Source of the DNA: Roseiflexus sp.
Lineage (GTDB): Bacteria > Chloroflexota > Chloroflexia > Chloroflexales > Roseiflexaceae
Assembly (NCBI GenBank): GCA_025062325.1
Contig: JANXAL010000127.1
Coordinates: forward strand, 4,358 to 68,357
Direction of reading: 5' to 3'
DNA: 64,000 bases
This document shows, one piece after another, positions 1-64,000 of this stretch. The notes beneath the pieces are model-generated. The model was given only the letters and a program-made list of their open reading frames with translations, was not told the origin of the DNA and did not search any database. Both the position numbers and the translations under genes were made by a program. How positions within the stretch are numbered: the stretch's first letter is position 1; each line of letters begins with the position of its first letter.

Positions 1-1
1 T

Positions 2-1012
2 GTGGCTGCGCTTCAAGCGACCGGTCTGCCGCTGCGATTCCAGGAAGCCAATGCGGGCTGGGAATGTTTCCAGCGCTGCGGTGAGGCGCTGCCGCCTGAA
101 ACGCTCGACGCTGCCCGCAGGGCCGATGCAGTGCTATTTGGCGCAGTTGCGTCGCCGAGCCATCCGGTCGCCGGGTACCGCAGCCCGATTGTGCGACTGC
201 GCCGCGAACTCGACCTGTACGCCAATATCCGTCCGGTCTTCGACGATCCGCCGTCGGGCGATCCCTGCGCGCGTCGCGTTGATCTAGTGGTGGTGCGCGA
301 GAACACCGAAGACCTGTACGCCGGGCGCGAACGGGTCGAAGACGGTGGCGCAACTGCGATCGCCGAGCGCGTCATCACCCGGCGCGCCAGCGAACGGATC
401 GCGCGGGTCGCATTTGAACTGGCGCGCGCCCGCCGCGCTGCCCGCGGCGCGAGTGACGCACCGCCAGCAAAAGTCACCCTTGTTCACAAGGCGAACGTGC
501 TGCGCGAAACATGCGGACTGTTCCGCGCCGTTGCGCTGGAAGTCGCGCAGGCGTATCCCGACGTGCAGGCGGACGAGATGCTCGTCGATACCTGCGCGCT
601 GCAACTGGCGACGCGCCCGGAACGCTTTGATGTCATTGTTACGACCAATCTGTTTGGTGATATCCTGTCGGATGTTGCATGCGCCTGGGGCGGCGGACTG
701 GGTCTGGCATCGTCGGCGAACCTGGGTGAACGGCACGCACTGTTCGAGCCGGTGCACGGCGCTGCGCCCGACATCGCTGGAAAGGGGATCGCCAATCCGC
801 TGGCCGCTATCGGGTGCGCTGCGCTGCTGCTCGACCACCTTGCCCGACGCGCACCGCCCGACATTGCGCCCGCCATCCACGCCTGGAGCGCACGTATTCA
901 GCGTGCTGTCCGCTATGCACGCACCGTCGGCCCGCACACGCCCGACCTCGGCGGCGACGCTGTCACATCCGAGGTTACCAACGCAGTTATTGCCCATATG
1001 CTCACAACCTGA
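2..1012 (+). CDS. Isocitrate/isopropylmalate/homoisocitrate dehydrogenase family protein, 5'-partial (starts upstream of window)
   Basis: Typical beta-decarboxylating dehydrogenase motifs in the translation ([14 protein letters not shown]...[24 protein letters not shown]). It lies immediately upstream of lysW-lysX-lysY, so homoisocitrate dehydrogenase is plausible. Confidence 0.8.
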
Positions 1013-1026
1013 GAAAGGAGACGCTC

Positions 1027-1194
1027 ATGCGCGCCATATGCCCGGAATGCGAGGCTGAGATCACCCTGCCCGAAGGCACTATTGAAGGCGAAATCCTCAC
1101 CTGCCCCGACTGCGCCGCCGAACTGGAAGTCGTCAGTATCAACCCGCCAGAACTGGCGCTGGCGCCGGAAGTTGAAGAAGATTGGGGAGAATGA
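1027..1194 (+). CDS. lysW: LysW amino-group carrier protein (55 aa zinc-ribbon with acidic C-terminal tail)
   Basis: [11 protein letters not shown]...[10 protein letters not shown]...EEDWGE: CxxC-x16-CxxC zinc ribbon and a C-terminal EDWGE tail typical of LysW. GGAG Shine-Dalgarno (SD) 8 nt upstream. Followed by lysX. Confidence 0.85.
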
Positions 1195-1197
1195 TCT

Positions 1198-2055
1198 ATG
1201 CGAGTCGGTGTCCTCTGCTCCCGCATCCGCGTCGAGGAAAAACTGCTCTTCGCCGAACTGGAACGACGCGGCGTCGCCTATGAACGCATTGACGACAACG
1301 ACGTCATCTTCGACCTTAACGCAGGTCGCTACGAGTACGATGTCGTGCTCGAACGCAGTATTCACCACTCGCGCGCCTTGTACGCGCTCAAAGCGTACAA
1401 CGACGCGGGCGTGCCGACGGTCAACACCGCTTACGTCGCCGACATCTGCGGCGACAAGTTCAAGACCACTCAGGCGCTTATCCGCGCTGGCGTGCCAACG
1501 CCGCGCACCCGTATGGCATTCACTCCCGAATCGGCGCTGCGCGCCATTGAGGACCTGGGGTACCCGGTGGTGCTCAAGCCAGCTATCGGCTCGTGGGGCC
1601 GCCTGATCGCCAAGGTCAACGACCGCGAGGCAGCAGAGGCGCTGCTTGAGCACAAGCAGATTCTGGGATCGTACCATCACTCGATCTTCTACATTCAGGA
1701 ATACATCCCCAAACCCCACCGCCGCGACATTCGCGCGTTCGTCGTCGGCGATGAGTGCATCTGTGCGATCTACCGCACCAGCGACCACTGGATCACCAAC
1801 ACTGCTCGCGGCGGGCAGGCGAGCGCCTGTCCAGTGACGCCAGCGCTGGCGGATCTGTGCGTCAGCGCGGCATACGCGGTTGGCGGCGGCGTGGTTGCCA
1901 TCGACGTGCTGGAAGCGCCCGATGGCCGGCTGCTGGTGAATGAGGTGAACTACACGATGGAGTTCCGCAACAGCATCGCGCCGACCGGTGTGGACATTCC
2001 GGCGCGCATCATCGACTATACGCTGGAGGTTGCGCGAAAGGGGAGCGTCTCATGA
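1198..2055 (+). CDS. lysX: LysX, RimK-type ATP-grasp ligase (alpha-aminoadipate--LysW ligase)
   Basis: ATP-grasp/RimK-like sequence ([17 protein letters not shown]...[11 protein letters not shown]...). Conserved position after lysW. 4-nt overlap with the next gene. Confidence 0.85.
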
Positions 2056-3098
2056 GTGTGTGCGTCTCGATTGTTGGCGGCAGCGGGTACGTCGGCGGCG
2101 AACTGTTGCGCCTGCTCCTGTTCCACCCGCAGGTTACCGTTGCACAGGCGACCTCTGAGCGACTGGCGGGCAAGCCGATCACATCGGCGCATCCAAACCT
2201 GCGCGGTGTCCCCGCAGCGCGCGAGCTTCAGTTCACGTCGCAGGATCGGTTGGCGCCGTGCGATCTGCTGATCCTGGCGCTGCCGCACGGCGACGCTGCG
2301 CGCGCTATCGACCGCTTCGCCGGGCTGGCGCCGAAGATTATCGACTGTTCCGCCGATTTCCGCCTGCGCGACCCGGCGATGTATGCCCGCTGGTACGGCG
2401 AGAACCACCCCGCACCCCACTGGCTCGAACGCTTCGTCTACGGATTGCCTGAACTCCACCGTGACGCCATCCGCAGCGCCAGGTACGTCAGCGGCGTCGG
2501 GTGCAACGCAACTGCCGCCATTCTTGCGCTGTTGCCGCTGGCGCGCGCTGGACTGATCGACCCAGGGCGCGATGTGATTGTCGAGGTGAAGGTCGGCTCC
2601 TCCGAGGGCGGTGCGCAACCGAGTGAGTCGTCACACCACCCGGAGCGCAGCGGCGCAGTGCGCTCATTCGCGCCTGTCGGTCATCGTCATACTGCAGAGG
2701 TGATTCAGGAACTCGGCGTGGATCGTGTGCACCTGTCGATCACCAGCGTCGAACTGGTGCGCGGTGCACTCGCTACCGCCCATGCGTTCGCCAGCGGACC
2801 GGTGAGCGACAAGGACCTGTGGCGCGCGTTTCGCGCCGTGTACAGCAACGAACCATTCGTGCGCATCGTACGCGAAAAACAGGGCGTTTACCGCTTGCCG
2901 GAGCCGAAGATCCTGGCAGGCAGCAACTACGCCGATGTCGGTTTCGCCGTTGATGAGGAAACCGGGCGGATCGTCACGATCTGCGCCATCGACAATTTGA
3001 TGAAGGGCGCCGCCGGATCGGCGGTCCAGTGCCTGAACCTGATGTGCGGCTTCGATGAACGGATGGGGCTGGAGTTTCCGGGATTACACCCAATCTAG
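2052..3098 (+). CDS. lysY: LysY/ArgC-type N-acyl-gamma-glutamyl(aminoadipyl)-phosphate reductase
   Basis: N-terminal Rossmann motif [14 protein letters not shown], catalytic Cys context [18 protein letters not shown] overlap with the lysX stop. Confidence 0.85.
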
Positions 3099-3113
3099 CA
3101 GAACCAAGGCGCT

Positions 3114-4697
3114 ATGAGAACTGCTCTCGTATGCACAACTCCATTTCAATCTGTGAATACTCATGTTCCATCAATTGGCTGGTGCACGGACATGTCACCA
3201 ATACCAGATTTCTTGCGCAACGAAAACCCGGCGCAACCGCGCTACCACGAAGCGCTGGAACTGTTCGCGCTATTCGATTATCTGAAAGCTGTGCGCTGGG
3301 GAGTTTTCAGCATCCGCGAGTCGCTCCAGGCAGTCGGCGAGTGCCGCGACGGGACGCTCCAGGGATTTCATCTGACCGTCGATGAGGCGTGGGAGGCAGT
3401 GCGCGGCATGGACTCGCTCGGCGTCGGGGTGATTGAACTCCCCGCATTCCCCGCCAACCCGCCGGGTCAGGCGTTCAACCGCCGCCTGCTGGAACGCGCC
3501 GCCGCTCACGGACTGACGACGACCTTCGCTGCGCACGCGCGCTGCGTCGCTACTGATATTCGCACTGCCGCCGAAACCGGGTTCCGCCGCCTGCACCTCT
3601 ATATCGGCGTCAGCCCGATCAAACAGGCAACGGTGCGCGCCAATGCAACTCAGCTTGCCGATAAAGCCTTCGATGCCATTTACCTGGCGCGCAATCTTGG
3701 CTTCGAGTGCGTCCGCATCAGCACCGAAGACGCCTACCGCACTCCGCTCGACGATTACCGCGCGTTCTACGAGCGCCTGCAGGATCGCCTGACGAGCCAC
3801 GGGCTGCATGTCGATGGCATTGGCATCCCCGATACGGTCGGCGTCGGTACGATTGACGACCTCGGTGATCGCATTGCCGTGCTGCAGCAGATCGGCATCC
3901 GCTTCGCTTTTCTCGAATGTCACATCCACAACGATATCGGTCACTCCGACCGCCTGTACGTCGATACGCTGCTGCTGTGCATGCGGCTGGGAATCATGAT
4001 GCTGCCCGACTTTTCGATCCTGGGGATTGGCGAGCGCAACGGCACGATTGGCCTCAGTTCGCTGATCGAGGCGATCTACCGGCGGTTGCTCCTCCTCTAC
4101 CCGCGTTCTATGCCCGCCATCCGTCAGGCGGTGCGTGAGAAACTTGGCGTGCTGCCCGACGGTGAATTGTTCGTCAACCGCTACCGCGATCTCGATGCCT
4201 TCTTCTACCGTATTCTGGCGCGCAGCGGCTTCGTTTTCGACCGCAGCCCGTTTTCGTCGAATACCGAGTACGACGGTTCCGGCGTTCACGCCGACACCAC
4301 CATGCGCGCCTTCCGCCTGGCGCTGGAGAAAGGGTATGAGGGGCAGCAGGCGATTGACCTTGGCAACAGCGCCTACGCCGGAGCGCTGCCACCCTACGAC
4401 ATGCCGCTGCGCACGCCAGTGTTGGCATGCTTCGGCTGCGGCAAGAGCAACGTGCGTTTCTGGCGCGAACGGGAGCGCCTGGTTCTGCGCTCTCCAGAAG
4501 ATATTCGCGCTCGAATTGCTCCCTATGCTGATGATCTGGCCGAAGAGTATCAGCACATTCCGACTGACGAAACAACCGCCGACGAACTTGCCGCACGCCT
4601 GATCCGCTGCGCTAGCGTGCGCGAAGGCGGGATCAACCATCACCAGGCGATGGAGATTGTCCGGCTCTTCTACCGACCTAGGGAGGCTGCCGAATGA
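3114..4697 (+). CDS. DRE-TIM metallolyase (LeuA/homocitrate synthase/HMGL-like) protein, atypical, with ~200-aa C-terminal extension
   Basis: HxH metal-binding motif in family-typical context (ECHIHNDIGHSD), TIM-barrel-like core. N-terminal substrate motif is degenerate (ECRDGTLQG instead of LRDGEQ). Alternative start ATG at 3192. Embedded between lysY and lysZ with 4-nt overlap to lysZ. Confidence 0.6.
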   Translation: MRTALVCTTPFQSVNTHVPSIGWCTDMSPIPDFLRNENPAQPRYHEALELFALFDYLKAVRWGVFSIRESLQAVGECRDGTLQGFHLTVDEAWEAVRGMDSLGVGVIELPAFPANPPGQAFNRRLLERAAAHGLTTTFAAHARCVATDIRTAAETGFRRLHLYIGVSPIKQATVRANATQLADKAFDAIYLARNLGFECVRISTEDAYRTPLDDYRAFYERLQDRLTSHGLHVDGIGIPDTVGVGTIDDLGDRIAVLQQIGIRFAFLECHIHNDIGHSDRLYVDTLLLCMRLGIMMLPDFSILGIGERNGTIGLSSLIEAIYRRLLLLYPRSMPAIRQAVREKLGVLPDGELFVNRYRDLDAFFYRILARSGFVFDRSPFSSNTEYDGSGVHADTTMRAFRLALEKGYEGQQAIDLGNSAYAGALPPYDMPLRTPVLACFGCGKSNVRFWRERERLVLRSPEDIRARIAPYADDLAEEYQHIPTDETTADELAARLIRCASVREGGINHHQAMEIVRLFYRPREAAE

Positions 4698-5497
4698 TCG
4701 TGGTCAAAGTTGGCGGCGGCGCTGGCATCGCCTACGATGCGCTCTGCGCCGATCTCGCAACCCTCACGCGCGCCGGTCAGCGGCTCGTGCTGGTGCATGG
4801 CGGCTCGCACGAGACCAATACCCTTGCCGAACGACTGGGACATCCGCCGCGCTTCGTCACCTCGCCATCCGGTTACACCAGTCGCTATACCGACCGTGTG
4901 ACGCTGGAACTCTTTCTGATGGCGACTGCTGGCAAGGTTAATAAATTGATTGTCGAACGCCTGCAGCAACTGGGCGTGAACGCCGTTGGTCTCGCCGGTC
5001 TCGACGGGCGCCTGCTGGAAGGACAACGCAAAGCTGTCATCCGTATCGTCGAAGACGGCAAGCAGAAAGTGCTGCGCGACGACTGGACCGGAACCGTAGA
5101 GAAGGTCAACACCAACCTGCTCAACCTGCTGTTGAACGGCGGGTTTCTGCCGGTGATCGCTCCGATTGCCGCCAGCTACGCTGGCGAGGCGCTCAACGTC
5201 GACGGCGACCGCGCGGCTGCGGCGATTGCTGCGGCGATTGGCGCTGACACATTGATCTTGCTGACCAATGTTCCGGGCTTGCTACGCGCCTTCCCCGACG
5301 AACACACCCTCGTCCGGCACATTCCACGCACCGACATTGAGGAGTACCTGCCGCTAGCGCAGGGGCGCATGAAAAAGAAGATCCTTGGCGCGTCCGAGGC
5401 GCTCGCGCAGGGCGTGAGACGGGTTATTCTCGGTGATGCGCGCGTTGCCGAACCGGTTTCGCGCGCCCTTGCAGGCGAAGGCACCGTCATCGTATGA
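4694..5497 (+). CDS. lysZ: LysZ/ArgB-type amino acid kinase ([LysW]-aminoadipate/acetylglutamate kinase)
   Basis: MIVVKVGGGAG...LVLVHGGS amino-acid-kinase fold motifs. ATGA overlap with the upstream gene. Confidence 0.8.
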   Translation: MIVVKVGGGAGIAYDALCADLATLTRAGQRLVLVHGGSHETNTLAERLGHPPRFVTSPSGYTSRYTDRVTLELFLMATAGKVNKLIVERLQQLGVNAVGLAGLDGRLLEGQRKAVIRIVEDGKQKVLRDDWTGTVEKVNTNLLNLLLNGGFLPVIAPIAASYAGEALNVDGDRAAAAIAAAIGADTLILLTNVPGLLRAFPDEHTLVRHIPRTDIEEYLPLAQGRMKKKILGASEALAQGVRRVILGDARVAEPVSRALAGEGTVIV

Positions 5498-6771
5498 CCC
5501 GCTGGCAACGCGCCCTCTTCATCCTGGTCGCCGCTCAACTGGTGTCGGCTATCGGGTTCGGCATGTTCTTCCCATTCCTGCCGCTCTATGTCGAGCGACT
5601 TGGGACGAACACCGGGCTGAGCCTCGAGTTCTGGGCAGGCATGGTCTTTTCCGGGCAGGCGCTCGCTATGGCGGTCACGTCGCCGATCTGGGGATCGCTA
5701 GCGGATCGGTACGGGCGCAAGGCGATGATCGAGCGCGCGATGTATGGCGGTGCAGCAATCACCCTGGTAATGGGGTTTGCTCGATCAGCGGAGGAACTAG
5801 CGCTGCTGCGCACAATTCAGGGCGCTATTACCGGGACAATCGCTGCGATCAATGCGCTTGCCGCTTCGCTTGTGCCGCGCGAACGCACCGGGTACGCGAT
5901 GGGGATGCTGCAAATGGGGCTATGGGCTGGGATCGCCGCCGGACCATTGCTCGGCGGGATCGTTGCCGATGTCTTTGGCTTCCGCGCCGCGTTTATTGTG
6001 ACATCGATCCTGCTGCTCATATCGGGCATTGTCGTGACGATTGGCGTCCAGGAACGCTTCACGCCGCCACCGAAAGGGGCGAAGCGATCCGGCCTCCTCA
6101 GCGACTGGCGGCGCATTCTGACATTGCCCGGCGTTGCTGCCGCTTACACGACGCGCTTCCTCAACTGGCTGGGACCAACTATGCTGCTGCCGATGCTGCC
6201 GCTCTATGTCGCATCACTCGCGCGCAGCGGCGAAGGGGTCAGCACTCTGACCGGCCTGATCGTGGGGCTCTCGTCGGCTGCGGGCACGGTCGGCGCCCTC
6301 TCCCTGGGGCGATTGGGCGACCGCATCGGGCATCGACGAGTGCTGCTGGCGGGAACGCTGGCGGCGGCGCTCGGCTTTCTTCCGCAGGCGTTTGTTACTG
6401 CCGGATGGCAACTGCTCATTCTTCAGGCGTTGACCGGCGCAGCGACCGGCGGGATGAACCCGGCGCTCAGCGCCCTGCTGGCGCGCTATACCCGCGCAGG
6501 AGATGAAGGAGCAGTGTTCGGCATCGACAACTCAGTGAACTCCGCTGCGCGCGCCGCCGCGCCCCTGCTTGGCGCGGTAGTCGCTGCGTGGTTCGGATTG
6601 CCCGCTATTTTCATCGCAACCGCACTGGTGCTGCTGGGCGCGGCGGCGCTGGTGGTCCGCTTCCTGCCAGAGCAGACGGTCGCGCCGCCGATGAGAGGGA
6701 TGATCGCCGCCGACAGATGCGCTGCGCAGGCTGATAACTCACCGTCAGGCCGCGCTTCCGGCCAGCAGTAA
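5494..6771 (+). CDS. MFS transporter
   Basis: 12 predicted TM helices, MFS signature regions (GSLADRYGRK, D-R-x-G-R motif). ATGA-coupled to the lysZ stop. Confidence 0.8.
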   Translation: MTRWQRALFILVAAQLVSAIGFGMFFPFLPLYVERLGTNTGLSLEFWAGMVFSGQALAMAVTSPIWGSLADRYGRKAMIERAMYGGAAITLVMGFARSAEELALLRTIQGAITGTIAAINALAASLVPRERTGYAMGMLQMGLWAGIAAGPLLGGIVADVFGFRAAFIVTSILLLISGIVVTIGVQERFTPPPKGAKRSGLLSDWRRILTLPGVAAAYTTRFLNWLGPTMLLPMLPLYVASLARSGEGVSTLTGLIVGLSSAAGTVGALSLGRLGDRIGHRRVLLAGTLAAALGFLPQAFVTAGWQLLILQALTGAATGGMNPALSALLARYTRAGDEGAVFGIDNSVNSAARAAAPLLGAVVAAWFGLPAIFIATALVLLGAAALVVRFLPEQTVAPPMRGMIAADRCAAQADNSPSGRASGQQ

Positions 6772-7466
6772 TGTCACAAAAAGCGCAATGGCGATCACGC
6801 CGCACACAAACAACGCGCCGAGTATCGTCGGGCGCCCCGGCGACGACGCATGACGGTCGAGTGGCATCATGCGCGCTTGATCCGTACTTTCTTGCGAGCC
6901 GTGCTGGCTTCCAGGGTCGGGCGCCGCATCCAGCCTACTGGTTGAAGCGCACCGATATGGTTCTGTGCCCACCGCTTCATGTCCGGTTTTCTCTCCTGAC
7001 GCCGCCGCTTCAAGGCGCCGGTCATCCGTATCTGATGGCGCCGGATCATCGAGCACCACGGGCTGCAGTACGAACCGTGGTTGCGATGGTCGACTTGAGG
7101 ATCGCCGGGTTGTATGTCGAAACGTATTCCGTGGTTGATCGACGTCCTGGTCGAGACTCTGTGGATTGGTCGTTTTCATGGTCGTTCGAGTCCGTTGCAC
7201 TGATCATCTCACCTCATCAGTCTGACTCCCCTGTAATGGTATCTTGCTGGACTTACCAGCCTATTACCGCTCCTGAAGGCAGATGTGACGCAGCTGGCGA
7301 GAAGCGCAAGGCAAAAGGCGAGAAGCAACCTAACAAGACTGTCGCCGCTTTGAAGGAGATTATGAAGTTTGTGTCAGATGCGCATCATCGGCGCATGGCC
7401 AATCGCCGTGGTACAATCCTCATGCGTGGTTCCGGTTCTCAGTTCTTGGCTTTCAAAGGCAGCCAC

Positions 7467-8957
7467 ATGCGCCAGATACGCCGCTTCTTGACGTCTATAC
7501 TGCTTCTCGCGCTGTTCCTGACATCGTGCGGCGGCGCGCCATCTCCTGCGGCGAGCTTCCCATCGCCGACCACCGCTCTATCTGAACCGCCAACAGCAGC
7601 GCCGCCGACGCCCATTCCGTCGCCAACGCAGGAGACGCCGCCAGCAACGAACCCGCCAGCGCCGACGCCCGCGCCGCCTGCCACGATCTCGCCCGAACCC
7701 ACACCTGCACCGCCTGCGACGAGCCCGCCGGAACCAACGCCCATACCTTCCCTCCCGCCCACGGTTGCGCCTCCGCCGCCGACAGCCACTACCGCACCTG
7801 TCGTTCCCACACCGGTTCCGCCTGTAGCGTCGTTCGCTGGTGCGCTCTTCTTCCTGCGCGGTGGCGCACTCTGGCGTCTCGACGCCGGTGGTGAACGTCT
7901 CATCGTGGATCAGGTGCGCGAATTCGCACCTTTCACAAGAGGAGAGGTTCTTGCCGTAGTTCGTGAAACGGGGCGGCGGTTCGACGTGTGGACGGTGCGA
8001 CGTGATGGGAGCGATCTGCGGCGTATCACCGATGATCGCGCGGTCGAAGCGTCGCTCTCGTGGTCTCCTGATGGGGCTGCGCTGATCTTTGCCGCTGCCG
8101 ATGCCAGCGAGCCTCCGCCGCAGACGTGGCCCGCATGGGCCGTATGGTGCAGTGCCAGCCAGATCCTTGTTCTCGACCTTGCGACTGGGCAGCGCCAGAC
8201 GCTCGCAAACGGCTGCGACCCCGCGCTGTCGCCCGATGGTCGCCGCATCGCCTATAGCGCGCCGCCGACGCAACGCGATCCGGCACTCGCCGGTAGTGCG
8301 CCAGTTGCCGGGAATGCTATCCGCCTGATCAACCGGCGCGGTGAGAATGCCTGGAACTTCGCCCGCGCTGATGGTCCCGACGCGCCCACGCCCAATACCG
8401 GCATGCTGGTCTATGCTCCCGCCTGGTCGCCTGATGGCGCATTAGTCGCATACCACCGCTACCTCGGCATGCAGGTCGAAGTCGACATCAATCTGAGCGA
8501 GATGGGGGGATCGTTCGAGGGGAAGGGACGCCCCTTCGCCGAAGGCGCCGGATGGCTGCTGCCCGCCCGTTTCGCGCCGGATGGACGCCGAGTGGCGGTT
8601 ATTGAGCACAACTACAGCGATGCGCGCGGCTTTGGCGGCTATGATAACTGGTCGGTGCGGGTCGTTGCGCTCGATGGCGTGCGCACTGTCGACCTGCCGC
8701 AGGGACCGATGACGATGCTTGGCGGCGATGCAACGCGCCTGCCGCGCGCCGCCAGCGCCGCCTGGTCGCCGGACGGAACGCGCCTGGCGGTGCTTCTCCC
8801 GTCCGGTTGGCGCCCCGACGCGCCGCTGAATGAGCCGTTCGACCCAACAGGCGCCGAGTCTCCCGGCGAGGTCTGGCTGTGGCAACCGGGCGCGGCGCCG
8901 TCGATCCGCCTGATTAGCAACGTCGATTTCGCCTCGCCGCTCGCCTGGCTGCCCTGA
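7467..8957 (+). CDS. Lipoprotein with Pro/Thr-rich linker and TolB/PD40-like beta-propeller (WSPDG repeats)
   Basis: Signal peptide plus lipobox (LFLTSCGG), then ~90 aa of PT-rich low-complexity sequence (PTPAPPATSPPEPTP...), then repeated WSPDG / SPDG(R/T) propeller motifs. The track ORF extends to 6771 but the upstream part is Arg-rich and non-protein-like; ATG 7467 chosen. Confidence 0.65.
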   Translation: MRQIRRFLTSILLLALFLTSCGGAPSPAASFPSPTTALSEPPTAAPPTPIPSPTQETPPATNPPAPTPAPPATISPEPTPAPPATSPPEPTPIPSLPPTVAPPPPTATTAPVVPTPVPPVASFAGALFFLRGGALWRLDAGGERLIVDQVREFAPFTRGEVLAVVRETGRRFDVWTVRRDGSDLRRITDDRAVEASLSWSPDGAALIFAAADASEPPPQTWPAWAVWCSASQILVLDLATGQRQTLANGCDPALSPDGRRIAYSAPPTQRDPALAGSAPVAGNAIRLINRRGENAWNFARADGPDAPTPNTGMLVYAPAWSPDGALVAYHRYLGMQVEVDINLSEMGGSFEGKGRPFAEGAGWLLPARFAPDGRRVAVIEHNYSDARGFGGYDNWSVRVVALDGVRTVDLPQGPMTMLGGDATRLPRAASAAWSPDGTRLAVLLPSGWRPDAPLNEPFDPTGAESPGEVWLWQPGAAPSIRLISNVDFASPLAWLP

Positions 8958-8964
8958 CAGACGC

Positions 8965-9444
8965 CTACTTCCCAATGGCCCGCAACACCTTCGGCGGCAA
9001 TACCCAGAGCAACGAACCAGCGCCAGGTTCAAGCGATGACAGGTCGATCAGCGCCAGCCCGCCTTTCTTCATTACTACCCGGCTGCCTCCCGTCAGATCG
9101 GCGATCATGGTGCTGAGATCCGGCTCGTGCCCGACGACCATGACACTTTTGGCACTCGGCATATCCGCCAGCAGATCAAGCAACGTCGCCGCATTGCACC
9201 CCGGCGCTAGCGCGCCTACTGTCTCAGGGGCGATGTTCAGCGCAGCGCCGACGATCTCGGCGGTTTCACGGGCGCGGGTCAGCGGACTGGTCAGCAACCG
9301 ATCAAGCGCCACCCCGAGTCGCCGCAGTCCACGGGCGCCAATGCGCATCTTCTCGGCGCCTTCGGGTGTGAGCATGCGCGCCGAGTCGCTGCCATCGTTC
9401 GAGCGCTCTTCCGCAATTGCGTGGCGAAGCAGGTAGAGTTCCAT
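8965..9444 (-). CDS. sixA: Histidine phosphatase family protein (SixA-like phosphohistidine phosphatase)
   Basis: N-terminal LYLLRHA (RHG motif), ~159 aa, ...VGHEPDLS... motif typical of SixA. Confidence 0.75.
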   Translation of the reverse strand: MELYLLRHAIAEERSNDGSDSARMLTPEGAEKMRIGARGLRRLGVALDRLLTSPLTRARETAEIVGAALNIAPETVGALAPGCNAATLLDLLADMPSAKSVMVVGHEPDLSTMIADLTGGSRVVMKKGGLALIDLSSLEPGAGSLLWVLPPKVLRAIGK

Positions 9445-9460
9445 CGCGTCACCCCTGTGT

Positions 9461-9471
9461 GATGGTATAAT
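9461..9471 (+). promoter_or_regulatory. Candidate extended -10 promoter element (TGgTATAAT) upstream of guaA
   Basis: gtgatggTATAATt at 9463-9471, ~130 nt upstream of the guaA ATG in the sixA/guaA divergent region. No clear -35. Confidence 0.3.
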
Positions 9472-9603
9472 TGAAACCAGAGCGCGTGCACGAATTAACA
9501 GATGGTTATACGAAATTCTTGCGCCTTCGCGTCTTTTATGTGCGCTTATTGACGGGGCATTCCCTCTAGCCTCAAACCTCTAGCCTCTCACCTGAATTAT
9601 TCT

Positions 9604-11142
<1,539 letters not shown>

Positions 11143-11334
11143 CCGTCGGTTATCGTTCCTCTACATCGGCGATGTCGTGCTGCCCGTAGCGCAACCGCTG
11201 ATCGACTGCCTGCACGAACAGGCGCGGCGGAACCGACGACAGGCGGGTTGACACTGAATAGGGAATGTCACTGGCGGGAGGAAAGTTGAACGTTGCACAT
11301 TGTAAACACACTGGTCCACGGCGGCTCCGATCCG

Positions 11335-11900
11335 GGCAGGCATAGGGGCCTGCCCCTACTCTGGTGGAGGCACTGAACGATGACGTTGGATAGTAGCACG
11401 TGTACCCGGCCTGCCCCTACTCTGGTGGAGGCACTTGTGGGCATCCCCCGTGGGCGCCCGCGACGGGTCAGTATGGGGGGTCTGCCCCTACGAATGCGGG
11501 TGCGGTCGTCGTAGGGGCGCCCCCTCGTGAGCGTCCGTGACGGGCCGGCACGGAGCCTGAACCTCTCACGAGCGTAGATTTTTCGCAAACCCTTACGTTG
11601 CGTCGCCTGTTTCGGGCAACAGGACGCCTCAATTCCCCTTTCTCCCCTTGTGGGAGAAGGGGGCCGGAGGGATGAGGGGAAAAAGGGCGTCAAGATGCGG
11701 CAAACCCGCTTCGCACCCTAAAAGCCTACACTTGAGAGGGCCTGCCCCTACCCCGCAGGGGCATTTGTGGAGGCGCCCCCATGGGCGCGCCGATCCGGGT
11801 GCGGTCGTCGCAGGGGCGATCCTCTGTGGACGCTCGTTACAGGCAGGCATAAGGGCCTGCCCCTACGGTCGCTATTCCGAGTGCGGGCGGGCGCCGAGAC
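11335..11900. repeat. Cluster of dispersed GC-rich palindromic elements (>=4 copies of GGCCTGCCCCTAC-type element plus one degenerate copy of the CCCCTTCTCC-N7-GGAGAAGGGG hairpin unit)
   Basis: Repeated gg(c/t)ctgcccctac at ~11348, 11418, 11480, 11742 and 11858, with associated inverted repeats (gcccctacg...cgtaggggc). A hairpin unit ctccccttgtgggagaagggg plus a gggcgtcaagatgcggcaaac module at 11636-11700 matches the clusters at 41.5, 48.4 and 49.3 kb. No protein-like ORF. Confidence 0.7.
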
Positions 11901-12025
11901 ACAAAGATGCCGAGACACAAAGATTAGGACGTATGAAGGTAAAGCAGAGAAGGCAAGAAGGGGAAGGCAGCAGCCCACGCAAGCGATCCAACCTTCCTTA
12001 TCACCCTTAACCCCTAACTGGTTCT

Positions 12026-12976
12026 ATGCAAGCTCACGCATCCGCTCCCGGCAAAATCATCCTGTGCGGCGAGCACGCCGTCGTCTACGGTCGGCCCGCG
12101 ATCGCGCTTCCACTGAGTGGTATTCGCGCACGCGCCAGCGTCACCTCCGGCGCGCCGGGAATTGGCGTTCGTTTCGACGCTCCTGACCTGGAGCGGCGCT
12201 GGCTGCTCTCCACCGCTCCCAACGACCCGCTCTCGGAACTGACGCTGGCGACTCTTCAGCAACTGGGGATCGTAGAAACGCCGGACATCCAGATCACCAT
12301 TACATCGGACATCCCCATCGCCAGCGGCATGGGGAGCGGCGCCGCGATCGCAACGGCAATCGTGCGGGCGCTAGCGGCTGCGTTTGGACAGAACCTCAGC
12401 GCGGCAGAGGTTTCGGCGCTGGTGTACGAGAGTGAGCAGCGCTACCACGGCACCCCCAGCGGCATCGACAATACAGTGATCGCATATGAGCAGGCGATCT
12501 GGTTCCAGCGGCGCAGCGAGCCGCCGCACCTGATCGAGCCGCTGCCGATTGCTACGCCCTTCACGCTGCTGATCGGCGATACCGGCGTGCGCAGCGCCAC
12601 GCGCCTGCCGGTCGGCGAAGTGCGGCGGCGCTGGCAGGAAGATCCAGCATGCTACGAAGCGTTGTTCGATCAGGTAGCGGAAATCGTACACCAGGCGCGC
12701 TGCGCGTTGGCGGAAGGCGATATCGCAGCGCTGGGGCCATTGCTTGATCGCAACCAGGAATTGCTGGAACAGATCGGCGTGTCGTCGCCGGAACTCGAGC
12801 GATTGATCGCGGCTGCGCGCAGGGCGGGCGCGGCTGGCGCCAAACTCTCCGGCGGCGGATGGGGCGGCGTGATGATTGCGCTGGTTGACGCCGAAACGCT
12901 GGCGCCCGTCCGTGATGCGCTGCTGGCGGCTGGCGCTGCGCGCGTGCTGGAAACAAGCGTCAGCGCGACCGCCTGA
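12026..12976 (+). CDS. mvk: GHMP kinase, mevalonate kinase-like
   Basis: N-terminal APGKIILCGEHAVVYGRPA motif of mevalonate/phosphomevalonate kinases, GHMP ATP motif ...ASGMGSGAA..., 316 aa. Confidence 0.65.
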   Translation: MQAHASAPGKIILCGEHAVVYGRPAIALPLSGIRARASVTSGAPGIGVRFDAPDLERRWLLSTAPNDPLSELTLATLQQLGIVETPDIQITITSDIPIASGMGSGAAIATAIVRALAAAFGQNLSAAEVSALVYESEQRYHGTPSGIDNTVIAYEQAIWFQRRSEPPHLIEPLPIATPFTLLIGDTGVRSATRLPVGEVRRRWQEDPACYEALFDQVAEIVHQARCALAEGDIAALGPLLDRNQELLEQIGVSSPELERLIAAARRAGAAGAKLSGGGWGGVMIALVDAETLAPVRDALLAAGAARVLETSVSATA

Positions 12977-13005
12977 AAGCAAGCAATGTGCTATACTACA
13001 GGAAA

Positions 13006-13029
13006 CAGGCGGCACTCCGCCGCTTTTTG
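13006..13029 (+). terminator. Candidate intrinsic terminator after mvk
   Basis: ggcggcACTCCgccgc stem (5-6 bp GC) followed by TTTTTGTT, 30 nt after the mvk stop. Confidence 0.45.
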
Positions 13030-13122
13030 TTGCGAAACTATCGGTTGTGAGAGATATATGCGCTCGCTGAACAGAAGGAATCTGCCTGTTTGTTGAGCGT
13101 CTGGAAATGAGATATTGTTCCA

Positions 13123-14238
13123 ATGGCAAAGATTATGGTTGCGATGAGCGGCGGCGTCGACAGTTCCCTGGCGGCAGCGCTGCTCCACGAAGCTGGGCAC
13201 GATGTCACTGGCGTTACCCTGCATCTGTGGGAGGGCGACGACGATCGCCTTGCCGAGAGTCTCTGCTGCTCCCAGGAGATGACCGAGAGCGCACGGCGGG
13301 TGTGCGCGCAGCTCGGCATACCCTACTATGTCTTCAATTACCAGCGTGAATTCCGGCGCTATGTCATCGAATATTTTTTGCGCGAGTACGCTAGCGGCTT
13401 CACGCCTAACCCATGCCTGGAGTGCAACCGTGAAATCAAGTTCCGCGCGTTGCTGGCGCGTGCGCGCGCTCTCGGGTTCGACTATGTCGCCACCGGGCAC
13501 TATGCCCGGATTCGCGCCGATGAGATAGGAGCAGACGATCTGGCATCTCCGTCGTCGAACGGCGTACGGCGCGTTGTCTACCGCCTACTGCGCGCCGTCG
13601 ATGAGGAGAAGGATCAATCGTACATGCTCTACATGCTTGGCCAGGACGATCTGGCGCGGCTGATGTTCCCGATTGGCGAGTACACGAAGGCGGAGGTTCG
13701 CGCCATGGCTGCCGCACGGGGACTGGCAAGCGCTAACCGACCGGAAAGTCAGGACATCTGCTTCGTCCCTGGCGGCGACTACCGCAACCTGCTGCGCGAA
13801 GAGCGTCCCGATGCGCTGCGTCCCGGACCTATCCTCGACCTTGAAGGGCGCGAGATTGGCAGGCACCAGGGATTGCCGCTCTACACCATCGGGCAGCGGC
13901 GTGGTCTCGGTGTCGCCACCGGTCAGCCAATGTATGTCCTGGCCCTCGATGTGGCGCGCAACGCAGTGATTGTCGGTCCTGAGTCGGCGCTCAAGCGCAC
14001 ATCGCTGCGCGCCGAACGAGTGACGTTCGTCAGTGGCGTCTGGCCCGATGCGCCGTTCGACTGCCTGGCGCAGATCCGGGCGCACGCCGACGCGGCGCCA
14101 GCGCGGGTGACGCCGATTGAGCCGGGGAAGGTTGAGGTGCATTTCGAGCATCCGCAGCGTGCCATCACCCCAGGACAGGCCATCGTTTTCTACGATGGCG
14201 AGGTTGTGCTCGGGGGCGGACGGATAGCGCGCGACTGA
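13123..14238 (+). CDS. mnmA: tRNA-specific 2-thiouridylase MnmA
   Basis: PP-loop MSGGVDSS, C-terminal ...GQAIVFYDGEVVLGGGRI. 371 aa. Confidence 0.9.
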   Translation: MAKIMVAMSGGVDSSLAAALLHEAGHDVTGVTLHLWEGDDDRLAESLCCSQEMTESARRVCAQLGIPYYVFNYQREFRRYVIEYFLREYASGFTPNPCLECNREIKFRALLARARALGFDYVATGHYARIRADEIGADDLASPSSNGVRRVVYRLLRAVDEEKDQSYMLYMLGQDDLARLMFPIGEYTKAEVRAMAAARGLASANRPESQDICFVPGGDYRNLLREERPDALRPGPILDLEGREIGRHQGLPLYTIGQRRGLGVATGQPMYVLALDVARNAVIVGPESALKRTSLRAERVTFVSGVWPDAPFDCLAQIRAHADAAPARVTPIEPGKVEVHFEHPQRAITPGQAIVFYDGEVVLGGGRIARD

Positions 14239-14255
14239 ACGGAGATGCATGAGCG

Positions 14256-14504
14256 ATGCCGCCAGCTCTTCTGCTTATCCTGTTAATGGTCACTGCCAGC
14301 GCTGCCCTGGCACACCTCCTTTGGGGGCGTCGGTGGGTTCAAATACCGGTATTCTGGCTGGCAGCCGCCGGAGGCGCGCTCGTCGCCCTGGCAATCGACG
14401 CGCGGCTGCCGCTGCGCCTGATCACGCCAGCAGGCGTTCCTGTGCTCGAAACTACGCTCGGCGCCTGGGTGCTGCTGATCGTTGCCTCACGATTGCGCCT
14501 GTGA
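14256..14504 (+). CDS. Small hypothetical membrane protein (82 aa, 2-3 TM)
   Basis: Hydrophobic ORF directly after mnmA, GGAGA SD ~10 nt upstream of the ATG. No recognisable family. Confidence 0.35.
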   Translation: MPPALLLILLMVTASAALAHLLWGRRWVQIPVFWLAAAGGALVALAIDARLPLRLITPAGVPVLETTLGAWVLLIVASRLRL

Positions 14505-14565
14505 TATAATCAGCGCCGCTCCGCGGCATCCGAGTGGCTGCCGCGCCTGGAAGAAGGAGATGCGC

Positions 14566-15010
14566 TGTGGGGAAATGGATCGGCATTGGACTGACCATTG
14601 TGCTGCTGATCGCTGTCGGGTTCATTGTCGGCGCGTATCTGTCCCCTGATTTTCGTGTCGCCTCACGCGACATCGCTATTGTCGTTCTGGCAGTGTTTCA
14701 GATCATCTCGGCGCTGATTTTGATAGCTCTGCTGCTGGTGCTGGTCTATGCCGTGCGCACCCTGACCCGCGTGTCACGAACGACCCTGATCCCGAAACTG
14801 GAGGAGGTGTCGGCGAAACTCGATCAAGTGCTGGAACAGGGGCGCGGTGTGGCAGCAAACCTGCGCGATACCACCAGTACGGTAAGCGGGACGACATCAT
14901 TCCTGGCGGATCGCGCGATTGCGCCGGTTATTCGCGTATCCGGTCTCATGGCAGGCGTGCGCGCCGCCGCTGCATATCTGGCCAGGCGCAACAATGATCA
15001 GACGTCCTAG
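14566..15010 (+). CDS. Hypothetical membrane protein, DUF948-like (N-terminal TM + coiled-coil)
   Basis: GTG start at 14566 with AGGAGA SD 6 nt upstream. One N-terminal TM (WIGIGLTIVLLIAVGFIVGAYL) followed by a helical region. Confidence 0.45.
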
Positions 15011-15056
15011 CGCATCTGCGAGAAGATACCCAGTGATTGGCGGTACTGGCGCGCTA

Positions 15057-15085
15057 TTGTCGTTCACTACGCTCCGTGGTATTAT
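15057..15085 (+). promoter_or_regulatory. Sigma-70-like promoter TTGTCG-17-TATTAT
   Basis: ttgtcg (15057-15062), 17-nt spacer, tattat (15080-15085), positioned ~20 nt upstream of the DUF1385 ORF. Confidence 0.45.
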
Positions 15086-15106
15086 ACGTCAATAGACGGT
15101 GGGGTA

Positions 15107-16093
15107 TTGGCGATTGTGGGTCAGAAGCTGGCTCGTGGATGCGAGTTGGAAATGGGTAAGCGATCATTTTCTTATGGCGGTCAGGCTGTTCTGGAAGGGG
15201 TGATGATGCGCGGCTTGCGTCAGGCGACCGTTGCCGTGCGCACGTCATCAGGCGAGATTGTCTTTCACCACGAAGCGTTGAACGTCGCGCGCCGCCGCAT
15301 GTGGGAAATGCTGCCCTTTCTGCGCGGCATCTTCATGCTCTGGGATACGCTCAGTCTCGGCATTCGCGCGCTTAACTTCTCTGCAAGCGCTGCGCTTGGG
15401 AAAGAAGCACAGCAGCAATCGAAAGGCGCCATTGCGCTAACGCTCATCATATCACTGGCGTTCGCATTCGGATTGTTCTTTGTCACGCCACTCCTGATCG
15501 CCAGTCTGCTCGAGCATGTGGGAGCGACGCCGCTCATGCGCGATGCGGCGGAAGGGTTTATCCAACTCGGCATCTTGATTGGCTACTTGATAGTTATCGG
15601 GCGGATGCCGGATATTCAGCGCACCTTCGGGTACCATGGCGCCGAGCATAAGACCATCAATGCCTACGAGGCTGGCGCACCGTTGACAATCGAAGCGGTG
15701 CGCTCGTTCTCTCTGCTGCATCCCCGCTGCGGCACAAGTTTCTTGCTGGTCGTTGTTGTGCTGAGCATCCCGTTCTTTGCGCTCTTCAGCGGTTTACCGC
15801 TCGGCGAACGCTTGCTCTCGCGCATCTTGTTGGTACCGGTCATTGCAGCGGTTTCGTATGAACTGCTGCGCCTGTCGGCTGCACACTTTCACCGGGGTTG
15901 GGTGCGGCGCTTGATGGCCCCATCACTGGCACTGCAGCGCCTAACAACCCGTGAACCTGATGATACAATGATAGCTGTGGCAATTGCTGCCCTGATACCG
16001 GTGCTTGCCGCCGACGGCGTCGTTCCTGAAACGTTCGATGCATCGCTGGCGCACGGTGTAGCGCGGTCGCACGCCGATGCCGCGCTCGCATAA
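15107..16093 (+). CDS. DUF1385 family protein (membrane-anchored metal-dependent hydrolase-like)
   Basis: RSFSYGGQAVLEGVMMRG...HGAEHKTINAYE motifs characteristic of DUF1385 (YqhQ-like). TTG start at 15107, alternative ATG at 15152. Confidence 0.6.
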   Translation: MAIVGQKLARGCELEMGKRSFSYGGQAVLEGVMMRGLRQATVAVRTSSGEIVFHHEALNVARRRMWEMLPFLRGIFMLWDTLSLGIRALNFSASAALGKEAQQQSKGAIALTLIISLAFAFGLFFVTPLLIASLLEHVGATPLMRDAAEGFIQLGILIGYLIVIGRMPDIQRTFGYHGAEHKTINAYEAGAPLTIEAVRSFSLLHPRCGTSFLLVVVVLSIPFFALFSGLPLGERLLSRILLVPVIAAVSYELLRLSAAHFHRGWVRRLMAPSLALQRLTTREPDDTMIAVAIAALIPVLAADGVVPETFDASLAHGVARSHADAALA

Positions 16094-16122
16094 CCCTCGC
16101 ATTGTGCGAGTGGAGGAGATCC

Positions 16123-16944
16123 ATGCCACTGGTCGGTAATATCCGTGATTTTGGACTTTCGGACTTTCTATACCTCGTTGATCGGGGCTACAAGACGGGG
16201 TGCCTGCATCTGAGCCGCGCCGATGAAATGGCATCGCTGTACTTTGATAAGGGGAAACTGATCACAGCAACCCGCAAGGACGATAATGTTCCGGTCACTG
16301 AGCTGCTTGTTCGCAAAGGAAAATTGACCCCGGTGCAGGCAGCGCAGGCAACGCAGGTGCATCAGAGTCAGAACGGCGTCACCCTGTCGCAGGTGCTACT
16401 TAACTTAGAGTTGATCGGACGCGATGAATTGCAGCGCGTCCTGCAACAGCATATCGAAGAAGCAGTGTACGCGCTGTTTAGTTGGAATGAGGGGGAATTT
16501 CGCTTCGAACAGGGTCAACGCCCCGATCCAACCGCACCAATTATGCCGACGCCTCTGGCAGTCGAGCATCTGATCATGGAGGGGGTGCGGCGCATCGATG
16601 AGTGGGGTCGGATTAGGGATCGCATTCCGAGCACCGATATGGTCGTGAAGTTCATTGAGCAACCTGTCGAGCGCACGAAAGGGATTAACCTTGCTGCTGA
16701 CGAGTGGCGCGTGTTTGCACGGATCAATGGGAAAGACACCCTGGCGGAGATTGCCCGAAAGACAGGAATGAGCGAGTTTGAGGTCTGTCGCATCGTCTAT
16801 GGCTTCCTGACCGCCGGGTTGGTCGATGTCATTCGCAAGCCGGCGCCGGTGCCGATGCTGGCCACGGGCCGACCCCTGGCCGAGGCGCCACGTGTTAAGA
16901 AGAGCCTGGTGACCCGCATTATCAATCGCATTCGTGGTATGTAA
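16123..16944 (+). CDS. DUF4388 domain protein
   Basis: N-terminal GNIRDFGLSDFLYLVDRGYKTGCLHLS... matches the DUF4388 (PATAN-like) signature. GAGGAG SD. 26 nt upstream of an MglA-like GTPase gene. Confidence 0.6.
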   Translation: MPLVGNIRDFGLSDFLYLVDRGYKTGCLHLSRADEMASLYFDKGKLITATRKDDNVPVTELLVRKGKLTPVQAAQATQVHQSQNGVTLSQVLLNLELIGRDELQRVLQQHIEEAVYALFSWNEGEFRFEQGQRPDPTAPIMPTPLAVEHLIMEGVRRIDEWGRIRDRIPSTDMVVKFIEQPVERTKGINLAADEWRVFARINGKDTLAEIARKTGMSEFEVCRIVYGFLTAGLVDVIRKPAPVPMLATGRPLAEAPRVKKSLVTRIINRIRGM

Positions 16945-16970
16945 CGGCGCAGTCAGCACGGAGGACCGGT

Positions 16971-17501
16971 GTGCAGACGGTAAAAATGGTCATCAGCGGC
17001 GCAGTTAACGCCGGTAAAACCGAGTTTATCAAGACGATTAGCGAAATCGAAGTGGTTTCGACCGAGCGTCCCGCAACGGACGATACTCGACTGATCAAGA
17101 AAGAAACCACGGTTGCAATGGACTTCGGGCGCATTGCAATCGGCGATGATTTGGTGCTGCATCTGTTCGGCACGCCAGGGCAGAAGCGCTTCGATTTTAT
17201 GTGGGAGATCCTCTCGGAAGGGATGCTGGGGCTCGTCATTCTCGTCGATAGTACGCGCCCTGAGACGTTTCGGGAGACGAATCGCATCATCGACTTCTTC
17301 ATGTCGTACCGCGAGACCCCTTATGTGGTGGCAGCCAATAAGCAGGATCGCCCGAACGCCTGGTCGCCAGAAGAGTTGCGGCTGGCGCTGCGCCTGCCTT
17401 CCCATATCAAAGTGCTGCCTTGCATGGCAACTGATCGCGAGAGCGTTAAGAATGTGCTGCTTGAGCTGCTCGATGTGATCATGCAACGCAGTGAGGATTA
17501 G
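16971..17501 (+). CDS. MglA-family Ras-like small GTPase
   Basis: P-loop GAVNAGKT. Switch/G3 region DFGRIAIGDDLVLHLFGTPGQKRF closely parallels M. xanthus MglA ([26 protein letters not shown]). G4 ANKQDRPNA matches MglA YNKRDLPNA. 176 aa. Confidence 0.75.
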   Translation: MQTVKMVISGAVNAGKTEFIKTISEIEVVSTERPATDDTRLIKKETTVAMDFGRIAIGDDLVLHLFGTPGQKRFDFMWEILSEGMLGLVILVDSTRPETFRETNRIIDFFMSYRETPYVVAANKQDRPNAWSPEELRLALRLPSHIKVLPCMATDRESVKNVLLELLDVIMQRSED

Positions 17502-17591
17502 ACGCATCCGAATGTATCGGCGGCGAGAGGGTAGGTCTCAGACTATTCGCTCGCTATTCCTTCTTCCAATGTGGCAGATATTAGCAGTGAC

Positions 17592-17627
17592 GGCGCAAGG
17601 GCGGGGTTTGAGACCCGCCCTTGCGCC
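17592..17627 (+). terminator. Perfect 14-bp stem-loop downstream of the MglA-like gene (terminator/attenuator candidate)
   Basis: ggcgcaagggcggg-gtttgaga-cccgcccttgcgcc, 90 nt past the stop. No U-tract, so could be a processing or regulatory hairpin instead. Confidence 0.4.
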
Positions 17628-17795
17628 ATTCTGGGATACGCGGCAGCAGACGTAGTGTTGGCGTGAACCGCATCGCGCGCTGCTGTATTTGGGCTTGACC
17701 GCTTTCTGTCAATGTCTAGCGTTCGACAGGCGTAACCGTCACTGTTATCATAAAGGCCTGACACGCTTTCCTGAAACCATCGGAGATGTACTGGC

Positions 17796-18722
17796 ATGAC
17801 CGATGCCCATTATGGCTTACCGGAGAGCATTGCGCTGGTTGATGATCTTCATCTTGGTCGTCCACGGATCGTTGGCACGTATGTGATATTGGGAGATGAC
17901 CCGGTCATTATCGATCCCGGTCCTACCAGTGCGCTGCCCAATCTTGAAGCTGGTCTGAAACAGATTGGTCTATCGTTCAGTGATTTGCATGGCATTGCGC
18001 TGTCGCACATCCATCTGGATCATGCCGGTGCAACCGGGTCGTTGGTGCGCTATTTTCCGCACTTGAAGGTGTACGTCCATCATCGCGGCGCCCCCCACAT
18101 GATTGCGCCCGATAAGTTGCTGCGCAGCGCCACGCGCATTTATGGCGGTCAGATGGATTATCTATGGGGCGAATTTTTGCCTGTGCCGGCAGACAATATC
18201 GTGACCCTTGGAGGCGGCGAGGCGCTTCGCGTTGGCGGGCGCACACTGCGGGTCTTCGACGCCCCTGGTCACGCCTCGCACCACCTGATCTACCTCGATG
18301 AGTCAACAGGCGCGGCATTTGTGGGCGATACCACCGGTTTGCGGATGCCTGGATATAGGTATGTGCGTCCTGCGACGCCGCCGCCGGATATCGACCTGGA
18401 AGCATGGCGATGCACGCTGGATATGTTGCTCAGTCTCAAGCCACGTATGTTGCTGCTGACCCATTTCGGTCCGGCGCACGACCCGGAGCAACATATCGCT
18501 CATATGTGGGAAAACACGCAAAAGTGGGCTGAGACGGTTCGCATTAGTCTCGAGCGCAGCGAGGACGAGTCTGCCGCGGCAGCTCGTCTCGTGGCTCTGG
18601 CAGAGGCGGAACTGGAAGCTATGGACGAGGCGACGCGCCAGCAGTATGAGCAGGCGGGCGCCGTTGAGATAAGCTGGCACGGCTTGGCGCGCTACTGGCG
18701 GAAGAAGATGGAGTCGTCGTAG
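17796..18722 (+). CDS. MBL-fold metallo-hydrolase
   Basis: HxHxDH motif (SHIHLDHAGATG), downstream His/Asp ligands, GGAG SD. Confidence 0.75.
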   Translation: MTDAHYGLPESIALVDDLHLGRPRIVGTYVILGDDPVIIDPGPTSALPNLEAGLKQIGLSFSDLHGIALSHIHLDHAGATGSLVRYFPHLKVYVHHRGAPHMIAPDKLLRSATRIYGGQMDYLWGEFLPVPADNIVTLGGGEALRVGGRTLRVFDAPGHASHHLIYLDESTGAAFVGDTTGLRMPGYRYVRPATPPPDIDLEAWRCTLDMLLSLKPRMLLLTHFGPAHDPEQHIAHMWENTQKWAETVRISLERSEDESAAAARLVALAEAELEAMDEATRQQYEQAGAVEISWHGLARYWRKKMESS

Positions 18723-19073
18723 TCTTCGGTATTCGCTGGCGTCTTTGAGCCCTTGAGTCCGCCTTCCTCGACGCATCCGGTGTGATAGAACACGGATTCG
18801 GACGGATTGAGACGGATTCGAGCGAACTGGATAATGCACCCCGTCGCACTAGCAGGCAGGCGCTCTTTGCCCTGTCTGTTCGCGCCTAAGCCATCTGCTC
18901 CGCATGGGCGGTCTCGCTGTTCGGGTGTGCATCGGTTGCCTGAATTCGGCCGTCTCACTGGAAACCCGTTCACTGGACAGACTCGGAGCTTCACTGGTAC
19001 TGTCGGATCGCTTCATTACCGCCAGAACGTTCGATGCGGCGCAGACCTGCGGGTGATAGCGTGACGCGGCGCA

Positions 19074-19766
19074 ATGGTGTATCCTGCCGATAGGAGAGAT
19101 TGCGTCGAGAATGCTATGTCACTCGCACTATTACTTGACTCCCTCCTGAGCCTGTTGCTGCCCGACCGCTGTGCCGGATGCGGTCGATTGGGGGCGTTGC
19201 TCTGCGACGAGTGCCGTCATCGGCTCGTCGTGTATGATGAGGCTCTGCCGCGCGTCGCCGATCAGTTGACGGGTGTGCGTATCGCATATGTATTTGAGGG
19301 TCCGCTGCGCCACGCGCTGCACCAGCTTAAGTACCGCCGTCGGCGGCGCGTGGCGCGTCCGCTGGGGACACTGATGGCATCACATCTGCACACGCACCCG
19401 CTCCCGTGTGATGCGCTCATCCCTGTGCCGCTTCATCAAAAGCGCCTGAAAGAACGCGGCTTCAATCAAGCGGAATTGCTAGCGCGCGAAGTCGCCAGGG
19501 CAACCGGTTTCCCGCTGGTGGTAGGACCGCTGGTACGGATCAGGGCGACTCGACAGCAGGCGCTGCTGGGTGTGGCGGAGCGTATCGAGAACGTGGCGGA
19601 TGCGTTTGTGTGGAAAGGTCCGGCGCCGCCAGCGCGTATTGTGCTGGTCGATGATGTTCTGACCACCGGCGCGACGGTCAATGCCTGCGCGGCAGCGTTG
19701 CGTGCTGGCGGCGCGCGCGAGGTATACGCGCTGGCACTGGCGCGCAGCCGGGGACACATGCCTTGA
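19074..19766 (+). CDS. ComF/GntX-family phosphoribosyltransferase-domain protein
   Basis: N-terminal CxxC-x7-CxxC zinc finger (CAGCG...CDEC), C-terminal PRTase motif VLVDDVLTTGATV. Start uncertain (ATG 19074 without SD, or ATG 19116). Confidence 0.7.
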   Translation: MVYPADRRDCVENAMSLALLLDSLLSLLLPDRCAGCGRLGALLCDECRHRLVVYDEALPRVADQLTGVRIAYVFEGPLRHALHQLKYRRRRRVARPLGTLMASHLHTHPLPCDALIPVPLHQKRLKERGFNQAELLAREVARATGFPLVVGPLVRIRATRQQALLGVAERIENVADAFVWKGPAPPARIVLVDDVLTTGATVNACAAALRAGGAREVYALALARSRGHMP

Positions 19767-20166
19767 TTGCTGCGCCGAGACCGCTCTCGCCTATGTAAAT
19801 GGCTCAAATATGCGTCAGTGAGTAGCGGACGGGCGCGCTCCCGCGTGGGTCCGGGTCCCATCCCGCCGCCGGGACTGCCGCTGGTCGTCTTACTGCCGGG
19901 ATCTCCGCTGCCAATCCCCAGACTTGCGCTTCGCTGTCTATCTGCCAATGACGGTAGGGTGACGCTGATACGCCGCTCGATATCCTGGCGGAGGAGCGGT
20001 GCGGGGGCGCGGTTAGGCGAATGCGGCAGCGAGGAAGCGCACGTGTCAGCGAATACACGAATGCTGCAACGAATAAATTACGGTGGCGAACAAACGAAGG
20101 CGGCGACGTATATGCCAATGTATTGACGGATAAGCGATTGAGTCGGCGAATAAGCGAATGGTGACC

Positions 20167-20194
20167 GTTGAACGTTCAACGTTGAACGTTCAAC
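20167..20194. promoter_or_regulatory. Two tandem copies of the 14-bp palindrome GTTGAACGTTCAAC
   Basis: gttgaacgttcaac x2 at 20167-20194, 17 nt downstream of the cpaF stop in the cpaF/comF convergent region. Related TTGAACGTT motifs recur at ~11262 and ~29186. Confidence 0.4.
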
Positions 20195-20210
20195 GCTTGA
20201 CCCTGCCTCA

Positions 20211-21647
20211 TCACCACGATCGTTTCTGCCCCGGAACCGTTGCGCCAAAGATCGATGGCGGCAGTTTGAAGCCATGCGCTTCAAGGCGCGGGGTGAAACG
20301 CGGTCGTGTGCCCGTGGGACGCAACTCGCTAATGATCTTGCCTTCGGGAGTTTTGCCAAGAATGTGAAGCACGAAGATGTCCTGCAACACGACGACATCG
20401 CCCTCCATCCCCTGTACCTCAGTAATGTAGGCAATTTTGCGACTGCCGTCTTCCAGACGCGTCTGCTGCACGATCAGGTCAATGGCAGACGCAATCTGCT
20501 CGCGGATCACCCGCAGCGGTATGTCCATGCCTGCCATCATCGCCATTGTTTCCATACGCGCGATAGCGTCGCGCGGCGAGTTGGCGTGGAGAGTCGAAAG
20601 CGATCCGTCGTGGCCAGTGTTCATCGCCTGGAGCATCGCCATGGTTTCGCCGCCGCGACACTCGCCGATGACAATCCGCTCGGGACGCATACGCAGTGCA
20701 TTGATCACCAGATCGTTGATGGTTACGCGACCGGTGCCGTCGATCTCCGGCGGCTTCGACTCGAGTCGCACGACATGCTCCTGCGCAAGTTTCAGTTCAG
20801 CGCTGTCTTCAATAGTGACAATCCGCTCGTCGGGCGGAATAAAGTTTGACAGTACGTTGAGCAGAGTCGTCTTACCGGAACCGGTGCCGCCAGAGACAAT
20901 AATATTCAGGCGGCTGACGACGCATGCGCGCAGGAACTCCGCCATTTCGGGCGTCATCGAGCCAAAGCGGATCAGATCCTCGACAGTTAATTTTTTCTTG
21001 GCAAACTTGCGGATCGTAATCGACGGCCCATCAATAGCGCACGGCGGGATGATAGCATTCACACGCGAACCATCGGGAAGGCGCGCGTCAACCATTGGCC
21101 ATTTGCGGTCGATGCGTCGTCCCAGCGGGCGGATGATGCGGTCAATAACCTTCAGCACGTGCTCATCGTTAGCGAACCGCACCGACGTTAGCGTGATCTT
21201 GCCTTTTTGCTCAACATACACTGCACGCGGTCCGTTCACCATCACCTCGGTAATGCTGTCGTCGCGGAGCAGCGGCTCGATGGGGCCAAAACCGAACAAC
21301 TCGTCCATCACCATATCGTAGAGTTGCCGGGTCTGCTCATCGGTTAGATTGACGCCGCTCTGCCGGTAGGCAAGGGTGAACTTTTCTTGCAGTTGACGCT
21401 CCATCTCGGGGGAGCGCTTGAGTTCCTGCTGATTGCCGAGCGAACTGAGAATACGGTCAACTATCCACAGGGATAATTCCAGCATTCGCTGCTGCGATAT
21501 CTCGCTGCCAGCAGTGACGGTCGGTTGTCCTGTCCGCGGCGCTGGCCCATGGTCGGCTGCCCCAGATGGCGCCGGAGCGCTGGCTGGCGCGACGGGTTCG
21601 GATGCTGGCTGCGGTTGCGGTCCGCCTATTCGCTTCAGTAACGACAT
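20211..21647 (-). CDS. cpaF: CpaF/TadA-family type II/IV secretion ATPase
   Basis: Walker A GGTGSGKTT, Asp box, His box, TadA/CpaF N-terminal domain. 478 aa. Confidence 0.85.
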   Translation of the reverse strand: MSLLKRIGGPQPQPASEPVAPASAPAPSGAADHGPAPRTGQPTVTAGSEISQQRMLELSLWIVDRILSSLGNQQELKRSPEMERQLQEKFTLAYRQSGVNLTDEQTRQLYDMVMDELFGFGPIEPLLRDDSITEVMVNGPRAVYVEQKGKITLTSVRFANDEHVLKVIDRIIRPLGRRIDRKWPMVDARLPDGSRVNAIIPPCAIDGPSITIRKFAKKKLTVEDLIRFGSMTPEMAEFLRACVVSRLNIIVSGGTGSGKTTLLNVLSNFIPPDERIVTIEDSAELKLAQEHVVRLESKPPEIDGTGRVTINDLVINALRMRPERIVIGECRGGETMAMLQAMNTGHDGSLSTLHANSPRDAIARMETMAMMAGMDIPLRVIREQIASAIDLIVQQTRLEDGSRKIAYITEVQGMEGDVVVLQDIFVLHILGKTPEGKIISELRPTGTRPRFTPRLEAHGFKLPPSIFGATVPGQKRSW

Positions 21648-21662
21648 AGTTCTGCTCCGACG

Positions 21663-23039
21663 CTATGAAAGTTTCACAAAGTATGCATCGTATGCCCGAT
21701 CAAGCAGTTCACGCGACATTGACGGCGGTATGCCGCGATATTTGGCTTCATCAAGGATCTGGTCGCACAGATCGCGCGGGTGACAGGCGCGCAGCTCGCG
21801 CCCATCGCGTTTATAGCGTTCGAGGATCAGGTAGCGCAGCCCTTCATCGCTGTACGGAATATTCTTCGCCTTGGCGACGCGCTGAAAGATAGCACGAAAT
21901 TCCTCGGGCGTCGGGTTAGGCACCTCAATCTTGTGCCGGATGCGTCGTAGAAAGGCGTCGTCCACCAGATCCTGCGGCGAGAGGTTGGTCGAGAAGACAA
22001 TCAGCACATCGAAGGGCACCTGAATCTTTTTGCCAGTCTGAAGGGCGAGAAAATCGACTTTCTTCTCCAGCGGCACGATCCAGCGGTTGAGCAGATCTTG
22101 CGGACGACACTTTTGCCGACCGAAGTCGTCAATCAGGAACAACCCGCCATTGGCTTTCATCTGGTAGGGCGCTTCGTAGACTTTGGCGATTGGGTCGAAG
22201 ATCAGTTCGAGTTGTTCCAGAATCAACTCACCGCCGACCATCACCCGCGGCCGTTTGCAGACCAGCCAGCGTCGGTCGGGCAGCGGCGATTCGACTATCG
22301 GACGACCCTCGAATGAGACTGCCGGTTCGCGCATCGTGGCGGCGGGTTGCTCGACCACCTGGTGGTTGAGCGGGTCGAAGACCTTGATGATCTGCCCGTC
22401 AACCTCAACCGCATATGGAATCAGGACATGACCGCCGAGCATATTGGCGATCCCCTCGGCAATTGTTGTTTTCCCGTTGCCGGGAGGACCATAGAGGAAA
22501 AGTGAACGCGCCGAGTTTGCAGCAGGACCAATACGGTCGAGCATGCGCTCGCTGACGACGAGGTGCGCGAACGCCTGGCGCACAGTTTTCGCATCTACTA
22601 CCATGTCGCCGACCGACTGGCGATGAACCATGGCAACATACTGGTCAAGAGGAACAGGCGCCGGTCCGGCGTACTGTGAACGATCCAGCACCTCGTGGAC
22701 TTTCAGACGTCCTTTGGTTGCAACCACATACTGGAATGATCGTTCATTGAAGCCGCCCTGAGCGCCGACGATATCGACATACTCTTCCAGTTTGAGAAAC
22801 TCGAGCACTTTATCGAGCACGCCGAAGAACGGCAGTTTCGTCACCTCAGCAATCTGCTGCCCTGTGATATTGCCGTGGAAGTAGATGACCTTCAGCACCA
22901 GGTCGTTCAGAAACCCCATGCTGAGACCGGTTTCCTCGATCGAAGTCGGCTCCGGCGGGACGGCGACGCCAGCCGTGGCGCCAGCCGGAGATGCCGCTGT
23001 GCGCTGCCTGTCTGCGAACTGCTGCGAGAAAAAGCTCAT
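21663..23039 (-). CDS. AAA+ ATPase with ~170-aa N-terminal (winged-helix-like) domain
   Basis: Walker A LFLYGPPGNGKTTIAEGIANML, Walker B GGLFLIDDFG (DnaC/IstB-like DD box). 15 nt upstream of cpaF. ATGA-coupled to the upstream duplicated-domain gene. Confidence 0.7.
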   Translation of the reverse strand: MSFFSQQFADRQRTAASPAGATAGVAVPPEPTSIEETGLSMGFLNDLVLKVIYFHGNITGQQIAEVTKLPFFGVLDKVLEFLKLEEYVDIVGAQGGFNERSFQYVVATKGRLKVHEVLDRSQYAGPAPVPLDQYVAMVHRQSVGDMVVDAKTVRQAFAHLVVSERMLDRIGPAANSARSLFLYGPPGNGKTTIAEGIANMLGGHVLIPYAVEVDGQIIKVFDPLNHQVVEQPAATMREPAVSFEGRPIVESPLPDRRWLVCKRPRVMVGGELILEQLELIFDPIAKVYEAPYQMKANGGLFLIDDFGRQKCRPQDLLNRWIVPLEKKVDFLALQTGKKIQVPFDVLIVFSTNLSPQDLVDDAFLRRIRHKIEVPNPTPEEFRAIFQRVAKAKNIPYSDEGLRYLILERYKRDGRELRACHPRDLCDQILDEAKYRGIPPSMSRELLDRAYDAYFVKLS

Positions 23040-23728
23040 GCCGACCCCTCCGTCGAACGAACTGGCAGCCAGGGAACGTCGCTGGCGCGTATCACAGCAT
23101 CGATAGGCGCGACAAGATCGATCGCCTGACGACCGATGAGCAAGAAACTGGCGTGGTAGAGCAGCGCATTGTCGCTCACCCGAAAGACGCGGGCGTCGGT
23201 CATTGGCAGGTAACGCGCCTGTTCGTCGTTGAGCTCATCTTTCAATCGCCAGTCGGGGCGCACGTAAAGGTAGCCAAGCACTGCCAGATCGCCGCCGCGC
23301 ACCACGCACAAAACCGCGTCCTTTGGCGTGCGTACTGTGAAATACTTGCCACGCTCGTTTACGTGCACCCCCAGATCGTCATTGTCGCGGATCAGCGGCA
23401 TGGGTTCAGCGGTCGGATCGATCCACGGAACCTCACGAACCGCTGCCAGCGCGTCGAGTTCGCTGATCAGAAGGATGTCGCGGTACGCAGCCAGCAGGAA
23501 CGATGTCTGCAGCAGAAAACTCTCATCGTCTGCCCGATAGACGCGGGCGTTGGTGATGGGGAGGAAGGCGGACGTATCGCCGTTCAACTCGTCGGTCAGG
23601 CGATTGCCAGGTCGCACATAGACCGATCCGACGATCACTTTCCCCGGTGTACGCACAAAGGCGGTCACGGCATCTTTGGTGATCCGCGGGGTAAAGAATT
23701 TGCCCTTTTCGTCAATCCGTACTTCCAT
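23036..23728 (-). CDS. Hypothetical protein with internal tandem duplication (2 x ~100-aa unit), family unrecognised
   Basis: Repeat 1 IDEKGKFFTPRITKDAVTAFVR...YVRPGNRLTDELN...LPITNARVYRADDESFLLQTSFLL aligns with repeat 2 VNERGKYFTVRTPKDAVLCVVR...YVRPDWRLKDELN...LPMTDARVFRVSDNALLYHASFLL. Strong SD GGAGAGGAAG. Stop overlaps the AAA+ start. Confidence 0.5.
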   Translation of the reverse strand: MEVRIDEKGKFFTPRITKDAVTAFVRTPGKVIVGSVYVRPGNRLTDELNGDTSAFLPITNARVYRADDESFLLQTSFLLAAYRDILLISELDALAAVREVPWIDPTAEPMPLIRDNDDLGVHVNERGKYFTVRTPKDAVLCVVRGGDLAVLGYLYVRPDWRLKDELNDEQARYLPMTDARVFRVSDNALLYHASFLLIGRQAIDLVAPIDAVIRASDVPWLPVRSTEGSA

Positions 23729-23789
23729 ACCGCTTCCTCTCCATCAGGCAACGGACAAGAAGGCGCCCTGATCGCCAGCGACAAACAGA

Positions 23790-23820
23790 GAACCGGACGT
23801 ATATGTTATACGTCCGGTTC
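23790..23820 (-). terminator. Perfect 14-bp stem / 3-nt loop hairpin between the TPR gene and the duplicated-domain gene
   Basis: gaaccggacgtata-tgt-tatacgtccggttc. On the minus strand it is followed by CUCUGUUUGU. 68 nt downstream of the TPR stop. Confidence 0.5.
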
Positions 23821-23887
23821 CAGTATAGATGACGGGTATGCCGGATGGCAATAGTACGGCAGCGCTACATGCTCATAGGAATGCTGT

Positions 23888-24745
23888 CTATTCCTCGATC
23901 AGATCCTCGTCGTCGCCGATGTCCGGCTCGATTTCCTCCAGCCCAAGTTCTTCATCTTCACTGCCGAAGACTTCTTCGTCCACATCCTCGCGCACTTCGA
24001 CACTTTCCTCTTCTTCAAGCAACTCCTCGCCAAACTCGTCGAACTGCGCACTGCTCATCAATGCACCGCGGAGAGCGCTCTCGCTCAGATTGCCGGGGAA
24101 GGACACACGCCCGCGCTGCGATGGCGCTTGGTAGATCTCACGGATGATGATCCGAACCTGACGACCATCGGTGCGGGCCACTGCAGCGATATACCGGTTG
24201 CCGCCTGCCATCAGTTCACGCAAACGTTGCGCCAGTTTCGGTTCGATGTAGCCAACCAGCATGCCGGACGTGTCGTAGACCGCCACTCTGCGCCCTTCAA
24301 GACGCAGTTCCACCTTCTCGCCTGTAACAATCGTTGCAAGCGCTGGCCCGCGTTGAACATCAACGAGCGTTGTCAACGCCGTCTTTCCGACTTCGGTGAT
24401 AAACAACCGCAGGTCGACCAGTTGACGTCCGGTTTTCAGCGGACCTGGGAGGGACGCCGACTTTGCCAGCAGTTCCTCAATACGTTCGAGATTGCGGCGC
24501 GCGATACGATTGTTTGGCGCAAGGCGGAGCGCATTGCGATAAGCGTCGCGCGCTTCAGTAAGACGCCCTAACTCAAAGTACGCCTTGCCGAGACGATTGT
24601 AGGTTTCGGGCGCTTCCGCCAGGCTGATCAGTTTTTCATTGACCTGCGCCGCCTCTGCCCAGCGGCTCCGCGCTGCCAGCTCGACCGCCTGGTTTTGCAG
24701 GCGGCGTTGCAGGCGAACTTTTTCGTCCTGTTTTGTCAATGCCAT
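23888..24745 (-). CDS. TPR-repeat protein with highly acidic C-terminal tail
   Basis: TPR-like helical repeats (YNRLGKAYFELGRLTEARDAYRNALRLAPNN) and a C-terminal EEEESVEVREDVDEEVFGSEDEELGLEEIEPDIGDDEDLIEE tail. ATG 24745 with AGGGAG SD chosen; the track's GTG 24769 would overlap the upstream gene. Confidence 0.55.
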   Translation of the reverse strand: MALTKQDEKVRLQRRLQNQAVELAARSRWAEAAQVNEKLISLAEAPETYNRLGKAYFELGRLTEARDAYRNALRLAPNNRIARRNLERIEELLAKSASLPGPLKTGRQLVDLRLFITEVGKTALTTLVDVQRGPALATIVTGEKVELRLEGRRVAVYDTSGMLVGYIEPKLAQRLRELMAGGNRYIAAVARTDGRQVRIIIREIYQAPSQRGRVSFPGNLSESALRGALMSSAQFDEFGEELLEEEESVEVREDVDEEVFGSEDEELGLEEIEPDIGDDEDLIEE

Positions 24746-24753
24746 CTCCCTAA

Positions 24754-25593
24754 TCACATATGAGGGCACGTGCCCGGATTATTGATACAGGTCAACAGCG
24801 CAATAAAGGCGATGCCGTTATTGATTGCGTGAGCGACCATCGCTGGAATCAGGCTGCCGCTGCGATCGAATCCCCAGGCAAACACCAGACCGATCAGGAA
24901 CGATGGCACGAGCAGCCCGATGAGACCTTCGGTAGCAGCTAGCGAGTGCGATAGGGCGAACACTAGGGCGCTGATGCCGTAGGCAATAGCGATGCCCGTG
25001 CGCGAATCGCCTGCGAGCCGTCGCAGCGAGCCGAAGAGATAGCCGCGAAACAGCACCTCTTCGCCAATCGGGGCCAGCACTGCCGCTCCGATAAAGAACA
25101 GCGCCTGCCCTACATAATCCCCTGGAAACAGCGGGTAGAGCGCCGCCTGGTTCTGGCGAACGCCGAAACTGACGAACAGCACGCCGACAATGCCATTAAG
25201 GAGGAGCGCCAGCAGCCCCAATCCGATCCCAAACAGGACCAATCGGAATGGATGCGGGGCGCTCAACCCCAGCACGGCCAATGGCTCGCGGCGTAGCACC
25301 CGCACCCGCACGACTGCAACGCTGATGAAAATCAGGTTTTGCAGCACCAGCAGCGCCAGCATGCCATCGGCGCCGATCAGTTGAGCAATCTCGCGGGTGT
25401 TCAGTTGATCGATGGCGCCGAGGTCGATGCCTGCCTGCGTGGCGCGCAGGATCAGGAGCACGCCGACGACCGCTCCACTAAGCGCAAGCGCCATACCGAG
25501 CGCGATGAGCAAATCGGCTGCCAAAGCGCCAATCGCAGCACGCGGCGAAACACGCAGCGGCGGATGCGACGCTGGCGCGTTGAGCGTATTCAT
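24754..25593 (-). CDS. CPBP-family intramembrane metalloprotease (CAAX protease/Abi)
   Basis: EExxFRG motif (GEEVLFRGYLFG), FxxxH and HAxNN motifs (VFALSHS...AMVAHAINN). ATG 25593 overlaps the miaB stop by 1 nt. Confidence 0.7.
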   Translation of the reverse strand: MNTLNAPASHPPLRVSPRAAIGALAADLLIALGMALALSGAVVGVLLILRATQAGIDLGAIDQLNTREIAQLIGADGMLALLVLQNLIFISVAVVRVRVLRREPLAVLGLSAPHPFRLVLFGIGLGLLALLLNGIVGVLFVSFGVRQNQAALYPLFPGDYVGQALFFIGAAVLAPIGEEVLFRGYLFGSLRRLAGDSRTGIAIAYGISALVFALSHSLAATEGLIGLLVPSFLIGLVFAWGFDRSGSLIPAMVAHAINNGIAFIALLTCINNPGTCPHM

Positions 25594-27035
25594 CAGGCGA
25601 CTGCTCCCTGTGCCGCAGGAACGTTTTCCAACATGTTCAGAACGCCATCCGGCGTCAGCGACGACTCTGAAGGCTGCACCAGAACACCCTGCAACGACCA
25701 TGGACTGGTGCGAGTGATGCGCACCTTCACCAACTGGCCCGTCCAGTCGCGCGGATCGCTGAAGAAGACCAGTTTGTTGCCCGGCGTGCGTCCGCGCCAC
25801 TTACCCTTGTGCTCGCCTTCAACCAGCACTTCGACTGTCTGATGCAGGAAGCGGGCATTACGCTCAGTTGCAATCTGCTCCTGAAGACGCTCGAGTTCGA
25901 TGCGTCGCAGTTGCTTTTCGCCCTCAGGCACTGCCAGCGCCGGATCGAGTTCCATTTCAGCGGCGCGTGTGCCGGGGCGCGCCGAGAATGCCGCGATGTG
26001 CACCTTATCGAACCGGATCTCTTCGAGCAACCGCTTCGTACCTTCAAACCGCTCGCGCGTTTCGCCCGGATGCCCGACGATCACATCGGTCGTCAGCGAC
26101 ACGTCCGGGATGGCATTGCGGATCTTTGCAATCAGTTCACGGTAGCGCTGAACCGTATAGCCGCGCCGCATGATCTTGAGCAACGCATCGTCGCCCGCCT
26201 GCACTGGCAGATTGATATCCGGCATGCAGCGCGGCAGTTCCGCCACTGCTGCAATCAGGCGGTCGGTCATCCACGCCGGATGCGACGTCAGGAAGCGCAG
26301 CCGCAGCAAGCCAGGGATTTCATGAACCGCGCGCAGCAGGTCTGCCAGGTCGGGACGTCCGGGCAGATCGTGTCCCCACGAGTCGACGATCTGCCCAAGC
26401 AGCGTGATCTCTTTCGCGCCGCGCGCCACGATCCGGCGGCACTCTTCAACGATTTCTTCGAGCGGTCGGCTGCGTTCGCGCCCGCGCCGCAGCGGGATGA
26501 CGCAGAATGAGCACGACATGTTACAGCCGTACTGGATCGGCACATGAACCGAGACCGGTGGACGATCCCAACGCGCCACCGGCAGCGCCGGCTCATCAAG
26601 CTGATAGATCGGATTGGGCGCCAGCGCCAGCACTTCATCAACCGCCGACGGCGACACAAAATGGTCCACCATTGGCAGGCGGCTCTGGAAGATGGACTGA
26701 TTGCCGGGACCGACCATGCATCCCCAGAGAACGACCTTCGTATCGGGATACTTGCGCTTGATGCGCTGCACCTCGCTCAGCTTGCCCAGGATGCGCTCTT
26801 CGGCGGACGCGCGCACGCTGCACGAGTTAAGCACGATGAAACTCGCGTCTTCCGGACGCTCAGCAGGCGCATACCCGACCCCTTGCAGCGCCGCTTCTAG
26901 GCGCTCGGAGTCGGACACATTCATCTGGCAGCCAACCGTCCAGACATAATAGCGGCGCTCACGCGGCGTCGCGTCGCGCGACTGGTCGGCAGCGCGCACT
27001 TCCTCCGGCAGATGCAATGTGATAACGTCGGTCAT
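25593..27035 (-). CDS. miaB: tRNA-i6A37 methylthiotransferase MiaB (radical SAM MTTase)
   Basis: N-terminal MTTase cysteines (VWTVGCQMNVSDSE...), radical-SAM CNMSCSFC, C-terminal TRAM domain. Confidence 0.85.
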   Translation of the reverse strand: MTDVITLHLPEEVRAADQSRDATPRERRYYVWTVGCQMNVSDSERLEAALQGVGYAPAERPEDASFIVLNSCSVRASAEERILGKLSEVQRIKRKYPDTKVVLWGCMVGPGNQSIFQSRLPMVDHFVSPSAVDEVLALAPNPIYQLDEPALPVARWDRPPVSVHVPIQYGCNMSCSFCVIPLRRGRERSRPLEEIVEECRRIVARGAKEITLLGQIVDSWGHDLPGRPDLADLLRAVHEIPGLLRLRFLTSHPAWMTDRLIAAVAELPRCMPDINLPVQAGDDALLKIMRRGYTVQRYRELIAKIRNAIPDVSLTTDVIVGHPGETRERFEGTKRLLEEIRFDKVHIAAFSARPGTRAAEMELDPALAVPEGEKQLRRIELERLQEQIATERNARFLHQTVEVLVEGEHKGKWRGRTPGNKLVFFSDPRDWTGQLVKVRITRTSPWSLQGVLVQPSESSLTPDGVLNMLENVPAAQGAVA

Positions 27036-27215
27036 CTGTCATTCTCGTCATCTGGCGCTTTCACGCTCAAGACGCTTCGTAGCGTTCTTTCCACAGACTG
27101 CCATTATAGCGAAAATTCGGATCAGGGGCAAGAACGGAGTTGTACGAGCAACACTCAGGGATATGCCGCACGTCTAACCGGTATGGTTGCCACACGTGGA
27201 GAAGGAGAAACCATC

Positions 27216-27872
27216 ATGCCTGCTCTGGCGCAGAGTCACCCGTCGAGGCGAGGGCTGATCCACACCTATCCCGTCGTTGCGTATTTCCTGATCGCTTACG
27301 CTTTCTCGTGGCTGATCGGCGGGGTGCTGATCGCCAGCTATCACGGCCTTGCGACGGCGCCGACGTGGTTGCACTACGTGAGCGCATTCGGTCCGACGGC
27401 GGCAGCGATCATCGTCACTGCTGCGCTCGATGGGCGCGCCGGTCTGATGGATCTGTGGCAGCGCGTCGTTCGCGCGGATGTCGGTCTGCGCTGGTGGCTG
27501 GTCGCGGCGGGAACGCCGCTTACGCTCGCCATCGTTGCAGCCGCAGTCTATGAGGTCGAACAGGGCGCACTGCCGGATATCGCGCTGTTTGGCGAGGTGG
27601 ACTATCTGGGGAACATTGGCGCGCTGGCGGCGCTGGGGTTGTGGATTGCGACCTATGGGTTCGGGGAAGAGATCGGATGGCGCGGAAGCGGGAACAGCAT
27701 TCTGATGGTCGCCCTGTGGCACGGGCTGTTCGATTTCGTCAGCGCCTCGCCGGTGGCGGCAGGGAGCGCCAATGCGGTCCTCAGCATCGTCGTTGTTACG
27801 TGGGTGATCATCATCCTGTGGCGGGCGCGGAGCGATCAGCGGGTTTTGCGCGCTGACGCGCCGGATCATTGA
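27216..27872 (+). CDS. CPBP-family intramembrane metalloprotease (second copy)
   Basis: GEEIGWRG motif plus distal His motifs (LWHGLFDF). GAAGGAG SD before ATG 27216. The track ORF start at 27012 overlaps miaB and is unlikely. Confidence 0.6.
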   Translation: MPALAQSHPSRRGLIHTYPVVAYFLIAYAFSWLIGGVLIASYHGLATAPTWLHYVSAFGPTAAAIIVTAALDGRAGLMDLWQRVVRADVGLRWWLVAAGTPLTLAIVAAAVYEVEQGALPDIALFGEVDYLGNIGALAALGLWIATYGFGEEIGWRGSGNSILMVALWHGLFDFVSASPVAAGSANAVLSIVVVTWVIIILWRARSDQRVLRADAPDH

Positions 27873-28043
27873 GCGCCTATCCGAACATCACGCGCTGCCA
27901 GCAATCTTCTGTGGCACAGAGAGACTGCTTCGCTTTGATCGCCATGGTGCCCGACCATCACGTGCTCGGATAGGCTCTGAGCCGCACGACAAACGCAGGA
28001 ATGGTATAATGTTGCCGGATCCGCTCTTATCCGCATTACGCTT

Positions 28044-28553
28044 ATGAGCCATCAGGATCACGAAAAGATCGCCCGGTCCGCCATTTCGTCGGTGAAATGC
28101 GGCATCATCACGATCAGCGACACGCGCACTCCAGAGACCGACACAGGCGGCGCGATCATTCGCGCCGGTCTCGAGGGCGCGGGGCACACGGTGTTGCGCT
28201 ACATCGTCGTTAAGGATGAGCCAGCACAGATCGTGGATCACGTGCGCGACTTCGCCGCTGCCGGATGTCAGGTGATCATCACGAGCGGCGGCACCGGCAT
28301 CGCCCGGCGCGACAGCACGTTCGAGGCAATTGATGCGTTGCTCGAAAAGCGCATGCCCGGCTTTGGCGAGATCTTTCGCATGCTGTCGTACCAGGACATC
28401 GGACCGGCGGCGATGCTCTCGCGCGCCACGGCTGGCGTCTTTCAACGGTCGTTGATCTTCTGTCTGCCCGGTTCGCCAGCTGCCGTGCGCCTGGGGATGG
28501 AAAAGCTTATTTTGCCGGAACTGGCGCATCTGGTGTGGGAAACTATCCGTTGA
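28044..28553 (+). CDS. Molybdenum cofactor biosynthesis protein MogA/MoaB
   Basis: MogA/MoaB fold motifs (CGIITISDTR...GGTGIARRDSTFEA...CLPGSPAA). 169 aa. Confidence 0.75.
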   Translation: MSHQDHEKIARSAISSVKCGIITISDTRTPETDTGGAIIRAGLEGAGHTVLRYIVVKDEPAQIVDHVRDFAAAGCQVIITSGGTGIARRDSTFEAIDALLEKRMPGFGEIFRMLSYQDIGPAAMLSRATAGVFQRSLIFCLPGSPAAVRLGMEKLILPELAHLVWETIR

Positions 28554-28580
28554 ACGCGCAGAGCGTTCGAGGAACTGGCT

Positions 28581-29195
28581 GTGGTTCGCTGGATACTGCT
28601 CAAACTCATCCGTTTCTATCAGATATTCATCTCACCGGCCCTTCCGCCAAGTTGCATCTATGAGCCGAGCTGCTCGAAATACACCTACCAGGCGATTGCA
28701 CGGCACGGCGCGCTCAAGGGAACGTACCTCGGCATCCGTCGCATTCTGCGGTGCCACCCATGGGCGCAGGGAGGGTACGACCCGGTGCCGGAAGAGGGCG
28801 CGGTGATCTTCGCGTTTCGGCCGTTGCCGCCATTGCGTCTTCTGAACGGTCGTCGCGCGAATGGAATGCCATCCGCAGCGGAAGCCGTCAGTTGCCAGGC
28901 GCGCGAAGCCGCACTGCAAGAATGGGCGCAGGCGCTGGCAGAACAGCACCCGGAGGTGGTGCGCATTGGATACGCCGATTTGCCAGCGCAGACCGGCGGC
29001 AAGACGGCCGTGCTGCTGATTGTTGCGCAGGCGGACCTCCCCTTTGAGCAGCGCGCCGCCGCGTGGGACGCAAACCCGCTGCCCGTTCCCGCCGATCTGA
29101 TGGTCTACACCCTCGATGAATGGCAGCGCATGCCGCGCGATGGCCGATTTATGCGGGTTGTGGAGCGTAAGGCGCGCTGGGTGTTTGAACGTTGA
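28581..29195 (+). CDS. yidD: YidD (membrane protein insertion efficiency factor) fused to a ~130-aa C-terminal domain of unknown function
   Basis: N-terminal ~70 aa match YidD ([62 protein letters not shown]). Single uninterrupted ORF continues for a further 130 aa. Confidence 0.6.
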
Positions 29196-29201
29196 ACGCG
29201 A

Positions 29202-30140
29202 TTATCCCAACCGTTCCCCGCCAGTCAATCGTAGGCCGCGGCGCCAGTCGACGGCAGGAAGCGGACGTTTGCCAGCCGGCTGGACCGTCTCCAGCACCAG
29301 CAATCCTTCGCCGGTCACCACTGCCGGACCTTCCGCTGTATCCAGGAGCGTGCCGGGGGGCGCGTCGCCGTGCCAGTCGGCGATGACGCGCGCAGCGATG
29401 ATTTTGAGCGGTGCGCCGCGCCACGTTGTGGTTGCGCCAGGCCATGGATCGTAGGCGCGTGTCATCCGTTCAATGTGGATAGCAGGTTGCGACCAGTCGA
29501 TAATCCCATCCTCGCGCGAGAGCAGTTTCGTGAAGGTGGCGCGGGTATGATCCTGCGGTTGGGGAGTAATGTCCCCTGCTACGTAAGCGTCCAGCGTGTC
29601 AACCAGCATGTCCGCACCGATTTTGAACAGTTCATACGTCACAGGACCGGTGCGCGCGTCTGGAGGAAGCGGCACGACGCGCTGCGCCAGAATGGGCCCG
29701 GCGTCCATTTTCGCCTCGATGAGCATAATGGTCACTCCGGTTTCCGTATCTCCATTGAGGATCGCGCTGGCGACAGGGGAGGGGCCGCGGTAGAGCGGCA
29801 GGAGCGAGGGATGAATATTGACATACCCGAACGGCGGAATGGCGAGCACATCGCGGCGCAGGATCTCGCCATATGCAGCGACGATGCCGACATCGGGGCG
29901 CAGGTCTGCCAGGGCTGCGACGGCTGCGGGATCGCGCAGCGTCTCAGGGGTCAGTACTGGCAATCCTAGGCGAAGCGCGGCCTGTTTGACTGGCGTTGCC
30001 GCTAGCGTCTTTCCCCGACCGGCTGGACGATCCGGCTGTGTCACAACGCCTGCCACCTGATACCTGGGATCGGCGACCAGGCGTTCGAGCGGGAGAACGG
30101 CAAATGCCGGACTGCCAAGAAAAACGACTCTCAATGCCAT
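29202..30140 (-). CDS. fmt: Methionyl-tRNA formyltransferase
   Basis: MALRVVFLGSPAFAV..., HPSLLPLYRGPSP motif. 313 aa from ATG 30140; the track ORF extends further 5' without support. Confidence 0.85.
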   Translation of the reverse strand: MALRVVFLGSPAFAVLPLERLVADPRYQVAGVVTQPDRPAGRGKTLAATPVKQAALRLGLPVLTPETLRDPAAVAALADLRPDVGIVAAYGEILRRDVLAIPPFGYVNIHPSLLPLYRGPSPVASAILNGDTETGVTIMLIEAKMDAGPILAQRVVPLPPDARTGPVTYELFKIGADMLVDTLDAYVAGDITPQPQDHTRATFTKLLSREDGIIDWSQPAIHIERMTRAYDPWPGATTTWRGAPLKIIAARVIADWHGDAPPGTLLDTAEGPAVVTGEGLLVLETVQPAGKRPLPAVDWRRGLRLTGGERLG

Positions 30141-30461
30141 TGGCGCACCTGCTGATTGCGCAACGTTGCACGAAATCGGACTATGTTTGGCATGCACAGA
30201 ACACGGTTCACGCGGAGACAACGGAGACACGGATGTGCTTGAAGACCGTTGTTCAGTGTGAGTCCGTCTCAATCGTTCAAATCTGCGGGCTCTCAACCAA
30301 CCGGAATGTTCAAACGCTTTGCCGATGCAGGATGGCGCCTGTGCAATCCGTGCGTATTGCACAGCCCATGAAGCGTGTAGTATAATACACCAAAGTGACG
30401 CTAGCGCGGTGCAGACCTCCTGTATCGCGCGCACCGCATACAGAAAGAGCGCGAGTCGCTA

Positions 30462-31415
30462 ATGCACGCTATTGTATACGACGGCAAACTGCGTCAGGTC
30501 GACGATTATCCTCGACCGGTGCTGCGTGCTGGCGAGGCGCTCATTCGCCCCACTCTGGTTGGCATCTGCAATACCGATATCGAAATCACGCGCGGCTACA
30601 TGAACTTTCGCGGCGTGCTGGGACACGAATTTGTCGGTGTTGTCATCGCCTGCGAAGACGCAGCATGGATTGGACAGCGCGTGGTTGGCGAGATCAATGC
30701 GGCATGCCGCACATGCGCAGTATGCCGGCGTGGTGACGAGAGTCACTGTCCCAATCGCACAACTCTTGGCATCGACCGGCGGGACGGCGCAATGGCGGAG
30801 TTGTTCAGTCTGCCGATTGCCTGCCTTCATCGCGTGCCGGACCGAATGTCCGACTCGGTGGCAGTGTTCACTGAACCGGTCGCAGCAGCGCTTGAAATCC
30901 TCCAACAGATCCATCTGCACCCGACCGATCAGGTTGCTGTGGTCGGCGATGGCAAACTCGGTCTCTTGTGTGTTCAGGCGGCGCGCCTCCCAGGATGTGA
31001 GGTCACGTTGGTTGGCAAGCATCCAGAGCGTTGGGAGTTTCTGGAGGGCATGGCGATTCGCGCGATGCATGTCGATGCACTGGATGCGGCCCATCAGGCG
31101 CGGTTCGATGTTGTGATCGATTGCACTGGTCATCCGCGCGGATTTCACGTCGCACGCCAACTCGTGCGCCCGCGCGGATGTCTGGTTATGAAGAGCACAT
31201 TTGCCGCCGAATCGGAGTGTAATCTGACAATGCTAGTGGTTGATGAGATTCGCCTGATCGGGTCGCGCTGCGGTCCATTTGCGGCGGCGCTGCGCGCACT
31301 GGATGGCGGGTTGATAGCAACAGCGCCACTGATCGCAGCACGATTTCCTCTGCACGATGGCTTACGGGCATTTGCCGCCGCGACGGGTCGATTGAAGGTG
31401 TTGCTGGAGGTGTGA
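30462..31415 (+). CDS. Zinc-dependent alcohol dehydrogenase (MDR family, threonine/sorbitol DH-like)
   Basis: GHEFVGVV catalytic Zn motif, structural Zn cysteines (CRTCAVCRRGDESHC), NAD-binding VVGDGKLGLL. Confidence 0.75.
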   Translation: MHAIVYDGKLRQVDDYPRPVLRAGEALIRPTLVGICNTDIEITRGYMNFRGVLGHEFVGVVIACEDAAWIGQRVVGEINAACRTCAVCRRGDESHCPNRTTLGIDRRDGAMAELFSLPIACLHRVPDRMSDSVAVFTEPVAAALEILQQIHLHPTDQVAVVGDGKLGLLCVQAARLPGCEVTLVGKHPERWEFLEGMAIRAMHVDALDAAHQARFDVVIDCTGHPRGFHVARQLVRPRGCLVMKSTFAAESECNLTMLVVDEIRLIGSRCGPFAAALRALDGGLIATAPLIAARFPLHDGLRAFAAATGRLKVLLEV

Positions 31416-32585
31416 ATGGCATCGAAGAGCATCTTTGGGCAAAACGATCAATCGGCGCGGTATGCTGCGGCTTCCCTGGCGCTGGGATTAATGTTCGTAT
31501 CGCTGGTGGTCATCTATCTGACGGCGCCCCAGAGTGATACTGTGACATTCCTCTGCGTTGTCATCATGGCAGTCAGCCTGCTCATCGCGTTGATTGGCAA
31601 CTGGAACGAAATCGGCATGATGGCAGCGCTGGCGACGCTCACCTCACTAATGGCAGCGTACTTTCTAGGGCGTGATGTGCTCAGCGATGTCGGCAGCATT
31701 CTGTTTCCGCTGGGGTGGGGCGGGGCGCTGCTCTATATCTTTCGCTGGATCTCGAGCCATACCGTCGTCGTGCCGGAAGATCACGCAATTATGGTCGCGC
31801 GGTTCTACAGCGGCACGCTCTATCGCCTCCAACCCCCGCTGGCGCCGCCGCTTATTCCGCTGCTGGAACGGCGGGTGGCGACGATACCGCTTTACGAATT
31901 GAGCCATGATGCGAAGGTTACGAAAATTAACACCGGCGGGTCGCACAGCATTGACGAAGTAGATGTGCATCTGCGCTATCGCGTGAAGAACCCGGAATTT
32001 GCACTGGCGAACATTCCCAATCGTGGTCAGATTCAAAACGAGGTTGCACGCGAGATGCGGCGCGACCTTGAGCAGGCGCGTCTCGACGTGGCATTCTGGG
32101 AGAAGCTGCTGGCGCGTCAACTGGCCCACGAAGTTGATGATATCGTTCGCGAGGTGATCTTCGCTGAAACCAAAAGTGCAACCGATGCCTACCAGAAACG
32201 ACAGCACATCTCACGAGAAGTCTTCCGCCGGTTGAACGAACTTACGCAACGCTGGGGCGTCGTCGTCACCCGGGTCGATATAGATTACTTCAGCGTGCCA
32301 GAAGATCGTTTTCGCTCACCTGATCCAGACGGTCCGGTCAAACAGGAAGTCAAGCGCATTCTGGAGACGAGCAAGGCAGAAGCGCAGGCGGAAGCCGAGC
32401 GTATCCGCAATATTGTGCGTGTGCTGCGGGAGGAAGGGATCGAGATATCGCCCGAAATCGTTGGGGCGCTGCTGATCCCGGAGTGGACCAGTGAGATCGA
32501 AGCGTTGCTGCCGCCTCCCGCAGCGCAGCCATCGAGCGAGAGGGCAGGGAATAGAGGAGCGAAGCCCGGCAATGCAAAACAATGA
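31416..32585 (+). CDS. SPFH/band-7 domain membrane protein
   Basis: N-terminal TM helices, then an SPFH-like core and a C-terminal coiled-coil (KAEAQAEAERIRNIVRVLREEG). Confidence 0.6.
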   Translation: MASKSIFGQNDQSARYAAASLALGLMFVSLVVIYLTAPQSDTVTFLCVVIMAVSLLIALIGNWNEIGMMAALATLTSLMAAYFLGRDVLSDVGSILFPLGWGGALLYIFRWISSHTVVVPEDHAIMVARFYSGTLYRLQPPLAPPLIPLLERRVATIPLYELSHDAKVTKINTGGSHSIDEVDVHLRYRVKNPEFALANIPNRGQIQNEVAREMRRDLEQARLDVAFWEKLLARQLAHEVDDIVREVIFAETKSATDAYQKRQHISREVFRRLNELTQRWGVVVTRVDIDYFSVPEDRFRSPDPDGPVKQEVKRILETSKAEAQAEAERIRNIVRVLREEGIEISPEIVGALLIPEWTSEIEALLPPPAAQPSSERAGNRGAKPGNAKQ

Positions 32586-33513
32586 ACATGCATGCGAACC
32601 GGTTGTCGTCGTGGGAGCGGCGTGTCTGGACGTGAAGTGTCGCCTGCGCGGCGATGTGCTCGCCAGCACCTCGAATTCAGCAGAAGTGCGTATCAGCGTT
32701 GGCGGATGTGCGCGGAATGTCGCCGAGAATCTGGCGCGCCTCGGCTACCCGACCACGCTGGTCACCGTGGTCTGCGATGATGATTTTGGGCAGGCCATCG
32801 TGCAGCAAACGGCGCGCGCCGGGGTGAATACCGACTACGTGATCAGGGTTCGGGGCTATCACTCGCCCGCCTATGTGGCCTTGCTTTCGCCCGAAGGTCA
32901 GTTAATCACCGGCGTGGACGATACAGACGCGGTTGCTGCGCTGACGCCAGCAGTGATCACCGGACATCGCGCTCTGTTTCAACGTGCGCCCATGGTGGTG
33001 ATGGACGCGAATGTGCCAGTTGAAAGTGCGAAGACGTTGCTTGATCTCTGCGCCGCTGCGGGTGTTCCAGTAGCGCTCGATCCAGTAGCCTACGCTCCGG
33101 CGCTGCGGTATCGACCGTTCATTGGTTCGTTCTCTCTTGTGGCGCCAAATGCTATCGAGGCTGAAGCGCTGACAGGCATCCGTGTGACGGATGTAGCGCA
33201 GGCGATTATGGCAGCCCGTCGCCTGACGGCAGAAGGGGTCGAGATTGCGATTGTCACCCTGGCAGAACAGGGGCTGGTCTACGCGACACCATCGTCAAGC
33301 GGGCATATCCCGGCAATCAATGTTGAAATCGTTGACCCCACCGGTGCGGGTGACGCGCTGACTGCGACCGTGGTGTACGCTCTGCTCCATGATATTCCTA
33401 TTGACGAAGCGGTGCGCCTAGGAGTAAGCGCTGCCACGCTAACGCTTGAGTCGCCGGATACGGTGCGGCAGGACCTGACATTGGAAATCCTGTATGCGCA
33501 GCTCGTCATCTGA
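32572..33513 (+). CDS. PfkB-family carbohydrate kinase (ribokinase-like)
   Basis: N-terminal VVVVGAACLDV...GGCARNVA motif, C-terminal DPTGAGDALTA motif. GAGGAG SD. Confidence 0.7.
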   Translation: MQNNEHACEPVVVVGAACLDVKCRLRGDVLASTSNSAEVRISVGGCARNVAENLARLGYPTTLVTVVCDDDFGQAIVQQTARAGVNTDYVIRVRGYHSPAYVALLSPEGQLITGVDDTDAVAALTPAVITGHRALFQRAPMVVMDANVPVESAKTLLDLCAAAGVPVALDPVAYAPALRYRPFIGSFSLVAPNAIEAEALTGIRVTDVAQAIMAARRLTAEGVEIAIVTLAEQGLVYATPSSSGHIPAINVEIVDPTGAGDALTATVVYALLHDIPIDEAVRLGVSAATLTLESPDTVRQDLTLEILYAQLVI

Positions 33514-33602
33514 AGCGGGCATCGTTGTTCTTGTTAGAAGAAGACTGAACAGGCGTCACTTGCGCCGCCCGCCTGCGCAACCTGTGGCTTGCAGCATACT
33601 CC

Positions 33603-34922
33603 ATGACGAAACGTATCCTGATTGCAGACGATGAACCGGCAGTGCGTCAACTGCTTGAGTTGGTGTTGCGGTCGCAAGGCTATGAGGTCTTTGTCGCTCA
33701 AAACGGCGACCAGCTTGTGCGCACCGCCCAGGAGTGGATACCGGATCTGGTCATCGTCGATCTGATGATGCCGCAGATGGATGGGTATGAAGCGATTCGT
33801 CAACTCCGCAACGATACCCGCACCGCCCATGTGCCGATGCTTATTCTCACGGCTCGTTCCACTGCTGAAGATGTAGTCACCGGTTTCGACACCGGCGCCG
33901 ACGATTATATTACTAAGCCTTTCAGTATCCCTGAGTTGCTTGCTCGCATCCGTGCACATCTTCGCCGCGCAGCGCAAACGCCAGTCCATAATCCGCTAAC
34001 TGGTCTGGCGGGGAACGTGCTTCTGACCGAAGAGTTGAAGTATCGCCTGCGCAACAGTGCGCCATTCGCGCTTCTGTATATTGATCTCGATAATTTCAAA
34101 GCGTTCAACGACACCTACGGACCAGCGCGCGGCGACCGATTGATCAAGCTAGTGGCGGAGGTGTTGGTGGAAGTGGTGCAGCAGCACGGCTCGTCGAGCG
34201 ATTTTATCGGGCATATCGGCGGGGACGACTTTGCCGTGCTAACCACGCCGGATCGTCTTGACTCAATCTGTCAGGGCATTATTGCCCTGTTCGATAAGCG
34301 CGTGCGTGACCTGTACGATCCAGAAGACTTGGCACGCGGGTATCTGCGCAGCGTTGATCGTCAGGGAGTGCCGAGAAACTTTCCGATCACAACGATCTCG
34401 ATCGGAGTAGTTACCAACCGCCGCCGCCGCTTTACCGACTACGACGAAGTCAGTCGGATTGCTGCAGAGATGAAACAGTACGCTAAGCAACTGCCTGGCA
34501 GCACCTATGCGGTCGATATTCGCGGCATTAGCGATCAGGTGGTTGAACGGGATCGTCGCGGTTTACCTCTGCCTCCCGTGCTGATTGTTTCGGCTGATGC
34601 CATGCTTCGCAAAACGATTGCTCCTCTTCTCAACGAGATTGACCTGCGAGCGCTCGAGGCGCCGACGGTGCTCGACGCCGAGCGGTTGCTCGCGTATCAC
34701 CCCGAGACTGCTCTGGTGATTGTCGATGCACGTGTCGGGAAACATGTGCATGATTTCTGCAAAAACCTGGCGCAGCATCAACCGGATCTCCCAGTCATTG
34801 CACTTGCCGATCAGCAACATATAGGGATCATTCCCCCCGGCGCCATCAGGCATACCCTCTTGTTGCCGCTCGACAGCGATCAGTTGCGCGTAAAAATTGT
34901 TGAGGTGCGCAGCGCCTCGTAG
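33603..34922 (+). CDS. Response regulator: REC - GGDEF (variant GGDDF) - C-terminal degenerate REC-like domain
   Basis: REC with phospho-acceptor Asp (DLVIVDLMMPQMDG) and KPF. GGDEF domain features NPLTGLAGN...YIDLDNFKAFND...GHIGGDDFAVL. Confidence 0.75.
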   Translation: MTKRILIADDEPAVRQLLELVLRSQGYEVFVAQNGDQLVRTAQEWIPDLVIVDLMMPQMDGYEAIRQLRNDTRTAHVPMLILTARSTAEDVVTGFDTGADDYITKPFSIPELLARIRAHLRRAAQTPVHNPLTGLAGNVLLTEELKYRLRNSAPFALLYIDLDNFKAFNDTYGPARGDRLIKLVAEVLVEVVQQHGSSSDFIGHIGGDDFAVLTTPDRLDSICQGIIALFDKRVRDLYDPEDLARGYLRSVDRQGVPRNFPITTISIGVVTNRRRRFTDYDEVSRIAAEMKQYAKQLPGSTYAVDIRGISDQVVERDRRGLPLPPVLIVSADAMLRKTIAPLLNEIDLRALEAPTVLDAERLLAYHPETALVIVDARVGKHVHDFCKNLAQHQPDLPVIALADQQHIGIIPPGAIRHTLLLPLDSDQLRVKIVEVRSAS

Positions 34923-34933
34923 GGAACGTTTCT

Positions 34934-37900
34934 ATGCAGGCAGTGATCACTAGTCTGGTTGTACTTGCCATCATCGTGGTCGCTCTACTGCTGCCGCCGG
35001 TGCGTATGCGATTGCACGTCTGGATGCGCATGGCGTGGACGTCGGCATTGCAACGCGCAAGGTTGGTGCGTAGCGCAACCGTCATTAGCAGCTCGGGCGA
35101 AGAGATCGAGGTGCCTGACGTAGTCCGAACCGACTCGCTCTGGATCGAGCGTGTGCGCGAATGGTGGCATGGCATCCGTCTGCAAACTGTTTTTGCTGGC
35201 GTACTCACGGTTGCGCTGACTCTCCTGGCATTACAGCGCCTGCTGCCTGCTACTCGCGCTGATGAATTGACCGTCCTGGTTGCGCCATTCGCCGAACCTG
35301 GCAGCGTTGCCAGCGCGACCGGTCGTGCCGCGGCGCAAGAACTAGCAGACGTGCTGACCTCAACGGTCGGACCGGGCGTTGCCGTCCGCTGGATCGAGGC
35401 GCCGCCAGGCGATCGGGAGTCGGCGCTGACGCTGCTGCGTGAGGCCCGCGCGGATGTCCTCATCGTGGGGGAGATCGCGCCTGGCGGGATGCTCGATGCA
35501 GAAACGCTGACACCTGTGCTGATCTATGCACCGGGCGGCATTCAGGCAATAGCCAGCCTTGATGGTTTCGTCGGGCGTTTCGCCTTCCCGACGGTCTATC
35601 CACTTGCTACCCAGCCAATCAACGGCCGTATCGTTCTTCCGCGTCTGGTGCGCGCTCTGGCAGACTATAGCAACGGCAAGTATAGCGCGGCGGCGGCAGC
35701 GTTCGATGATCTTGAGCGAGAACAGCCAGCGTTGCGCCCTGGCTTACTGCGCACGCTGCGCGCTATGATGTGGTGGGCGCGCGGCAACTATGAGCAATCG
35801 GCAAGCGAATTTCGCCGTGCAATTGATGCCATGCCCGATGCGCCGCCTGCCGAACTGGCGCGCCTCTACACTTCCCTGGGCGCAGTGCAGCATGAGATGG
35901 GCGATCCGGCGGCGCGCGATTCGTTCAATCGGGCGATTGCGCTCCTCCAGGGACAAGACCTGGGCGAACTGCGCTACAACCTGGCGCTCGAAGAACTGCG
36001 ATCAGGCAATCCAGCCGCCGCCGCCGTGTCGCTCGAACAGGCGCGGCGGTTGTTACCGCCATCGACGCCGTTGCTCGTCACGCTTGCTGAAGCATATCGC
36101 CTGAGCGGACAATTCGATGCAGCATCTGAGGCGCTCAACGCTGCTACCCGTCAAATTGGCGTCGATGACCGTGTCGTCCCGTTCGATCTCCGTCCGCTGA
36201 TGAATGCTCGTCTCCGGGCGAGCGTGCAGAGCGAGCGGGCATTGTTGCAAATGACGCGCCTGCTGAATGCGCGTGGTCCGCTGCTCTGGGAAGTAGAGAG
36301 CGCGCCGCAGCCCTCGGAAGCGGAACGACCACGGAGAGAGGCAGCGCTGAATCAGATCCTCGGCGATTTTTCGCTAGCGCTGCGTGAAGTGACAAACCTC
36401 GCTCAGGAGTGGAGCAGACGGGCGGCTGCCGCCGACTCCGAGCAGCGCTTGATTGACGGCAGCATCGCCACGCATCAGGCGCGCCGCGCTGATCTAGCCA
36501 TCCGTCGTTACCGCTTCTGGCTGGCTGTCGTTGAGGTGGAACTTGCGCGCCTGCGCGGTACGCAAGCGCTGACAGGACTGGCGGCGCTCTGGACCGGGCT
36601 GACGCGCACATGGTCGCCTGCTGCTGATGCATTGCGTCAGATCGAGACGCTGGAGAAAGGTCAGCCGGGCAATGTAGAATTGACCATTCTGCGCGGTCGG
36701 GCGCTGCTAGTGAACAACCGGGAGAATGACGCACGCACGGCATTCGAGACGGCAGCACGACTGGCGCCCGAACGTCCAGAGCCGCAGTTCCATCTGGCAA
36801 TGCTGGCATTGCCGCAGAGTCGTGACCAGGCGCGGCAGTTACTTGAAGCAGCGTTGCAGCGCGACCCGACCTACTTTCCAGCGCGTATCCGTTTGGCGGA
36901 ACTGGCAGAGGAAGAGCAGCGCTGGCAAGACGCGCTCGCACAACGGCGCTGGCTCGCCGAAAACCACGCAGGGGCTGATGAAGCGCTGGCGCTGGCGCGG
37001 ACCCTTCGGCTGAGCGGACCAGATGGGTATGCAGAAGCGGAACGGGTGCTGATGCCGCTGGCAGAGCGCAATCACGCCGCTGCGATTATCGAAATGAGCC
37101 GCCTCTATCGCGCTGCAGGTCGGCTCGATGAGGCGCGGAGCGTTTTGGAGCGCGGACAGCAGAACACTGCCCGCAGCGCTCCGGCATATGCCGATATCAC
37201 CCACGAACTCGGATTGGTGTTAATCGATCTGGGAGATATTGATCGGGCTGAGCGTCAGTTCGAAGCGGCGATCAATGCAAATCCGCGGCATATTGCTTCC
37301 TATCTGATGCTGGCGCATCTAGAGCGGCGCGCCGGGAACGATCGCGCAGCGGCGCGTCGCTACGCAGCCGCGCTCGACGCTGGCGCCAGCGATCCGGCGG
37401 TCCTCGAGCACATCGGAGCGATGTTGATTGAACTCCGCGAATACGATGCCGCAGCGACCGCCTATGAGCGCGCCGTGGTGCGCCAGCCAGGCAGTGCGAC
37501 GCTGCGGTATGGCGCAGCGCGGGCGTATCTAGAGGCAGGACGTCTCGACGCTGCCGATGAGTTGGCGCGGCAAGCGTTGGAGCGACAGCCGATCTACCCC
37601 GAAGCGCTGGTTCTTCTGGGAGATATTGCTCTTCGGCGGGGCAACCTGTCAGAATCCGAGCAACAGTATCGCGCAGCGCTCCAGCAAAATCCGACGCTCG
37701 CCGCAGCCCATATTGGGCTTGGGCGTGTGGCGGCGGCAGGCGGCAACTGGTCAATCGCAGCCGGGCACTTTCTCAACGCAGTGCAGGGGGACCCACAATC
37801 GCCGGATGCGTTCCTCTGGCTCGGCGAGGCGCGGATGCGTGTCGGGGACGTGGATGGCGCAATTGCCGCCTATCAACAGGCGCTGCAGCTACGCTCTGAT

Positions 37901-38467
37901 TTCCCGGAAGCATACTTTGGGCTGGCACAGGCACAGTTTGGCAAAGGGAACGTTGACGCAGCGTTGCGCAACGTCAATCGCGCACTGGAACAGCGACCGC
38001 GCTACGCTGAGGCATCCCTGCTGCTAGGGAAATTGTACGAGCAGCAGGGATATAGCACACGCGCGCTTGAAGCCTATAAACGGGCTATCGACGCTAATTC
38101 GCGCCTGGCTGAACCTCACTATCGTCGAGCGCTGCTTCTGATCCGTGCTGACCGATGGAGCGAAGCGCGTGATGAGCTCGAAATCGTCACACGCCTGGAG
38201 CCCAACTTTGCTGAAGCACATTACTGGTTGGGACGGGTCTATTTTGCGCAGCGCAACTTCTCGGCTGCGGTCAACCGCTTTCGTGAAGCGGTCAACCGGC
38301 GCAATGGCAACTATCCTGAAGCGCGGTATTATCAGGGACGTGCAGAAGAGCAACTCGGAGATCTGAACGCGGCCATGCGATCATTCGAGACAGTCGCTCA
38401 ACAGAGCGAGGATGCGCTCTGGGCAGGCGAGGCGCGGGCAGCGCTGGCACGCTTGAGTGATCGCTAG
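34934..38467 (+). CDS. Large TPR-repeat protein (1177 aa) with N-terminal transmembrane helix
   Basis: N-terminal hydrophobic helix, >15 TPR-like repeats throughout (e.g. AEAYFGLAQAQFGKGNVDAALRNVNRALEQRPRYAEA). Confidence 0.65.
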   Translation: MQAVITSLVVLAIIVVALLLPPVRMRLHVWMRMAWTSALQRARLVRSATVISSSGEEIEVPDVVRTDSLWIERVREWWHGIRLQTVFAGVLTVALTLLALQRLLPATRADELTVLVAPFAEPGSVASATGRAAAQELADVLTSTVGPGVAVRWIEAPPGDRESALTLLREARADVLIVGEIAPGGMLDAETLTPVLIYAPGGIQAIASLDGFVGRFAFPTVYPLATQPINGRIVLPRLVRALADYSNGKYSAAAAAFDDLEREQPALRPGLLRTLRAMMWWARGNYEQSASEFRRAIDAMPDAPPAELARLYTSLGAVQHEMGDPAARDSFNRAIALLQGQDLGELRYNLALEELRSGNPAAAAVSLEQARRLLPPSTPLLVTLAEAYRLSGQFDAASEALNAATRQIGVDDRVVPFDLRPLMNARLRASVQSERALLQMTRLLNARGPLLWEVESAPQPSEAERPRREAALNQILGDFSLALREVTNLAQEWSRRAAAADSEQRLIDGSIATHQARRADLAIRRYRFWLAVVEVELARLRGTQALTGLAALWTGLTRTWSPAADALRQIETLEKGQPGNVELTILRGRALLVNNRENDARTAFETAARLAPERPEPQFHLAMLALPQSRDQARQLLEAALQRDPTYFPARIRLAELAEEEQRWQDALAQRRWLAENHAGADEALALARTLRLSGPDGYAEAERVLMPLAERNHAAAIIEMSRLYRAAGRLDEARSVLERGQQNTARSAPAYADITHELGLVLIDLGDIDRAERQFEAAINANPRHIASYLMLAHLERRAGNDRAAARRYAAALDAGASDPAVLEHIGAMLIELREYDAAATAYERAVVRQPGSATLRYGAARAYLEAGRLDAADELARQALERQPIYPEALVLLGDIALRRGNLSESEQQYRAALQQNPTLAAAHIGLGRVAAAGGNWSIAAGHFLNAVQGDPQSPDAFLWLGEARMRVGDVDGAIAAYQQALQLRSDFPEAYFGLAQAQFGKGNVDAALRNVNRALEQRPRYAEASLLLGKLYEQQGYSTRALEAYKRAIDANSRLAEPHYRRALLLIRADRWSEARDELEIVTRLEPNFAEAHYWLGRVYFAQRNFSAAVNRFREAVNRRNGNYPEARYYQGRAEEQLGDLNAAMRSFETVAQQSEDALWAGEARAALARLSDR

Positions 38468-38498
38468 ACACAACTAGATACATACAAGGACGCAGACA

Positions 38499-39827
38499 AT
38501 GACGACACCATCAGCAACGGCGCTGCTCGAGCAGGCAGCCTATCTGTCACCTGTCTGGGCACGCTACAGCGACATCCTGGTTGAGCGCGGCGAAGGGGTT
38601 TATCTCTATGATAGCGAAGGACGACGGTACCTGGACTTCACCTGCGGCATCGGCGTGACGAATACTGGCCATTGCCATCCACGCGTGGTGGAGGCGATCC
38701 GGGAGCAGGCTGGCCTGCTTCTCCACGGGCAGGCGAACATCGTCTATCACCGTCCCATGCTTGAACTGGTTGCCGAACTGCGCACTGTTGTTCCGCCCGA
38801 ACTCAACAGTTTTTTCTTCAGCAACAGCGGCGCAGAGGCGGTCGAGGGCGCCATCAAGCTGGCGCGTCAGGCGACGGGACGGACCGATGTGATCGCCTTC
38901 GAGGGCGGATTCCACGGTCGCACGGCAGGCGCCCTGGCGCTTACCAGCAGCAAGGGCAAATATCGTCATGCTGTCGCGCCGCTGCCCGCTGGCGTTCATT
39001 TCGCGCCATATGCCGCATGCTTTCACTGCGCCGTCGCGCGCGCTGCCAGCGCCGATCCTGCAGCCATTTCCGCCGCAGCGCCCGAAGATATCGGATGTTG
39101 CGGCCACCCGCTGCGGCAGCTTGAGCACATCCTCCATACGCAAACCACGCCGGAAGACGTGGCAGCCGTGCTGGTCGAGCCGGTGCTTGGGGAAGGCGGC
39201 TATATTGTTCCACCGGTATCTTTCCTGCAGGGATTGCGCCGGATCTGCGACGCCTATGGCATCCTGCTGATCGTCGATGAGGTGCAGAGCGGGTTTGGAC
39301 GCACCGGTCGCTTCTTCGCCTTTGAACACTTCGGCATCGTACCCGACATTATGACCGTCGCCAAAGGCATTGCATCAGGACTGCCGCTTTCTGGTATTAT
39401 TGCACGGCGCACAATCATGGAACGCTGGCAGCCAGGGTCCCATGGTGGCACCTATGGTGGCAATGTCGTCGCCTGTGCTGCGGCGGTCGCAACGATTCGG
39501 GCCATGCGCGAGGAACGCATGGTCGAAAACGCCGCGCGCCAGGGCGCCTTGCTGAAAGCGGAATTGCTGCGTATCAAGACGCAGTTTCCGTCGATCGGCG
39601 ATGTGCGCGGATTGGGATTGATGATCGGCGTTGAACTGATGACGGCGGATGGCAGGCCCGACGCTGCGCTGGCGAAACGTGTCGTCACCGCATGTCGCAA
39701 CCGTGGATTGCTCCTGCTGACCTGCGGTCCGTACGATAACGTGATTCGTTTCATTCCGCCGTTGATTGTCGAGGAAGACCAGATTCGCGACGCTGTGCGC
39801 ATTTTCGAGGAAGCGCTGGCGTCCTAG
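38499..39827 (+). CDS. Class-III (acetylornithine/GABA-type) PLP-dependent aminotransferase
   Basis: Class-III AT motifs (SNSGAEAVEGAIKLARQATGR, DEVQSGFGRTGRFFAFEH, TVAKGIASGLP). Confidence 0.8.
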   Translation: MTTPSATALLEQAAYLSPVWARYSDILVERGEGVYLYDSEGRRYLDFTCGIGVTNTGHCHPRVVEAIREQAGLLLHGQANIVYHRPMLELVAELRTVVPPELNSFFFSNSGAEAVEGAIKLARQATGRTDVIAFEGGFHGRTAGALALTSSKGKYRHAVAPLPAGVHFAPYAACFHCAVARAASADPAAISAAAPEDIGCCGHPLRQLEHILHTQTTPEDVAAVLVEPVLGEGGYIVPPVSFLQGLRRICDAYGILLIVDEVQSGFGRTGRFFAFEHFGIVPDIMTVAKGIASGLPLSGIIARRTIMERWQPGSHGGTYGGNVVACAAAVATIRAMREERMVENAARQGALLKAELLRIKTQFPSIGDVRGLGLMIGVELMTADGRPDAALAKRVVTACRNRGLLLLTCGPYDNVIRFIPPLIVEEDQIRDAVRIFEEALAS

Positions 39828-39862
39828 CAAGGCGGAGCTGCGCTCCGCAGTAATCTGTCGCT

Positions 39863-40492
39863 ATGCCACACCGGGCGCCATATAAGGTTGCGCTGCAGGC
39901 ACTGCAGTCCGACCGACTCCGCCGCGATTATGCGGACCTCGCTGCCGAACCGCAGTATCGGTTGGTTGGCGAGTTCTTCTTTACTGAGTTGTATGGCCCG
40001 CGCGACTTTTCTGCGCGTGATGCGCAGGCGCGGCGTCTCCACCTGCTCGTCCAGAGTTTTCCGGGAGTAGTCATTCGTGATGTCGAGCAGGTGCTTGAAT
40101 TGCTCGACCTGACGAATCGCCTGGATGATGAGGTTGTCGAGCAACTGATCGCCATGGGGGCGCCGCTTGACTTCGATATGGAGACGTATGAACGCGCCTA
40201 TCGCCTAGCGGATAATTACGCCGACCGGGTGCGTCAGATCGAGCTCGTGCGCCAGTCGCTCTACAATGTTGCACGCCTGACGCGCAACCCGCTCCTAGGC
40301 ATTGCGCTGGATCGCACCAAAGGGCTGGCGGATATGCTTGGCATGAGTGATATCCATCGATTCCTGCGCCTGGGCTATAAGGCAGTGTTGCCGGTGCGCG
40401 ACATGCCACGGTTTATCGAAACGATCACGGTACGTGAGATGAACCGTCTCGACCGGATCTATGCCGATCAGTTGAAGCAGAAGAAGAAGTAG
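39863..40492 (+). CDS. Hypothetical protein (209 aa), no recognised family
   Basis: Intact ORF with protein-like composition, ending 3 nt from the convergent gmd stop. Confidence 0.4.
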   Translation: MPHRAPYKVALQALQSDRLRRDYADLAAEPQYRLVGEFFFTELYGPRDFSARDAQARRLHLLVQSFPGVVIRDVEQVLELLDLTNRLDDEVVEQLIAMGAPLDFDMETYERAYRLADNYADRVRQIELVRQSLYNVARLTRNPLLGIALDRTKGLADMLGMSDIHRFLRLGYKAVLPVRDMPRFIETITVREMNRLDRIYADQLKQKKK

Positions 40493-40495
40493 CCC

Positions 40496-41491
<996 letters not shown>

Positions 41492-41547
41492 CTACCGTCT
41501 TTAGATAAACCGAGAGGTTATCATACCACACTTGACCCAGCGTTGTT

Positions 41548-42460
41548 CCTATGGCGCAGCAGCCTCACACTGCCGCTAACCGCCCGTCGGGGCGCCCAGG
41601 GGACGCCTCTCTCACAAGTGTAGAGCTTTTGGGAAGCGATGGGTGTTTTCCGCGTCCCGCCGCCCTGTTTCCCCTCATCCCCCCTACCCCCTTCTCCCAC
41701 CCCCCCTGCGCCTTCCGCATGCAGGGGGTTGGGGCGTCCTGACGCTCAAAACGGGCGATGCAACAGAAGGGCTTGCCGAAAAATCTACACTTGTGAGCGC
41801 CTTCTCCCCTCCCCCGGGGGGCAGGGGGTGCTCTCAAGTGTAGGCTTTTTGGAGGCCAAAGCAGGTTTGCCGCATCCTGACGCCCTTTTCCCCTCATCCC
41901 CCCTACCCCCTTCTCCCACAAGGGGAGAAGGGGGAGTTGGGGCGTCCTGTCGCCTGAAACGGGCAATGCAACGTGAGGGCGTGCCGAAAAACCTATGTGA
42001 GGGCAGGGGGTGGGGGTGCGCCGGCATCCTCTCCTCTCCCCTGCTCTCAAGTGTAAGCTTTTTGGCGTGCGAAGCGGATTTGCCGCATCCCGACGCCCTG
42101 TTTCTCCTCATCCCCCCTACCCCCTTCTCCTACCCTTTCAAGTGTAAGCTTTTTGGCGTGCGAAGCGGATTTGCCGCATCCCGACGCCCTTGTTCCCCTC
42201 ATCCCCCCTGCCCCCTTCTCCCACAAGGGGAGAAGGGGGAGTTGGGGCACCCTTTTGCCTCAAACGGACGATGCAACGTGAGGGCGTGCCGGAAAAATCT
42301 ACACTTGTGAGCTTCTCCCACCCCCCTGCGCCCCCGCATGCGGGGGGTTGGGGGAAGAAGGGGGGGTTGGGGCGTCCTGACGCTCAAAACGGGCGATGCA
42401 ACAGAAGGGCTTGCCGAAAAATCTACACTTGTGAGGGGAGAAGGGGGAGCTACGGCATCC
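41548..42460. repeat. Cluster (>=6 copies, both orientations) of ~120-bp hairpin repeat units (CCCCTTCTCC-N7-GGAGAAGGGG core + gggcgtcctgacgc / tctacacttgtgag modules)
   Basis: Repeated blocks, e.g. ccccttctcccacaaggggagaagggggagttggggcgtcctg at ~41900 and ~42210, gcgtcctgacgctcaaaacgggcgatgcaacagaagggcttgccgaaaaatctacacttgtgag at ~41740 and ~42370. ORFs in the region translate the repeats (PLPPSPTRGEGG...). Confidence 0.8.
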
Positions 42461-42833
42461 TGATGTCTGAAACAGACACTTGGCAGGGGAGGATTCCCGG
42501 AAAAGTCTGCCCCTGCGAGTGGCAGATCCATCGAGCAAACTTCCTCCGCAAAGCGCCGGGTCGAACGGGCGACTGGACGGATCAATGCTGGCGCGAAACC
42601 CAAAATCGGAGGCAATCATGCGCACCCTGCCAATCGCATCGGCTGCCAGCAGCTCGCGCAACCGCACAATCGTCGGGCGGAAGTGCGTTCGCATCGCTTC
42701 CATTCGGAATATGCTGCGCTCACAAGCGACAGCGACAACCTCAGCCGCCTGACGCACATCGTCAACGGCTGCTCGCGGAGCGTCGCCTTCCCGCAATGCA
42801 GGCGGAGCAGACGGTTTTCAGCGTGCTCAGATG

Positions 42834-43253
42834 CTATGGCGGAAGAACCGAGTGGTCGAACCAGGCGCGCACTTCACGTCCGTTAATCGTTGCCACAACA
42901 GTAATGCGCCAATCGCCCTCCATGGAATAAATCGTGCGAACCTCATATTTGCCAGGACCGATCCGGTCGGCAATCGGTTGATGGACGCCCATTTCCATCT
43001 GCGGCATCGTGAAGTCAAAATAGACCAGCGTCGCCTCAACCGGGTGATCGGCAGCATCAGTAATCGTCGCGGTGAACGAATAGTCGCGCAGCGCCACCGG
43101 TTGCGCCGGTCGCTCGAGGGCAATCGTCAGACCATCAACTGTCCGTTCTTCGACAATAGTCGGCGATGCATTGCACGCACTGAAGATGATGCCAGCAATC
43201 ACGAACAGCAGTATGCGTGACAGCGTGCACCATCGAGCAAAATGCCTGAACAC
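42834..43253 (-). CDS. Small lipoprotein, FixH/YtkA-like Ig-fold family (tentative)
   Basis: Signal peptide plus lipobox (IFSACN), ~110-aa beta-rich mature part with EGDWRITVVAT-type C-terminus resembling YtkA/FixH-family proteins. Confidence 0.45.
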   Translation of the reverse strand: MFRHFARWCTLSRILLFVIAGIIFSACNASPTIVEERTVDGLTIALERPAQPVALRDYSFTATITDAADHPVEATLVYFDFTMPQMEMGVHQPIADRIGPGKYEVRTIYSMEGDWRITVVATINGREVRAWFDHSVLPP

Positions 43254-43320
43254 GCTCCCTCAACCTCAATTATCACGCGAAAGCGCAAAGGCGCAGAGAT
43301 TTTGCATCATACCAGACTCC

Positions 43321-43403
43321 GAGGGCAGGCACGGGGCCTGCCCCTCCATTCCGCTGTCTACCGAGCAGGCACAGGGGCCTGCCTCTCCATTCCGCTCCTG
43401 GCT
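43321..43403. repeat. Two tandem ~41-bp direct repeats each containing a GGCAGG...CCTGCC hairpin
   Basis: gagggcaggcacggggcctgcccctccattccgctgtctacc / gagcaggcacaggggcctgcctctccattccgctcctggct, immediately downstream of the flippase-like gene (minus strand). Confidence 0.6.
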
Positions 43404-43418
43404 CTCGGTTCTCAGATC

Positions 43419-44414
43419 TTAGTTCTTGGTTCTCTGTTGTATCTCCGCTATCGCCACCGAGGTCGTCTCACCCGGTGGGTAGCGCAGCGACACCAGAAAT
43501 CCGATCAGAATGTGCTGGATGTTGATCAGCAGAAAGAGCGCCGACAGGCTCAACGCAATCTCGGCGGGATATCCGTGGCGTTGCAGCATGGCGATCAACA
43601 CGGCATCGCGTACTCCGACGCCAGCGAAGCTGATCGGCAGCGCCTGAAGGATGGCGATCAACCCGGTGGCTGCCAGGATTTCGAGCACCGGAATATCACC
43701 CAGCCGCAGCGCCAGATACATCAGGTAGATGCGCACAAGGGTCGACGTCGCTGAACCAATGGTGCTTATCAGCAACAGCGTCAGCGGTGTGAGGCGCAAA
43801 CTGAGCGGCGCAAACTGGTCGCGCAGGCGCTCGAGCGCCGCACGCAGACGCCCGCGCAGCAGCGGCAACACCAGCCCCAGCGCCCACTCTCGCGGTGTGC
43901 GCGCCATCAACCCCGGCGTTGCGATCAGCACCGCAGCCGCAAAGCCGATGGTCGCCAGTTGCACGATGCCGCGCGCTTCGGCGGGAAACGCATCGATGAA
44001 CGCTGCCAGACTCAGCACTGCCATCACGCCCCAGATCACGAAATCGAACAGGCGGTCGAGCAACACGCTTAGCAGACCCGGCGCCAGCGGCACGCCGCGC
44101 TCGCGCAGATACCAGGCTTTGATGAAATCGCCCGATTGACCGGGCGTAATGCCGCCAGCGTACAGCCCAATCGTGTACAGCGCCGCCAGATAGCTCAGCG
44201 AAGGGGGCGTGTACCCCTGCTCACGCACAATGATGCTCCAGCGCCATGCCTTCACCCAGACAAACACCGGCATCAGCGCCAGCGAGAGCAGCGCAGGCGC
44301 CAGATCGATGCCGACGAGCGCGGCGCCAAGGGCGTTCAGATCGCTCCGCCAGAGGAAAAAAACAAGCAGCGCAGGACCGATCAGACGCAGCAGCCAGCGG
44401 AGAACAGGTTTCAC
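43419..44414 (-). CDS. Flippase-like domain membrane protein (LPG-synthase TM region / UPF0104 family)
   Basis: 8 TM helices, conserved GQSGDFIKAWYL motif. ATGA-coupled downstream of a GT2 glycosyltransferase. Confidence 0.65.
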   Translation of the reverse strand: MKPVLRWLLRLIGPALLVFFLWRSDLNALGAALVGIDLAPALLSLALMPVFVWVKAWRWSIIVREQGYTPPSLSYLAALYTIGLYAGGITPGQSGDFIKAWYLRERGVPLAPGLLSVLLDRLFDFVIWGVMAVLSLAAFIDAFPAEARGIVQLATIGFAAAVLIATPGLMARTPREWALGLVLPLLRGRLRAALERLRDQFAPLSLRLTPLTLLLISTIGSATSTLVRIYLMYLALRLGDIPVLEILAATGLIAILQALPISFAGVGVRDAVLIAMLQRHGYPAEIALSLSALFLLINIQHILIGFLVSLRYPPGETTSVAIAEIQQRTKN

Positions 44415-45433
44415 AGATCGCGCCGTTGAAAACGCAGTCCGGCAATCTGCTCAGCCAGCAGACCGAACATGAATACCACAATCGCGCCGACAAACAGGCC
44501 CACTGACGAGTTCGGCACGCGGAAACGCCCGACATCGGTGATAAAATAACTGATAGCGAACGACAGCAGGCTCAGGAAGAACATCGCCAGCGCCACCGGA
44601 AAGTAGACGCGCAGCGGCGCAAACATCGAGACCATCCGCAGCATGATCAGAATGTTGCGCACGCCGTTCTTGAACAACTTCTGGGTGCTGCGACCGCCCT
44701 GCCGCTTGTTCATCGCCACTGGCTCGAACCAGATATGGTAGCCCGCTTTTGCGAATGCCATTGCACTCGTCATGGGCCAGCCAAAGGTATTCGGCAGCAG
44801 GTGGAGAAACTCAAGCATTACCTCGCGTCGAAATGCGCGGAACCCTGAGGTCAGGTCTTTCATCGGGAAGCCGGAGAGATAGGTGCCCAGCGCATTCAGC
44901 ACGCTGTTACCGAACCAGCGCACCAGGTTCTCGTGGCTGTCGCGATCCGGGCGCGTGGCGATCACCATGTCGTACCGGTCGAGATGGCGCAACAGGCGCG
45001 GAATATCGGCAGGGTTGTGCTGCCCATCGGCGTCGATCACAATCACGACATCGCCGCTGGCAGCGCGGACGCCGGTGCGCACTCCGGCGCCGTTCCCGAC
45101 ATTGTGCGGACGACTGATAACCCGCGCTCCGGCGGCAGCCGCCTGATCCGCCGTATCATCGGTCGATGCATCGTCCACGACGATGATTTCGGCATCGGGA
45201 AGCTGCGCCCGTACCGCGCGCACCACGCCTCCCACCCGCGGTCCTTCGTTGAACGCCGGAATGACTACGCTGATGCTGAAGGGCCAGCGGTGCGGGACTT
45301 CAGGAACGATATCTGTATCAGCAATCGAGAGCGTCTCAGCAGTCATGGCTGTTGAAGGTGAGACGGTTTCAGGTTGAAGATTGAGCGCCGCCTGTTTCGG
45401 CGCCCTTCCAAAGAACCGACGGTCATATATCAT
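44411..45433 (-). CDS. GT2-family glycosyltransferase (polyprenol-phosphate sugar transferase, DPM1/ArnC-like) with two C-terminal TM helices
   Basis: VVIPAFNEGPRV...VVDDASTDDT...IVIDADGQH (DxD). C-terminal hydrophobic helices. Start may be the internal ATG (MTAETL...). Confidence 0.75.
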   Translation of the reverse strand: MIYDRRFFGRAPKQAALNLQPETVSPSTAMTAETLSIADTDIVPEVPHRWPFSISVVIPAFNEGPRVGGVVRAVRAQLPDAEIIVVDDASTDDTADQAAAAGARVISRPHNVGNGAGVRTGVRAASGDVVIVIDADGQHNPADIPRLLRHLDRYDMVIATRPDRDSHENLVRWFGNSVLNALGTYLSGFPMKDLTSGFRAFRREVMLEFLHLLPNTFGWPMTSAMAFAKAGYHIWFEPVAMNKRQGGRSTQKLFKNGVRNILIMLRMVSMFAPLRVYFPVALAMFFLSLLSFAISYFITDVGRFRVPNSSVGLFVGAIVVFMFGLLAEQIAGLRFQRRDL

Positions 45434-45547
45434 TGTGAGCGAAGCGAAGCAATCCTTCCATCCCCTGCCCTTGCCAGCATTTCAAATAAACTCACGCAAA
45501 GGCCCAAAGGCACGAAGATTTCACATATGAGGAGCATCCCATTACAT

Positions 45548-46165
45548 CTAGCCTCTCTCTGCTTCCCGTTCGACAAACGCCAGCAGGTCGTCGTAGCCGT
45601 GCAGCACCGGGAAGTGCGGGAAATCGGCGACGACATTTTGCGGCGGCTCGAACAGTGCGCCGACATCTGCGGCGGTAAGCATTCCCACATCATTGTACGA
45701 GTCGCCGATCGCCAGCACCCGGAAGCGGAGTTCGCGCAGCGCGCGCACCGCAGCCGTCTTGCTGTCTGGCAGACGCAGGCGGTAGTTGGTGATCATCCCG
45801 TGCGCATCGACCTCGAGTGAATGGCAGAAGAGGGTGGGCCAGCCAAGTTTTGCCATCAACGGCATTGCAAACTCATAGTACGTGTCGGACAGAATAATCA
45901 CCTGCACCCGCGCCCGCAGCCGCGCCAGCGCCTCAACCGCGCCGGGCAGCGGGTCGATGGCGCTGATGACGCGTTGAATATCCGCCAGGGTCAGGCGATG
46001 CTCGCGCAGCAACGCCAGCCGTCCGCGCATCAGTTCGTCATAGTCAGGAACGTCGCGCGTTGTCAACCGCAGCCGCTCGATGCCGGTGCGCTCGGCGACT
46101 GCGACCCAGATCTCGGGAACCAGCACGCCCTCCAGGTCGGTGGCGAGAATTGTCGGTTGCGTCAT
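45548..46165 (-). CDS. HAD-family phosphoserine phosphatase, ThrH-like
   Basis: [11 protein letters not shown]...ILSDTFYEF-type motifs and overall length (205 aa) closely resemble Pseudomonas ThrH. Confidence 0.7.
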
Positions 46166-46396
46166 AACCCCTCGTGATAATCAGGACACGAGGATTGTAC
46201 CATGACCTGTGGGGGTTGGTGTTGGGGCATTCTGACGCAAAGGTTGTTGTACTGACCGCCAGACTTTACGCCTCTGCGTCTTCACATCTCAAGCAGTGTT
46301 GAGGGATGCGGTCAACGGCAGCGAGGAGCGCGGTGATAGTCAGATGTTTTGAATGCTTTGAATGAAAATGCTCCTGGTTGAAGAGACGGTAACAAC

Positions 46397-47824
46397 TCAG
46401 GAGAATGCTGCCGCTACTAAAACAGCAATAGTGATCAAAGCGAGCGAAAAGCTGCCAATAGCAATATAGAAGTTTCTAACAGCAGCGGCATCAGTAGCGG
46501 CAAGACGCGCCTGTAATACCTCCTGCTGCTGTTGAAGCTTGCTCAGTTCATCACCTGCCCGATCAATTTGCGCATACAGGGGTTCGAGCGTCGGAGAGTC
46601 AGGACGCACACGATCAACCATCGGACCCAAATTACTGATTAACGGTGCCATACGCTGCGTAAGTTCCGCTATTTGCTTATTGTGTGTGCGGATTTCTTCC
46701 TGAAGCGCCGCTATTTGGCGATCAAGAGGAGTCAACGCCTCGCGCTGCTCAGACTGGAGATTGAGAATCTGTTTTTCAAGACGCTCAAGGTCATTTGCGA
46801 GCGACGTCTCATCAGCGCTCAATTGCGAGATCTCGGACTGCAATCGTGGCACATCATTGGCAATCTGCACCAGCGACCGCTCCAGCGCTGCAATCGCATT
46901 CGATAGAGAGGCAGTTTGGGTTCCTTGGTCTGACGTCAAAGATGACTGCTGTTGCGCCAGCTTGTCTCGTAACGTTTGTATCTCCGTTTGAGTTTTCTGC
47001 TGGTCAACCTGCAACTTGCTCAATCGCTTCTCCAATGCCGACTTATCGGCACGAATCTTTGTCAATCGTGCACTTGCATTAGTTCGTTCTTCTTGAAGCC
47101 GATTGATACGCGCTGCATACTCGGCATCTGTCTGAGTTCGTGTTTGTCGTGCATTTTGCAATCTCTGTTCACAACTCCTCATTTGCTCCTGTAGAGCGGT
47201 GCGCTTCTGCTCTAAATCTTCCAGTTCGCCATATAGTTCTGCATAATCGGGATGGACAACACGCAATTCCCATGCCTTAGCAACCAGCTCAGAGACAAGC
47301 TGACGTCTGGTATTCTCGGCTCGGTTTTTATCGGATCCCGTCTTAAGCAATTGAGCTTTCCATTTACCGGCAGAAAGACCCGCTTCACCCCATTTCCTCA
47401 ACCTGCCCGTAAAGGCTAGACTTAGTGCTGTTCCCAGCGTAACAACAGATAATACTCCAGCGCCAATCAAAGGGATCCAGTTTATAGGACTTCTAGGTAT
47501 AACTACAGCATATGGCAACTGGTAGGGATTTTCCCAAACAACAGTGCCATCATTAATTTGTCTGCCATTGCTCTCGAGCACCTTACCAGCGTGAAGCGTC
47601 AGGGTGAATTTTCGGAAACCAGTCAGGTACTCATGGAACTCGAACTTATATGCACTGATTCCGTTATGAACTATCTCTGTCCAGGAAAATCCATCCTTTC
47701 CTCTGTCTGTTATTTGAGCCCGGTAACTCACTTCATACTCTATAACATCGCTAAGCCTGTTGTCGACGCGCTTCCACGTTACATCAGTAAAACCTCGCTT
47801 CTTAGCATCTTCGATGTATTTCAT
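46397..47824 (-). CDS. Two-TM coiled-coil protein (N-terminal globular domain, ~300-aa coiled coil, C-terminal TM anchor) in low-GC island
   Basis: TM1 WIPLIGAGVLSVVTLGTALSLAF, heptad-rich region with L/Q/E/R repeats, C-terminal FYIAIGSFSLALITIAVLVAAAFS. Local GC ~40-45% versus ~63% in the flanks. Confidence 0.5.
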   Translation of the reverse strand: MKYIEDAKKRGFTDVTWKRVDNRLSDVIEYEVSYRAQITDRGKDGFSWTEIVHNGISAYKFEFHEYLTGFRKFTLTLHAGKVLESNGRQINDGTVVWENPYQLPYAVVIPRSPINWIPLIGAGVLSVVTLGTALSLAFTGRLRKWGEAGLSAGKWKAQLLKTGSDKNRAENTRRQLVSELVAKAWELRVVHPDYAELYGELEDLEQKRTALQEQMRSCEQRLQNARQTRTQTDAEYAARINRLQEERTNASARLTKIRADKSALEKRLSKLQVDQQKTQTEIQTLRDKLAQQQSSLTSDQGTQTASLSNAIAALERSLVQIANDVPRLQSEISQLSADETSLANDLERLEKQILNLQSEQREALTPLDRQIAALQEEIRTHNKQIAELTQRMAPLISNLGPMVDRVRPDSPTLEPLYAQIDRAGDELSKLQQQQEVLQARLAATDAAAVRNFYIAIGSFSLALITIAVLVAAAFS

Positions 47825-48032
47825 CCAGTCTACGCTCTAACTCATTAATACCTCCGAACAAAACTATATTTTCGCTTGGAAAGCTAAGAAGAAGGGTGGA
47901 TTCATAGGAATTGTCGGAATATATTGTCACATCGTACGTTGCGTCTGCACACGATGCCAATAAAACAGCGCTGAGCAAAGCGGCGAAAACAGCTCGCATA
48001 AAACGACGGAAGCTCAGCACCAATGAGAACAT
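47802..48032 (-). CDS. Small putative lipoprotein (76 aa)
   Basis: Signal peptide with lipobox (AALLSAVLLASCADA) in the low-GC island. Overlaps the start of the downstream coiled-coil gene by 23 nt. Confidence 0.3.
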   Translation of the reverse strand: MFSLVLSFRRFMRAVFAALLSAVLLASCADATYDVTIYSDNSYESTLLLSFPSENIVLFGGINELERRLDEIHRRC

Positions 48033-48389
48033 GATAATCCTCCTTCATCCGTGCTCATTGACGGAAAATCCAACGGAAGCCTGCTTCTGACACGCACTCT
48101 GAGTCTTTGGAGATAAGCGCACGACGCTCACGCACAGACTTGAGTGGACGACTGCCTTTATGGGCTAATTATTGACTGTCTTGGTTACATCGATAACATA
48201 TCACAGGATTGGCTGATGTGTCAATCATTCGGCGGTGAGCCGCGCAATCGGCTTCACTAGACCCAACCCACACTATATGCGCCAAAGATGCTATCGCTGC
48301 TAAGCCGACCGTGATTGCCATCTCCCGAAAGCTGGCAATACTGAGGAACACGTTGTTAGCCGCTTCCTCAATAAGCGCACGAGCACGAG

Positions 48390-48800
48390 GGGGGCGGGCG
48401 GCTCTCAGGTGGAGGCTTTTAGGGCGCGAAGCAGGTTTGCCGCATCTTGACACCCTTTTTCCTTCGTCCCCCTTGCCCCCTTCTCCCAACCTCACACGTG
48501 TAGATTTTTTCCGGCAAGCCCTCACGTTGCATTGCCCGTTTCAGGCATCAGGACGCCCTACCTCCCCCTTCTCCCACAAGGGGAGAAGGGGACAGGGGGG
48601 ATGAGGGGCAAAAGGCGTCAGGACGCGGCAAACTCGTTTCGCATTCCAAAAAGCCTCCGCTTGAGAGCTTCTCCCACCCCCCTTCGCCCCCCGCACGCCA
48701 GGGGTTGGCGATAACCTCAGTGCGCACCTCGACGCTGAGGATCTTCGCCCCCCGCACGCGGGGGGGTTGGCGTGAGAGGGGGGGGGAGCGGAGGCGTTCC
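48390..48800. repeat. Cluster of hairpin repeat units (same family as 41.5-42.5 kb)
   Basis: cccccttctcccacaaggggagaaggggacaggggggatgaggggcaaaaggcgtcaggacgcggcaaac; gccccccgcacgc(c/g)aggggttggcg palindromes x2; tctacacttgagag-like modules. Confidence 0.75.
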
Positions 48801-49218
48801 GATGCCTGACATCAGCGATGCAACCAAAAGGTTTGCGAAAACATCGACACCTGTGAGGGTACGGGTGGTCCTCGATGAACCAGATGAAACTACGGGCGTC
48901 GAGCAGGAGATTCGTGCCATATAGTCCCGAAAGCTTTCAAGCGGTGCATCAAAGTCATCTGCCGTATGGATCATGCCCCGGCGCTTTTGGGACGGCGCGG
49001 CTTCCTAGCATGTCTGACCGGCGCCAGACGAACGGTCTGATGGTCATTGGCGGCAATCAAGATGATTTCGGCCAGCAGCGCAGCATCGATCAAGTCGGGT
49101 AGACGCCCGGTTGCTTCTTCCATCTTTGATTGCGTCTGTTGGATAGGCCGTGATCAAGAAGCTATCGCCGTTCAATCGCCCACCCCTACCACCGCACCCC
49201 TCGCAAGTGCAGATTTTT

Positions 49219-51549
49219 TTAGCAAGCTCTTCTGTTACATCGCCCATTTTGATCACGAGGATGCGCAAACTCCCCTTCTTCCCTTGTGGGAGAAGGGGGC
49301 AGGGGGGATGAGGGGAAAACAGGCGTCGGGATGCCGAAAACGCCCCTCGCGCCTGAAAACTCTACCTGCGAGAGCCGTCGCACCTGCACGCGCGCCAGGC
49401 GCAGGCTCAGGGCGCGTGCATCGTCGCTTGCCGGGTTGAGCAGTGCGGGAACAAAGGTCGGCGCGCGCAGGTTAATCACGAGCCGCCGCTCCGCCACGCT
49501 CCCCGCCGGCGCCAGCAGGTGGTAGCGGCGCCATTGCCCGCGCGCAACGCTTATCGTCCACGCTGGTCCGTTCCCGATGCGCACGGTCAGCGGCGTAGTT
49601 GCGTCGGCTTCGCCGCCGGTCATCGACAGGACGATGACGGCATCATTGCGCAGCGGTTCCGCCAGCGGCAAGACGATCACCCCCTGCCCTTCGAGCCAGC
49701 GAAAGCCGCCGGTCGCGCCATCTTCGGCGGGTGAGAATCCGGCAAGGTAGCCCATGTCGAGACCATTCCCCACTGATAGCGTGTCTACCGGCGGCGGGTG
49801 CAGCCACGCCAGCGCCCAGCGTTGAATATCTTCGCCCGCAATGGTTTCGATGTAGGTCAGCAGAGTCGCCGCCTGCGCCGTGTCGCCAGTGTCGCGCAAC
49901 AATGCGCCGAACACCAGTTCGGCGTGGCGTGAACTGTTGCGCTGGATCTGCGCCAGCGCCTCGTCGTGGCGCTGCTGCGCCGCCAGCGCCAGCGCCAGAT
50001 GCACCTGTGCATCGACGAAACGCGGCTGCGCTTCGAGCGCGGCGCGAAATGCCCGTTCAGCAGCGGGATAGTCGCCTGCCTGATACGCCGACAGACCGGC
50101 GATCATGGCGCGTTCGCGCGCGATGCCGCTGCTGATGATCACCGGGTAGTCGCGGTAAGTGAGCAGCAGCGCGAAGAATGTCGCCACCGCTGCCGCCTGA
50201 AACGCCAGATGCGGCAGCGCGCGTGCGCCATTCCAGCGCGCCGCCGCCATCCCCGCGCCGTACAGCGCGATCATCACCCAGAGCGGCAGCAGGTAGCGCG
50301 GTTCGACATGGAAGATGAGCACGGTTAGCAGCGAGTAGCCGATCCACGCCAGGAACAACAGGCGGAAATGAATCCCTTCGCGTGCGCGCCCTGCAAGTCC
50401 GGCGATCCCCGCGGTCGTCGATCCCAGCCAGATCAGATCGCCCGCCAGACCCAGCAGCGCCGCTTCGCGCAGCGGTCGGGTGAAGAAACTCTGCTTGACG
50501 AAGTAATCCTCGATGAACTGCGCTTTCCAGATGTGACGGAAGGTGTCCCACATCGAGCGAAACGGGCGCAGCGGATCGGCAGCCAGGATCTCACGCGCAC
50601 GTTCGAGGGCGTAGATATGGCGCTCCGACTGTGGCATGCGCCGCAGCGTTTCGATGTTTTCGTTCCGCCGCGCCACATCGTCGAGATCGAGCCATAGATT
50701 GATCTGCCCCAGGGTATCGACCGGAATGAGGTGGCCATACGTCAGATAGTTGCGCGCCGTCCACGGCGCGACAATCGCCAGACATGCCGCCATCACGACA
50801 ATCGCTGGCGTGATCGCCGTCCTCGCCGCTTCCCAACGCGATGCAGCGCTGGATCGCGCTGCTGTCAGGGCGCGCACGACCAGCCACCCCACGACGAACA
50901 CGCTCGCATACAGCGCTGGCGAGCGCGTCAGCGCCGCCGCGCCGAGCGCCACCCCCGCCAGCGCCAGATCGCGCAGCCGCCCTCCCTGGTCGTAGCGCAC
51001 CAGCAACCACAGATGGATCAGAAACAGAAACAGGTACAGGTGCTCGCTGAACAACACGGTCGTCTGCTCGACCAGCGGATGCCAGAGCGCCAGGAACCCG
51101 GCGAACAGCAGCCCGGCGCGCGCGCTGCCGAACAACCGCCGCGCCAGATCGAACCCGATCAGCGGCATCAGCGCCGCCAGCGCCGTCTGCGCCAGTTGCA
51201 CGAACAGCAGTCCGAGTTGGGGAACGCCGAGAATCAGCGCCAGCCGCAGCCAGAGCGCAAAAAAGAAGACGTGGAGCGGCGGACGGATGAGCCAGGCGTC
51301 ATCGACATACGCACCGGTTACGGCAAACCGCAGCGCCCGCCGGTAGTAGTCGCCGTCGTCGGCATTGGAGTAGCGCGGATCGAGCGGACTGACGCTGATG
51401 AACCAGAGGCGTAGCGCGACGCCTGCCAGGACCAGCAGCGCCAGCAACACAGATGTGATCGCAACCGGGGACGCGCGCGCTTCGGACACAACGGGCGCCA
51501 TCCAGCGGCGCGGATTGAAACGGTGTGCCTGCGGTTGCGTTCCGCTCAC
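49219..51549 (-). CDS. Polytopic membrane protein, putative GT-C-fold (ArnT/PMT-like) glycosyltransferase with C-terminal TPR region; 3' end recoded by a hairpin repeat
   Basis: >10 TM helices, periplasmic-loop acidic motif (NADDGDYY), TPR-like C-terminal part (AGDYPAAERAFRAALEAQP...). The last ~35 codons (GIPTPVFPSSPLPPSPTREEGEFAHP...) lie within the 49230-49345 repeat copy. Confidence 0.45.
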   Translation of the reverse strand: MSGTQPQAHRFNPRRWMAPVVSEARASPVAITSVLLALLVLAGVALRLWFISVSPLDPRYSNADDGDYYRRALRFAVTGAYVDDAWLIRPPLHVFFFALWLRLALILGVPQLGLLFVQLAQTALAALMPLIGFDLARRLFGSARAGLLFAGFLALWHPLVEQTTVLFSEHLYLFLFLIHLWLLVRYDQGGRLRDLALAGVALGAAALTRSPALYASVFVVGWLVVRALTAARSSAASRWEAARTAITPAIVVMAACLAIVAPWTARNYLTYGHLIPVDTLGQINLWLDLDDVARRNENIETLRRMPQSERHIYALERAREILAADPLRPFRSMWDTFRHIWKAQFIEDYFVKQSFFTRPLREAALLGLAGDLIWLGSTTAGIAGLAGRAREGIHFRLLFLAWIGYSLLTVLIFHVEPRYLLPLWVMIALYGAGMAAARWNGARALPHLAFQAAAVATFFALLLTYRDYPVIISSGIARERAMIAGLSAYQAGDYPAAERAFRAALEAQPRFVDAQVHLALALAAQQRHDEALAQIQRNSSRHAELVFGALLRDTGDTAQAATLLTYIETIAGEDIQRWALAWLHPPPVDTLSVGNGLDMGYLAGFSPAEDGATGGFRWLEGQGVIVLPLAEPLRNDAVIVLSMTGGEADATTPLTVRIGNGPAWTISVARGQWRRYHLLAPAGSVAERRLVINLRAPTFVPALLNPASDDARALSLRLARVQVRRLSQVEFSGARGVFGIPTPVFPSSPLPPSPTREEGEFAHPRDQNGRCNRRAC
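49230..49345. repeat. Hairpin repeat unit overlapping the 3' end of the upstream membrane-protein ORF
   Basis: ccccttcttcccttgtgggagaagggggcaggggggatgaggggaaaacaggcgtcgggatgccgaaaac, same family as the other clusters. Confidence 0.7.
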
Positions 51550-54026
51550 GGTTGAACCTGCACCAGTGCGTATTTGCCGAATGTCGCAATCACCGCGCCG
51601 TCAGGACGCGGTCCTGCCTCGCTGCTGTGCAACAGGTAGCGCGTCTCCCGCTCCGGCGGCGCAATACGATGCGCAATCGCAGAGTACTTGCCGACCGGAT
51701 CGCCGGGCGCAAGCGCAGCGCGCAGCATTTCACCAGGCGGAACGGTCTGCTGTACGAGGCGTATCGCCGCCACCTCATCGGCGGGCTGGCGATCAAGAAC
51801 CTCGCGCGCGCCGAGTGCGAACCCCTGCCAGAGCAACGTAAGAAATACTAGCATGCTAGTGATCCAGAGCCGCGCCGGACTCCACGCCCGTCGCGCTGCC
51901 AGCGCACCAATCGCCAGCGCCAATGTCCACGCCGCTGCAATCGCATAGACCAGCGCCAGCGGCAGGTAGAAGCGTTGCAACGGCAAACCGACAGCGAGCG
52001 CGGCAGCGTACAGTGCAATCCACATGAGCAGCGGCGCGGCAAACGACGGGGCGGCAGCCTGAATGCCTGCACCCATGCGCTGCATCCCGATCAGCGCCAG
52101 CCACCCGACGAGACCGGCGACCGCCAGCCAGTTCGCCGGGAATGCCAGCAAGCGCAACTGCGACGCCTGTCCCGCATCGCCTGTCGACTCCGCACCAGCG
52201 CCGATGAATGCGCGCAGGTTCGACCACCACGCGCTGGCAAAGCGCGCCGGGTCTTCCAGGATGACGTCGGTGAGCGGTATGTCATTGCTGACCTCGTTCC
52301 AGCGCCCCCAGTCGCTGTCGCCGTACACGGCGAGCCAGACATTCTTTGCCTGCTGGTTGTAGAACGGATTGCCCGTATCGCGCACATTGACGATCACCTG
52401 CGGCGCAATTGCAATGAAAAAGGCGAGGACGAAAGCGAGAACGTTGAAGGTTGAAGGTTGAAGGTTGAAGGTTGAAGGTTGAAGGTTGAAGGTTGAAGGT
52501 TCAATGTTTGCCTCTCGCCGCTCGCCCCGCGCCTCTCGCCGCTCGCCGCTCACCTCTCGCCGCTTACCTCTTGCCTCTTGCCTCTCGCCTCTTGCCTCTT
52601 GCCTCGTCCACAGGATACCAAGCACCCCGAAGGGAAGGAGCAGGATTCCGGGGTGCCGCACCAGGAACGCGAAACCAGCGGCAACGCCGGCCAGGACAAG
52701 CAGCCAGGCGTTTTTCCGGTCCGTCCACTGCGCCAGCAGCGCCAGGGTCAGCGCGCAGAGCGCCGCGAACGGCATATCGCTGCCGATGTACAGCGCATAC
52801 TGCACCACAAACGGGTTGAGCGCCAGTATCACGAGCGCCGCCAGCGCCGCGACGCGCCCCAGCATACGGCGCGCCAGGACCCAGGACGCGCCGAGGAAGA
52901 TCATACCCGCAAAAGCGGCGACCATCCGCGCTGCCAGAAAGACATTGCTGCTAGTCAACGGTGCGACGCACCAGAGCAGGAACGGATACCCCAGGTTGTA
53001 GAACCCATCGGCGCGGAGAATCAGCGCCAGATCAACGGCGCGTGTGGCAAACACCCGGAAATCCTTCTCGACCCCCGGAACTGACAGGGTGACGTGATCC
53101 TGCGCTGCCAGAAGAACCGCTGCAGTCCACACGGCAATTCCCCCTAGCGCCAGAACATCCGGCAGCGCTGGCAGGCGCGCCGCGAGCGCCGGACCGTACC
53201 GCAGCACCGTTGCTGCGCCAAGCGCTGCGCAGATGCCGGGCAGCAGGCCGCGCAGCGGATACGGGTACGCGGGCTGAAGCCGGTACAGCAGCAGCCAGGC
53301 AAGACCGATCAGCAGCATTCCAGCGATCCAGACGCGCAGCGGCGTGAAGAAGCGCAACCAGGGCTTGCGTTCGCCCCACTGCGTATCTGCCAGCGCCAGC
53401 GCCAGCAGCGCCCCGGCGAGCGCCCCCCACGCCAGTTGCGCCGGATACGGTTGCAGCGGCGGTCCTCCAGTGCGATACTCCGCCGCATCGACGAGCACCC
53501 CCGCCAGCCGCGGATCGCCGGAACCGATCGGCGCAACGTCGGCGCGCAGGGTGATTAGCACGTCCTCTGGCTTCAGCGAAGGCTGCTGCACTACCAGCCG
53601 GATCTCCTGCCACTCGCTGGCGGTTGCGCCGCTGTATGCTTCGCGCCCATCGACCAGGATCGTGATCTGCGGCGGCGGACCATCAGCGCGCCAGCCGCGC
53701 AGTCGCAGCATCACTTCAGCAGGAAGACCAGCCTGCGGAAAGAGCAGATGCGACTCAACGCGCGTCCAGCGCGCGCTGCCGTCCGACCCGTTGAGATAGG
53801 CGCGCGCCTGCGGCAGATCGAGGCGCTCCGGGTCGTAGAAGCCGCGCACATACCCGGCGTCGAACCGCCCTACATTCACATGATGTGTAACCGGTATCTG
53901 GTACAGCAGGGTTACCAGCAGCATGCCTGCTAGCGCTGCCGCAATCGCGCGTATCGCCAGCTTCAGCGCGAGTGGCGCTCGCGCGCCCGTTTCGCTGCTC
54001 ACAATCGCTTCCAGACGCCGATGCAT
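51546..54026 (-). CDS. Polytopic membrane protein (GT-C-like/unknown family) containing microsatellite-encoded low-complexity loop
   Basis: >12 TM helices. Loop insert ...TRQEARGERQEARGKRREVSGERREARGERREANIEPSTFNLQPSTFNLQPSTFN... is encoded by two simple-sequence repeats. ATGA-coupled to the downstream membrane-protein gene. Confidence 0.45.
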   Translation of the reverse strand: MHRRLEAIVSSETGARAPLALKLAIRAIAAALAGMLLVTLLYQIPVTHHVNVGRFDAGYVRGFYDPERLDLPQARAYLNGSDGSARWTRVESHLLFPQAGLPAEVMLRLRGWRADGPPPQITILVDGREAYSGATASEWQEIRLVVQQPSLKPEDVLITLRADVAPIGSGDPRLAGVLVDAAEYRTGGPPLQPYPAQLAWGALAGALLALALADTQWGERKPWLRFFTPLRVWIAGMLLIGLAWLLLYRLQPAYPYPLRGLLPGICAALGAATVLRYGPALAARLPALPDVLALGGIAVWTAAVLLAAQDHVTLSVPGVEKDFRVFATRAVDLALILRADGFYNLGYPFLLWCVAPLTSSNVFLAARMVAAFAGMIFLGASWVLARRMLGRVAALAALVILALNPFVVQYALYIGSDMPFAALCALTLALLAQWTDRKNAWLLVLAGVAAGFAFLVRHPGILLLPFGVLGILWTRQEARGERQEARGKRREVSGERREARGERREANIEPSTFNLQPSTFNLQPSTFNVLAFVLAFFIAIAPQVIVNVRDTGNPFYNQQAKNVWLAVYGDSDWGRWNEVSNDIPLTDVILEDPARFASAWWSNLRAFIGAGAESTGDAGQASQLRLLAFPANWLAVAGLVGWLALIGMQRMGAGIQAAAPSFAAPLLMWIALYAAALAVGLPLQRFYLPLALVYAIAAAWTLALAIGALAARRAWSPARLWITSMLVFLTLLWQGFALGAREVLDRQPADEVAAIRLVQQTVPPGEMLRAALAPGDPVGKYSAIAHRIAPPERETRYLLHSSEAGPRPDGAVIATFGKYALVQVQP
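52441..52620. repeat. Two adjacent in-frame microsatellites inside a CDS: (TTGAAGG)x9 followed by GC-rich ~15-bp units (cctctcgccgctcgcc-like) x ~6
   Basis: ttgaaggttgaaggttgaagg... (63 bp), then ctctcgccgctcgccccgcgcctctcgccgctcgccgctcacctctcgccgcttacctcttgcctcttgcctctcgcctcttgcctcttgcc. Confidence 0.85.
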
Positions 54027-54076
54027 ACGTCGCGGGAGTGTACCATATTTTCACCCTCGTCAGCAACGAAGGGGTA

Positions 54077-54085
54077 TGCTATACT
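54077..54085 (+). promoter_or_regulatory. Candidate extended -10 element (TGcTATACT) upstream of the CHAT gene
   Basis: In the 73-bp divergent intergenic region. Leader would be very short (~8 nt). Confidence 0.25.
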
Positions 54086-54099
54086 ACAACAATCACACC

Positions 54100-56169
54100 A
54101 TGAAATCGTACTCCGACTTCGAAATTGCGGTAACAGCGGCTGAGAGCGGTCGTTTTCTTCTCAAAGTGCGCGGACCGCGCGGCGAAGAGGGGGACGGCGA
54201 ACTGCGTCCGCCCGACTCCGACCCGCAGGTTCAGACGCTGCTGGCGCGTCTGCGTGCGCTGGACCTCGACGAAGCCGGGATTGTCGCGCTTGGTCGGGCG
54301 CTGTTTGATGCGCTCTTCGCTGGCGCTGTGCGTGATGTGTACGTTCGCTGCCGGGGCGCGCTTGGCAGCGATGAAGGGCTGCGCCTGCGCCTCAACATTC
54401 CGCCATCGGCAGCGTCGGTGGCGATGCTGCCCTGGGAGTTCCTCTATGATCCTGATCGCGGTCCGCTGGCGCTGCTCGACGCGCCGGTGGTGCGTCACCT
54501 GCCGCAGCCGGACCGTATTCCGCCGCTCACCGCGCCGTTGCCGTTACGTGTGTTGCTGACTGCTGCACAAACGCCGCCGCCAACTGCCGTTGAACGTGAA
54601 CTGGCAGCAGTTCAGACGGCGCTCGAACGTTTTGGCAACCAGGTTTCCACCACAGTCGAACCGCATCTGACCGTTGACACGCTGCAGAAGCGGCTGCGCG
54701 AAGGGTGCCACATCTGGCATTTCGTCGGTCATGGCGGGTTCGCTGCCGATGGCGCTACGGCGTGTCTGCTGTTCGAGGACGACCTTGGCGACCCGGAACC
54801 GATCAGTGCGCTGCAACTCAGTATTATGCTCGACCGGAGCAACCTGCGGCTGGTCGTGCTGGACGCCTGCGCCACCGGACAACTGTCGCTCGACCCGATG
54901 CGCAGCATTGCGCCGGCCCTGGTGCGCGCGCAGATTCCTGCTGTCATTGCAATGCAGTCTCCGGTATCAGAGGAAGCCACCCGCGCCTTTGCCGGTGCAT
55001 TCTATCGCGCCCTGGCGGACGCCTTCCCGATCGATTTTTGCGTCACCGAAGGGCGCCGTGCCGTCATGAACATTGTCGGTCTTGGTCGCGCCGACTGGGG
55101 CATCCCTGTGATCTATACACGCACCGAAGACGGACGCCTCTTCGATCCCCCTGCTGTTCATACGCCATCGACCGTGGCGGAAGTCACGGCGCGCTCCGTC
55201 GGAACCGGCATTCAGGCGCTCGAAGCCCTCATCGAGACTGGCAGTGATGTGCGTGAGGCGGTGATCGCGTTTCGCGCCGATTTCCAGGCGGCGGCGCACC
55301 AGATCGACATCCTGGCGGATTACAAAGATGTGCACGATCGACTGCACTCGCTCCAGTTCCACTGCTACAATCCGATTGTCATCGACATGCGTCGCCTGCC
55401 GGATGATGACCTGGCGTGGGAGAGCATCGCCAGTTATGAGGTGGCGCTCCAGGGCATTCTGCGCGACCTGGATCAGGTGACCGAACGCAACCGGCTGCCA
55501 GCGAGCGAATTGTCGTGGGTGGCGGATGTGCGCGCTGCACAGGCAGACATCGCTCAGGCGATTGAAGCGAGCGACCCAAAGCTGCTAAAAAAGGCGATCC
55601 GCCTGCTCAACCGGGTGCTGACCACCCAACCGTCCCTGATCAATGCCCGTCTCAACACCGCAGCGCGCGCCCTGCGCCTCACCTCGCTCGTCCAGGGCAT
55701 GTCCGCCGTGCGCGACTGGCTCAGCAATGCCGGATATGATGCCGCCAGGATCAGCCAGATCGAAATCGGCGTTGCGGCGCTGACAACTCTCAGCGCCAGC
55801 CTCGCCAGTCTGGTCGACGAACATGATCGCTGGCAGATCATCGATCTCGATCTTCGCCGCATTGAGCAGTTCATCGATCAGGACATGACAGAACTGGAAC
55901 TCTCCTGGCCCGACGTGCGCGAACGGCTGGCGCCATTCTACCTGGAAAGCGCCGAGTCCTGGGGCGCTGCCTTGAAGCAGGACGCCGACAAGGTGACCAG
56001 CGCGCTGGAGGCTGCCGATCTGACCCGGGCGCGGCAGTTCTTCCGCCGTTTTCGCCGCCAGGCAGGAGAACGTTTTTTCCGCGTCGATATCGAACTCAAG
56101 CGGGTGTGTGACGAATTACGCAAGGTTGGCGAGCCGCTGGCTTCCGTCCTCAGGATGCTGACGCCATGA
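54100..56169 (+). CDS. CHAT-domain (caspase-like) protease with ~400-aa alpha-helical C-terminal region
   Basis: Catalytic dyad in canonical CHAT context: His in HIWHFVGHGGF, Cys in LRLVVLDACATGQ. Followed by IPAVIAMQSPVSEE. ATG 54100; the stop overlaps the start of the STAND NTPase gene (ATGA). Confidence 0.75.
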   Translation: MKSYSDFEIAVTAAESGRFLLKVRGPRGEEGDGELRPPDSDPQVQTLLARLRALDLDEAGIVALGRALFDALFAGAVRDVYVRCRGALGSDEGLRLRLNIPPSAASVAMLPWEFLYDPDRGPLALLDAPVVRHLPQPDRIPPLTAPLPLRVLLTAAQTPPPTAVERELAAVQTALERFGNQVSTTVEPHLTVDTLQKRLREGCHIWHFVGHGGFAADGATACLLFEDDLGDPEPISALQLSIMLDRSNLRLVVLDACATGQLSLDPMRSIAPALVRAQIPAVIAMQSPVSEEATRAFAGAFYRALADAFPIDFCVTEGRRAVMNIVGLGRADWGIPVIYTRTEDGRLFDPPAVHTPSTVAEVTARSVGTGIQALEALIETGSDVREAVIAFRADFQAAAHQIDILADYKDVHDRLHSLQFHCYNPIVIDMRRLPDDDLAWESIASYEVALQGILRDLDQVTERNRLPASELSWVADVRAAQADIAQAIEASDPKLLKKAIRLLNRVLTTQPSLINARLNTAARALRLTSLVQGMSAVRDWLSNAGYDAARISQIEIGVAALTTLSASLASLVDEHDRWQIIDLDLRRIEQFIDQDMTELELSWPDVRERLAPFYLESAESWGAALKQDADKVTSALEAADLTRARQFFRRFRRQAGERFFRVDIELKRVCDELRKVGEPLASVLRMLTP

Positions 56170-59100
56170 CCGATCATCCATCGCCGGAACGTACACCCGA
56201 CCGCAACGCGCTGGCGTACCCTTCGTTCGCAGCGCTGCGCGCAGCGCACACCGACCTGCTTCGCCGCCAGCGCGATGAGGGATTGACGCCGTCGGTCCTG
56301 GGACAGGCGGCTGAAGTCATCGCTCGTGGCAGCGCCACCGGCGTGCTGCTCGAAGATGAAGACGAGCGCTCTGCAGCGCAGAGTCTGCTCGATTACTGGG
56401 CGACGATCCTGATTCGTACAGGATATGAACCGCCTGACGCCACCCTTGATGAGTTTGATCCATCTCTCGCACCAGAACTGGACGATGCTCACTGCCCTTA
56501 CGTCGGTCTGGACCCGTTCCGCGAAGAAGATGCGGCGCGTTTCTTCGGTCGGCAGCGCCTGGTTGAGTTTCTGGTCAACCGGCTGAATAACCAGCGCATG
56601 CTGGCGCTGCTCGGACCTTCCGGCGCTGGCAAGTCATCGGTGGTGCGCGCCGGGCTGATTCCTGCCCTGAAACAGAATGCTCTGCCTGGCAGCGGCGCCT
56701 GGCGGTATGCTCCAGTAGTGACGCCAGGCGAGCAACCGCTGATGCACCTGGCGCGCGCGCTGCGTCGCCTGAACGGTCAACCTGATGACCTGGCGCGCGA
56801 TGAGGAGCTGGCGAAACGGTTTCGCGATCCCCGGGAAGTGGCTACCGCATTCGATGGACCTGAACCGACGGTGCTGGTTGTCGATCAACTGGAGGAATTG
56901 TTCACCCTCACCGATGATGAAACCGAGCGCCATGCATTTGTCGAAGCCATGGTCGCTCTCGTGGAACGTCCATCACCTCGTCACGTGGTCATCGCCACGA
57001 TGCGCAGCGATTTCGAGAGTTTTATTGCGCTCGAACCATCGCTTCAGCAGTGGATGGAACGGGCGCGGGTGCAACTGCTGCCGCTCAGCGCCAGCGAGAT
57101 GCGTGAGGCGATTGAACGTCCGGCGGAACTGGTCGGTCTCAAGTTCGAACCGGGCGTTGTTGACGCCCTGTTACACGACACGCTTGGCGAGCCGGCCGCG
57201 TTGCCGCTGCTGCAGTTCTCGCTGCTCAAACTGTGGGACGCGCGCGACCGCAACCGGGTGACCTGGCAGGCATACCAGCGGATCGGCGGCGGACGACGGG
57301 CGCTGGCGCACAGCGCCGATGCATTCTACAACAGCCTGATCCCGGAGGATCAGGTGACGGCGCGCCGCATCCTGATGCGGATGGTGCGCCCCGGTGAGGG
57401 ATTGGAGATCACCAGCAATCGCATTCGAAGCGACCAGCTCTACCGCGCTGGCGAAGCGCGCGACCGGGTCGACCGGGTGCTTGACCGCCTGATCGCGGCG
57501 CGCCTGGTGCGCCTCACTCCCGGCGATACGCCGGAGAGTGCGCAGATCGAAATCGCTCATGAAGCGCTCGTGCGCAACTGGCCTACCCTTGTAGAGTGGC
57601 TCGAGGATGAGCGTGCAGCAATCGCAACACGTCGCCGCCTGGAGGCAAAAGCGGCAGAGTGGGTGCGACTCGGCGGCGGCGCTGCCGGGTTGCTCGACGA
57701 GGTGCAACTGGCGGAAGCCGAACGCTGGCTGAACAGCGCCGAAGCCGCGTATCTGGGGTATGACGAAGCATTGCTCGATCTGGTTGCCGCCAGCCGTGCG
57801 GCTATCGATCAGGCGCGACGCGCGGAAGAAGAGCAGCGCCGCCGTGAACTCGAGCAGGCGCAGGCGCTGGCTGAAGCGCGCCGCATTCAGGCGGAACAGA
57901 ACGAACAACTGGCGATCGAGCAGGGGAAACGCGCTGAAGCCGAAGCGCGCTCGGCACGCCGGTTGCGTCTGGTTGTGATCACGATGGCCTTTGCCCTGAT
58001 CGGCGCGATTATTTCAGGCGTGATGCTGATTCTGCAACAGACGCGACTCAGAGCAACCGCTTCCGAACTGGCAATCCAGGTCGGCATTTCCAACATGGCG
58101 CTCGCCACCGCTCAGGCGGCTGCTGAAGACGCCCGGATCGCCGCTGCAACTGCGCAGTCTGCCGAGAGCCTGGCGCTGCTACGCGGCACCGAGGCGGCGC
58201 TGGCAGCCGTTCAGGAAGCGCAGGCGCGCCGGACTGCCGAGGCGCTGGCGTCGATCCTCGAACGAGAGGCGCGCCAGGCGCGCGCCGGTCAACTCGCGGC
58301 GCTGGCGCAGGCGGAACGTGAGGATCGTCCCATCCTGAGCCTCCTGCTGGCAATCGAGGCAGTGCAGGTGACGCTGCAGAAGGGTGAAGCGTCCATCCCC
58401 GTCGCTGATGCCGCCTTGCGAGGATCGCTCGCACGCACTGGCGGCGTGGGCCTGGCGATCGGCAGTCCGCTGGTCGCTGCAGCCGCCAGCGACGACGGCA
58501 CGGTTGCCGCGTTCCTAACCGCTGACGGCGCCCTGCAGGTCTGGAACCTGACCGATCTGAGCCAGCCGCCGCGCAGCGCCAGCGCTCCCGGCTCACCAAC
58601 GCTACTGGCGCTTTCATCCGATGGCGTCCGCCTGGTCACGGCTGGCGCCGATCCTGCCAGCATCCGCCTTTGGGATATTGCCGGCGCGACGTTGACCGCA
58701 CGCGAACTTGCCGCACCCGGCGGGATCAACACCGCCATCGCCCTGAGCCGTGATGGACGCCTGCTGGCAATCGGCGATAACCAGGGGACAACCCTCGTGC
58801 ATGATTTGACAAACCTTTCGGCGCCGCCACAACGCCTGAGCGGGCTTGGCGGTCGCAGCGGCGTTCGTGCGCTCGCCTTCAGCCCCGACGGTCGCATCCT
58901 GGCGACCGGCAACGATGATAGCCAGGCGCGACTCTACAATCTGGACTCTGGTTCTGGAACATATACCCGCGAACGAACTCGCGGCGCACTGACCTCGATC
59001 ACCTTCAGCAGCAACGGACGCTGGCTCGCCTATGGTAGCACCGGGGGGCAGGTGCGCCTCTGGCGTCTGAACGGCGCACAGTTCAACGCGGTCTATGTGC

Positions 59101-59618
59101 TGCTGGGCTTAACGGCAGAAGTCACGGAGGTGCGCATCGCATCCGGAGACGCGCTGGTCATTGCGGGCAGCGCTGACGGAACAACGTGCCTCTGGGACCT
59201 CGAAGCACGCACCGACAACCGGGCGCGCGCGGTGTTGCGCGGTCAGAGCGCCCGGATCACAGGACTGGCGTTGAACGGCGGCGCCAGCCTCCTGGCAACC
59301 GCCAGCGCCGACGGTCAGGCGGCCCTCTGGGATCTGCGAGCCGCCGATCCTGGCGTCAAACCGGTGATCCTGCGCGGCCACGACGGCACCGTCACCAGTG
59401 TGGTGATACCGGTGAACACTTCGCTGATGCTGACTGCGGGCGCGGACGGCATGGCGCGGATCTGGAACCTTGACGCGCCGCTTTACGTCCCTGAGACGCT
59501 ACCGCAGGCGAGCCAGGAACTGATCGACGTCGCCTGCCGCGCTGCAGGACGAACGCTGTCGGTAGCCGAATGGAACACATACTTTGAAGGAATGCCATAT
59601 AATCCGTCCTGTCAGTAA
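56166..59618 (+). CDS. STAND-type P-loop NTPase with internal transmembrane helix, coiled-coil and C-terminal WD40 beta-propeller (1150 aa)
   Basis: NTPase entry motif PYVGLDPFREEDAARFFGRQ, Walker A LLGPSGAGKSSVV, Walker B VLVVDQLEELF. TM helix LVVITMAFALIGAIISGVMLIL (~aa 600). At least 7 WD40 repeats (GHDGTVTSVV..., LATASADGQAALWDL, LTAGADGMARIWNL). Confidence 0.75.
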   Translation: MTDHPSPERTPDRNALAYPSFAALRAAHTDLLRRQRDEGLTPSVLGQAAEVIARGSATGVLLEDEDERSAAQSLLDYWATILIRTGYEPPDATLDEFDPSLAPELDDAHCPYVGLDPFREEDAARFFGRQRLVEFLVNRLNNQRMLALLGPSGAGKSSVVRAGLIPALKQNALPGSGAWRYAPVVTPGEQPLMHLARALRRLNGQPDDLARDEELAKRFRDPREVATAFDGPEPTVLVVDQLEELFTLTDDETERHAFVEAMVALVERPSPRHVVIATMRSDFESFIALEPSLQQWMERARVQLLPLSASEMREAIERPAELVGLKFEPGVVDALLHDTLGEPAALPLLQFSLLKLWDARDRNRVTWQAYQRIGGGRRALAHSADAFYNSLIPEDQVTARRILMRMVRPGEGLEITSNRIRSDQLYRAGEARDRVDRVLDRLIAARLVRLTPGDTPESAQIEIAHEALVRNWPTLVEWLEDERAAIATRRRLEAKAAEWVRLGGGAAGLLDEVQLAEAERWLNSAEAAYLGYDEALLDLVAASRAAIDQARRAEEEQRRRELEQAQALAEARRIQAEQNEQLAIEQGKRAEAEARSARRLRLVVITMAFALIGAIISGVMLILQQTRLRATASELAIQVGISNMALATAQAAAEDARIAAATAQSAESLALLRGTEAALAAVQEAQARRTAEALASILEREARQARAGQLAALAQAEREDRPILSLLLAIEAVQVTLQKGEASIPVADAALRGSLARTGGVGLAIGSPLVAAAASDDGTVAAFLTADGALQVWNLTDLSQPPRSASAPGSPTLLALSSDGVRLVTAGADPASIRLWDIAGATLTARELAAPGGINTAIALSRDGRLLAIGDNQGTTLVHDLTNLSAPPQRLSGLGGRSGVRALAFSPDGRILATGNDDSQARLYNLDSGSGTYTRERTRGALTSITFSSNGRWLAYGSTGGQVRLWRLNGAQFNAVYVLLGLTAEVTEVRIASGDALVIAGSADGTTCLWDLEARTDNRARAVLRGQSARITGLALNGGASLLATASADGQAALWDLRAADPGVKPVILRGHDGTVTSVVIPVNTSLMLTAGADGMARIWNLDAPLYVPETLPQASQELIDVACRAAGRTLSVAEWNTYFEGMPYNPSCQ

Positions 59619-59665
59619 GCAGGAATCGAGTGTAGAACGGAGTGATGCGAGAAAGGGGGAGATCG

Positions 59666-60844
59666 ATGCCCAACGCAAACGACATCGTCATCATTGGCGC
59701 AGCACGCACGCCAATTGGCAAGTTCCAGGGCATGTTTCGCACCATTCCCGCCACCGACCTCGGAGCGCACGCGGTTCGTGCTGCGGTCGCGCGCGCCGCC
59801 ATCGATCCGGCGCTGGTAGACGAGTGCATTATGGGGAATGTGGTCAGCGCGGGGCTTGGTCAGGCGCCTGCCCGTCAGGCGGCGCTGCGCGGCGGTCTCC
59901 CTGAATCGGTCGGCGCTCTGACGATCAACAAGGTCTGCGGCAGCGGACTCAAGGCGGTAACGCTAGCTGCCGCCCTCATCCGCTGTGGCGAAGCGTCGCT
60001 CATTGTTGCTGGCGGCATGGAAAGCATGTCTCGCGCGCCCTACCTGCTGCCGCAGGCGCGTGGCGGCTACCGCCTGGGCAATGCCGAACTTGTCGATGCG
60101 CTCATTCATGACGGACTGTGGTGCGCATTCGAGCATCACCATATGGGACACGCCGCTGACTGGACGGCGCGCACCTACGGGGTCACTCGCGAGCAGCAGG
60201 ACATCTACGCTGTCGAGTCGCAGGCGCGTGCGATCGCTGCACAGGATGCCGGGGCGTTTGCCGACGAAATCGCCCCGTTCCCGTTACCAGGCGGCGATGC
60301 CCTTGCCGCCGACGAGCCGCCGCGTCGGGGGGTGAGTCTCACAACGCTCAGCACATTGTCACCCGCCTTCTCGCCCGATGGAACGGTGACTGCGGGAAAC
60401 GCACCCGGTCTGACCGATGGCGCGGCTGCGTTGGTGGTCACCAGCGCACAACGTGCAGCCGACCTTGGTGCGCGCCCGCTGGCGCGGTTGATCGCTGTAG
60501 CGCAGGCGGCAGTCGCGCCGCGCGAGGTCTTCACAGCGCCGGTGTACGCCATTCGTCGCCTGCTGGCGCAGACGGCGACAACCCTCGATGACTACGATCT
60601 ATTTGAGATCAACGAAGCATTTGCCGCGCAGATTGTTCAGAACATACGCGCATTGAACCTCGACCGCGACCGGCTGAATGTGCACGGCGGCGCAATTGCG
60701 CTGGGACATCCAATTGGCGCCAGCGGCGCACGTATCCTCGTGACGCTCATCTACGCCCTGATCCGACGCGGCGGCGGACGCGGCATCGCAGCGCTCTGCC
60801 TGGGAGGAGGCGAAGCCGTAGCAGTGGCAGTGGAAACGCTATAG
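59666..60844 (+). CDS. Acetyl-CoA C-acetyltransferase (thiolase)
   Basis: Thiolase motifs NKVCGSGLKAV (active Cys), GGMESMS, C-terminal ...CLGGGEAVAV. AAGGGGGA SD before ATG 59666. Confidence 0.85.
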   Translation: MPNANDIVIIGAARTPIGKFQGMFRTIPATDLGAHAVRAAVARAAIDPALVDECIMGNVVSAGLGQAPARQAALRGGLPESVGALTINKVCGSGLKAVTLAAALIRCGEASLIVAGGMESMSRAPYLLPQARGGYRLGNAELVDALIHDGLWCAFEHHHMGHAADWTARTYGVTREQQDIYAVESQARAIAAQDAGAFADEIAPFPLPGGDALAADEPPRRGVSLTTLSTLSPAFSPDGTVTAGNAPGLTDGAAALVVTSAQRAADLGARPLARLIAVAQAAVAPREVFTAPVYAIRRLLAQTATTLDDYDLFEINEAFAAQIVQNIRALNLDRDRLNVHGGAIALGHPIGASGARILVTLIYALIRRGGGRGIAALCLGGGEAVAVAVETL

Positions 60845-60950
60845 ACCCCTGAAGGTCCGATAAGCCGCGCAACAGGCGTTAGTTCGACAGGCTTAGCCAA
60901 CGCCTGCTGCCAGGGTGCAACGTTGTACGAAACGCCTCAGACGCAGCATC

Positions 60951-61241
60951 TCATGCCGCAAACAGGCTGCGCACGCGCGCAACGTATTCTTCAACGACGG
61001 CGCGCATATCGGCGATGTTCTCACGGATCTGTGCGCGGGGATCGGTTTCCCGGGTATCTTCGGCTGGCACCAGGATCCACATTGCCAGGTAGAGGAGCGT
61101 ACCAAAGCCGTTGAGCAGCGCCAGCAATAGAAAGCCGAGACGCACGAACACCGGATCGATATCTAGCGCACGTGCCACGCCCGCGGCGACCCCTCCCAGA
61201 ATGCGTTCCCTGCGAATGCGGCGAAGTGTTCGGGTGTCCAT
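60951..61241 (-). CDS. PspC-domain membrane protein
   Basis: RRERILGGVAAGVARALDIDPVFVRLGFLLLALLNGFGTLLYLAMWILVP matches the PspC domain consensus. Confidence 0.55.
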   Translation of the reverse strand: MDTRTLRRIRRERILGGVAAGVARALDIDPVFVRLGFLLLALLNGFGTLLYLAMWILVPAEDTRETDPRAQIRENIADMRAVVEEYVARVRSLFAA

Positions 61242-61338
61242 AGTTCTCTCTTTGCCTAGTGATGCTGAGGTCTCACAGCATCGCGACTAGAACGCTCCTT
61301 TCTGCTGACTACGACGCACCTGACGAGGTGAAAGTTGC

Positions 61339-61731
61339 ATGACGCGCCATCTTGCCGTTCTGCGCGAACCCTACTTGAGCCGGATTCTCGCTGGCGAGAA
61401 AACGATTGAGTCGCGCTTCCTGCGCGTGCGCGCGGCGCCGTATGGCTGTGTTACCGCCGGTGATACACTCTTTCTCAAACGCGCTAGCGGACCAATCGTT
61501 GCCACGGCGCGGGCAGCGCGTGTTGTCATGTTCGATGATCTGACTCCAGCGCGCGTTGCAGCATTGCTCGAACGCTACGCTGGCGGACTCCGCCTTGACG
61601 ACGATATGCGCGCTCGCGCCCAATCCAGCCGCTACGCAGTGCTCATCTGGCTGACCGATGTCGCGCCGATCAGCGATCCGCCACTTGTTTCCAAGCGCGA
61701 CCGGCGCGCATGGGTGGTGCTAGAAAGTTGA
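61339..61731 (+). CDS. ASCH-domain protein
   Basis: N-terminal YLSRILAGEKTIESR motif typical of ASCH (ASC-1 homology) domains. 130 aa. Confidence 0.5.
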   Translation: MTRHLAVLREPYLSRILAGEKTIESRFLRVRAAPYGCVTAGDTLFLKRASGPIVATARAARVVMFDDLTPARVAALLERYAGGLRLDDDMRARAQSSRYAVLIWLTDVAPISDPPLVSKRDRRAWVVLES

Positions 61732-61747
61732 CGCCACGCAGTGGAAA

Positions 61748-61756
61748 TGATACTAT
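61748..61756 (+). promoter_or_regulatory. Candidate extended -10 (TGaTACTAT) promoter for sucC
   Basis: 40 nt upstream of the sucC ATG. GGGAGAGG SD follows. Confidence 0.3.
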
Positions 61757-61794
61757 CCGCGTAAAATACACACGAGCAGGGAGAGGAACAGGCG

Positions 61795-62934
61795 ATGAAG
61801 CTGCACGAGTACCAGGCGCGCGACATCCTGGCGCGCTACGGTGTCCCGGTGACAGGCGGCGGTGTCGCGACGACGCCAGCGGAGGCGCGCGCGATCGCCG
61901 AGCAGATCGGCGGGCGGGTTGTGGTTAAGGCGCAGGTGTTTGTTGGCGGGCGCGGCAAAGCAGGCGGCGTCAAACTCGCCGATACCCCGGAACAGGCGGA
62001 ACAGGTCGCCAGCCAGATCCTTGGGATGAACATCAAAGGTCTGACGGTCGAAAAGGTGCTGGTTGCCGAAGCCATTACCTATGAGCGTGAACTCTATCTG
62101 GGCGCGATTATGGACCGCTCCTTGCGGCGGATCGTTATGATGGCATCGGCGGAAGGCGGCGTCGAAATCGAGGAAGTCGCCAAAACCAATCCGCAGGCGA
62201 TTGTCAAAGTTGCAGCACACCCGATGCTTGGGCTGCTCGATTTCCAGGCGCGCGATCTTGCCTATGGCATTGGGTTGACCGACGCAAAACAGGCGCGTCA
62301 GTTCGCGCAGATCGCCATGGCGCTCTACCGCGCCTATATGGACGTTGATGCGTCACTGGCAGAGATCAACCCGCTTGTTGTGCGCGCCGACGGATCATTG
62401 CAAGCGCTCGACTCGAAGATCGTATTAGACGACAGCGGTCTTTTCCGCCATCCTGACCTCGAAGCGATGCGCGATGCATCGGACGAACCGGAAGCTGAGC
62501 AGCGCGCCCGCGAGGCGGGCATTTCGTACATCAAGCTCGACGGCAACATTGGCTGCATGGTCAACGGCGCCGGGTTGGCGATGGCGACAATGGACGTCAT
62601 CAAACTGTATGGCGGTGAGCCTGCCAACTTCCTCGACATTGGCGGCGGTGCAGGCAAGGAGAAAGTCAAGACCGCGCTTCAAATCATTCTCTCTGATCCA
62701 AATGTAAAAGCGGTGATGGTCAATATCTTCGGCGGCATCACCCGTGTCGATGAAGTGGCAAAAGGCATTGTCGCCGCGTTGTCGGAGGTCAAGACCGATG
62801 TGCCGATGATTGCACGTTTGGTTGGCACGAACGAAGAAGAAGGGCGACGCATCCTGGCGGAGTCGGCATTGATCCCGGCGGCGACGCTGGCGGAAGCGGC
62901 AGAGAAGGCCGTCCAGGCAGCGCGCTCGCGGTGA
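61795..62934 (+). CDS. sucC: Succinyl-CoA synthetase (ADP-forming) beta subunit
   Basis: Near-colinear similarity to SucC ([16 protein letters not shown]..., [37 protein letters not shown]..., [11 protein letters not shown]). Confidence 0.9.
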
Positions 62935-62946
62935 CGGTGCGTCCCT

Positions 62947-62985
62947 GAATGCTGCGGTAGCGACGTTGCGCGCAACGTCGCTACT
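62947..62985 (+). terminator. Strong intrinsic terminator after sucC
   Basis: Perfect 28-nt palindrome gtagcgacgttgcg|cgcaacgtcgctac followed by the T-rich tract tatgatttt. Confidence 0.6.
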
Positions 62986-63640
62986 ATGATTTTCCACTGT
63001 AGGGTAGCCAGGGCGACTCAGCAGATCAATGGCGCCGGTGTGACCGAAATGGAGATAGCCCTCGCTGAGAAGATCGCCGAGCGTGCGCCATCGGCAGAGC
63101 AGGTGCTGCTCTGCAATACCGGCTCGGAAGCGCGCTACAATGCAATCCGCTTTGCGCGCGCTGTCACCGGCTGCTAACGCCTGATCAAGTTTCAGGGTTG
63201 TTACCACGGGATCCACGACAAAGCACTGATGAACATCATCCGTCCGGCAGAGAAGGCCAGCAGCATTGACGGCGTTTCCGGCGAGCATGCTCCCAGAGAC
63301 GGCAGCGCATGCGCTGGTATTGCCCTTCTATAATGTTGACGCTTGCGAGACAACTTTTGCACGCTGCGGCGATGAGATCGCTGCCGTGATACTTGAGCCG
63401 ATCCCCCACAATGTCGGGTGTATCGTTCCGACCCCAGGCTTGCCCGCAACCTGAGTTGTTTGACTGCCTGCGCATGCGCAGCAATATTGTCGAATCGCTG
63501 CTCGGCGAACTACGTGTCGCAGCAGAGAACCGTGGCGTGAAGATCGGCGTCGCCGCCTCAATATTCATCTGCCAGCACGGAAGACCTGATGAGCAAGGCC
63601 CTGATTGCAGCAATGAAGACGCAGGGTGAGTCTATAATTT
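62986..63640 (+). pseudogene. Remnant of a class-III aminotransferase (glutamate-1-semialdehyde aminomutase HemL-like) gene: N-terminally truncated, in-frame stop, frameshift
   Basis: ...[35 protein letters not shown]... (TAA at 63175 interrupts the conserved TGR-x-IKFEGCYHG motif). Continues in another frame as LPFYNVDACETTFARCGDEIAAVILEPIPHNVGCIVPTPGL (63266-63454). No promoter or RBS. Sits directly after the sucC terminator. Confidence 0.5.
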
Positions 63641-63773
63641 CAGCTATGGGCTGCTCACCCGAAAGCGGCGGTATCGGGTCGCCGCAGCAATTGCAGCCCT
63701 GGCCGCTCGCCAGCAAGCTCAGCACGTGTCGAAAGGCGCAGGAGCTGGCAGTATCACCATGAGGAGGAAATGT

Positions 63774-64000
63774 ATGCACCGTTCCGTTCGGCGTTCGATG
63801 TCACGCGTCTTCAGCGCAATGACGGTCCTAGTCTTCCTGCTCAGTGCCTGTGGCGCCCAACCGCAAGCTTCACCACCGACCAGCGCACCGGCAACGCCGA
63901 CGACAACCACTGTCCCCGCCGAGCTTACCGTCACTCAGTCGCCCGTGGCGCCGACTACCCCCCCAACGCCAGCCAGCGCTATGGGCAGCTCTTTGACTGT
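63774..64000 (+). CDS. Putative lipoprotein with Pro/Thr-rich N-terminal region, 3'-partial (continues beyond window)
   Basis: AGGAGG SD, then MHRSVRRSMSRVFSAMTVLVFLLSACGAQP (signal peptide + lipobox), then a PT-rich low-complexity stretch. Confidence 0.4.
   Translation, partial: MHRSVRRSMSRVFSAMTVLVFLLSACGAQPQASPPTSAPATPTTTTVPAELTVTQSPVAPTTPPTPASAMGSSLT

Follow-up and report, generated by a model that had tools for sequence, protein, structure and literature searches.

A window of 64,000 nucleotides of Roseiflexus sp. DNA contains a tight unit of three genes, which codes for a DUF6812 protein with a predicted Sm-like fold, a winged-helix AAA+ ATPase and a paralogue of the pilus motor ATPase CpaF/TadA. 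Judged from homologous loci, the module is conserved and restricted to Chloroflexota. We tentatively propose, at somewhat less than even chances, that it supplies Tad pili with an accessory motor, the membrane parts being encoded elsewhere, and that the Sm-like protein is a cofactor of this motor, by analogy with Hfq and PilB in cyanobacteria. The proposal is based on the gene structure, the synteny in several orders, the predicted folds, the preserved motifs for catalysis and platform contact and the way in which the ATPases tentatively group. We found no literature on the three-gene unit.

Organisation of the three-gene unit

All three genes are in the same orientation on the minus strand: the ORF for the DUF6812 protein (23036-23728, 230 aa), the AAA+ gene (21663-23039, 458 aa) and the gene for the CpaF/TadA-type ATPase (20211-21647, 478 aa). 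The DUF6812 stop codon and the AAA+ start codon overlap by 4 nt (ATGA) with GGAGGGG upstream, while 15 nt separate the AAA+ gene from the CpaF ATG, with GGAG upstream. Tight coupling is therefore supported by the overlap, the short gap and the Shine-Dalgarno sequence at each of them. A first-pass annotation of this DNA had given exactly the same coordinates and had described the overlap, the gap and a tight unit, all of which we confirmed. As a whole its interpretation stood in part: the unit and the orphan CpaF remain, but the protein without a family and the DnaC/IstB-like ATPase do not.

The duplicated protein is a DUF6812 protein with a predicted Sm-like fold

The first protein had been described as two tandem repeats of about 100 aa belonging to no recognisable family. 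The repeats are real, since the two halves share 43% identity over 103 aa (E=2e-30). However, the protein scores 90.2 bits for Pfam PF20660 (DUF6812), whose cut-off is 27.1, in two stretches of which the best covers aa 150-203, and PF20660 was present in all of the close homologues (33/33). Nor is the duplication a defining trait: most members of the family have a single domain and a length of about 100 aa, and by comparison with them the duplication is a lineage-specific fusion.

Domain 1 (aa 1-104; 23417..23728, minus strand) begins with the conserved peptide RxDEKGKFFTPR, and domain 2 (aa 119-222; 23063..23374, minus strand) has the same strand order in the model. The predicted structure is a strongly bent five-stranded antiparallel β-sheet, and the modelled fold is Sm/LSm/Hfq-like. 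This likeness does not extend to the sequence. The DUF6812 profile aligned to E. coli Hfq with a probability of 0.4% (hhalign), the Sm2 RG motif is absent, and the D-E-L-N...TDA stretch at the Sm1 position bears only a loose likeness to D-x-x-x-N / TDA. DUF6812 also differs from the Sm/LSm/Hfq superfamily in the helix between strands 2 and 3, which bears the RLKDELN signature, in the conserved DEKGKFFT peptide in place of the N-terminal Sm helix, in the tandem fusion of the window copy and in its acidity. The median core pI is 5.8 in the family and 5.2 here, which weakly speaks against RNA binding. Rof/YaeO would be a counterpart within the superfamily, as it is reportedly an Sm-like protein that regulates Rho, a hexameric ATPase.

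The second protein is a winged-helix AAA+ ATPase

The AAA+ protein starts with a MarR-like winged-helix domain (aa 30-125; 22665..22952, minus strand), in agreement with the winged-helix-like N-terminus noted before. The domain is acidic (pI 5.05). Since both it and the DUF6812 protein are acidic, protein-protein roles fit better than nucleic-acid binding. The ATPase module (aa 126-458; 21663..22664, minus strand) carries Walker A (GPPGNGKT), Walker B (LFLIDDFGRQ, with DD instead of DE), sensor-1 (TN), an RR finger, sensor-2 (R422) and a β-rich insert of about 90 aa. Residues G184-T191, D304-D305, T351-N352, R365-R366 and R422 are invariant. These motifs, the α/β plus lid fold and the Pfam AAA score (30.1 bits vs 21.2) place the module in the AAA+ superfamily.

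The DnaC/IstB-like label could not be maintained, since such matches were local to Walker A at E~1e-3 and the structural neighbours of the core were Lon, bEBP and MoxR. According to the models, the core is of the Lon/bEBP/MoxR type. Its closest known counterparts are the helix-2-insert or pre-sensor-1 AAA+ proteins: LonB (ATPase domain), sigma-54 activators, MoxR/CbbQ/NorQ, ComM and Q8U0N8, an uncharacterised P. furiosus protein whose hexamers have a flexible domain at the N-terminus (PDB 8p49; bioRxiv 10.1101/2023.06.09.544317). Unlike these families, the window protein has no GAFTGA loop, protease domain or VWA partner, and it combines the MarR-like acidic N-domain with the DD Walker B. We considered a sigma-54 activator and rejected it, as PF00158 reached 16.8 bits vs 20.2, over aa 295-367 only, and GAFTGA is missing.

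The best PDB sequence matches (~1e-9) were again local to Walker A and joined the protein to no known family. In PADLOC, no protein of the unit had a full-length match to an anti-phage defence system; the AAA+ protein matched IetA/TRIP13 at the P-loop only, and DUF6812 and CpaF had no matches. No relative was found in IMG/VR contigs. The AAA+ protein is very strongly conserved, with about 50% identity between classes and at least 8000 database relatives. The Chloroflexota family is currently labelled only as "ATP-binding protein". The present analysis gives both it and DUF6812 a first structural and contextual annotation.

The third protein is a CpaF paralogue

The third protein consists of NTD0 (MSLLKRIGG and a Pro/Ala-rich linker), a 3-helix NTD1, NTD2 and the CTD. 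The same architecture, with a disordered NTD0, is found in Caulobacter CpaF (PDB 9e24, 8rkd). The alignment to 9e24 spans residues 12-461 (E=2.4e-129), the core identity with C. crescentus CpaF is 53%, and PF00437 (T2SSE) scored 238 bits, so the earlier assignment to the CpaF/TadA type was correct. The Walker A, Walker B and His box motifs (SGGTGSGKTT, RIVIGECRGGE, NTGHDGS) are conserved in 46 CpaF orthologues; the Asp box, also shared with Caulobacter CpaF, is a reading from the window protein alone. Three features that have been shown to matter for platform contact in Caulobacter, with residues named in PMC11300603, are retained: all 46 orthologues have GxGP at the hinge and DGxG in the central loop (Caulobacter E331-G334), and 45/46 have the Asp of Loop-8 (Caulobacter D208). 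With all the CpaF-specific features present (NTD1 3-helix bundle, hinge GxG, Loop-8 Asp and central-loop acidic-G-S/T-G), the window ATPase is, by sequence, a bona fide CpaF. Conservation in Loop-8 as well as in the central loop could also come from how the hexamer works internally and not from platform docking.

In a rough neighbour-joining tree (BLOSUM62 distance, no bootstrap or support values), the CpaFs linked to DUF6812 or AAA+ genes, including the window protein, stood apart from those of CpaB-TadZ-CpaF-TadB-TadC loci. The DUF-linked CpaF of locus L086 was at the base of the tree. This grouping suggests a dedicated paralogue.

The unit lies apart from pilus structural genes

We searched with phmmer, using TadB, TadC, CpaB and TadZ of the canonical loci L102/L105 as queries; the small Flp pilins were outside this search. 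No homologue of TadB, TadC or CpaB was found anywhere in the 64-kb window, and the TadZ query matched nothing but a receiver domain, that of a response regulator with GGDEF. Pfam analysis of the large ORFs of the window revealed no tad genes either. A Tad/Flp pilus locus has adjacent TadB/TadC, TadZ/CpaE, CpaB/RcpC and Flp genes, and the window lacks this arrangement. Unlike a Tad/Flp motor, the window CpaF is remote from any tad operon (64 kb without TadZ, TadB/C, CpaB or pilin) and follows a DUF6812 and/or winged-helix AAA+ gene.

The related loci gave the same picture. By phmmer, the AAA+/DUF6812-linked loci contained no TadB, TadC or CpaB, and in more than 70 loci no TadB/C, pilin or prepilin-peptidase gene adjoined the module. 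The exception is a TadZ-like gene (receiver and MinD-type ATPase) directly upstream of the DUF6812-CpaF pair in L112. With regard to pilus structural genes, the CpaF is indeed an orphan, in the window as well as in the more than 70 loci related to it, no Tad structural gene adjoins it in either, and the statement that the locus is unlike Tad, T2SS, T4P and archaellum loci holds. Against what this statement implied, that there is no Tad link, speak the retained platform-contact residues, the TadZ-like gene of L112 and the tad operon (rcpC-tadZABC, tadE, flp) that Chloroflexales carry elsewhere in the genome (PMC7332563).

A possible accessory motor for Tad pili

Tad pili are thought to use one bifunctional motor. 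Since canonical tad operons hold their own tadA, the need for a second motor is not obvious. In the mechanism we propose, the CpaF paralogue would be an ATP-hydrolysing hexamer that docks on a TadB/TadC-type platform encoded elsewhere. DUF6812 is probably a ring, made of six single-domain copies in most lineages and of three tandem copies here, and its probable role is that of a cofactor bound to the motor, like Hfq on PilB in cyanobacteria. The winged-helix AAA+ protein, probably a hexamer too, would join them as a partner for regulation or remodelling. Jointly, they would set when, where or in which mode (e.g. recruitment, extension vs retraction) the second motor works on the pilus. The contacts between the proteins, the number of copies per ring and the connection with the Tad pilus are all inferred.

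The closest precedent is the tripartite complex of PilB, Hfq and EbsA, which is required for cyanobacterial pili; piliation depends on its Hfq, for which no RNA substrate is known (PMC8092324). As in Synechocystis and Synechococcus elongatus, an Sm-fold protein is found with a type IV filament ATPase and a lineage-specific third factor. However, DUF6812 is outside the Hfq family by sequence, the ATPase is CpaF and not PilB, and the third partner is an AAA+ ATPase and not EbsA. Moreover, the window genes are adjacent and translationally coupled, which the cyanobacterial ones are not, and the interaction is at this point a proposal by analogy. The accessory motors PilT and PilU of type IVa pili are also comparable, as they are paralogous hexameric ATPases encoded away from the structural genes that share the platform of the main motor, as proposed here. 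Unlike PilT, which has no N-terminal domains, the window CpaF has the domain architecture of a primary motor, and it comes with dedicated cofactor genes and no sign of a retraction role.

If the proposal is true, a conserved extra CpaF, equipped with an Sm-like cofactor and an AAA+ partner, would add a new layer of regulation to the widespread Tad pili, and DUF6812 would be the second independent Sm/Hfq-fold partner of a type IV filament ATPase, after cyanobacteria. The pili of Chloroflexales have been proposed as drivers of gliding (PMC7332563), and the three genes are candidates for gliding and aggregation of filamentous Chloroflexota.

The missing platform and pilin genes around every locus would also be expected of a pilus-independent cytoplasmic machine, in which an Sm-like ring and not a platform partners the CpaF hexamer and which, with the AAA+ protein, handles RNA or DNA or remodels protein. 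We regard this as unlikely. It agrees with the predicted Sm fold of DUF6812 and its D-E-L-N...TDA stretch at the Sm1 position, with the winged helix and chelatase/MCM/bEBP-type core of the AAA+ protein, with the structured U-rich leader, of a kind bound by Hfq-type proteins, and with the ComF-like gene next to the unit. The PilT/VirB11 class does include nucleic-acid enzymes, and the window CpaF has a weak NCBIfam match to PINA and one to the actinobacterial TadA-family conjugal transfer-associated ATPases (TIGR03819), whose 329.1 bits are below the cut-off of 373.15. However, DUF6812 and the winged helix are both acidic, and the DUF6812 profile has no similarity to Hfq. In addition, the platform-contact loops are kept in 45-46 of the 46 orthologues, a TadZ-like gene sits beside DUF6812-CpaF in L112, and the nearest precedent, cyanobacterial Hfq, acts at the pilus base. 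The most explicit version seems to us quite improbable: a self-contained pile of three rings, namely an Sm-like one formed here by three tandem DUF6812 proteins, a hexameric CpaF and a hexameric AAA+ ATPase, where the Sm-like ring replaces the platform as the motor's mechanical partner and the result is a cytoplasmic RNA/DNA/protein machine with no filament. In a milder version, the CpaF paralogue would be a dedicated second motor, long looked for (e.g. for retraction), that enables Tad-pilus gliding in Chloroflexales.

Conservation of the module in Chloroflexota

Homologues of the three genes are syntenic in related loci, in favour of the first-pass annotation, which had named a lack of such synteny and adjacent Tad structural genes among the grounds for refuting it. 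The association spans deeply separated lineages. The order DUF-AAA-CpaF is found in Roseiflexaceae, in Kouleothrix and Oscillochloris-type loci and in L001, L093 and L094, and the order AAA-DUF-CpaF in L113. DUF6812 and CpaF genes are adjacent or overlapping in L086, L088-L091, L095-L101, L109 and L112, and Chloroflexus and Herpetosiphon have AAA-CpaF. The CpaF paralogue always follows a DUF6812 and/or a winged-helix AAA+ gene. It was present in 41 of the 44 Chloroflexia-type AAA+ loci and at most two genes downstream in 10 of the 12 DUF6812 proteins looked up; the DUF6812 genes of L085 and L114 have no ATPase nearby.

The AAA+ gene stands alone in 36 of 80 genome loci, which are of the Anaerolineae type and have variable housekeeping neighbours, several of them directly after tig-clpP-clpX; the protein may have a CpaF-independent role. 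At the extreme, DUF6812 and CpaF would be the sole true partners and the AAA+ protein an independent phylum-wide housekeeping ATPase (e.g. a chaperone or regulator) that is a neighbour in some lineages. At least 14 loci with DUF6812-CpaF but no AAA+ gene point this way, as do its roughly 50% identity between classes and its thousands of relatives. We nevertheless give this explanation a low probability, as divergent lineages keep the AAA+ gene in the unit in three orders, where it overlaps its neighbours or lies about 10-20 nt from them, and as it is adjacent to CpaF from Herpetosiphonales to Chloroflexales even without DUF6812. Since the neighbourhood (MiaB, Rce1-like, TPR, ..., ComF) is syntenic in Roseiflexaceae, part of the conservation is vertical inheritance, but that adjacency is nothing more than inherited synteny of functionally unrelated genes is very improbable, because the association recurs amid wholly different flanking genes and in permuted orders and the start and stop codons overlap.

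Promoter-like element, leader and flanking genes

Upstream of the unit, a conserved promoter-like element (23822..23868, minus strand) consists of GTAGCGCTGCC-GTACTATTGCCA with a -35 box TTGCCA, an 18-nt spacer and a -10 box TATACT, and matched 10/12 in a promoter scan. About 17 loci of the Roseiflexaceae/Kouleothrix type share the motif GTAGCNC-N4-GTACTATTG-N18-20-TATACT amid divergent flanks, and an exact GTACTATTG occurs only once within the window. In our own reading, the motif does not fit the GG-N10-GC spacing of sigma-54.

Next to it lies a hairpin (23789..23821, minus strand) with a perfect 15-bp stem, a 3-nt loop and a U-rich tract after it. In RNAalifold, 9/9 consensus pairs showed compensatory changes across 16 related loci, and the leader fold has an MFE of -46.5 kcal/mol (z=-5.3). 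Neither hairpin nor leader matched an Rfam family. A perfect upstream hairpin had been thought to delimit the unit; the hairpin is indeed perfect, but it sits downstream of the promoter-like element and is no simple delimiter. Since it begins 1 base past the -10 box, it would form a hairpin in the 5' leader, terminate the TPR gene upstream, or do both. The remaining leader (23729..23788, minus strand) carries the Shine-Dalgarno sequence GGAGAGGAAG, which is predicted to pair with the upstream CCUUCUUGUCC. Judged by eye, this partner covaries with the Shine-Dalgarno sequence in Roseiflexus relatives.

The upstream neighbour (23888..24769, minus strand) codes for a TPR protein (Pfam TPR_1/TPR_2) with an extremely acidic C-terminal tail (net charge -27 in the last 50 aa). 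Its synteny is limited to Chloroflexales, where it is upstream in Roseiflexaceae and Chloroflexus loci, and it is unrelated to the TPR-like genes of Anaerolineae-type loci. It is doubtful that this gene is part of the unit. A ComF-like gene also adjoins the unit. At the other end, 15 nt past the CpaF stop codon, a 13-bp perfect palindrome (GUUGAACGUUCAAC...; 20166..20195, minus strand) without a U tract folds with an MFE of -35.5 kcal/mol (z=-5.5) and is a candidate 3' end structure.

Gene organisation of the module

The three genes lie on the minus strand and encode a DUF6812 protein (23036-23728, 230 aa), a winged-helix AAA+ ATPase (21663-23039, 458 aa) and a CpaF-type motor ATPase (20211-21647, 478 aa). 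All three ORFs match the positions of the first-pass annotation exactly. We also recovered the junctions that it described: the stop and start codons of the first two genes overlap in ATGA, preceded by GGAGGGG, and 15 nt separate the AAA+ stop from the CpaF start, which is preceded by GGAG. The module has the composition of its adjoining genes (GC 0.57-0.58, GC3 0.67-0.68), and its proteins have their nearest relatives in Roseiflexus MAG proteins (91-95% identity), which assigns the window to a Roseiflexus-like member of the Chloroflexia. The surroundings are of a housekeeping kind: on the upstream side lie MiaB, an Rce1-like protease and a TPR protein, on the downstream side a ComF-like and a metallo-beta-lactamase-fold protein. 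A defence-system or phage origin of the module was rejected.

DUF6812 is a predicted Sm-fold protein

The duplicated protein had been described as belonging to no recognisable family. Pfam places it in DUF6812 (PF20660), with 90 bits over two stretches. The internal duplication itself is clear: the halves are 43% identical across 103 residues (E=2e-30). Searched with a profile of the family, 1.84 billion representative proteins yielded 407 clusters, nearly all of them single-domain proteins of 90-125 aa, and tandem forms were rare. An extreme case of the fusion that the window shows is P0280, a metagenomic protein of 882 aa with nine DUF6812 stretches in one polypeptide. All members with an organism name are from Chloroflexota; these are few, too few for a firm claim that the family is confined to this phylum.

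The family signature has two parts, a highly conserved N-terminal DEKGKFFT peptide, modelled at low confidence, and RLKDELN in the loop and helix joining strands 2 and 3. The proteins are mildly acidic (median core pI 5.8). A relationship to Hfq was undetectable at the sequence level, with an hhalign probability of only 0.4%, and we therefore name DUF6812 after its predicted Sm fold and not as a member of the Hfq family. The folds of both DUF6812 and the AAA+ protein are predicted, not solved. Divergent tandem DUF6812-like proteins of 165-193 aa, which have no DEKGKFFT, were seen in three Thermoflexales- or Anaerolineae-type loci (L059 9873-10370, L072 9789-10370 and L076 9945-10526 (-)), on the strand opposite to the AAA+ gene and some 3 kb away from it.

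The AAA+ protein belongs to a distinct family

In the AAA+ structure model, built on 37 sequences (pLDDT 81), the N-terminus is disordered; a winged-helix domain (aa 30-125) comes next, and then an AAA+ module in which a beta-rich insert of about 90 residues separates the Walker A and Walker B motifs. No variation is seen in Walker A, Walker B (DD), sensor 1, the RR finger or sensor 2. With a pI of 5.05 the winged helix is acidic, a property that argues against classical DNA binding. Searches of PDB, Pfam and NCBIfam by sequence returned P-loop-local matches only, and the proposed DnaC/IstB-like assignment is unsupported. The protein represents a distinct AAA+ family, which is both very abundant, with at least 8000 database relatives, and strongly conserved, Chloroflexia and Anaerolineae members being about 50% identical. 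We rejected a sigma-54 activator with a sigma-54 promoter in front of it, since the Pfam match was sub-threshold, the GAFTGA loop is missing and the conserved motif upstream of the module has a sigma-70-like TTG...TATACT geometry.

The orphan CpaF retains the features of a pilus motor

The identification of the third protein as CpaF was confirmed by matches to the Caulobacter CpaF structures over almost the full length (E=2e-129), with 53% identity across the NTD2-CTD core. Mutagenesis in Caulobacter found the hinge glycines G147/G149, Loop-8 D208 and the central loop E331-G334 to be essential for function, and these are the likely contacts to the CpaG/CpaH platform (PMC11300603). Among the 46 orthologues of the window CpaF, the hinge position is GxGP and the central-loop position DG(S/T/H/R)G in all, and the Loop-8 position is RR(I/V)D in 45, the exception being RYVN. 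Across the 46, the catalytic motifs (Walker and His box) are kept as well. By its sequence, the window CpaF retains all requirements for ATP hydrolysis and for meeting a GspF-type platform. The N-terminal MSLLKR was dropped as a marker of partnership with the AAA+ protein, as the CpaFs of canonical tad loci also begin with MSLLRR or MLLRR.

In a neighbour-joining tree of the CpaF core the AAA-linked CpaFs cluster together, their sister being most CpaFs of the two-gene DUF6812-CpaF type with that of locus L086 basal, and the tad-locus CpaFs form a clade of their own. Because the tree was built on BLOSUM62 distances and has no bootstrap, descent of the orphan CpaF as a paralogue of the tad-operon CpaF is only a reasonable reading of it.

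According to published genome analyses, Roseiflexus castenholzii, Chloroflexus aggregans and Litorilinea have tad operons elsewhere in their genomes, each including a tadA, and pili close to the septa are the proposed drivers of gliding (PMC7332563; PMC13319060). The cyanobacterial PilB-Hfq-EbsA complex is the closest precedent in which an Sm-fold protein works with the ATPase of a type IV filament; its Hfq is needed for piliation and has no known RNA substrate (PMC8092324). Since the motor keeps its ATPase and platform features, tad operons exist elsewhere and this precedent is available, we tentatively favour, at a little under even confidence, an accessory Tad motor module whose contacts are all putative. 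The second CpaF would be its motor and DUF6812 a ring-type cofactor of that motor, a hexamer if single-domain and a trimer if tandem as in the window. The winged-helix AAA+ protein would act as a regulatory or remodelling partner.

The same motor could instead belong to a pilus-independent machine working on nucleic acid or protein. Homologues of TadB, TadC and CpaB are absent from the window and from every DUF6812- or AAA-linked locus; such a machine would, for its part, have to account for the conserved platform positions of the 46 orthologues, and we consider it unlikely.

A literature search returned nothing relevant on DUF6812, on an Sm-like partner of CpaF or on orphan CpaF paralogues. 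The parts of the module come from known superfamilies, and their combination and phylum-wide conservation appear to be undescribed.

The module recurs in permuted orders

We surveyed the loci from the side of each gene. From the AAA+ side (80 genome loci), the CpaF gene lies 3' of the AAA+ gene in 41 of the 44 Chloroflexia-type loci, which span Roseiflexaceae, Kouleothrix, Oscillochloris, Chloroflexus and Herpetosiphon. DUF6812 stands 5' of AAA+ in 21 of them, mostly as a single domain and in tandem solely in Roseiflexus and a few relatives. It is missing from this place in Chloroflexus and Herpetosiphon, where a six-frame HMM search found no degenerate remnant. The remaining 36 loci, of Anaerolineae, Thermoflexales or Promineifilaceae type, have the AAA+ gene without module partners amid variable housekeeping genes, several times with tig-clpP-clpX on its 5' side. 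In the Anaerolineae-type loci L057, L060, L067, L068 and L084, the genes for trigger factor, ClpP and ClpX stand immediately 5' of the AAA+ orthologue, an adjacency that hints at a role in proteostasis independent of CpaF.

From the DUF6812 side, 10 of 12 proteins have a T2SSE/PF27713 ATPase gene at most two genes downstream on the same strand. Half of these ten loci also carry the AAA+ gene (once in the order AAA-DUF-CpaF), and in the other half DUF6812 directly abuts or overlaps the ATPase gene. The 16 relatives returned from the CpaF side comprise seven DUF6812-CpaF pairs, one AAA-CpaF pair, five canonical tad loci and three other or truncated loci. Four of the canonical loci show the full CpaB-TadZ-CpaF-TadB-TadC set, and the truncated L111 shows just CpaF followed by TadB and TadC; homologues of TadB, TadC and CpaB are confined to the canonical loci. 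In L112 a TadZ-like gene (receiver and MinD-type ATPase) lies immediately 5' of DUF6812-CpaF.

One could take DUF6812 and CpaF as the true pair and the adjoining AAA+ gene as unrelated. The two-gene DUF6812-CpaF pairs and the 36 lone AAA+ genes would suit this reading, the 41 AAA+-CpaF loci would not, and we find it improbable. The expected synteny of the module in other genomes was borne out: the association returns with its gene order permuted, its start and stop codons overlapping and wholly different genes on its flanks, so it is hard to explain without functional coupling, and chance synteny is very improbable.

The two-gene DUF6812-CpaF form has a conserved neighbourhood of its own (L088-L091, L095-L101, L109 and L112). 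Its upstream side has two histidine kinases and an OmpR-type response regulator, whose stop codon in L095 overlaps the start of DUF6812; its downstream side has a double XRE-HTH protein, a small TPR-like protein and a GNAT acetyltransferase.

Leader and 3' end

Between the TPR gene and DUF6812 we found a promoter-like element, GTAGCNC-N4-GTACTATTG-N18-20-TATACT (23822-23868, minus strand), which is kept in about 17 loci across genera (within L005-L022, L045 and L046) while the flanks diverge. The exact GTACTATTG occurs just once in the window. The element may represent a promoter that includes a site for an activator or an alternative sigma factor. A hairpin, with a perfect 15-bp stem in the window, starts one base 3' of it, shows compensatory changes in 9 of 9 consensus pairs and is followed by a U-rich tract; it matched no known RNA family. 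It had been thought to delimit the transcription unit, yet it comes after the promoter-like element and is therefore not a simple boundary. It may serve both as terminator of the TPR transcript and as 5' end of the DUF6812 mRNA.

In the 3' half of the leader (23729-23788, minus strand) the Shine-Dalgarno GGAGAGGAAG is predicted to pair with the upstream CCUUCUUGUCC, and both sides seem to covary in Roseiflexus relatives (GGAGAGC with CCUCUCGCC). This pairing could provide translational control or autoregulation.

A 13-bp perfect palindrome without a U tract lies 3' of the CpaF stop (20166-20195, minus strand). It is built of AACGTT-containing repeats, has no Rfam match and stands at the start of a gene-free gap of 445 nt (19767-20210) between the convergent CpaF and ComF-like genes.

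Neighbouring genes

The upstream TPR protein (23888-24769, minus strand) has a C-terminal tail with a net charge of -27 across 50 residues, and its middle region matches CinA_KH only weakly. It was ruled out as a universal fourth component, as the TPR-like genes of Anaerolineae-type loci share no homology with it. The ComF-like gene (19074-19766, plus strand) adjoining the orphan CpaF encodes a double zinc ribbon and a phosphoribosyltransferase. By eye, the same N-terminal double-CxxC pattern is present in a protein shortly 3' of TadC in two canonical tad loci (L102 7174-7917 and L105 7708-8442), which may point to a connection with competence or to common ancestry of both locus types.

Two putative regulatory pairs were observed on the plus strand. 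A DUF4388 protein, whose C-terminus gives a weak MarR-like match, and next to it a small Ras/Arf-like GTPase (PF03029) form a polarity- or motility-type pair 3 kb off the module (16102-17501), syntenic in the Roseiflexus relative L008. A receiver-GGDEF response regulator followed by a 1177-aa multi-TPR protein (33603-38467) makes a c-di-GMP signalling pair.

The window also has a dispersed repeat family of about 100-175 nt, rich in CCCCTxCCCC/GGGGAGAAGGGG and in direct and inverted orientation, at 11.5-11.85, 41.6-42.5, 48.4-48.7 and 49.27-49.37 kb. The long ORFs predicted there are probably spurious. Inverted copies (41816-41991 and 48507-48682) flank a 475-aa ORF without a Pfam match (46397-47824, minus strand), whose GC is low (0.50, GC3 0.46) and which may be a horizontally acquired insert.

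Follow-up and report, generated by a model that had tools for sequence, protein, structure and literature searches.

Two overlapping genes on the same strand make up the locus, which lies in a 64-kb window, the whole stretch of Roseiflexus sp. DNA that was analyzed. Gene A encodes a CHAT protease domain followed by a helical tail, and gene B encodes an NTPase in which an N-terminal domain (N-domain), an nSTAND1 module, a coiled coil, one transmembrane (TM) helix, another coiled coil and a WD40 propeller follow in this order (Table 1). The original prediction of a caspase-like CHAT protein with an intact His/Cys dyad, paired with a STAND-type P-loop NTPase, was borne out by profile searches, in which the CHAT, nSTAND and WD40 models all matched strongly: PF12770 scored 87.2 bits on gene A (cut-off 24), PF20703 scored 383.1 bits on gene B (cut-off 27.1), spanning model positions 1–374 of 379, and PF00400 matched gene B with E=2.5e-34. 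The predicted sharing of an ATGA by the stop of gene A and the start of gene B was likewise confirmed.

Table 1 Features of the two-gene locus, in window coordinates
Feature	Position	Strand	Basis or remark
Gene A, CHAT + constant helical tail	54100..56169	+	689 aa; ORF and Pfam CHAT match
CHAT (caspase-fold) domain, aa 63-323	54286..55068	+	PF12770, E=1.7e-24
Catalytic His211	54730-54732	+	kept in 113/119 homologues
Catalytic Cys257	54868-54870	+	kept in 118/119 homologues
Constant all-alpha C-terminal tail, aa ~365-689	55192..56166	+	without Pfam model; proposed NTPase-coupling domain
ATGA stop/start overlap of genes A and B	56166..56169	+	read directly; translational coupling
Gene B, membrane-spanning nSTAND1 NTPase	56166..59618	+	1150 aa; ORF and Pfam
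N-domain, aa ~15-112	56208..56501	+	three-helix bundle, then acidic linker EPPDATLxEFDPxLAPELDD
nSTAND1 module, aa 111-502	56496..57671	+	PF20703, E=2.8e-114
Walker A GPSGAGKSS, aa 150-158	56613-56639	+	motif conservation
Walker B VVDQLEE, aa 238-244	56877-56897	+	motif conservation
Charged coiled-coil stalk, aa 503-600	57672..57965	+	predicted cytoplasmic; coiled coil judged from sequence only
Single TM helix, aa 602-623	57969..58034	+	Kyte-Doolittle 2.54
Ala-rich helical stalk after TM helix, aa 624-770	58035..58475	+	predicted extracytoplasmic; low conservation
WD40 beta-propeller, aa ~771-1105	58476..59480	+	Pfam WD40 families; predicted extracytoplasmic sensor
C-terminal cap with Cys1124 and Cys1149	59508..59615	+	C-x3-GR-x-L-S-x2-EW-x2-YF-x-C

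An alternative ATG of gene A at 54076 gives the 697-aa version of the NCBI record. The homologue search returned ~75 full-length relatives of gene A with 40–97% identity, and the catalytic dyad lies in the motifs HFVGHGG and VVLDACATG. No TM helix was found in gene A by a hydrophobicity scan, and its product is soluble. The NCBIfam scan of the gene pair gave no equivalog-level match; the HetF model NF045509 scored 71.5 bits on gene A, against an equivalog cut-off of 1200. C-terminal to the CHAT domain, the tail measures ~325 aa, shorter than the ~400 aa first estimated. A Pfam scan of the isolated tail at E<10 returned only noise, and a PDB sequence search with the tail profile yielded no solved homologue, while the AlphaFold model shows a confident fold (pLDDT 94.6). 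An exhaustive search recovered 1,943 tail clusters at 50% identity, with the tail C-terminal in all of them. Across these clusters the motifs YKDLHD, QPSxIN and HDxWQ are conserved, and the polar residues K46, H49, D50, N152, H212, Q216 and D300 of the tail are invariant; the tail may therefore do more than tether, and its conserved polar pocket might receive a second, intracellular input.

The gene B protein is 100% identical to the Roseiflexus sp. MAG protein NZ699_17255. Its nSTAND1 module opens with PYVGLDPF at aa 111 and FFGRQ at aa 126. The Walker residues K156, D240, E243 and E244 are the same in all 117 homologues, and both motifs are intact in gene B, as expected of a putatively active rather than an iSTAND-like version. 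The N-domain was found in 119 of 120 gene B homologues (phmmer 1e-20 to 1e-73) and is modelled as helices 21–38, 42–61 and 65–84 with pLDDT>90. Pfam scans of the N-domain and of the isolated TM/stalk region at E<10 gave only noise, a Foldseek comparison of the N-domain with PDB structures gave no match under E=2, and PDB sequence searches with the CHAT domain and with the N-domain plus nSTAND1 gave no match. Some NTPase homologues carry cytoplasmic GAF and cNMP-binding modules ahead of the N-domain.

The single TM helix that had been described in the NTPase was recovered, with no second hydrophobic helix in gene B by the hydrophobicity scan. It is a hallmark of the family rather than the unusual feature it was first taken to be, being present at the same position in 115 of the top 120 homologues at a strict threshold and in 118 at a slightly lower one. 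Lys and Arg residues are more numerous on its N-terminal than on its C-terminal side (5.1 versus 2.0, Wilcoxon p=3e-20; higher in 110/115 homologues), although the N-side count is inflated in itself because that flank is a charged coiled coil. Hydrophobicity and charge bias together suggest that gene B probably has an N-in/C-out topology, with the propeller outside. The charged stalk preceding the helix is the most conserved segment of gene B among close homologues.

Beyond the helix, the WD40 assignment held, but the seven blades originally proposed did not, since eight WD-like repeats were counted from the sequence, with ends near aa 795, 838, 881, 928, 969, 1012, 1057 and 1102. The Cys-pair cap motif occurs in 77 of 115 homologues, often as the only two Cys of the post-TM region. 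We had considered this pair as evidence of an outside location but downgraded it, as it is no proof of such a location: in two of the 120 homologues the TM helix is missing while propeller and cap are kept, which also indicates that the propeller can function in the cytoplasm. The WD40 propeller, found in 31 of 61 post-TM regions, is only one among several alternative C-terminal modules, the others being trypsin-like, pYEATS, weakly matching SH3_3 or of no assigned type. This region diverges fastest and is the most variable part of gene B homologues, which, judged from sequence comparison, is the behaviour expected of a sensor.

The gene pair is kept adjacent far beyond Roseiflexus, as the neighbourhood conservation foreseen in the original prediction would have it. 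Genome loci were found by a profile search with an alignment of closer tail homologues. Of 82 tail loci, spread over three phyla, 79 have a gene for an N-domain plus nSTAND1 next after the tail gene on the same strand. One contig ends too early for pairing to be assessed, and at locus L045 the N-domain match is cut by the contig end; with the latter counted, 80 of 81 assessable loci are paired, locus L061 being the true exception. The exact 4-nt ATGA overlap recurs in 54 of the 82 loci, most others having a gap of 3–19 nt, and in the reciprocal check a tail gene lay directly upstream in 4/4 distant NTPase homologues. The 80 genome loci belong to Chloroflexota, filamentous cyanobacteria and Acidobacteriota, with most hosts being filamentous Chloroflexota and cyanobacteria; of the host groups named at the outset, Chloroflexota and cyanobacteria were thus recovered, and actinomycetes were absent from these 80 loci. 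The best 150 tail proteins include no fusion of tail and NTPase genes. The tail and the N-terminal extension of the NTPase had been put forward as mutually interacting adaptors. Their near-obligate co-occurrence and conserved coupling support this, and, judged from the co-occurrence of the two genes, it is the N-domain that the tail would most probably touch. A classical homotypic pairing of the EAD type was rejected, as hhalign showed no homology between the two (probability 0.2%).

The tail, not the CHAT domain, is the constant partner of the NTPase gene, and the heads ahead of it are interchangeable. In 75 genome loci we counted CHAT 26 times, EAD10 15, TIR 11, EAD1 6, EAD7 2 and caspase once; among 99 representatives at 50% identity the heads were TIR (22), CHAT (17), EAD7 (8), EAD1 (5) and EAD10 (4), with one each of EAD9, kinase and HEPN. 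Gene A shares 46% identity in its tail with an EAD10-headed protein of Leptolyngbya. No Pfam EAD is present in either protein of the Roseiflexus locus, whereas relatives carry EAD1, EAD7, EAD9 or EAD10 in front of the tail, and caspase or CHAT genes, some with EAD10, EAD11 or TCAD2, lie near tail genes that have an EAD or short head. Like EAD systems, the tail family combines an unchanging core with effector heads that vary. Effector polymorphism of this kind is described for conflict systems in published surveys (PMC7159879, PMC8195603), and the TIR, CHAT, HEPN, kinase and EAD heads sustain, at the level of the family, the original reading of the locus as a conflict or cell-death system.

Four Roseiflexus-lineage assemblies share the position of the pair, with PMT_2 on one side and thiolase/sucC genes on the other, at tail identities down to 76%. 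These flanking housekeeping genes are unlike the surroundings of typical mobile defence islands; rather than being such an island, the locus keeps a stable, syntenic place in the lineage. The adjoining repeats and two giant membrane proteins that had been pointed out are indeed present, as short tandem repeats and two large upstream proteins of the PMT_2 family. Neither belongs to the system; the PMT_2 proteins were rejected as components because flanks differ in other taxa. Tandem paralogous pairs occur in some genomes (for example locus L088), and NCBI-listed neighbourhoods of homologues include EAD10-NACHT genes. Rfam at gathering thresholds gave nothing in the window, and a promoter/terminator scan did not rise above chance.

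The predicted topology resembles that of Mycobacterium tuberculosis PknD, in which a cytoplasmic Ser/Thr kinase is joined through one TM helix to an extracellular beta-propeller; here the cytoplasmic module would be a STAND switch with a tethered protease instead of a kinase. In Csx29/TPR-CHAT with Cas7-11 and in SAVED-CHAT proteins of CBASS and type III CRISPR systems, CHAT is silent until a partner complex signals. Unlike these, the locus has no SAVED, TPR or CRISPR component, and the proposed activator is a membrane STAND NTPase. PADLOC-DB 2.0 holds no model for this system and no listed system that matches both genes; SAVED_CHAT matched gene A weakly (7.4e-9) in the protease domain only, and mad3 matched gene B (0.003) in the P-loop only.

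Closest in kind are the nSTAND1 counter-invader EAD systems (Kaur, Iyer, Burroughs & Aravind, eLife 2021, PMC8195603; Kaur et al. 2020, PMC7159879). They have in common with the locus the PF20703 clade, a C-terminal sensor and effectors of varying type (caspase/CHAT, TIR, kinase, HEPN) joined either directly or via EADs; they occur mostly in multicellular-type bacteria, a bias that the family here may also have. In those systems, nSTAND1 is combined with FGS or lectin sensors and the same EAD sits on both partners, unlike in the Roseiflexus pair, where coupling would depend on a non-homologous tail and three-helix N-domain, both without Pfam model, and the tail is encoded upstream, in a gene of its own that is translationally coupled to the NTPase gene. 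A TM helix between NTPase and sensor, present here, goes unmentioned in the passages of the two papers drawn on. The Apaf-1 apoptosome and bacterial Apaf-1-like WD40 STANDs with N-terminal caspase-like proteases (PMC13581612) follow the same STAND, WD40 and caspase-fold logic, and gene B likewise has its propeller C-terminal to the NTPase. The differences are that the NTPase is nSTAND1 rather than AP-ATPase/NB-ARC, with no NB-ARC (PF00931) among the Pfam matches listed for gene B, that there is no CARD, that the protease is a separate polypeptide and that propeller and NTPase are predicted to be on opposite sides of the membrane. The two-gene EACC1 caspase system (System 4, PMC7159879) is likewise membrane-associated, has a protease of the caspase superfamily and occasionally includes nSTAND1. 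Its 5′ gene encodes a small single-TM protein and its 3′ gene begins with the caspase, whereas here the 5′ gene encodes a soluble CHAT-tail protein and the TM helix is inside the 3′ NTPase; Pfam scans of the gene pair gave no EACC1 match.

The reading that we favour, with moderate confidence, is a translationally coupled two-gene module for NTP-dependent conflict or programmed cell death with outside-in sensing, gene B being a type-II membrane protein. The N-domain, nSTAND1 and charged coiled coil would lie in the cytoplasm, the helical stalk and WD40 propeller outside, and the tail would serve gene B as its dedicated partner, in all likelihood through the N-domain, holding CHAT at the cytoplasmic side. 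We infer the direction of signalling, activation by oligomerization and the biological role as follows: the propeller would bind an envelope or extracellular cue, the stalk-TM-stalk would relay the change, nSTAND1 would exchange nucleotide and oligomerize, and the tethered CHAT domains, thereby gathered and activated, would cleave cellular targets, so that growth stops, the cell dies or a downstream cascade begins. More tentatively, the tail and N-domain-nSTAND1-TM cassette may define a large unnamed class of transmembrane STAND receptors with interchangeable outside sensors and heterotypic coupling to caspase-like, TIR, HEPN or kinase effectors, a prokaryotic 'death receptor'.

Rather than anti-invader immunity, the same machine could serve filamentous bacteria in envelope or cell-cell signalling of a housekeeping or developmental kind, for example in recognizing kin, breaking up filaments or responding to cell-wall damage, with regulated CHAT proteolysis as in HetF. 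We consider this unlikely, though it would suit the conserved synteny and housekeeping flanks in Roseiflexus, the mainly filamentous hosts and the missing whole-system PADLOC match. The partial similarity of the CHAT domain to HetF also favours it, but the score is far under the model's cut-off. Many hosts, moreover, are Acidobacteriota, which are not known to be filamentous. Tandem paralogous pairs and polymorphic, fast-diverging sensors speak against it too, as do the TIR, HEPN and EAD heads and the EAD10-NACHT neighbours, which are typical of conflict systems (PMC7159879, PMC8195603).

It is rather more doubtful that the cue is sensed inside, by the tail or by the N-domain/NTPase, with TM helix and propeller merely anchoring or localizing the complex, for example at wall or septum, or even serving as output. 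The invariant polar residues of the tail, which suggest a binding pocket, the GAF and cNMP-binding modules of some homologues, the post-TM modules that are enzymes or wall-binders (trypsin-like; weak SH3_3) and the TM-less variants are consistent with this view; the variability of the post-TM region fits a ligand-facing sensor better, and the conserved coiled coils flanking the TM helix resemble a transmission stalk. C-terminal repeats, furthermore, are the sensor in characterized STAND proteins, as summarized in PMC7159879 and PMC13581612. That the two genes are a chance juxtaposition or a decaying remnant without joint function is barely credible, has nothing that we found in its favour and is already contradicted, both ORFs being intact, the catalytic motifs invariant and the pairing and 4-nt overlap kept across three phyla.

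The tail family, with about 1,900 clusters, offers a simple genomic marker for such systems, and the tail itself a concrete interaction to test. Our hypothesis of transmembrane sensing is directly testable because variants occur in tractable filamentous cyanobacteria (Nostoc, Anabaena, Leptolyngbya). To our knowledge, every characterized bacterial STAND immune sensor (Avs, bNACHT, Apaf-1-like) has been described as cytosolic, recognizing invader molecules inside the cell. Should the sensor indeed lie beyond the membrane, this family would carry STAND/NLR-type signalling into watching over the envelope or the outside, where possible cues would include phage adsorption, competitor contact, the state of neighbouring cells and wall damage.

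Both open reading frames of the pair lie in the window where the original prediction had placed them: the CHAT protease gene with its C-terminal helical tail (gene A), and the gene that joins an N-terminal domain (N-domain), an nSTAND1 NTPase, a TM helix and WD40 repeats (gene B). Membership tests for the two families, which the prediction had proposed, assigned gene A to CHAT (Pfam match, E = 1.7e-24) and gene B, of 1150 aa, to nSTAND1 (PF20703, E = 2.8e-114). The catalytic residues read from the sequence are widely retained, His211 in 113 and Cys257 in 118 of 119 related CHAT domains, and the predicted Walker A and Walker B motifs are invariant in 117 homologues of gene B. About 75 full-length CHAT+tail proteins were found at 40–97% identity, several of them encoded on the same contig as a gene B homologue. 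The product of gene B matches NZ699_17255 (GCA_033579455.1) at 100% identity. The start of gene A is ambiguous: one ATG yields 689 aa, which is how long most homologues are, and an alternative ATG, yielding 697 aa, is the choice of the NCBI record. A promoter-like TCGTCA-17-TATACT lies at 54057-54085, in a scan whose overall result did not exceed chance. HetF was also tried as an identity for gene A, and the membership test failed.

Coordinates of the gene pair, its domains and neighboring features
Feature	Sequence	Position (nt)	Strand	Residues (aa)
91-nt tandem repeat	window	42047-42221		
Low-GC stretch	window	46001-48000		
475-aa ORF	window	46397-47824	minus	
PMT_2 gene, 826 aa	window	51546-54026	minus	
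Two 7-nt tandem arrays	window	52439-52605		
Promoter-like site	window	54057-54085		
Region of ambiguous gene A start	window	54057-54100		
Alternative gene A start (ATG)	window	54076		
Gene A, 689 aa	window	54100-56169		
Tail	window	55189-56169		~365-689
ATGA overlap of the two genes	window	56166-56169		
N-domain	gene B			~15-112
nSTAND1	gene B			111-502
Walker A	gene B			150-158
Walker B	gene B			238-244
TM helix	gene B			602-623
WD40 family matches	gene B			~780-1133
Cap with Cys pair	window	59508-59615		
Gene B stop to thiolase gene	window	59618-59666		
Tail gene and unrelated ORF	L061	6609-8987		
Tandem tail+nSTAND1-WD40 pairs	L088	3841-14939		
NTPase homologue P0237	L087	5001-9380		
NTPase homologue	L018	9025-12423		

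The helical tail is the constant element of gene A, and CHAT is one of several domains (heads) found N-terminal to it, because the genes upstream of distant gene B homologues share the tail. In Leptolyngbya and Kouleothrix the upstream gene overlaps the NTPase gene by 4 nt and carries, respectively, an EAD10 head (386 aa) and a 409-aa head with no Pfam match; the C-terminal ~325 aa of their products align with the Roseiflexus CHAT protein's tail at 46% (E = 3e-102) and 36% (E = 9e-40) identity. The tail itself has no Pfam match even at E < 10. A profile search recovered tails behind EAD10, EAD1, EAD7, TIR, CHAT and SARP-type (BTAD, PF03704) heads, or behind nothing. An exhaustive tail HMM search covering 1.84 billion representatives returned 1,943 clusters at E ≤ 1e-3, of which 1,033 reached E ≤ 1e-30, with the tail always at the extreme C-terminus and 0–480 aa of head ahead of it. 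Heads were counted by Pfam in 75 genome loci and in 99 representatives at 50% identity; those that remain in both samples lack a Pfam match. Loci with an EAD or short head have adjoining caspase or CHAT genes, some bearing EAD10, EAD11 or TCAD2. The tail has polar residues that stay invariant throughout the family (motifs YKDLHD, QPSxIN and HDxWQ; positions K46, H49, D50, N152, H212, Q216 and D300, numbered by the first row of the tail alignment), and this pattern hints at a candidate pocket for ligand binding or catalysis, as opposed to a passive adaptor.

Heads preceding the tail in two samples
Head	75 genome loci	99 representatives
CHAT	26	17
TIR	11	22
EAD10	15	4
EAD1	6	5
EAD7	2	8
EAD9		1
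Caspase (Peptidase_C14)	1	
Protein kinase		1
HEPN		1

A genome scan with one genome per species yielded 80 loci from Chloroflexota (Roseiflexus, Chloroflexales, Anaerolineae, Caldilineae), filamentous cyanobacteria (Leptolyngbya, Nostoc, Anabaena, Calothrix, Scytonema and others) and Acidobacteriota. With the Leptolyngbya and Kouleothrix loci added (n = 82), and with HMMs built from alignments made here, the tail gene was followed by a same-strand N-domain+nSTAND1 gene in 79 loci, a conserved neighborhood. One further locus (L045) has a tail gene and then an N-domain truncated by the contig edge, and in another the contig ends too early for assessment; L061, where an unrelated 347-aa ORF follows the tail gene, is the only true exception among assessable loci. 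Conversely, a tail gene lies directly upstream of four out of four distant NTPase homologues. The ATGA in which gene A stops and gene B starts, noted in the original prediction, recurs as an exact 4-nt overlap in 54/82 loci, with gaps of 3–19 nt in most others. Locus L088 carries two pairs in tandem, each with a 4-nt overlap. Two loci, L072 and L074, are identical 6085-bp contigs binned as Desulfobacteraceae and Anaerolineae, probably a binning artefact.

The N-domain of gene B is conserved in 119 of 120 homologues and is modelled as a three-helix bundle (pLDDT > 90), after which comes a conserved acidic linker; no PDB fold matches the domain significantly, and it is not homologous to the tail. 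As predicted, just one helix of gene B is strongly hydrophobic. Of 120 homologues, 115 show a single TM helix ~430 aa past Walker A under a strict threshold, three more do so once the threshold is slightly lowered, and two have lost it. The 15 residues flanking this helix contain on average 5.1 K+R on the N-side vs 2.0 on the C-side, with an N-side excess in 110 of 115 proteins (p = 3e-20). The predicted N-in/C-out topology is consistent with this charge bias, and an ATP-dependent NTPase would require such placement in any case. Some NTPase homologues, among them one in L018 and one (P0237) in L087, have ~430–460 extra residues before the N-domain; in P0237 this stretch contains GAF and cNMP-binding modules and so may provide a further input from inside the cell. 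EAD10-NACHT genes surround L087.

C-terminal to the TM helix, eight WD-like repeats were counted in gene B instead of the seven blades originally proposed. The post-TM region is WD40 in about half of the proteins (31/61); the rest have a trypsin-like or pYEATS module, match SH3_3 weakly, or are of unknown type. In close relatives of gene B, the NTPase and first coiled coil are the best conserved segments, and the TM helix, second stalk and propeller the least. Past the propeller, 77/115 homologues have a cap in which two Cys are conserved (C-x3-GR-x-[LM]-[TS]-x2-EW-x2-[YF]-x7-10-C), often the sole Cys residues of the entire post-TM region. Since the TM-less homologue P0207 also retains this motif, the Cys pair was not used as topology evidence.

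On one side the pair borders two PMT_2 genes, which encode membrane proteins and are transcribed divergently, and on the other thiolase, ASCH and sucC genes. Three further assemblies of the Roseiflexus lineage, with tail identity as low as 76%, show equivalent placement, which argues that the pair is here a stable chromosomal resident as opposed to a mobile island; other taxa have unrelated flanks. The thiolase gene begins 23–47 nt past the gene B stop on the same strand, and as no terminator-like site was found between them, read-through is possible. One PMT_2 gene contains tandem arrays of GAAGGTT (x9) and GCCTCTC (x13.7), translated as STFNLQP x3 and peptide repeats resembling EARGERR; because 7 nt is not a multiple of three, a single unit added or deleted would put this membrane protein out of frame. 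Elsewhere in the window lie a tandem repeat with a unit of 91 nt (1.9 copies, 95% matches) and a stretch of GC 0.50, against about 0.60–0.65 in the remainder, containing a 475-aa ORF.

The locus failed the membership tests for homotypic-EAD systems, the EACC1 system and AP-ATPase STANDs, as well as that of PADLOC, a comparison proposed at the outset. Because the nSTAND1 and CHAT tests were positive and these were not, we regard it as a variant within the known nSTAND1/CHAT kinds. Kaur et al. (PMC8195603, PMC7159879) set out the nSTAND1 and EAD logic, and a 2026 survey (PMC13581612) mentions cyanobacterial WD40 STANDs of Apaf-1-like type that bear caspase heads; this tail, the N-domain and a TM helix between NTPase and sensor are not described in the passages of the three papers that were consulted.

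How such a pair works can be read in more than one way. It is unlikely, on our assessment, that the same machine is used for development or envelope signaling and not for immunity. Somewhat less likely still is an arrangement in which sensing takes place inside the cell and the outside module is an anchor or an output. The best-supported reading, which we hold to be rather likely, is that the pair forms a membrane-spanning STAND switch. In such a switch, the propeller outside the cell would act as the sensor, the helical stalks and the one TM helix would pass its change across the membrane, and the cytoplasmic nSTAND1 would serve as the oligomerizing switch. The tail would hold the CHAT protease on nSTAND1, probably gripping gene B by contact with the N-domain, and induced proximity would then activate the protease.
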